From: an uncultured virus (IMG/VR IMGVR_UViG_3300010353_000982)
Lineage: Duplodnaviria > Heunggongvirae > Uroviricota > Caudoviricetes
DNA length: 20,000 nucleotides
IMG/VR virus record: IMGVR_UViG_3300010353_000982
Direction: 5' to 3' (one strand)
Shown here in pieces: positions 1-20,000 of the stretch. Position 1 is the first letter of the stretch; every line of letters begins with the position of its first letter. A program made the position numbers and the translations under genes. Below the pieces are notes generated by a model. The model saw only the letters and a list, made by a program, of their open reading frames with translations, made no database searches and had not been told where the DNA came from.

Positions 1-145
1 CCTCCGTGAGAAGCTTGTGCCCGTTCTTTGCCGACTGCACATAACCAATCCACTGCATCGCAGGGTTGGTCGGGGTTGTTCCGTAAGTTGCTTCTACAAC
101 CGCCTCGACAGCCCCCAGATATTGTCCATGTGCTCCTGATGCCAT
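1..145 (-). CDS. Putative major tail tube protein, N-terminal part (runs off the window edge)
   Basis: Not in the ORF track. Translated by hand from the ATG at 145: MASGAHGQYLGAVEAVVEATYGTTPTNPAMQWIGYVQSAKNGHKLLTE. A GAGGT RBS lies upstream. The E-x-TYG-x-TP N-terminal motif is typical of siphovirus tube proteins, and the gene follows the tail terminator. Confidence 0.7.
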   Translation of the reverse strand, partial: MASGAHGQYLGAVEAVVEATYGTTPTNPAMQWIGYVQSAKNGHKLLTE

Positions 146-149
146 GTTT

Positions 150-548
150 TTACCTCACTACTATCCACGAAATTTCGATGTCCATCTCACGCTTGTAGAT
201 CTCATCCTTACCTGCTACGGCGGGAATGAGTGGACTAATCGAAAAGATTCTCCCGAAGGAAAAGTCTTCAATCGCATAGCCATACTGAACGAAGGCGATG
301 TAGACATCATCAAACAATTGATCGAGAGTCATTGTGTCGTCATCTACAACAGTAACACGAGCCAGACCCTTCATAAGACCACCCTCGATAAGAGGATCGG
401 ATGATGCAGACACAATGTCGACGACACAACACGGGATTACTGCATCATTTTCTGGGTAGGTAGCGAACACTTTGCCTGACAGCGATGTGACCTTCGCTTC
501 GATAAATGTCTTGAATGCCCGTTTTATGTCTTCGAGACTGTTCTTCAT
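150..548 (-). CDS. Putative tail terminator / tail completion protein
   Basis: 132 aa, lying between the gp10-like gene and the tail tube. Helix-P-x-x-P-beta pattern resembles lambda gpU/SPP1 gp17-like proteins. Confidence 0.55.
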   Translation of the reverse strand: MKNSLEDIKRAFKTFIEAKVTSLSGKVFATYPENDAVIPCCVVDIVSASSDPLIEGGLMKGLARVTVVDDDTMTLDQLFDDVYIAFVQYGYAIEDFSFGRIFSISPLIPAVAGKDEIYKREMDIEISWIVVR

Positions 549-1102
549 TGGTATCTCTCCCCCTTTGTAAAGAGTGTCCTTGAAGCAATGTTCGTCGAAA
601 TCTTAAGAGTTCCACGCCGCCAGTTGTAGGAATATTTCCTTACCTGTAAATCACGAACAATCTGATTCTTGGTATTCCATACAATTTTCCGCACATCATG
701 AATTATCCCACGCGCAGGATCTGGATATTTGTATGACTTTCCAGTAAGCCCCCGAGCAGTTCGAATAAAACGGCGGAAATTGATATCCATACCATAAACT
801 AGGAATTTGGCATATGGTAGGCCAGAGTTGGCAATGGTATATTCATACCCAGTCTTACCAATTTTCCTCTTTGTCCGTGACCAGGATAACTGATAATCAC
901 CCTCGTCAACTGGTGACGAATCAACAATCTCCCTGAAACATTTTTCAACTTCAGTTTCAATTGTCTCAAGCATCATCGTCGATTCAATAAACGTATCTGG
1001 ATTGAGAATAAGACGAACCTGCTCCGAAATAACAGGAGTACACCTTACATGCACTCTCTTATTAACGCTTGAAACAGGCCCAAACGTGTAGACAGACGGC
1101 AT
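545..1102 (-). CDS. HK97 gp10-like tail completion / neck protein
   Basis: 185 aa. SPVDEGDYQLSW resembles the gp10 'PVDTG.L..S' motif, with a PYA..L.YG motif downstream. Synteny fits. Confidence 0.6.
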   Translation of the reverse strand: MPSVYTFGPVSSVNKRVHVRCTPVISEQVRLILNPDTFIESTMMLETIETEVEKCFREIVDSSPVDEGDYQLSWSRTKRKIGKTGYEYTIANSGLPYAKFLVYGMDINFRRFIRTARGLTGKSYKYPDPARGIIHDVRKIVWNTKNQIVRDLQVRKYSYNWRRGTLKISTNIASRTLFTKGERYQ

Positions 1103-1473
1103 TATGGCGCAGCCTCCAGACGTGCTTCAAAGACGTAAAATGCATCTCCGAAGACTTCTTTTGACTTCAGTTTATACCATTCCGCCTCTACCTGAATATA
1201 ATCCTCAACATCAACAGGACAGTCTTCTTGAACGACGTATACTTCTATGATTCCAAGTTCATCGACGCCAAAAGCCCGCTCCATGTGAACGATATTCGAA
1301 TGAACATCATATGTCCTTGCAGGTAAGACAACAGCATACAAAGAAACAGTAGTGTAAGTAGCAGAATTGTTCTGGTAGAAACTATCGGTGGTAGTCGGCG
1401 TGCCTGCTACCTTAAAAGTATAGGCTTTTCCGAGCTTACGCAACATTTTACCGATTTTATTATCCAGCACCAT
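1102..1473 (-). CDS. Putative head-closure (SPP1 gp16-like) protein
   Basis: 123 aa, beta-rich, with a D-x-I-x-V-x(3)-W-Y-x-L C-terminal pattern. Synteny fits and it is translationally coupled. Confidence 0.5.
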   Translation of the reverse strand: MVLDNKIGKMLRKLGKAYTFKVAGTPTTTDSFYQNNSATYTTVSLYAVVLPARTYDVHSNIVHMERAFGVDELGIIEVYVVQEDCPVDVEDYIQVEAEWYKLKSKEVFGDAFYVFEARLEAAP

Positions 1474-1712
1474 TATAATCCTACTCCATTTGTTATCAAA
1501 GCAGCGATCCCAGTGACAATCGCTCCAATGATTCCCAGAAGAGCACGAATTACGTTCCTATAGAACTTTTGCTGCTCTTCCAGAGTTTTCTTCTGTTCCT
1601 TCTTAAGCTCCTCGACTTCTTGCTTGAGTAACTTTATTTCGTGGTTGATAACTCCAACGGCACGATCAAACTGACCTCTACTAACATTTCTTGGTTCATC
1701 AACCATCCTCAC
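1473..1712 (-). CDS. Small coiled-coil protein with a C-terminal transmembrane helix
   Basis: 79 aa. Heptad-like IKLLKQEVEELKKEQ followed by hydrophobic ALLGIIGAIVTGIAALIT. Confidence 0.55.
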   Translation of the reverse strand: MRMVDEPRNVSRGQFDRAVGVINHEIKLLKQEVEELKKEQKKTLEEQQKFYRNVIRALLGIIGAIVTGIAALITNGVGL

Positions 1713-2089
1713 TCCTCTGCTTCGTAATAATTCGCTGGGATTATATCAATAGCAGACTGCGGCGTTGAGGACAATGATGCTACCTTGTTCTTCTTGATGT
1801 AAAGTTCAGACATGCCGTCATATTTGGCGATCATGTCATCAATTTCATTAATCTGATGGGTAGCACCAATTTTGTTGGTGTAAGCCAGCTCTCCGTTGGT
1901 TTTCAGAGCTCTTAATGTGTTAGCAGCCGACAAATAAAGGACGGCGAAGCGGAGGTTAGCAGAATATGTGCTAGTCCCTGCTTTCGCCTCTATCTCCTCT
2001 TGGGCGAGGTTGACTATCTGATCGTATTCGCTATTCGTCATAGACGACTTGACCAGCGCCTTTACCTCCTTACTCGTTACCCAAGCCAT
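1709..2089 (-). CDS. Putative head-tail connector (gp6/gp15-like adaptor)
   Basis: 126 aa, helical, with a W-V-T-x-x-E-V-K N-terminus. Immediately downstream of the capsid gene, with a GGAGG RBS. Confidence 0.6.
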   Translation of the reverse strand: MAWVTSKEVKALVKSSMTNSEYDQIVNLAQEEIEAKAGTSTYSANLRFAVLYLSAANTLRALKTNGELAYTNKIGATHQINEIDDMIAKYDGMSELYIKKNKVASLSSTPQSAIDIIPANYYEAEE

Positions 2090-2101
2090 GAGATAGCCTC
2101 C

Positions 2102-2950
2102 TTAAATTGCGGTCAGCTTGCAGATTGCATTAGCGTTGTAGATAACGGGTACAATGCACTCGTAGACCTGACCCCACTCGTCACGAGACTTCTGGAGAGT
2201 CTCCGTCCGAACAGTCATGTCAACAGGCATTACTGCCTCGAAGAAACCAGATCCAGGCTGTGCGAGCAGCATACCAGTATCGACGGTCTGGAACGGGGTA
2301 GAGTAAATCTGACCGCCTTCGAGCAGTTCCCTGACCATGTTAATCTCACGGTCTCCAGCGCCAGATCCGAGGACTGACACTGCAAGTTCCATGAACTGTG
2401 TCGGGTTCAGCACGAGGTTATACGGGCCGTAGATGTCGTCGGCAATGAGCTCGGTGATTGCGAGCTGCACCTTGGCCATTGCGTTGCCTGCAGTTCCAAA
2501 GTCCTTTGCGGTTGATTCGGAATTGCCAGCGCCCTGATACAGACCATTGATGTCGTAGGTGCTACCGTCGGCAGAATACCCATTGAGCAGCATTGCGTTC
2601 TCCTGCAGCATCACTTTGTATGATGCAGAGTCGGCAGTGGATGCCTGAAGCGGGTAGCCTCCGCGCTGTGCGGCGACAATATCACGGTAGCCAATACGGA
2701 ACTCCTTGTGGATCACGGGGATCGGCACATGGCTCCTTCCGAAGTCGGCGACATCTTCGCCAGTCTCGGTAAAGGCATAGGTGATCTGTGCATCACTGAC
2801 TTCGGTGAGCGTGTCATAAGTCCACTGCTGCAGCCCGACGCCAGCGTTAAGAGGACGGACGCCTATGATCTGCCGCGCGATAGAGTGCTTGCGGGCATTC
2901 TTGACGATTCCTTCCTTGATTTTTATGTAGGTTTCAGGTGGAAGTACCAT
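2102..2950 (-). CDS. Major capsid protein, HK97 fold, encapsulin/Linocin_M18-like
   Basis: 282 aa. VPIPVIHKEFRIGYRDIVAAQRGGYPL, ENAMLLNG, INGL and GPYNLVLNP match family-1 encapsulin-like shell motifs. Lies in a virion gene cluster. Confidence 0.85.
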   Translation of the reverse strand: MVLPPETYIKIKEGIVKNARKHSIARQIIGVRPLNAGVGLQQWTYDTLTEVSDAQITYAFTETGEDVADFGRSHVPIPVIHKEFRIGYRDIVAAQRGGYPLQASTADSASYKVMLQENAMLLNGYSADGSTYDINGLYQGAGNSESTAKDFGTAGNAMAKVQLAITELIADDIYGPYNLVLNPTQFMELAVSVLGSGAGDREINMVRELLEGGQIYSTPFQTVDTGMLLAQPGSGFFEAVMPVDMTVRTETLQKSRDEWGQVYECIVPVIYNANAICKLTAI

Positions 2951-2963
2951 GTTTGTTCCCTCC

Positions 2964-3875
2964 TTAAATCAGGCTCCTGACCATAAGATCAGTGACTGCA
3001 GTGGTCGTGGTGATTACACTCTCTTCTGCAATGGCAATCGGAGCCATTCCAGCACCATCAACAACGAGGTAAATGTATCCCGCAATGTTGTGGTCAGAGG
3101 TGGTGTATGATATGGACGACGGGGTTCCATCGCAGATGTACGGCTTCGGAACATCGAAGAACAGCGGCGTGGTGTCACCAGACTTGAGTTCGAGAGCAAT
3201 GAGGTCTCCGCGAGTGTTGTTGGTCTCGGTAGCATCACCGTTGACGTGTGCAACGAATCCCTTATTGGCGCAGGACTCACCATCAACAAACCCGTCAGCG
3301 TCTCCACCAGACTCGGATGAGAGCATACCAACGTCGATTGTCGATGCAGCTACATTGGTTCCAACGTAGATGATTGCATCCCTGACAATTGCGCCTGCAG
3401 GCAGGTCAATGCCAGTGTCGTATTCGGAAGTCTTCTTGGTGAAGGGAATACGCATTGCATATCCGCCACCCATCGGGACGACGGGTATAAGAACACCGCC
3501 AGTGGTCGGCGCGAGCAAATCGCCCTTGTAGACGACAACTCCAGCAGCAAGAGCAGCTACAACCCAGAAGCCACCGCCCTTCAGGACAGGGACACGGGCG
3601 CTTGCAGCCCAGATAGTGTCGACGGTTGCGGGCCTATTGCTGGTCATCGAGGAGCTTCCGAGGAAGGACTGCTCGTACCCAATGAACCCATGGGCCATAT
3701 AGGTAACACCATCGGCAACAACAACGTCATCGTCGTTTGTTCCGCGCATTGCCGCACGACCAGCGTATGCATTAGTCGCACTCTCAAGTTTATACTCGGA
3801 GTAGAAACAGGAGTCAGTTGCGGCAATTACGATTTTGTTTGCGGGCTTCTTGAACCCAAAGTAATTCTGTGCCAT
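2964..3875 (-). CDS. Putative capsid decoration / cement protein
   Basis: 303 aa, Gly/Ala/Thr-rich and beta-rich. Lies between scaffold and capsid genes, with a GGAGG RBS. Confidence 0.55.
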   Translation of the reverse strand: MAQNYFGFKKPANKIVIAATDSCFYSEYKLESATNAYAGRAAMRGTNDDDVVVADGVTYMAHGFIGYEQSFLGSSSMTSNRPATVDTIWAASARVPVLKGGGFWVVAALAAGVVVYKGDLLAPTTGGVLIPVVPMGGGYAMRIPFTKKTSEYDTGIDLPAGAIVRDAIIYVGTNVAASTIDVGMLSSESGGDADGFVDGESCANKGFVAHVNGDATETNNTRGDLIALELKSGDTTPLFFDVPKPYICDGTPSSISYTTSDHNIAGYIYLVVDGAGMAPIAIAEESVITTTTAVTDLMVRSLI

Positions 3876-3887
3876 TTTTCATTCCTC

Positions 3888-4424
3888 CTATACCTTTGTG
3901 ACCCACGTCACTTTGCCATCGCTGTCGACAGACGGGATACCAACAGACAGGCCACCACTCTCTTCAGGAGTCGATGCAGGATACTTCAGACCAGCGGTCT
4001 TGTCATCCTCAACTTCCTCGGTCTTGATCGCATTCAGATTTGCGGTAAACGCAGTAATCTGCTCGGCGGTCATTCCCTCGAAGATCTTGGTGTTGATGTC
4101 CTTGATTCCGCGCTTTGTAGCTGCGGCGACATATTCACTTACTGCAGCCTCATGTGCAAGGGATGCCTTATACGCAGCAATCTGCTGGTCGGCGATTTCC
4201 TTTGCCTTCGACGCAATAAGTTCCTCCTGACTGACGGTCTTGTCGTCTTTCTTCTCGGAAGCAACCTTTTCCTCGGTCTTCTTGGAAGCGACCTTTTCCT
4301 GTTCATCAGGCTTCTGCTCCAGCGCCTTCTTCTCAAGAGCCGCAATCTTTGCATCGCGCTCTACGAGGGCTGCCTGAAGCTGCTCCATGGTAAGAGTAGT
4401 CTCTTTCTTATCTGTATCAGCCAT
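3888..4424 (-). CDS. Nested in-frame scaffolding protein (internal start)
   Basis: Strong RBS GAAAGGAGGTAAAAAAT directly before the in-frame ATG at 4424 (MADTDKKE...). 178 aa, K/E/A-rich coiled coil. Confidence 0.7.
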   Translation of the reverse strand: MADTDKKETTLTMEQLQAALVERDAKIAALEKKALEQKPDEQEKVASKKTEEKVASEKKDDKTVSQEELIASKAKEIADQQIAAYKASLAHEAAVSEYVAAATKRGIKDINTKIFEGMTAEQITAFTANLNAIKTEEVEDDKTAGLKYPASTPEESGGLSVGIPSVDSDGKVTWVTKV

Positions 4425-5048
4425 ATTTTTACCTCCTTTCGAGTTACCAGCTACGTTTGCGTTCTTCTCTGGAGAGTTAGGAGAAGAAGCGAGCCCGCTA
4501 ATAACCTGATTGAGTTCTTTTGCTGTCGGTACATACTCGATAGTCCCAAGGACGGTACGAGCTTGAGTTGAGGGTTCTGACGGTGCTGGAGCACTAACAG
4601 AGAAATTGGCAATCAAAAAAGTTTCAAAGCCGTCCTCCGAAGAGGCAAGAACATTGAAATTTGCATCGGGCCAAGCTCCCTCGGGTACGACAGTAACATT
4701 CTTACCCTCGCACCCTGTTGCCCATCCGTCGACATTTTCTTTTGCCGCAAGACGGACGCTCCAGTTTGGCTTCCACGTCCCTTCGGAAATCTTCCTCTGG
4801 GCAACGGAATCGGTAATCTCTGCCATTGCCTTAATTTTCTTGACAAAAGGATCATACCAAACATTGCTCATCTTACCGATCTCGGCCTTCGGGTCGAAAT
4901 CGCAACCATGAGCATCGCCGTTGCGTGGACAAACGGTAAGAGCCTTGCCCTTCAACGTCGCCACGACGTTCTGAATCTCACTGTCGAGGATGCCCCACCC
5001 ATTTTTGTTCTTAACCCCAACGGGGATAATGGCTCCTGAAATAATCAT
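3888..5048 (-). CDS. Prohead protease - scaffold fusion
   Basis: N-terminal domain with NKNGW, His (DAHG), EIG and Ser (WSV) in HK97/herpes-type protease spacing. C-terminal half is a charged coiled coil. I prefer the ATG at 5048 (AGGTGGAG RBS, downstream of a TATA box) to the TTG at 5141. Confidence 0.7.
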   Translation of the reverse strand: MIISGAIIPVGVKNKNGWGILDSEIQNVVATLKGKALTVCPRNGDAHGCDFDPKAEIGKMSNVWYDPFVKKIKAMAEITDSVAQRKISEGTWKPNWSVRLAAKENVDGWATGCEGKNVTVVPEGAWPDANFNVLASSEDGFETFLIANFSVSAPAPSEPSTQARTVLGTIEYVPTAKELNQVISGLASSPNSPEKNANVAGNSKGGKNMADTDKKETTLTMEQLQAALVERDAKIAALEKKALEQKPDEQEKVASKKTEEKVASEKKDDKTVSQEELIASKAKEIADQQIAAYKASLAHEAAVSEYVAAATKRGIKDINTKIFEGMTAEQITAFTANLNAIKTEEVEDDKTAGLKYPASTPEESGGLSVGIPSVDSDGKVTWVTKV

Positions 5049-5084
5049 TGCACCCTCTCCACCTTTATTATCTGCGTTCATCGA

Positions 5085-5092
5085 TATATAAA
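5085..5092 (-). promoter_or_regulatory. Archaeal TATA box of the structural operon
   Basis: TTTATATA on the minus strand, about 37 nt upstream of the ATG at 5048. Confidence 0.55.
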
Positions 5093-5198
5093 CAGTACGT
5101 TGATATGTGAAATTCGTCATTAAATTGGTCAAAAACGACAAATACGGCTGTAAAACAAGGTAAAGAGAGGCAAAATAGGGCAGAAAGTGGCATGAACC

Positions 5199-5212
5199 AC
5201 AACCTTTATAGG
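5199..5212 (+). promoter_or_regulatory. BRE/TATA promoter for a leaderless transcript
   Basis: ACAACCTTTATAGG ending about 25 nt before the ATG at 5236, which lacks an RBS. Confidence 0.45.
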
Positions 5213-5235
5213 GTTTTACTACAATATATATTGCA

Positions 5236-5784
5236 ATGACTGGCTATAGAAATAAATACGACTGGTCTGGGGAATGTGCAGCGAGAGGACTTAACGCCGA
5301 GGAATTTTTCGTCGTAAAAGCTCACGAACACGGCTATGATACCAAAAAGGCAGGAAAAGAAGACGATATGTACCGAAAAATCGACTTTTTCTTCAGAAAA
5401 TCGCCGATTTTCCATCCAGATGCCAAAGATCTTGGCAAAATTTACTCAACTGACGTCAAGGCCATGAAGAAAATCAGCCGCCAAGACGCCGAGCCGCAGG
5501 ATCAGTGGACTTGGATTGAGCTCCATGGTGTCAACGAGGGCAATAAGGGATGGCTTTATGGTGGCTGCAGCGACTTCATCGCCTTCCAGACACGGCGCGG
5601 TTTCCTTCTTGTGCCGCGTGTTGACCTTATAGCGAAGGTGGAAGAGGTTGTAAACTTCGATGCGCGTGTCAGAACACCCATGGAGGCAGCCTATAAAGTC
5701 TACCAGCGCGCGGGCCGCGTCGATGAAGTGACTCTTATTGAGAAAAAACATCTGATGGATATCACATGGGAGGAATGGAAGTGA
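5236..5784 (+). CDS. PD-(D/E)xK superfamily nuclease-like protein
   Basis: 182 aa. AEEFF...KIDF...TDVK catalytic-type pattern followed by WIEL..GWLYG..DFIAF. Confidence 0.65.
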   Translation: MTGYRNKYDWSGECAARGLNAEEFFVVKAHEHGYDTKKAGKEDDMYRKIDFFFRKSPIFHPDAKDLGKIYSTDVKAMKKISRQDAEPQDQWTWIELHGVNEGNKGWLYGGCSDFIAFQTRRGFLLVPRVDLIAKVEEVVNFDARVRTPMEAAYKVYQRAGRVDEVTLIEKKHLMDITWEEWK

Positions 5785-6008
5785 TATGTCTCGAACAGAA
5801 AGAAACCCAAGAAACGATCATCACTGTCCCGACGGTAAGTATTGTTCGTGGTGTCACCCTAAATCAAGTCAGCGAGGAGCAGTCAGGCAAAGAAATAAGC
5901 AGGAGGCTAGGTTTTATGAATGAAGAAATGTGGCGTGCTATTTTCATATGTGAAATCATGATAATTCTCACATTTCTAGCACTTATCGACCTTTCTTTTA
6001 TCAGGTGA
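5766..6008 (+). CDS. Hypothetical protein with a C-terminal TM helix (start uncertain)
   Basis: ORF overlapping the nuclease stop, with a hydrophobic C-terminus. Confidence 0.35.
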   Translation: MGGMEVICLEQKETQETIITVPTVSIVRGVTLNQVSEEQSGKEISRRLGFMNEEMWRAIFICEIMIILTFLALIDLSFIR

Positions 6009-6126
6009 ACTCGGAAAACCTTTTTTTCACGTCTGATAGTATTAAATTATCGGGTTGAAAAGCAAATATATCTGATGTCGACCACGTTTTTTGGTGGCGA
6101 CACAAGGGGAAGAGGAGGTTAACAAG

Positions 6127-6210
6127 ATGGAAACCGAGACTAGGATCGTCGCCATTGTCTTTGGCGTGATCGCTATCGCCGTTGTTGCCGTCTATGTGTT
6201 CTTCATCTAA
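6127..6210 (+). CDS. 27-aa single-pass membrane peptide
   Basis: GAGGAGGT RBS; METETRIVAIVFGVIAIAVVAVYVFFI. Confidence 0.5.
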   Translation: METETRIVAIVFGVIAIAVVAVYVFFI

Positions 6211-6563
6211 ATTGACTAACGTCAATTTTCCTGAAAGCCTGACAGCGATATAAAGGGGAAGAACGTCGAACAAGGGGAAAAGGGGAGAACCGAAAGTATT
6301 ATTACTTCTCAAACTGAAGTAATATACAGAGAGGAAGTTGCGGGCATTTGCCCCGCATGTTTTTAACCTCTCGGAATATCTCGATGTCTTCCCCTGACCT
6401 CGAATCACTTTTTCGAGAAAGGGTAGGTAAGCATCAAGAGCGGGGAAAAAAATGTACGATTATATTCTGATGATAATCCCGATAGGATTTATTATCGCTC
6501 TTCTGCCCGAGGTGTAAATCACCATATTGGAACATGGAGAGAAAGATTCGATAGGAGGTAAAG

Positions 6564-6815
6564 ATGGGAACAGAGTGGGATGAGACAGACTGTGATCTGT
6601 GCGACAAACAGGGGAGTGATGATTGCCCGTATCCTTATTCGGGCTGCCTTCTTGGGTGCTCATCATTCGAGAGGAGATCTTCCAATGATACGAAACAAAT
6701 CCAAGTTCGTCATGAGCAAATCAACGATTGTGCTCGAAATTGGCCTTCTGGCCCTCCAGGGGGCGGTTTTTCTCGCCATGGATTTGACCATATCGAGTAT
6801 CCTTACCTTCGTTAA
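6564..6815 (+). CDS. Hypothetical Cys-rich protein
   Basis: GGAGGT RBS; CDLC...CP...C...C. Confidence 0.45.
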   Translation: MGTEWDETDCDLCDKQGSDDCPYPYSGCLLGCSSFERRSSNDTKQIQVRHEQINDCARNWPSGPPGGGFSRHGFDHIEYPYLR

Positions 6816-6950
6816 TGCAGGGGCATGGTTTCTTGTGTGGCACAGAAATGAGACACAATGAGACACAAATAGAAACAAATCGTTTCTGAAATTGGAACAA
6901 TCGAAATCTTTTTTAGTTCAGCAATAGAAATAGGTAAGAGGGGATATAAT

Positions 6951-7088
6951 ATGCCTAAAGAATTTACCGACGGCAGCGATGCCGAGCTTGGAAATGATGA
7001 GATATATTATGACAAGATTGTCGGAGCCACGCGGCGCAAGAGATTGCCTGACGGCACGCTTGTCTGGTATCCGATTGAAAAGAAATAA
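6951..7088 (+). CDS. Hypothetical 45-aa protein
   Basis: GAGGGG RBS; MPKEFTDGSDAELGNDEIYYDKIVGATRRKRLPDGTLVWYPIEKK. Confidence 0.4.
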   Translation: MPKEFTDGSDAELGNDEIYYDKIVGATRRKRLPDGTLVWYPIEKK

Positions 7089-7306
7089 CCATGAACGAAG
7101 ATGCTCTTGAAAAACTGAAGCGCATGGCAATGCAGCGGTGTACTGATCGAATCAAGAGCGGCGAGAAAATGCCCCAATACGGGGTAACTTCTATTTTAAA
7201 AAAGAAATACTTACTTTAAAAAAGATTAATTATTATTGCCACAAATAAACGAATGTGAGCCGCAAAACGTGTTCTATATAATATCAACTGGATAAGATAT
7301 AAAGAT

Positions 7307-7377
7307 TTCGGAGGAAACTTCGGAGGAAACTTCGGAGGAAACTTCGGAGGAAACTTCGGAGGAAAGTTCGGAAAAAG
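7307..7377. repeat. 12-bp tandem repeat TTCGGAGGAAAC x5 plus a degenerate sixth copy
   Basis: Units start at 7307, 7319, 7331, 7343, 7355 (last base G) and 7367 (partial). Confidence 0.95.
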
Positions 7378-7481
7378 CCTCATATTCGCGTTTTAAGCTT
7401 CATGAAAATCAAGGTAAGAGAATAGTGCAGCAGCGGGCAGAAAGTGCCACAGAATCAATCCTACCCCCCGCCAAATTGATG

Positions 7482-8111
7482 TTAGGATATGGCCGCTGAA
7501 AACTCTTTTTCTAGTTCAGATCTTGTCCAGTTACTTTCATATAATATTGCCCTGCACCACTTCTTCAACTCTTCATGAGTAAGCGAATGTTTCATAACAT
7601 TGGCCTGAAAACAACAGAGAACCACATTTCCACGCACATAACCCTTGGACGATTTAATGCGGTCTATTGATATCGACGTAGGAAGCCCACCTTCGATATT
7701 GAAATCTATCGACATCTGGAAACCAGTATATTTGCAGAGTCCTCCCTGCAAGGTATAGAGTTCTTTCAAGTAATCTATCGTCAGGTCGAACTTCATTTTC
7801 TTATCCCGAGCTCTTTCCCGTGATCTTTTAATTAAATCGGCAAATTTTAAATTGAGCGGATCATCGACTTTTTTCTTTTCCCTTATCCTTTTTCTCGATG
7901 CTGCCACCCGATTCCGCTTTACTTCTGCAGACAAAGCAGCTTGAGCTTGCCTCGACCTTTCAATCTCCCGCTTTCTGTATTCAGGATGTCCATGGTAGTA
8001 GGCTTTAGAATAGGCCCGCTTACAAGCCCTACACGCCCTGCGATCTGCACACATCTCTGATTCTGGCTTTGTTTCGCCACAAGTGGCGCATTTATACATC
8101 TGTTCTTCCAT
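7482..8111 (-). CDS. HNH / His-Me finger endonuclease with an N-terminal zinc finger
   Basis: CATC...CRAC at the N-terminus. C-terminal CKYTG...SIDRIKSSKGYVRGNVVLCC..AN.MK motif of free-standing phage endonucleases. Confidence 0.8.
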   Translation of the reverse strand: MEEQMYKCATCGETKPESEMCADRRACRACKRAYSKAYYHGHPEYRKREIERSRQAQAALSAEVKRNRVAASRKRIREKKKVDDPLNLKFADLIKRSRERARDKKMKFDLTIDYLKELYTLQGGLCKYTGFQMSIDFNIEGGLPTSISIDRIKSSKGYVRGNVVLCCFQANVMKHSLTHEELKKWCRAILYESNWTRSELEKEFSAAIS

Positions 8112-9042
8112 ATAACACTATACGTTGCCATAGTATATAGTTATATTGGAAAAAAATTTTTTTTTTGGAAATGCGAAAATCAAGGTAATGAAAGCAACCA
8201 AAAACGATTCACGGAGGAAACCCCCACTTACATGCACCATCATATACAAAAACACGAGGTAAGGTGTATCAAAGTAGGGGTGCTCCCTCGGGCATTGCCA
8301 CAAATACGGCCATATAAGATTTGAAAAATGTCTTGTCGAGAATTTTCACTAGGCGCGACGACAGAAATATGCCCCCCGCTTCGAGATCTGGGCAAAATAA
8401 GCCCGTAAACTCGTCCGATTGTCACAGCGACGCCGCCAGGACTTCTAATTATCCTCATGAATATAAATCGTTTTCTCGACGACGCCCCGACGTCCACGTC
8501 GTCACCCCCGAAGCGTCTGACATGTGTCTGCCACCTGTCTGCCACTTGTCTGACACGCCCTATGTGCCGCACCCACTCCGTGCCCCACGACGGACACGTC
8601 GCCATCACGACGTCAAGATAAGATTTCGTTTTCATTTATATACCTTCCGCCGCGCCGCCCGCCTGACAGCGCATCCCCCCGCGCCCCTCGTTGCCACGAC
8701 GTAATCCTGGCCCGACGTAAATGACGACGATAACGACGGGACGTCGACACTATAGCACCCGACGTGCCACACCTCGCCCCCCGTCGACATTTTCTCGCCC
8801 CCACGACGTCACCGACGTCCCGCCCCTCGGCCTGTTCTCTTACCTGCAGACGACAACCACGTCGCCACCGACGGAAAACCCCCCGATTTCACCACGATTT
8901 CCACGTCGACACGACGTTACGACGATGGTTCGCCGTTGCTACGACGTTGTCCGTCGTTCGACGAAATAACGTCTGAACGCACGCCTGACCACGACGTTAA
9001 ATTTTCAAAACCTTCACGACGGAGACACGACGAGATACGACG

Positions 9043-9172
9043 CATTTCTTAATTCGAATGACTTCTTAAAAAACTAAAAAGCCATTTTTGACCCTTCTTA
9101 ATAATAATAATAATAATAATATATATATATAGTAAAATATGACTTCTTAGTTTCTTAAGAAGTAGAAGAAAC
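9043..9172. other. Putative replication origin core (AT-rich unwinding element with short repeats)
   Basis: (AAT)n then (AT)n run at ~9099-9131. Flanked by ATGACTTCTTA x2, further TTCTTA copies and the palindrome TTCTTAAGAA. Embedded in GC-rich non-coding DNA between divergent gene blocks. Confidence 0.5.
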
Positions 9173-9308
9173 CGAGAAATGCGACGTACACCGACGTTAA
9201 AATCAGGGGGATGCTATTTTCGAGATTACGTCGTGCTCCGACGTTAGCGGTTCAATTTGGGCGTTTTTGGCTAAAATAACGTTAAATCTTATCTCGTTAT
9301 CTTGTTAT

Positions 9309-9341
9309 CCCGACGACTTCCCGACGACTTCCCGACGACTT
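9309..9341. repeat. 11-bp tandem repeat CCCGACGACTT x3
   Basis: Exact copies at 9309, 9320 and 9331. Confidence 0.9.
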
Positions 9342-9979
9342 CCCCTCGTTATCTCGACGATTTCCCGACATCTCGACGTCCACTCGACGTTGACTTTTCC
9401 ACTGGAAATCCCGCTTTATGTCGATGGAAACCCCATATTGGCGTTTTAAGGCCAAAAAACCCCCTCCGCATACTATTGTCCGAAAAAAGAGGTAAAGCCA
9501 GCCAGAAACGCGGGAACCTACCTTAAAATCGATTTTAGGCCGATATCGTCACTTCATACCGACAACCCCTTTGGCCCGACGTGGCCCCGACGTAAAATCG
9601 CTCCCCACTCCGCTGCCCGCTCCGACGTGGCGACCCTGCCCGCCTCCCCCGTATCCAGACGCTGCCGATGCTCTTTACCTCGTGGCTCCCTCGTGGCTCG
9701 ACTGACGGCCCCATCCCTCCGCAAACCCAGCGCCCCGACGTGAAGCGCGCCCCGCCCCAACGACGGCCCCAGCCGAAGGCGACGACTGAAGCCCCTCGTT
9801 TTCGTCGTTCCGTCGTGACTTCCTCGTTACCGACGTTAAAATGGCATTTTCAACGACGGAGCAACGCCTGGAGCCTTTCCGTCGTGGTCTCGACTGAAGC
9901 CTTAACGCCTGACTCCCTCGGCAACTTTCCGACGTGAAGCCCGACGGCAACGTCTGAAACGACCCTCGCCCCGACGTAA

Positions 9980-9995
9980 GCAAACCTTTATCATG
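9980..9995 (+). promoter_or_regulatory. Putative BRE/TATA promoter of the rightward (early) operon
   Basis: GCAAACCTTTATCATG, similar to the AACCTTTATA element at 5201. Followed by a T-rich segment, predicting a start near 10015. Confidence 0.5.
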
Positions 9996-10014
9996 TCAAA
10001 GGTCAATTTTGTTT

Positions 10015-10680
10015 TGTGAAATCGCAGGGAAAAACGCCAAACGGCGCGATGCCCTGACGGTGACACGACTGATGCACGTCGTAAACAACAGGGGATAAGG
10101 CGGAGCGTTTACGACGGAAGGATTACAGGGCTCCAAGGGTTTCCTCGTTTTTTAGGAGGTTCAGACGTAAAACCGACGGGCCGTCTCTGACGGACACCAC
10201 CTGATTCCCCCGACGTATACGGCGTATGAGGTATGGGTTTTTGCTAAAGATTCTTCAGTCGATGGCGACGGCGTGGCATTCGAAGGTAACGGAGAACACC
10301 ACGGCGGATGAACTATCAGTTTACGAGACGGACACGATGAGATGTCCGACGGGGAATCGCATAGTCTTCAGTCGTTTTCCTCTCCGTATAAGTCGTTAAA
10401 CGTCACAAAAAATCCCTGACGGTGACAACGATGAAGGAATGCCATTACCTTCGGAGTCACCCGTCGAAAAAAAGTCATACCGACAGGCGAAATTTCCGAC
10501 GGCGCTTCAACCTTTCCAACCACGGAAGACACGGAGTGCCCGACGAAGGAACGTGATTTTTGAGTCGTAAAAATGGAAAAAATCTTGAATTTACGAGGGG
10601 GCCGTCGAGGCTACCCCGTGCAAATTTACTCGTGGTGATAAAGTCGGCCACGTCGAGAAATCGGCGTTGTCGGCGTCAAC
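10015..10680 (+). ncRNA. Putative large structured leader / ncRNA
   Basis: No credible ORF. Many complementary segments, e.g. CGTCGTAAAC/GTTTACGACG, GCCCTG/CAGGGC, GATTCCCC/GGGGAATC, ACGGAGA/TCTCCGT. Confidence 0.45.
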
Positions 10681-10694
10681 TAGGAGTGAAAAAA

Positions 10695-11372
10695 ATGGCA
10701 ATCAATTTCGATTTTTCGACTGAAGTGCAGGAGAAAATCACGGCGGGCCACGTTAGGGCTCACGATGAAAAGTTCCGCGTCACCACGTCGAAAATGACGG
10801 GAAAACTTGCAGGCATCGTCGGAATTTCGACGAACCCCCTCGCAAATCCCTTCTGTAAATCGATGCAGAACGTCGAGGGAGCCGTCTGTCAGAATTGTTA
10901 CTCGTGCAGGATGCTTTTATCGTCGAGAAAGCAGGCGATAACGGCGTGGACGGCGAATACCGTCGCCCTGTCCGACGACAATCTGTCAGATGAAATGCTC
11001 CCGTCGATACCCGACGGCGCTTATGTGCGGTTCAATCCACACGGCGAGATTACGTCGGAGGCAATGGTGCGGAATTTCTTCCGTATTGCACGGAGGAACC
11101 CGACGGCGCACTTCGTTCTCTTTACGAAGAGATACGAACTTGTCCGTCGTTGCGCCGACGAGAAGCCCTCAAACGTGGCCCTCGTTGCCTCGGCGTATCA
11201 CCTCAATAAGCCCGTCGATAGCGTCGAAGGCTTCGACACGGTTTTCCGTGTCTTTACGCCTGAATACGCCGATTCTCACGGCGTAAAAATCAACTGCCTC
11301 CTCCGTTGCAACGACTGCAAAAAGTGCTGGTCTACCGACGGTGGACAGGTGATTAATGAGAGACTCAAATAA
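10695..11372 (+). CDS. GP88-like (phage gene product 88) Cys-cluster protein, possibly radical-SAM-related
   Basis: GGAGTGA RBS before the ATG at 10695; 225 aa. C-x10-C-x2-CY, VRF..HGE, LFTKR and a C-terminal C-x3-C-x2-C-x2-CW. Confidence 0.6.
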   Translation: MAINFDFSTEVQEKITAGHVRAHDEKFRVTTSKMTGKLAGIVGISTNPLANPFCKSMQNVEGAVCQNCYSCRMLLSSRKQAITAWTANTVALSDDNLSDEMLPSIPDGAYVRFNPHGEITSEAMVRNFFRIARRNPTAHFVLFTKRYELVRRCADEKPSNVALVASAYHLNKPVDSVEGFDTVFRVFTPEYADSHGVKINCLLRCNDCKKCWSTDGGQVINERLK

Positions 11373-11376
11373 CCTT

Positions 11377-11420
11377 TTTCCCGACGCTTTCAGGCGTTGA
11401 AGTTCAATCTTCACGGGGAA
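11377..11420 (+). ncRNA. tRNA-mimic element, class A copy 1
   Basis: 7-bp stem TTTCCCG/CGGGGAA, hairpin ACGC-TTTCAG-GCGT, T-arm TGAAG-TTCAAT-CTTCA. Confidence 0.7.
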
Positions 11421-11463
11421 TTCCCGACGAGACCGTCGAGTCTCCGAGGGCGGAGTTAAAAAA

Positions 11464-11799
11464 ATGGCTACAGACGCAAACAACGACGCAGTCGTCGATA
11501 TGTCGGTTGAATATGACAATGTGAAGTTTCTTCACGTCGAAAAGAACGACGATAAAGTTAAATTTGTCGTCGAATTTTACGACGGTGGAAAGACAGGGCC
11601 ACATTACGTCAATAAAATCGACTGGATAACCATTTTAACGGCGGCTGCCGTCGGAAGTTCGACGCTTACCATCCACGGTAACGAGGCGCACTACACGGGC
11701 TACTCGTCGTATGGCGGTAAAGTTGTCGTCGAGGTAAAGGAACTTGAACAGTCGAAAATGCGGTTTGTTAACGTCGAAATGTCGTTACCAAACCACTAA
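11464..11799 (+). CDS. Hypothetical protein
   Basis: 111 aa; GGAG RBS plus an A-rich spacer. Confidence 0.7.
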   Translation: MATDANNDAVVDMSVEYDNVKFLHVEKNDDKVKFVVEFYDGGKTGPHYVNKIDWITILTAAAVGSSTLTIHGNEAHYTGYSSYGGKVVVEVKELEQSKMRFVNVEMSLPNH

Positions 11800-11801
11800 T
11801 T

Positions 11802-11844
11802 TTTCTCGGCGCTATCAGGCGTTAAGTTCAATCTTTCCGAGAAA
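11802..11844 (+). ncRNA. tRNA-mimic element, class A copy 2
   Basis: Stem TTTCTCGG/CCGAGAAA, hairpin CGC-TATCAG-GCG, arm AAG-TTCAAT-CTT. Confidence 0.7.
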
Positions 11845-11888
11845 TTCCCGAGGAGCGCTCGACGTTCCGACGGAGTGAGTGATAAAAA

Positions 11889-12146
11889 ATGGCTGAAAAT
11901 ACGACGGTGCTCGACGCACTGGAGAAGTTGTATGTTTCTTCGACGAAATACGGCGCGCCACAATGCGCTTACCTCCGTTATGACGTCAGAAAACACGACT
12001 GGTATTGTGACTATCGTAACTCTCGACGCGACCGATATCAGGACGTCTGTGTTTACGACGACAAGACAGTCGAAAATCTCCGTAAAATCGAGCAAACCTG
12101 CCCCTGCTGGCACGACGATATTCTCGACGGTGATAACGATGATTGA
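11889..12146 (+). CDS. Cys-rich hypothetical protein, paralog A
   Basis: 85 aa with RBS; shares a motif with the next ORF. Confidence 0.7.
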   Translation: MAENTTVLDALEKLYVSSTKYGAPQCAYLRYDVRKHDWYCDYRNSRRDRYQDVCVYDDKTVENLRKIEQTCPCWHDDILDGDNDD

Positions 12147-12315
12147 ATGCGAATATCTCCGTTTTGATTACGTCGAGCGGGAATGGTATTGTGCGTTTCG
12201 TCTGACCCGACGTGATAAGTTAAATTACGTCTGTGTTTGCGACGATGACGACGTAAAGCAGTTGATTGCCGACGAGATTTACTGCCCCTGCTGGCGTAGT
12301 CTCGACGATGAATAA
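12139..12315 (+). CDS. Cys-rich hypothetical protein, paralog B
   Basis: 58 aa from the ATG at 12139 (GGTGA RBS); MIECEYLRFD...CPCW. Confidence 0.7.
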   Translation: MIECEYLRFDYVEREWYCAFRLTRRDKLNYVCVCDDDDVKQLIADEIYCPCWRSLDDE

Positions 12316-12318
12316 ATT

Positions 12319-12362
12319 TTTCAGTCGCGCTTATGGCGTAAAGTTCAATCTTTCGGCTGAAA
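12319..12362 (+). ncRNA. tRNA-mimic element, class A copy 3
   Basis: Stem TTTCAGTCG/CGGCTGAAA, hairpin CGC-TTATG-GCG, arm AAAG-TTCAAT-CTTT. Confidence 0.7.
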
Positions 12363-12397
12363 TCCCCCGAGGAAACGACGGGGTTTAGGTGAAAAAA

Positions 12398-12559
12398 ATG
12401 GCTTTTGGAATAAACTCAATTTGCCGTCTATATCTCGACGGTGAAGTATTTCACGTATGCTGCAATCGTGAAGTAGTAGAATCGATGAAATCCCGACTGG
12501 TTCAGGCGGGTATTTCGGCGGAACGCCTTCGAGTTACGGAGAGAATGCCGAATATCTGA
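12398..12559 (+). CDS. Hypothetical 53-aa protein
   Basis: AGGTGA RBS; MAFGINSICRLYLDGEVFHVCC... Confidence 0.6.
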   Translation: MAFGINSICRLYLDGEVFHVCCNREVVESMKSRLVQAGISAERLRVTERMPNI

Positions 12560-12741
12560 ACCAATTTTTCGACGGAGCGGAATCTCACCGCCGACAACCG
12601 ACGGTGGGACGCATCTGACGGAGAATCGACGGAAAATCCTGGAGAACGACGGATACCGACGACTTCACGCACCATGCGCGGAAAAAAAAAGCAGCCCAGT
12701 TTGGCCCCAGTTGGGGTATTTGGGCAGGAATTGAGTAGAAA

Positions 12742-12951
12742 ATGCAATCAGTCCAGTTTATGCACCGCGACGGGCATTGTGAAGACTTCCTCGAATTTAC
12801 GGAGAGTCTTGGTTTCGATGCCAGTGCAGCACAGTCAGACGAAGATGGCATGGACTGTATCGACAACGCCCTCGAATGGCTCAACAGAGCACACGATGGC
12901 GTGCGGTATATTCTCGCCGAGTTTGGGGTGGTGGTAGCAGTTCCCGCGTAA
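12742..12951 (+). CDS. Hypothetical acidic protein
   Basis: 69 aa, D/E-rich, in operon orientation. Confidence 0.55.
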   Translation: MQSVQFMHRDGHCEDFLEFTESLGFDASAAQSDEDGMDCIDNALEWLNRAHDGVRYILAEFGVVVAVPA

Positions 12952-13099
12952 CGACGATTTGCTACCTGAACCCGCCCCTCACTCCTAGTTCATGCTGATA
13001 CTCAACGACGGGAAGAGAAATTCATTCCCGTCTGATACCATAGTTTTTTATCCCGTAACGTCGTAAGGGTGCGTCCCTGCGGCGCGGAGATAGTTAACA

Positions 13100-13399
13100 A
13101 TGTTTATCGTATGTCCGTCAGTCCCATCGACTGAAATGGCAATGGAAGTTTTGCACCGTGCCCAGCGGTGTGTTAAACTGTTGGCTGACGTTTCTGCGTC
13201 GGAACAGTTAGACCCTTACCTCGAAAATGAGTTAATACGAGGGTGGGACGAAGCAGAACTTAAAGACCCGATACTGCGCGACCTGTTCCCACGACTGTAT
13301 CTTGAATCAGATTTTTTTCTGATTTACGACTTCGGTCTCGACGGTTCAGTGCGGAAGATAACGCCGATGTCACGGCGGTTATTGTATCAGGAGAAATAA
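13100..13399 (+). CDS. Hypothetical protein
   Basis: 99 aa; GGAG RBS following a GGGTGCGTCCC hairpin. Confidence 0.6.
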   Translation: MFIVCPSVPSTEMAMEVLHRAQRCVKLLADVSASEQLDPYLENELIRGWDEAELKDPILRDLFPRLYLESDFFLIYDFGLDGSVRKITPMSRRLLYQEK

Positions 13400-13401
13400 C
13401 G

Positions 13402-13491
13402 ATGGATATCGAGTTTTTCTTCTATATAATGCTCGGCTGTATTATCGGTGGTCTCGCCGTGAGCGCATATCTGTTCATTCAGACGTTATGA
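13402..13491 (+). CDS. 29-aa membrane peptide
   Basis: GGAG RBS; MDIEFFFYIMLGCIIGGLAVSAYLFIQTL. Confidence 0.5.
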   Translation: MDIEFFFYIMLGCIIGGLAVSAYLFIQTL

Positions 13492-13502
13492 GGTGACAAA
13501 AA

Positions 13503-13712
13503 ATGTATGCGAAGGTTAATTTCAAGTCGAAGAAAGCCTTAAAACAGGCGGTCTCCGACGGGCAGCGCATTGGGATTTATCAAGTTGGCCCCTTCGGAGG
13601 TAATGAGCCCAGCAACGGGACAGTTTACCTCGAAGGCCCATGGTATCCCGAGCCCCATCGCTGGTATGCAACGGCGGAAGTTAAAGACGGCATCATCGTA
13701 AAAGTGAAATAA
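13503..13712 (+). CDS. Conserved small phage protein of unknown function
   Basis: GAGGTGA RBS. NFKSKKALK.AV...LEGP.YPEPH.WYA resembles a small phage protein family. Confidence 0.7.
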   Translation: MYAKVNFKSKKALKQAVSDGQRIGIYQVGPFGGNEPSNGTVYLEGPWYPEPHRWYATAEVKDGIIVKVK

Positions 13713-13910
13713 ATGTCCGTCGATAATTGCCCGTTCTGCGGGGAACCGTTGATTTTCGAGGACGAATACATCTTCGGAAATCACGTCGCTGGCATGTTTT
13801 ATGACGACGACAGCGAATTTCTAACGGTTCGCGCCCGCTGCCCGAGGTGCAAAGCAAATTTCCACCTGAAGTATCGCTTTAATGACTACGAGGTAACTGG
13901 CTACGATTGA
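13713..13910 (+). CDS. Zinc-ribbon protein
   Basis: CPFC...CPRC. Confidence 0.65.
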   Translation: MSVDNCPFCGEPLIFEDEYIFGNHVAGMFYDDDSEFLTVRARCPRCKANFHLKYRFNDYEVTGYD

Positions 13911-13944
13911 CGGCGTAGAGCAGGTTCGAATCCTGCAGCCAGTT
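13895..13944 (+). ncRNA. tRNA-mimic element, class B
   Basis: Stem AACTGGCT/AGCCAGTT stacked on a canonical T-arm GCAGG-TTCGAAT-CCTGC. The 5' strand overlaps the upstream ORF end. Confidence 0.75.
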
Positions 13945-14053
13945 TTCGGCGGGTAGCCGACCAGTTAACGAGAGAGAAACGGAAAGCGGGGATGACCCGT
14001 GAGAGTCAAGTTCCCTCGTGGACTGGCAACGGCTTCCGTCGTTAGGTGAAAAA

Positions 14054-14266
14054 ATGACAGTTTACAGAGTGACAACAACGTATGGTCTCGCTAGTCATAC
14101 GGAGAACATGGATGGCCCATACCTCGAAGAGTGGATTAAGTATCTCAAGGAGAGACACGAGGTCTGCGAGGTAACACGGTATCCAGACTCGACGTGTGTC
14201 GATATCAAGATTGACAGGCCCATCAAGGAGATGCGAGATGTCCTTATGAACCTTCTCAATTCTTAA
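14054..14266 (+). CDS. Hypothetical protein
   Basis: AGGTGA RBS before the ATG at 14054; 70 aa. Confidence 0.65.
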   Translation: MTVYRVTTTYGLASHTENMDGPYLEEWIKYLKERHEVCEVTRYPDSTCVDIKIDRPIKEMRDVLMNLLNS

Positions 14267-14331
14267 GACTTGGCCCTTTTGGCCCTAATCTGGCCCTTTT
14301 ACCTTGAGTTAACCAATGAAGGAGAATTTCG

Positions 14332-14508
14332 ATGAAGACTAAATGTAACATCTGCGGTTTTGAGATGGAGTTCGACGCGCAGCAAAACAGCCTACAATGC
14401 GGCAAAACTCTCATCATCTGTCCCATCTGTAAAAATCCACTTGTGAAGTGTGATTGCAAAATTGTCGTCGAGACAATAATGCTCAATGCAACCAATCCCG
14501 ACGACTGA
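14332..14508 (+). CDS. Zinc-ribbon protein, 58 aa
   Basis: GGAG RBS; MKTKCNICG...CPICK. Confidence 0.6.
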   Translation: MKTKCNICGFEMEFDAQQNSLQCGKTLIICPICKNPLVKCDCKIVVETIMLNATNPDD

Positions 14509-14531
14509 AACAAGAAGAAAGACGATACGAT

Positions 14532-14591
14532 GGACGGTCTCGCGGCCCTGTTTGGGTAGCCGAGAAAGGGGTGCAATTCCCCTTACCGTTT
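14532..14591 (+). ncRNA. tRNA-mimic element, class B with variant T-loop
   Basis: Stem GGACGGT/ACCGTTT, side hairpin CTCG...CGAG, arm AAGGGG-TGCAATT-CCCCTT. Confidence 0.6.
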
Positions 14592-14621
14592 TCCCTCGAA
14601 GCGAGGGCAGGAGTTAAAACA

Positions 14622-14825
14622 ATGGCAGAAAAAAAGTTTAAGCAGTGCCTTCTGAAAATCATGCGTTCTATCGACGAGAGACTCGACGAGAGAATTAGTG
14701 AGTCCAGTGAGTATCTGTTTTTCTTCCCCAACGGAGGAGATGCAGATTATCATGAAGGACGTGTAGAGGCGCTGGAAGTTACTCGTCAGCAGATTCAAAA
14801 AATCTTTGCCGAGGAGATGAAGTAA
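14622..14825 (+). CDS. Hypothetical helical protein
   Basis: GGAG RBS before the ATG at 14622. Confidence 0.65.
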   Translation: MAEKKFKQCLLKIMRSIDERLDERISESSEYLFFFPNGGDADYHEGRVEALEVTRQQIQKIFAEEMK

Positions 14826-15221
14826 GTGACAACAAGGGCAAATATCACCGTAATGGAAGACGGAGATATTATGATTTTCTATCAGCATTCTGATGGATAT
14901 CCCGAGGGAGTTATGCCAATGCTCCGATGGTTTGTAGACTCAATGAGAGTCGGCGCTATCAGGAGAGACATTGAACTTGCCTCTGGTTGGCTTGTCATTT
15001 ACGGCAGAAGAAAGATGCTGACAGACGTTCCAGCCACCGATTCACAAAGCGTTGGATACGTTATTCCCGCTGTGCATATCCACGGTGATATAGAGTTCTA
15101 TTACACCGTCGATATCAAGACGCTTACCGTCAAGGCATACGAGGTAACAGCAATTCCACCACGGAGGTTGTCAGAACTTCCGCAGAAATACATGAGACTT
15201 GTCGAGGTATATCATGGTTGA
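14826..15221 (+). CDS. Conserved phage protein with a Y-x-H-x-DGYP motif
   Basis: MTTRANI...FYQHSDGYPEGV; GAGGAG RBS. Confidence 0.7.
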   Translation: MTTRANITVMEDGDIMIFYQHSDGYPEGVMPMLRWFVDSMRVGAIRRDIELASGWLVIYGRRKMLTDVPATDSQSVGYVIPAVHIHGDIEFYYTVDIKTLTVKAYEVTAIPPRRLSELPQKYMRLVEVYHG

Positions 15222-15444
15222 AATTAAATGCACAAGATGCAAGAAAATCTTCGGATTCATGAAGGAAGAGCGCCCCGAGCATCTTAAAGTTATGTGCCCG
15301 TGGTGCGGCTCTATGCAGGATGTTGGAATAAAACGGGTTGGTGGCGCTGGGAGAAAACCAGCGGAGAAAAAAGAGACCGACCCGATGAAATTAATTCCAA
15401 AGAAAATCTCAAGACCACGAGGTAGACCGAGGAAGAAGCGGTAG
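15214..15444 (+). CDS. Zinc-ribbon protein with a C-terminal AT-hook
   Basis: CTRC...CPWC and RPRGRPRKK; GAGGT RBS. Confidence 0.65.
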   Translation: MVEIKCTRCKKIFGFMKEERPEHLKVMCPWCGSMQDVGIKRVGGAGRKPAEKKETDPMKLIPKKISRPRGRPRKKR

Positions 15445-15478
15445 TGGCACGCTGGGGAGTTCGAGTCTCCCCGCCGCT
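15437..15478 (+). ncRNA. tRNA-mimic element, class B
   Basis: Stem AGCGGT/GCCGCT stacked on GGGGAG-TTCGAGT-CTCCCC; overlaps the upstream stop codon. Confidence 0.7.
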
Positions 15479-15508
15479 ATTCCCCCAAAAAGGGGAAGTG
15501 ATTAAAAA

Positions 15509-15874
15509 ATGGCAACATATTGTAAGTTTTGTGGAAAACTTCTGCAGTTCGATGAGGCAGAAATCTGCCCGTCGTGCGGCATGAGGCTTCATGAACCAGT
15601 GACAAAAGAAAAGGAACCAAAGCCCTATGTCGAATACAAGAGCCCCATTCTCGCCGCGATTCTCTCGTGGCTGTTCATTGGGGTTGGTCAGATTTACGTC
15701 GGACAACTTGGACGTGGGCTGACTATTATGTTTGTCGGTTTCCTATTCGTAATTTCGATACTCGTGTTTGGTCTTCTTGGCCTGACTCTTTTGCTGGTGC
15801 TGGATATTTGGTCGATTTTCGACGCCTACAGTCTGGCAAAGGAATACAACGAGGATATGCGGTATGAAGACTGA
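15509..15874 (+). CDS. Zinc-ribbon + TM2 domain membrane protein
   Basis: CKFCG...CPSCG, then KSPILAAILSWLFIGVGQIYVGQLGRGL (TM2 motif). Confidence 0.8.
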   Translation: MATYCKFCGKLLQFDEAEICPSCGMRLHEPVTKEKEPKPYVEYKSPILAAILSWLFIGVGQIYVGQLGRGLTIMFVGFLFVISILVFGLLGLTLLLVLDIWSIFDAYSLAKEYNEDMRYED

Positions 15875-16052
15875 CGTCCTGATGAGTTATATCAACGACG
15901 CACATGACAACATTGAGTTGCTGTGCGACGAGGTAAGACACACGGACATGACTCAAGAAGAGCGAGATGTTATCTACGACAAAGCGGAGAGGGCTCAAGA
16001 CATGCTCTCCGAGATAAAGCAGCATTGCGTTCTCCTCTTTCTTCATCAATGA
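15864..16052 (+). CDS. Hypothetical protein
   Basis: 62 aa, coupled to the previous gene. Confidence 0.55.
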   Translation: MKTDVLMSYINDAHDNIELLCDEVRHTDMTQEERDVIYDKAERAQDMLSEIKQHCVLLFLHQ

Positions 16053-16091
16053 GCCGAAACCTTAAAGTCGTCAGGAGACGATATATTAATC

Positions 16092-16325
16092 ATGGTAAGA
16101 AAAAATATTGTCGTCGAAGAGAAAACGAGACAACGGATTAGGAACGTCATCGACGCACTCGATGGCCGTATCCTCGGATTGAATGGACAGATACCCGCCA
16201 AGCCTCCGATTAAAGGCACACCTGCTGCGGAAACCGTGGCAATTGTGATGGCAAAGCGGGAAATTGTGATGGAACTTCGTGAACTTCTCCTAAATGAATT
16301 TCACGACGATTTAATCCCACAGTAA
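16092..16325 (+). CDS. Hypothetical protein
   Basis: 77 aa; GGAG RBS. Confidence 0.6.
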   Translation: MVRKNIVVEEKTRQRIRNVIDALDGRILGLNGQIPAKPPIKGTPAAETVAIVMAKREIVMELRELLLNEFHDDLIPQ

Positions 16326-16363
16326 CCAGAGTGGTTCAGGCGGTTCGACTCCGCCACTGGTTA
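16323..16363 (+). ncRNA. tRNA-mimic element, class B
   Basis: Stem TAACCAG/CTGGTTA, 9-nt linker, T-arm GGCGG-TTCGACT-CCGCC; begins at the stop codon. Confidence 0.75.
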
Positions 16364-16392
16364 TCCGCCCGAAGAGGGCAGGAAATAAAAAA

Positions 16393-16677
16393 ATGGTTTC
16401 AATCGATGAAATGATTGAATTTCTCGAAGATGCACGGAATATCGGGACGGACACCGAAGACGCTGACGATAATATCGACAGTGTTATCAGTGACCTGAAC
16501 ACCCTGCAGAATGATATCGATGATCTCCTCGAAGGAATTAGTGATACACTCCTCGAAATGGAGGACGATGAAAAAGATGTTATTTTTATTGAAGATTCAT
16601 TATATAACGAGGGATACATCGATGCACTCGTAAGCACAAAGGAGTCGATACTCCGTATTTTCAATCGAGAGGAATGA
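16393..16677 (+). CDS. Highly acidic helical protein (DNA-mimic candidate)
   Basis: 94 aa with about 30 D/E versus 5 K/R by hand count. Confidence 0.7.
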   Translation: MVSIDEMIEFLEDARNIGTDTEDADDNIDSVISDLNTLQNDIDDLLEGISDTLLEMEDDEKDVIFIEDSLYNEGYIDALVSTKESILRIFNREE

Positions 16678-16809
16678 ATGACCGCTGGAAGTTGCAGTGC
16701 AGACGGTTGCAAAAAGAATTCTGTCATTAACCTGAATGGTAAAGGTTATTGCAAGCAATGCTATCTGAAAATTGTTGATGGGGAGAAAAAATCTCCCCCG
16801 AAACCCTGA
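16678..16809 (+). CDS. Small zinc-finger protein, 43 aa
   Basis: MTAGSCSADGC...YCKQCY; GAGG RBS. Confidence 0.5.
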   Translation: MTAGSCSADGCKKNSVINLNGKGYCKQCYLKIVDGEKKSPPKP

Positions 16810-16962
16810 AGCCGTTCCGAGTATGCGCTCGACGGCAGGAGTTGGTTATTTCTTAACAGGTTGTATTGACACTACCATACCATCCCAGAGGAGAAACTGA
16901 CCTCATTCTCCTCTTTTGCCCTGAAGCCGAAAAGGGTGCGTCCCTCTCGGCAGGTGTAAAAA

Positions 16963-17877
16963 ATGGCATTATTTAAAAACTTCAATTCGATGGAAAGCAT
17001 CGACTCAATCCGCTCGCGCACCGACTCTCTGGCAACAGCCAGCAAAGTAAAGGTAGCCGAGATTGTTGAGCAGCCCGACGGAACTATCAAGGGTTTCCGC
17101 CCGATAAAGAAGCGCTTCGGTATCAAGAACGAGCGCACGGGTGAGATTGCTGACTTTGCATCACCAGTTTACTCCGTCCTGCAGCATTCGGACGCCGTTA
17201 ACATGGTGCTCGGCTCCCTGCAGGAGCACGGTATTGAAGCCCGTGGTTTCATGAAGGAGTGGAACAACGGTGTTGCAGTCGAAGTTTTCCTCGATAATGT
17301 TCTCTTACCGACAGAGGGAAATGAGTTTGTCGCTCATTCTCTCCGTATACCTGATGGTAAGGACGGTATCCAGATGGGTATCCGCTTCGTGAATTCCTAT
17401 GACAAGTCCAGTGGCTTCCGTGGCTATGGCTTCGGATGGAGACTGGCCTGCTCGAATGGAATGTTCCTTCGGAGTGTGCTCCCAGAGATGCAGTTTTCCA
17501 TCAGGCACACGGGCCAAGTTGTCAGCAAAGTCAGTGATAAAATCTACGGTGCAGTGCGCCGCCTGGTTATGAACCGTGGTGCGCTTATCGCAGTGATTGT
17601 TGATGCCCAGAAGGAAAAAGTGTCCTTCAATACGGAGAAAGAGATGGTTCTTGCCCTCTCTGGATACGTTGGCTCCGAAAGGCGCGCCGAGGTAATTCTC
17701 GATAACCGCGCTGCTCACGACGTTGGCCTTGAAACAACTCGGTGGAATCTTTATAATCTCCTTACCGATTATGCAACTCACACGGAACTATCCGTGTCGA
17801 TGTATGACAGAATCCAGAATGGTGCGGAGAGGATTCTCACCAGCCCCGTTATTTTGCCAGAGGCGGTTTCAGCATGA
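16963..17877 (+). CDS. DUF932-family protein
   Basis: 304 aa. Y.VLQH, NSYDKS..F...G.WRLACSNGM, IRHTG and T.WNLYN.LT motifs of DUF932/DUF945 proteins; AGGTG RBS. Confidence 0.8.
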   Translation: MALFKNFNSMESIDSIRSRTDSLATASKVKVAEIVEQPDGTIKGFRPIKKRFGIKNERTGEIADFASPVYSVLQHSDAVNMVLGSLQEHGIEARGFMKEWNNGVAVEVFLDNVLLPTEGNEFVAHSLRIPDGKDGIQMGIRFVNSYDKSSGFRGYGFGWRLACSNGMFLRSVLPEMQFSIRHTGQVVSKVSDKIYGAVRRLVMNRGALIAVIVDAQKEKVSFNTEKEMVLALSGYVGSERRAEVILDNRAAHDVGLETTRWNLYNLLTDYATHTELSVSMYDRIQNGAERILTSPVILPEAVSA

Positions 17878-18074
17878 GTAAATCTCAATACGCCAAGTAT
17901 ATGTGCCGAGGGAGTATCGAAAAGGGGTTATGTGATACCCCTTGTTGTTACTTCCACAAGTTACGCGATGGATTCAAGGCAGAGTATTATACTCCGCCGA
18001 TAAAATGTATCTGTTACGATGGTCGAACGCCAGTTTTCGAGCGTGTAGACCGATATACTCCAAATGGGATTTAA
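17874..18074 (+). CDS. Cys-rich hypothetical protein
   Basis: 66 aa, ATGA overlap with the DUF932 gene. Confidence 0.55.
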   Translation: MSKSQYAKYMCRGSIEKGLCDTPCCYFHKLRDGFKAEYYTPPIKCICYDGRTPVFERVDRYTPNGI

Positions 18075-18132
18075 TCCCACATCTTTTTGAAAGTCGCACG
18101 GGTGCGTCCCGACGACCAAAAGGTGAAAACCT

Positions 18133-18522
18133 ATGAAAGTAAACAAAAAAGTAATGGCAGAACTGGTAAAAAATTTCCAGAGAAATCGTAATACTGTTAC
18201 GATGAGATATGACGACTTTATCACCGACATGAAGAATGCGAAAACAGTCGAAGAAGTTATGAGACTGAAGAAACTGTTTCTTCGTAAACTCGTCATGGAT
18301 ATTCCGTTATACTCTTCCGAGTGCTATTTCTGTATATATCACGACGAGAAATGTTCTAACTGTCTGTATGCAAAGAAGCATGGTGTGTGTGGTAAGACCC
18401 AAGAACACACGAGGCAGAAGGATAAACTTCCGACGTGGGATAAAATCAGGAATATTCGGAATCATCTCGAAGAGACTATCGACAAAGAATATTTTAGAGA
18501 AGGTGAGAATTATGGCGACTGA
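18133..18522 (+). CDS. Hypothetical protein with a Cys cluster
   Basis: AGGTGA RBS; CYFC...CSNC...C. Confidence 0.7.
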   Translation: MKVNKKVMAELVKNFQRNRNTVTMRYDDFITDMKNAKTVEEVMRLKKLFLRKLVMDIPLYSSECYFCIYHDEKCSNCLYAKKHGVCGKTQEHTRQKDKLPTWDKIRNIRNHLEETIDKEYFREGENYGD

Positions 18523-18847
18523 ACGCCGAGTAAAGCGTGTCTACAACTACAAGAGTGGTCTTGTCGTCATGGTTTTCGAGGATGGAAAAGATGCAATTCT
18601 TTTTGACCCTCCGAGACTGACTCTCTGGATGTTTGAGAAGGCCGATGATGCTTTCAAGTATGCTGTTTCAAACAAAATCCCAATGGGTGACTCTATACAT
18701 ATTACAGAACGATTACCCGTGCCTCCAGAATCGATTTCTAGGGGGGTAGGATTGCCAGCAGCAGAGGTTAGCAGCAAAACTGGGCGACAGTCCATAGCGA
18801 CCATGAACTTCATTCCAATCGAATCTACAGCCCTCATTTTGGACTAA
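18512..18847 (+). CDS. Hypothetical protein
   Basis: AGGTGA RBS before the ATG at 18512; 111 aa. Confidence 0.65.
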   Translation: MATERRVKRVYNYKSGLVVMVFEDGKDAILFDPPRLTLWMFEKADDAFKYAVSNKIPMGDSIHITERLPVPPESISRGVGLPAAEVSSKTGRQSIATMNFIPIESTALILD

Positions 18848-18869
18848 TACGACGGTGAATTAATGCGAG

Positions 18870-18908
18870 GTCGAGAAAGGAATAGCAGGTTCGACTCCTG
18901 CACTCGAC
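18870..18908 (+). ncRNA. tRNA-mimic element, class B
   Basis: Stem GTCGAG/CTCGAC, 9-nt linker, T-arm GCAGG-TTCGACT-CCTGC. Confidence 0.75.
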
Positions 18909-18951
18909 ATGGGCGAACACCCGATGGTTAGTAGCCCGAGAAGTGAAAGAA

Positions 18952-19416
18952 ATGGCAACAAAGAATCAGAACGATATGGTTTGCGTCCGTTGCGGATGCG
19001 AAATCAGTATAGTCGAAGAACCATCTCGCGGATATGTGCGTGGGACTACTTATTGTCCTATCTGCAAAGACCCAATGACACAGCGTCTGTATCTCAAAAA
19101 GATGATTACTGTGGATAATATCTGTGAGAAGTTCGGAATGCAGCAGACTTATTCCGTAAGGGCTTCGATAAGGGAAAAGATGTATGCTGCAGAGAAAATG
19201 TTCAGGAACGGTTACTGCAAGAAAGCAGGAAAGATTGGTGATACCGATGTGTATACCGTTATCTCCGAGGACAAGCAGAAGAGTTATGTCGTCACTGTGC
19301 GTGAGGGCTTCTACAATTGTAATTGTCCTGACCAGTTGTTCCGTCATCACGTCTGCAAGCACATCATTACCGTAATGTTCCACAGAGAACGGGAAGGGAT
19401 AAATCCCTTTAAGTAA
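18952..19416 (+). CDS. Zinc-ribbon + SWIM zinc-finger protein
   Basis: CVRC...CPIC at the N-terminus; Y.V......CNCPD......CKH (SWIM) at the C-terminus. Confidence 0.75.
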   Translation: MATKNQNDMVCVRCGCEISIVEEPSRGYVRGTTYCPICKDPMTQRLYLKKMITVDNICEKFGMQQTYSVRASIREKMYAAEKMFRNGYCKKAGKIGDTDVYTVISEDKQKSYVVTVREGFYNCNCPDQLFRHHVCKHIITVMFHREREGINPFK

Positions 19417-19418
19417 TC

Positions 19419-19688
19419 ATGACGAACAAGTCTTTGTGGATTGACCCAAAAGACTGCCGAACATGTCCAGATTGTTGTTGTGCTGGGTGCAGTCACTTTC
19501 GAGTTATCGACGGTATAAATACGTGTCTTATCTACGATACCCGAGATAAAATGGAAGACTGTGACTTTTCTTTTTGTATGAATGCTTCCCTCGAAAAAGA
19601 CGAGGGAGGTTTTCACTGCCCATTGAAGAGAAGCACGCCGCTAGAACATCCAGTTCAAGACAATAGGTCTAACTCTCCAGACCACTAA
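19419..19688 (+). CDS. Cys-rich hypothetical protein
   Basis: 89 aa with multiple CxxC-like motifs. Confidence 0.6.
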   Translation: MTNKSLWIDPKDCRTCPDCCCAGCSHFRVIDGINTCLIYDTRDKMEDCDFSFCMNASLEKDEGGFHCPLKRSTPLEHPVQDNRSNSPDH

Positions 19689-19799
19689 TTTTTTCCCGTA
19701 AAGTCTGACCAGTCGAGGGTGTTTGTGAAAAACGAGCATTACTTCGGCTGGCAGGAGCGGAGAAAAAAATGGCAAAGGCCGCATGGAGGAGTGATTGAA

Positions 19800-19961
19800 A
19801 TGGCAAAACCAATAGAATTTGAATTACATCTACATGGTGAAGATGCTCGGGCATTTCAGGAATATATGGATAGCCCTGCAGACAAATCCTCTCCAGAAGC
19901 ACGCGATATTATGAGGGAAGCGGTTGGACTTTCGAAACGTCTTGACCGTATTCTCTTATGA
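19800..19961 (+). CDS. Small protein resembling methanogen antitoxin-like proteins
   Basis: GGAGTGA RBS; MAKPIEFELHLHGEDARAFQEYMDSP. Confidence 0.5.
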   Translation: MAKPIEFELHLHGEDARAFQEYMDSPADKSSPEARDIMREAVGLSKRLDRILL

Positions 19962-20000
19962 AAATACCTTTTTCTGAGTTAAAATTTAAAATTCTTGATG

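What the first reader, a model, noticed from the sequence alone, without database searches (positions are those of the whole stretch)
8389..20000. Sharp loss of GATC and AGCT sites right of ~8400: restriction-avoiding, probably first-entering region
Seen (hand count): about 30 GATC and over 20 AGCT in 1-8388. In the remaining 11.6 kb I found one GATC (16522) and no AGCT, where about 45 of each are expected at uniform composition. GTAC also looks depleted (one seen at ~9185). Known: early-entering DNA of phages such as T7 and T5 is under restriction-avoidance pressure and carries anti-defence genes. Inference: the physical genome end or entry point lies near 8400-8700, and later DNA is protected by an early gene product.
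Basis: partly seen in the sequence, partly recalled or inferred. Interest (0 to 1): 0.75.

Follow-up and report, generated by a model that had tools for sequence, protein, structure and literature searches.

The report
Restriction-site-free leading block of a phage
In an uncultured phage of about 66 kb, the cutting sites GATC, AGCT and GTAC stop abruptly at one point and return only gradually further along, as if that DNA must work in the cell before the phage is protected from host restriction enzymes.

Summary
Positions 1-8388 hold 32 GATC, 23 AGCT and 12 GTAC. Positions 8389-20000 hold 1, 0 and 1, against Markov expectations of 44, 20 and 30.

The window is a tailed phage. Late head genes lie on the minus strand. 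A 2.2-kb non-coding leader dense in CGACG follows, then about 24 small plus-strand early ORFs.

- **Selection on the DNA.** Synonymous shuffles of the early genes expect 25, 17 and 20 sites.
- **Selection still acting.** Substitutions in five 97-98% identical strains create no site where 2-6 are expected per pair.
- **Conserved.** A divergent relative (G005 contigs C128 and C136) shows the same pattern.
- **Polar.** There is one sharp edge at about 8390. To the right, GATC returns after about 12.5 kb, and AGCT and GTAC after about 19-21 kb. All three then rise slowly around the map. CCGG and CTCAG are absent throughout.

The best reading is restriction-site avoidance concentrated on first-entering DNA, as shown experimentally for T5-like phages and Murciavirus.

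Not shown:
- the physical terminus (no raw reads; contig ends do not cluster);
- any protecting gene;
- the host.

The scan noted similar early-block avoidance before, on other DNA.

The parts
150..5141 (-). Late head and head-tail genes: major capsid 2102-2950, cement-like 2964-3875, protease/scaffold-like 3888-5141. GATC and AGCT occur here at normal density.
   Evidence: Pfam Linocin_M18 at 1.9e-25 and PHROG major head protein. Synonymous shuffle: GATC 23 against 24.4, AGCT 18 against 23.0, GTAC 9 against 21.7, CCGG 0 against 21.1.
5236..7190 (+). Small plus-strand ORFs of unknown function that diverge from the late operon and still carry the sites.
   Evidence: ORF list. Sites at 5319-7145. 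Strain-variable indel at 6501-6678.
7307..7378 (.). Tandem array of a 12-bp unit (TTCGGAGGAAAC), about 6 copies.
   Evidence: the repeat finder family D1. Contigs of runs X1 and X2 break at 7336.
7482..8111 (-). HNH / endonuclease VII-like gene, a mobile insertion that some strains lack.
   Evidence: PHROG 1035 at 4.7e-29. Absent in L023 and L024. Joints 7492>8146 and 7492>8151 in runs X2 and X8.
8356..8630 (.). The sharp edge: last GATC at 8385, first CGACG of the dense zone at 8356, maximum-likelihood change point at 8390.
8356..10694 (+). Non-coding leader, C-rich on the plus strand and packed with CGACG / CCGACGT / CACGACG words. It has an AT-rich core at 9061-9163: an inverted repeat around (TAA)n(TA)n.
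   Evidence: Sequence. 49 CGACG in 8389-10560. Repeat families D2-D6 and inverted repeat I1. The cumulative GC-skew minimum lies at about 10 kb. A leader of about 3 kb with the same words sits at the same place in the divergent relative C128.
8356..13000 (.). CGACG/CGTCG-dense zone of about 5 kb that runs from the leader into the first genes.
   Evidence: 85 CGACG and 34 CGTCG in 8-13 kb, against 1-3 per kb elsewhere. In the early genes CGACG+CGTCG is 63 against 26.6 and CGTCGA/TCGACG is 30 against 9.1 in synonymous shuffles. The same zone lies at 2-7 kb of C128.
10695..11372 (+). First early gene, of the GP88 / DUF5131-like family, Cys-rich.
   Evidence: Pfam GP88 at 2.1e-12 and DUF5131 at 4e-4. 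Atlas GP88 clusters. 60% identical homologue in C128.
10695..20000 (+). Array of about 24 small plus-strand early ORFs that is almost free of sites. The only GATC is at 16522.
   Evidence: ORFs. Synonymous shuffle: GATC 1 against 24.9, AGCT 0 against 16.7, GTAC 0 against 19.9, CCGG 0 against 17.6.
16393..16677 (+). ORF of 94 aa with net charge -25 and pI 4.1. It is a candidate DNA mimic by charge only.
   Evidence: AlphaFold2 gives an all-helical model with pLDDT 77.6. No PDB fold match at E <= 0.001.
16963..17877 (+). DUF932-family protein, missing in some strains.
   Evidence: Pfam DUF932 at 2.4e-8. Joint 16961>17792 in run X4. Homologue in C128.

Best explanation
The window comes from a tailed phage of about 66 kb found in sludge and digester metagenomes. 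Its genome seems to be delivered, or needed, in a fixed order that starts at about 8.4 kb and runs rightward. The order is the CGACG-dense non-coding leader, then early genes, middle genes, terminase and portal, and last the leftward late operon, whose promoter lies about 3 kb from the far side of the edge.

DNA that is in the cell before the phage's counter-measures act is exposed to host type II enzymes that cut GATC, AGCT and GTAC. Selection removes every such site from that DNA. Its strength decays with distance. GATC is tolerated after about 12.5 kb. AGCT and GTAC are tolerated after about 19-21 kb and then rise only slowly. CCGG and CTCAG are never tolerated; CTAG is scarce in this phage and absent in the relative.

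Shown here:
- the step itself;
- that it acts at the DNA level;
- that the selection is ongoing;
- that the pattern is conserved in a divergent relative;
- that it is polar and nested.

Inferred:
- that restriction enzymes are the agent;
- that order of entry is the cause;
- that the edge is a genome end or entry start;
- that an early product gives the later protection.
For: 1. **DNA-level selection.** In 24 early ORFs (7539 nt), synonymous shuffles expect GATC 24.9, AGCT 16.7 and GTAC 19.9; observed are 1, 0 and 0. In 9 late genes GATC is 23 against 24.4 and AGCT 18 against 23.0.
2. **Selection still acting.** Substitutions between the window and five 97-98% identical relatives create 0 sites in 8389-20000, where random placement of the same substitutions gives 1.9-5.7 per pair (fraction of simulations at or below the observed count: 0.004-0.15). 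A sixth relative, L022, has only 7 substitutions (0.4 expected) and is uninformative. In the late region one relative (L020) gained 6 sites and lost 1.
3. **Alternative cassettes are also depleted.** Three alternative early cassettes in relatives (2482 bp) hold 2 GATC, 0 AGCT and 0 GTAC.
4. **Independent replicate.** In a relative whose major capsid protein is 78% and GP88 60% identical, contig C128 has GATC 0 in 13.5 kb (about 50 expected). AGCT is 0 for 18.2 kb and occurs once before the terminase gene. GTAC is 0 for 26.9 kb. The zone starts at the syntenic leader. The relative's structural contig C136 carries 116, 49 and 58 sites in 35.3 kb.
5. **Polarity.** There is one common sharp edge. 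The right edges differ: GATC at window-equivalent 20.9 kb, GTAC at 28.0 kb and AGCT at 29.1 kb. Observed/expected ratios from synonymous shuffles rise along the map. GATC.04.61.73.73.73, 1.0, 1.0. AGCT: 0, 0.16.44.54.62.73. Spearman rho for AGCT over 15 bins is 0.77, P = 0.0008.
6. **One genome, one host range.** CCGG is 0 in all 49.5 kb of the composite map.
7. **Experimental precedent.** T5-like phages are restricted by type I and II systems only when sites lie in the first-step-transfer DNA (PMC10644984, abstract and passages read). Murciaviruses are restricted only when the type I motif lies in the first-injected region (PMC12455610, abstract and Discussion read).
Against: - **No terminus was mapped.** All 24 runs listed are contigs, not raw reads.
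- **Contig ends do not cluster.** Ends of relatives near the edge fall at window 5729, 6415 and 7212, not at one point.
- **No long terminal repeat.** Contig k-mer depths of runs X1 and X2 show no doubled stretch in the window. A long T5-like terminal repeat is therefore unlikely. A short repeat or cohesive ends cannot be told apart.
- **No recognised counter-measure.** No anti-restriction gene, methyltransferase, single-subunit RNA polymerase or T5 A1/A2 homologue was found in the 49.5 kb examined or in C128. About 17 kb of the genome was not seen.
- **The AGCT and GTAC edges could be tied to a module instead of a distance.** In both phages these edges fall near the start of the terminase module: within 1.2 kb upstream of TerL in G002, and inside TerL in C128 for AGCT. 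Such an edge could be tied to the gene module and not to distance.
- **Legacy islands exist in this clade.** In the relative G001 the sites cluster in high-GC islands of recently acquired DNA.
- **Host unknown.** No R-M enzyme of matching specificity has been tied to a host.
Confidence: 0.6

Rival explanations
1. Mosaic legacy. The early and middle modules evolved for a long time in phages whose hosts cut GATC, AGCT and GTAC. The late module was acquired from phages that were not under that pressure. On this reading the step is a recombination joint and not a positional effect.
For: Modules are exchanged in this clade. The capsid gene of G001 is 91% identical in protein to the window's, in a genome of 34% GC with no DNA match to window 5200-20000. 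In G001 the AGCT, GTAC and CCGG sites cluster in four high-GC islands, one of which holds a TnpB-type transposase gene. The early region is a hotspot of cassette replacement.
Against: - Substitutions among close strains still avoid creating sites in the block but not in the late region.
- CCGG and CTCAG are absent from both sides, so both sides have long shared the same hosts.
- The right edges differ by motif, and the densities recover as a gradient and not as a second step.
- A divergent relative keeps the same layout.
Confidence: 0.12
2. All the DNA enters at once, but only the early and middle region must stay uncut. Cuts in late genes would be repaired or out-replicated once early functions are made, so selection follows the time of need and not the time of entry.
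For: The AGCT and GTAC edges fall near the start of the terminase (late) module in both phages, at different distances of about 21 and 24 kb. Relatives encode recombination and repair nucleases: Cas4-like PD-(D/E)XK and ERCC4.
Against: - It does not explain why CCGG and CTCAG are not tolerated in late genes.
- It does not explain why GATC returns inside a helicase gene in the middle of the plus-strand array.
- It does not explain why late genes themselves show a graded recovery.
- Linear fragments would be exposed to host exonucleases.
Confidence: 0.13
3. The agent is a nuclease made by the phage itself early in infection to degrade host DNA at these short palindromes. Only phage DNA present at that time must lack the sites. 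This is the idea Davison proposed for T5 A1.
For: The same positional logic fits the data. The idea is in print for T5 (10.1101/866236, passages read). The early block holds many unassigned ORFs.
Against: No nuclease domain was recognised among the early ORFs at the thresholds used. Three different specificities with different extents would be needed. Later-entering DNA would still need protection.
Confidence: 0.07
4. Reverse polarity, strictly like T5. DNA would enter from the right towards 8.4 kb, and the non-coding repeat-rich leader would be an injection stop signal at the inner end of the first-step DNA.
For: In T5 and BF23 a long non-coding repeat region lies at the border between first-step and second-step DNA (10.1101/866236 and PMC10644984, passages read). 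Here the sharp edge coincides with such a region.
Against: The other edges are not sharp, differ by motif, and lie inside genes (GATC inside the SNF2 helicase gene). Strength is greatest next to the leader and decays away from it. GATC-bearing DNA would then enter before GATC-free DNA.
Confidence: 0.08

Closest known systems
First-step-transfer (pre-early) DNA of T5-like phages (Tequintavirus: T5, BF23)
   Same: A contiguous leading block of about 10 kb must be free of restriction sites, while sites elsewhere are tolerated. The block holds many small genes of unknown function. A long non-coding, repeat-rich region lies at its border, and an HNH gene is inserted nearby in some strains (PMC10644984 and 10.1101/866236, passages read).
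   Different: No A1, A2 or dmp homologues. No sign of a terminal repeat of about 10 kb in contig depth. The repeats are CGACG words, not DnaA boxes. The non-coding region sits where avoidance is strongest. Avoidance is nested by motif and decays gradually, where T5 has a single block. The virion genes are unrelated: an encapsulin-like capsid protein, and a terminase closest to that of archaeal virus ANMV-1 at 36.5%.
Early-injected region of Autographiviridae (T7; Murciavirus, PMC12455610)
   Same: Restriction acts only on motifs in the first-injected DNA. That region is highly variable between strains. Its genes are read in the direction of entry.
   Different: The published case concerns one type I motif, while here three 4-bp type II-like palindromes are absent. 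No single-subunit RNA polymerase or Ocr was found in the DNA examined. The late operon is on the opposite strand. The genome of about 66 kb has siphovirus-type tail genes: a tube protein and a tape measure.
Genome-wide restriction-site avoidance in phages
   Same: CCGG and CTCAG are absent from every part examined, the classical pattern. CTAG is scarce in this phage and 0 in both contigs of the relative.
   Different: GATC, AGCT and GTAC are avoided only in a polar sub-genomic block.
Leading regions of conjugative plasmids
   Same: First-entering DNA that is depleted in restriction targets and rich in anti-defence genes. This is as cited in the Discussion of PMC12455610; I did not read the primary papers.
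   Different: Plasmid DNA enters single-stranded from an oriT. This is a phage.

Membership tests
Sub-genomic (leading-region) restriction-site avoidance | Site depletion is confined to one contiguous block while the rest of the genome carries the sites. | tested here: met
   Counts of 32, 23 and 12 against 1, 0 and 1. Composite map of 49.5 kb.
Sub-genomic (leading-region) restriction-site avoidance | The depletion is selected on the DNA and is not a by-product of protein or base composition. | tested here: met
   Synonymous shuffles give z of -5.0 to -5.8 in early genes and about 0 for GATC in late genes. No new sites arise among strains.
Sub-genomic (leading-region) restriction-site avoidance | The block is the first DNA to enter the cell (fixed ends, polar entry). 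| not testable with these tools
   Only contigs of public runs were available, not raw reads. A polar gradient is indirect support.
Sub-genomic (leading-region) restriction-site avoidance | The host carries enzymes that cut the avoided sites, and sites outside the block are tolerated in vivo. | not testable with these tools
   The host is unknown. The DpnII and HpaII nuclease families were not found in MAG G005, which holds the relative; the MAG's completeness is not given.
T5-like first-step-transfer system | Pre-early genes A1, A2 and dmp. | tested here: not met
   No such PHROG or Pfam hits among the 37 window ORFs scanned.
T5-like first-step-transfer system | Long (about 10 kb) terminal direct repeat that holds the block. 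| tested here: inconclusive
   Contig k-mer depths of 15-18 (X1) and 26-41 (X2) across the window show no doubled stretch. Contig depth is a weak measure.
T5-like first-step-transfer system | Long non-coding repeat-rich region at the border of the block. | tested here: met
   Window 8356-10694 is non-coding and carries repeat families D2-D6. The repeats are of a different kind, and the region lies at the sharp edge.
T7-like transcription-coupled entry | Phage-encoded single-subunit RNA polymerase and Ocr-type DNA mimic among the first genes. | tested here: not met
   No hits in the window, G002, G004 or C128. About 17 kb of the genome was not seen. The acidic 94-aa ORF has no Ocr-like fold match.

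The most novel reading that the evidence does not exclude
The nested site-free zones would be a written record of slow, polar genome delivery in a phage lineage unrelated to T5 and T7. GATC is absent for about 12.5 kb, AGCT and GTAC for about 20 kb, and CCGG and CTCAG everywhere. Each zone length would mark when one host nuclease is neutralised. The conserved 2-3 kb leader, saturated with CGACG words that spill into the first genes, would be a new kind of cis element that holds, paces or shields the entering end. The host may be an unusual one: a wall-less Bacillota member or an archaeon.
Probability: 0.25. Interest if true: 0.75.

Novelty: new variant of a known kind. Interest (0 to 1): 0.62.

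Why it matters
Position-dependent restriction has been shown experimentally only in T5-like phages and, in 2025, in one genus of T7-like phages. The authors of that 2025 paper predicted it would shape the leading regions of many phages.

This lineage shows the signature in raw sequence, very cleanly and in two divergent genomes. Two features go beyond the published cases: nested extents per motif, and a decaying gradient.

If the reading holds, it has three uses:
- **Genome ends and entry direction.** Motif maps alone could locate them in uncultured phages.
- **Order of neutralisation.** They could rank the order in which host nucleases are disarmed.
- **Where to look for genes.** They point to the 10.7-20 kb ORF array as a place to look for inhibitors of type II enzymes, of which few are known.

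It also warns that whole-genome counts of site avoidance understate selection.

Tried and rejected
- **Named phages.** Megablast of the whole window against the INPHARED phage collection found no match.
- **Own genome.** No genome is held for this window.
- **Exact pattern in IMG/VR.** A scan with an exact window pattern gave 0 matches.
- **GP88 as a single query in IMG/VR.** No relative was found.
- **The 66,255-bp metagenome contig behind L024.** It could not be read beyond its first 14,180 bases. Its other end, and about 17 kb of the genome, stayed unseen.
- **Laying four runs on the window.** The runs are contigs only, so no molecule starts or ends were reported (table 6: none). Parts without cover are not evidence.
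- **Contig ends as termini.** Rejected, because they fall at 5729, 6415 and 7212.
- **Joining the two contigs of the relative.** The tail of C136 and the head of C128 do not overlap.
- **Promoter and terminator scan.** Sigma-70-like promoters: 23 found against 18.9 +/- 4.2 in shuffles. Terminator-like sites: 21 against 17.3 +/- 4.5. Neither is enriched.
- **RNA genes.** No tRNA was found in the window or in nine relative loci. No Rfam family matched at E <= 0.1.
- **Host search.** The window was searched as DNA against 401 genomes of the class of G005, of which 2 were not scored. Apart from G005 itself, the 48 other genomes with a match gave only short matches at E 1e-5 to 1e-2, many in AT-rich stretches. 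I do not read them as spacers.
- **Nuclease families in G005.** DpnII and HpaII were not found; the MAG's completeness is not given.
- **CGACG as a host Chi-like word.** It is not over-represented in 65 kb of G005 contigs (O/E 0.94).
- **Acidic 94-aa ORF.** A single-sequence AlphaFold2 model gave no PDB match at E <= 0.001.
- **Literature.** 'DUF932' together with 'anti-restriction' returned 0 papers. 'DUF5131' returned one paper, seen in the search listing only, which I take to file the family under the radical SAM superfamily.

Full report
**1. The observation.**
Window 1-8388 holds 32 GATC, 23 AGCT and 12 GTAC. Window 8389-20000 holds one GATC (16522), no AGCT and one GTAC (9186).

Base composition predicts 45 of each on the right. 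A maximal-order Markov model predicts 44.2, 19.8 and 29.5. The Poisson P values are 3e-18, 3e-9 and 5e-12. The pooled maximum-likelihood change point is 8390, with support 8050-8630.

Other palindromes show no step (CATG 34 and 33, TGCA 44 and 51). CCGG is 0 on both sides, where 19 and 40 are expected. TCGA is enriched on the right (123).

The junction is not an assembly artefact. An independent metagenome contig, L023, spans window 4401-12488. Contigs of two public runs bridge 7336-9315 and 7463-9338.

**2. What the DNA is.**
The window is part of a tailed phage.
- **Late genes.** On the minus strand lie a head module: an encapsulin/HK97-like major capsid protein at 2102-2950, a cement-like protein and a protease/scaffold-like protein.
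- **Small genes and HNH.** Then come small plus-strand ORFs (5236-7190) and an HNH/endonuclease VII gene (7482-8111, minus strand).
- **Leader and early genes.** From about 8356 to 10694 there is no credible gene. After that come about 24 small plus-strand ORFs. Recognisable among them are only a GP88/DUF5131-like first gene, a DUF932 protein, a SWIM-finger protein and zinc ribbons.
- **No close named relative.** No named phage is similar at the DNA level.

Related contigs extend the map.
- G003 and G004 (IMG/VR) match window 1-7212 and 1-5729 at 100% and 99% identity. G004 continues through tail tube and tape-measure genes.
- G002 starts at window 12835 and runs about 15 kb past the window's right end. 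It passes through an SNF2 helicase, more small ORFs and a short minus-strand cluster with a thymidylate-synthase-like gene. It then reaches an intein-bearing large terminase and a portal.
- CheckV figures (49,384 bp at 75% and 22,331 bp at 34%) and a 66,255-bp metagenome contig put the genome at about 66 kb. I could examine 49.5 kb of it as a composite; about 17 kb stayed unseen.
- The phage occurs in activated-sludge, wastewater and anaerobic-digester runs of 13 studies.

**3. The depletion is selected on the DNA.**
I shuffled synonymous codons within the 24 early ORFs, keeping proteins and codon usage. This gives GATC 24.9, AGCT 16.7, GTAC 19.9 and CCGG 17.6. Observed are 1, 0, 0 and 0 (z from -5.0 to -5.8).

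In nine late genes GATC is 23 against 24.4 and AGCT 18 against 23.0. GTAC is 9 against 21.7, a partial avoidance. CCGG is 0 against 21.1.

The word CTCAG/CTGAG is also absent from both gene sets (0 against 10.5 and 0 against 11.9).

**4. The selection is still acting.**
I took the substitutions that separate the window from each of six close relatives and re-placed them at random positions of the same base.
- In 8389-20000 the real substitutions create no GATC, AGCT or GTAC in any of the six.
- For five relatives (57-129 substitutions each) random placement creates 1.9-5.7 sites per pair. The fraction of simulations at or below the observed count is 0.004, 0.014, 0.014, 0.026 and 0.148.
- The sixth relative, L022, has only 7 substitutions (0.4 expected) and is uninformative.
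- These pairs share ancestry and are not independent.
- In the late region one relative (L020) gained 6 sites and lost 1; two others gained none, with about 1 expected.
- Three alternative cassettes that replace window sequence in relatives (2482 bp in all) hold 2 GATC, no AGCT and no GTAC.

**5. An independent replicate.**
A metagenome-assembled genome, G005 (record title: uncultured Acholeplasma sp.), holds two contigs of a divergent relative. Its major capsid protein is 78% and its GP88 60% identical to the window's; most of its DNA is not alignable.

Contig C128, turned to the window's orientation, carries these parts in order:
- an HNH-like fragment;
- about 3 kb of non-coding leader;
- GP88, DUF932 and SWIM genes;
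- a thymidylate-synthase-like gene;
- terminase and portal.

| Motif | Site-free stretch in C128 | Notes |
|---|---|---|
| GATC | 1686-15174 (13.5 kb) | about 50 expected |
| AGCT | 1461-19623 | then one site until 25739, inside the terminase gene |
| GTAC | 524 to the contig end (26.9 kb) | |
| CCGG, CTAG, CTCAG | whole contig | |

The same phage's structural contig C136 (35.3 kb) has 116 GATC, 49 AGCT and 58 GTAC. So the pattern is kept across a large sequence distance and partly different gene content.

**6. The pattern is polar.**
The three motifs share one sharp left edge. Their right edges differ (in G002):

| Motif | Returns at (window-equivalent) | Location |
|---|---|---|
| GATC | about 20.9 kb | inside the SNF2 helicase gene |
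| GTAC | about 28.0 kb | inside the thymidylate-synthase-like gene of the minus-strand cluster |
| AGCT | about 29.1 kb | about 80 bp before the terminase start |

After that the densities recover only gradually around the map. Observed/expected ratios from synonymous shuffles, going rightward from the edge:

| Region | GATC | AGCT | GTAC |
|---|---|---|---|
| Early genes | .04 | 0 | 0 |
| Middle genes | .61 | 0 | 0 |
| Minus-strand cluster | .73 | .16 | .20 |
| Terminase-portal | .73 | .44 | .16 |
| Distal tail | .73 | .54 | .21 |
| Tube region | 1.0 | .62 | .66 |
| Head genes | 1.0 | .73 | .42 |

In one search three tail genes of G004 that contain N were left out. That leaves 2 of 3 genes in the distal-tail set and 3 of 5 in the tube set.

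Over 15 composition-normalised 2-kb bins, AGCT rises with rank distance (Spearman 0.77, P = 0.0008). For GTAC the figures are 0.49 and P = 0.06.

A recombination joint between modules would give two sharp edges shared by all motifs. What is seen is one sharp edge and a decay. That is what a process with a start point and a direction would leave.

**7. The leader.**
The depleted zone opens with 2.2 kb of non-coding DNA that is C-rich on the plus strand.
- Region 8389-10560 holds 49 CGACG, often as CCGACGT or CACGACG.
- It has an AT-rich core, where an inverted repeat flanks (TAA)n(TA)n at 9061-9163.
- The cumulative GC-skew minimum lies at about 10 kb.
- The word density continues into the first genes: 85 CGACG and 34 CGTCG lie in 8-13 kb, against 1-3 per kb elsewhere.
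- In the early genes CGACG plus CGTCG is 63 against 26.6, and CGTCGA/TCGACG is 30 against 9.1, in synonymous shuffles.
- The relative C128 has the same word-dense zone at 2-7 kb, starting at the edge.

What the zone does is unknown. It could be protein-binding sites that hold or pace the entering end. It could be an origin with iterons. It could be a shield against exonucleases. The word is not over-represented in 65 kb of the MAG that holds the relative (O/E 0.94), which gives no support to a host Chi-like role.

**8. Mechanism.**
The best reading (confidence about 0.6) is position-dependent restriction. DNA that is present in the cell, or needed, before the phage's counter-measures act must lack host type II sites, and pressure falls with distance from the start.

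The gene layout fits this.
- All genes from 10.7 to about 27 kb, and then terminase and portal, point away from the edge.
- The leftward late operon starts at 5141, about 3 kb from the far side of the edge. On a linear genome that opens at about 8.2-8.4 kb, its promoter would be among the last DNA to arrive.

There is experimental precedent.
- **T5-like phages.** They resist type I and II systems unless sites lie in the first-step-transfer DNA (PMC10644984, abstract and passages). T5 has a long non-coding repeat region at the border of that DNA (10.1101/866236, passages).
- **Murciavirus.** A type I motif matters only in the first-injected region (PMC12455610, abstract and Discussion). That paper also predicts the effect should not exist in headful-packaging phages.

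**9. What is not shown.**
- **The physical end.** No raw reads could be laid. Contig ends of relatives near the edge do not coincide (5729, 6415, 7212). Contig k-mer depth shows no doubled segment, which argues weakly against a long terminal repeat.
- **A protecting gene.** Pfam and PHROG scans of the window, G002, G004 and C128 found no methyltransferase above threshold. They also found no Ocr, ArdA, A1/A2 or single-subunit RNA polymerase. The 94-aa ORF at 16393-16677 has net charge -25 and folds as a helical bundle (pLDDT 77.6), but it has no fold match. It is a candidate DNA mimic by charge alone.
- **The host.**
  - The terminase is closest to that of archaeal virus ANMV-1 (36.5% over 57% of the query).
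  - The relative G001 carries PolB, an RFC-like clamp loader and an ERCC4 nuclease.
  - The other relative was binned with a Bacillota-like MAG whose contigs under-represent AGCT (.61), GTAC (.42), CCGG (.46) and CTAG (.33) and over-represent TCGA and GATC.
  - None of this settles the host.

**10. Rivals.**
Mosaic legacy is a real phenomenon in this clade. G001 avoids AGCT, GTAC, CCGG and CTAG almost genome-wide, apart from high-GC islands that include a TnpB element and the 91%-identical capsid gene. But it does not explain the ongoing selection, the shared CCGG and CTCAG avoidance, the nested edges or the replicate.

Three further readings share the positional logic and cannot be excluded without experiments:
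- a model in which only the early and middle region must stay intact;
- a phage-nuclease model;
- a reverse-polarity model that is strictly T5-like.

The fact that AGCT returns near the start of the terminase module in both phages, at different distances, keeps a module-linked component open.

**11. Novelty and score.**
The principle is known. The scan noted similar early-block avoidance before on other DNA (e1-5739397, not tested here). New here:
- a very clean case in an unrelated, uncultured lineage;
- three 4-bp palindromes with nested extents and a decaying gradient;
- conservation across divergent relatives;
- an associated CGACG-dense leader.

I rate it a new variant of a known kind, with interest 0.62.

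Noticed in passing
window 13924-13932, 15459-15467, 16343-16351, 18889-18897 (plus strand): Four early intergenic regions carry hairpins that look like tRNA T-arms: a 5-bp GC stem with a TTCGAAT, TTCGAGT or TTCGACT loop. All are on the plus strand. No tRNA or Rfam family is called there. GTTCGANTC occurs 4 times against 1.35 expected; 7 of 200 shuffles reach 4. They may be RNA processing or stability signals.
   Followed up: partly
window 11375-11469, 11800-11894, about 12330-12388: A repeated element of about 95 bp (79% identity) lies upstream of three consecutive early genes. Each copy ends in a GGAG-type ribosome-binding site followed by an A-run and ATG/GTG. It could be a repeated early promoter or leader.
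   Followed up: no
window 7482-8111, with flanks 7404-7417 and 8175-8188: The HNH gene is present or absent among strains and runs. It is flanked by a 14-nt direct repeat, GAAAATCAAGGTAA.
   Followed up: partly
whole window, G002, G003, G004, C128: CCGG is absent from all of these. CTCAG/CTGAG is absent from both of the window's gene sets and from C128. In C136 CCGG occurs only in a 2-kb island of 48% GC (12 sites at 21-23 kb). TCGA is over-represented 1.8-2.7 fold.
   Followed up: partly
L017-L019 (G001, 49,384 bp, 34% GC): This relative has a 91%-identical capsid protein in an otherwise unalignable, low-GC genome. AGCT, GTAC, CCGG and CTAG are nearly absent except in four high-GC islands. 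One island holds a TnpB/IS605-type gene and one holds the capsid gene. This looks like recent imports that have not yet lost their sites.
   Followed up: partly
L050-L054 (IMG/VR contigs, GP88 31% identical): In another phage lineage CGCG, GCGC, GGCC and TCGA are all 0. In 4 of the 5 loci, CCGG (6-8 sites in the first 7-8 kb) stops near a divergent-transcription point about 2-3 kb before the GP88 gene. It then stays at 0 to the locus end, 4 to 13.6 kb further on. This may be a second case of the same kind of step.
   Followed up: partly
L016:4065-6503 (G002) and L018:3019-6216 (G001): The large terminase of the window's phage and the ribonucleotide reductase of G001 each carry a LAGLIDADG-type intein.
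   Followed up: no
window 12573-14750, 13087-14314, 16961-17792: The early block is a hotspot of cassette loss and replacement between samples.
   Followed up: partly
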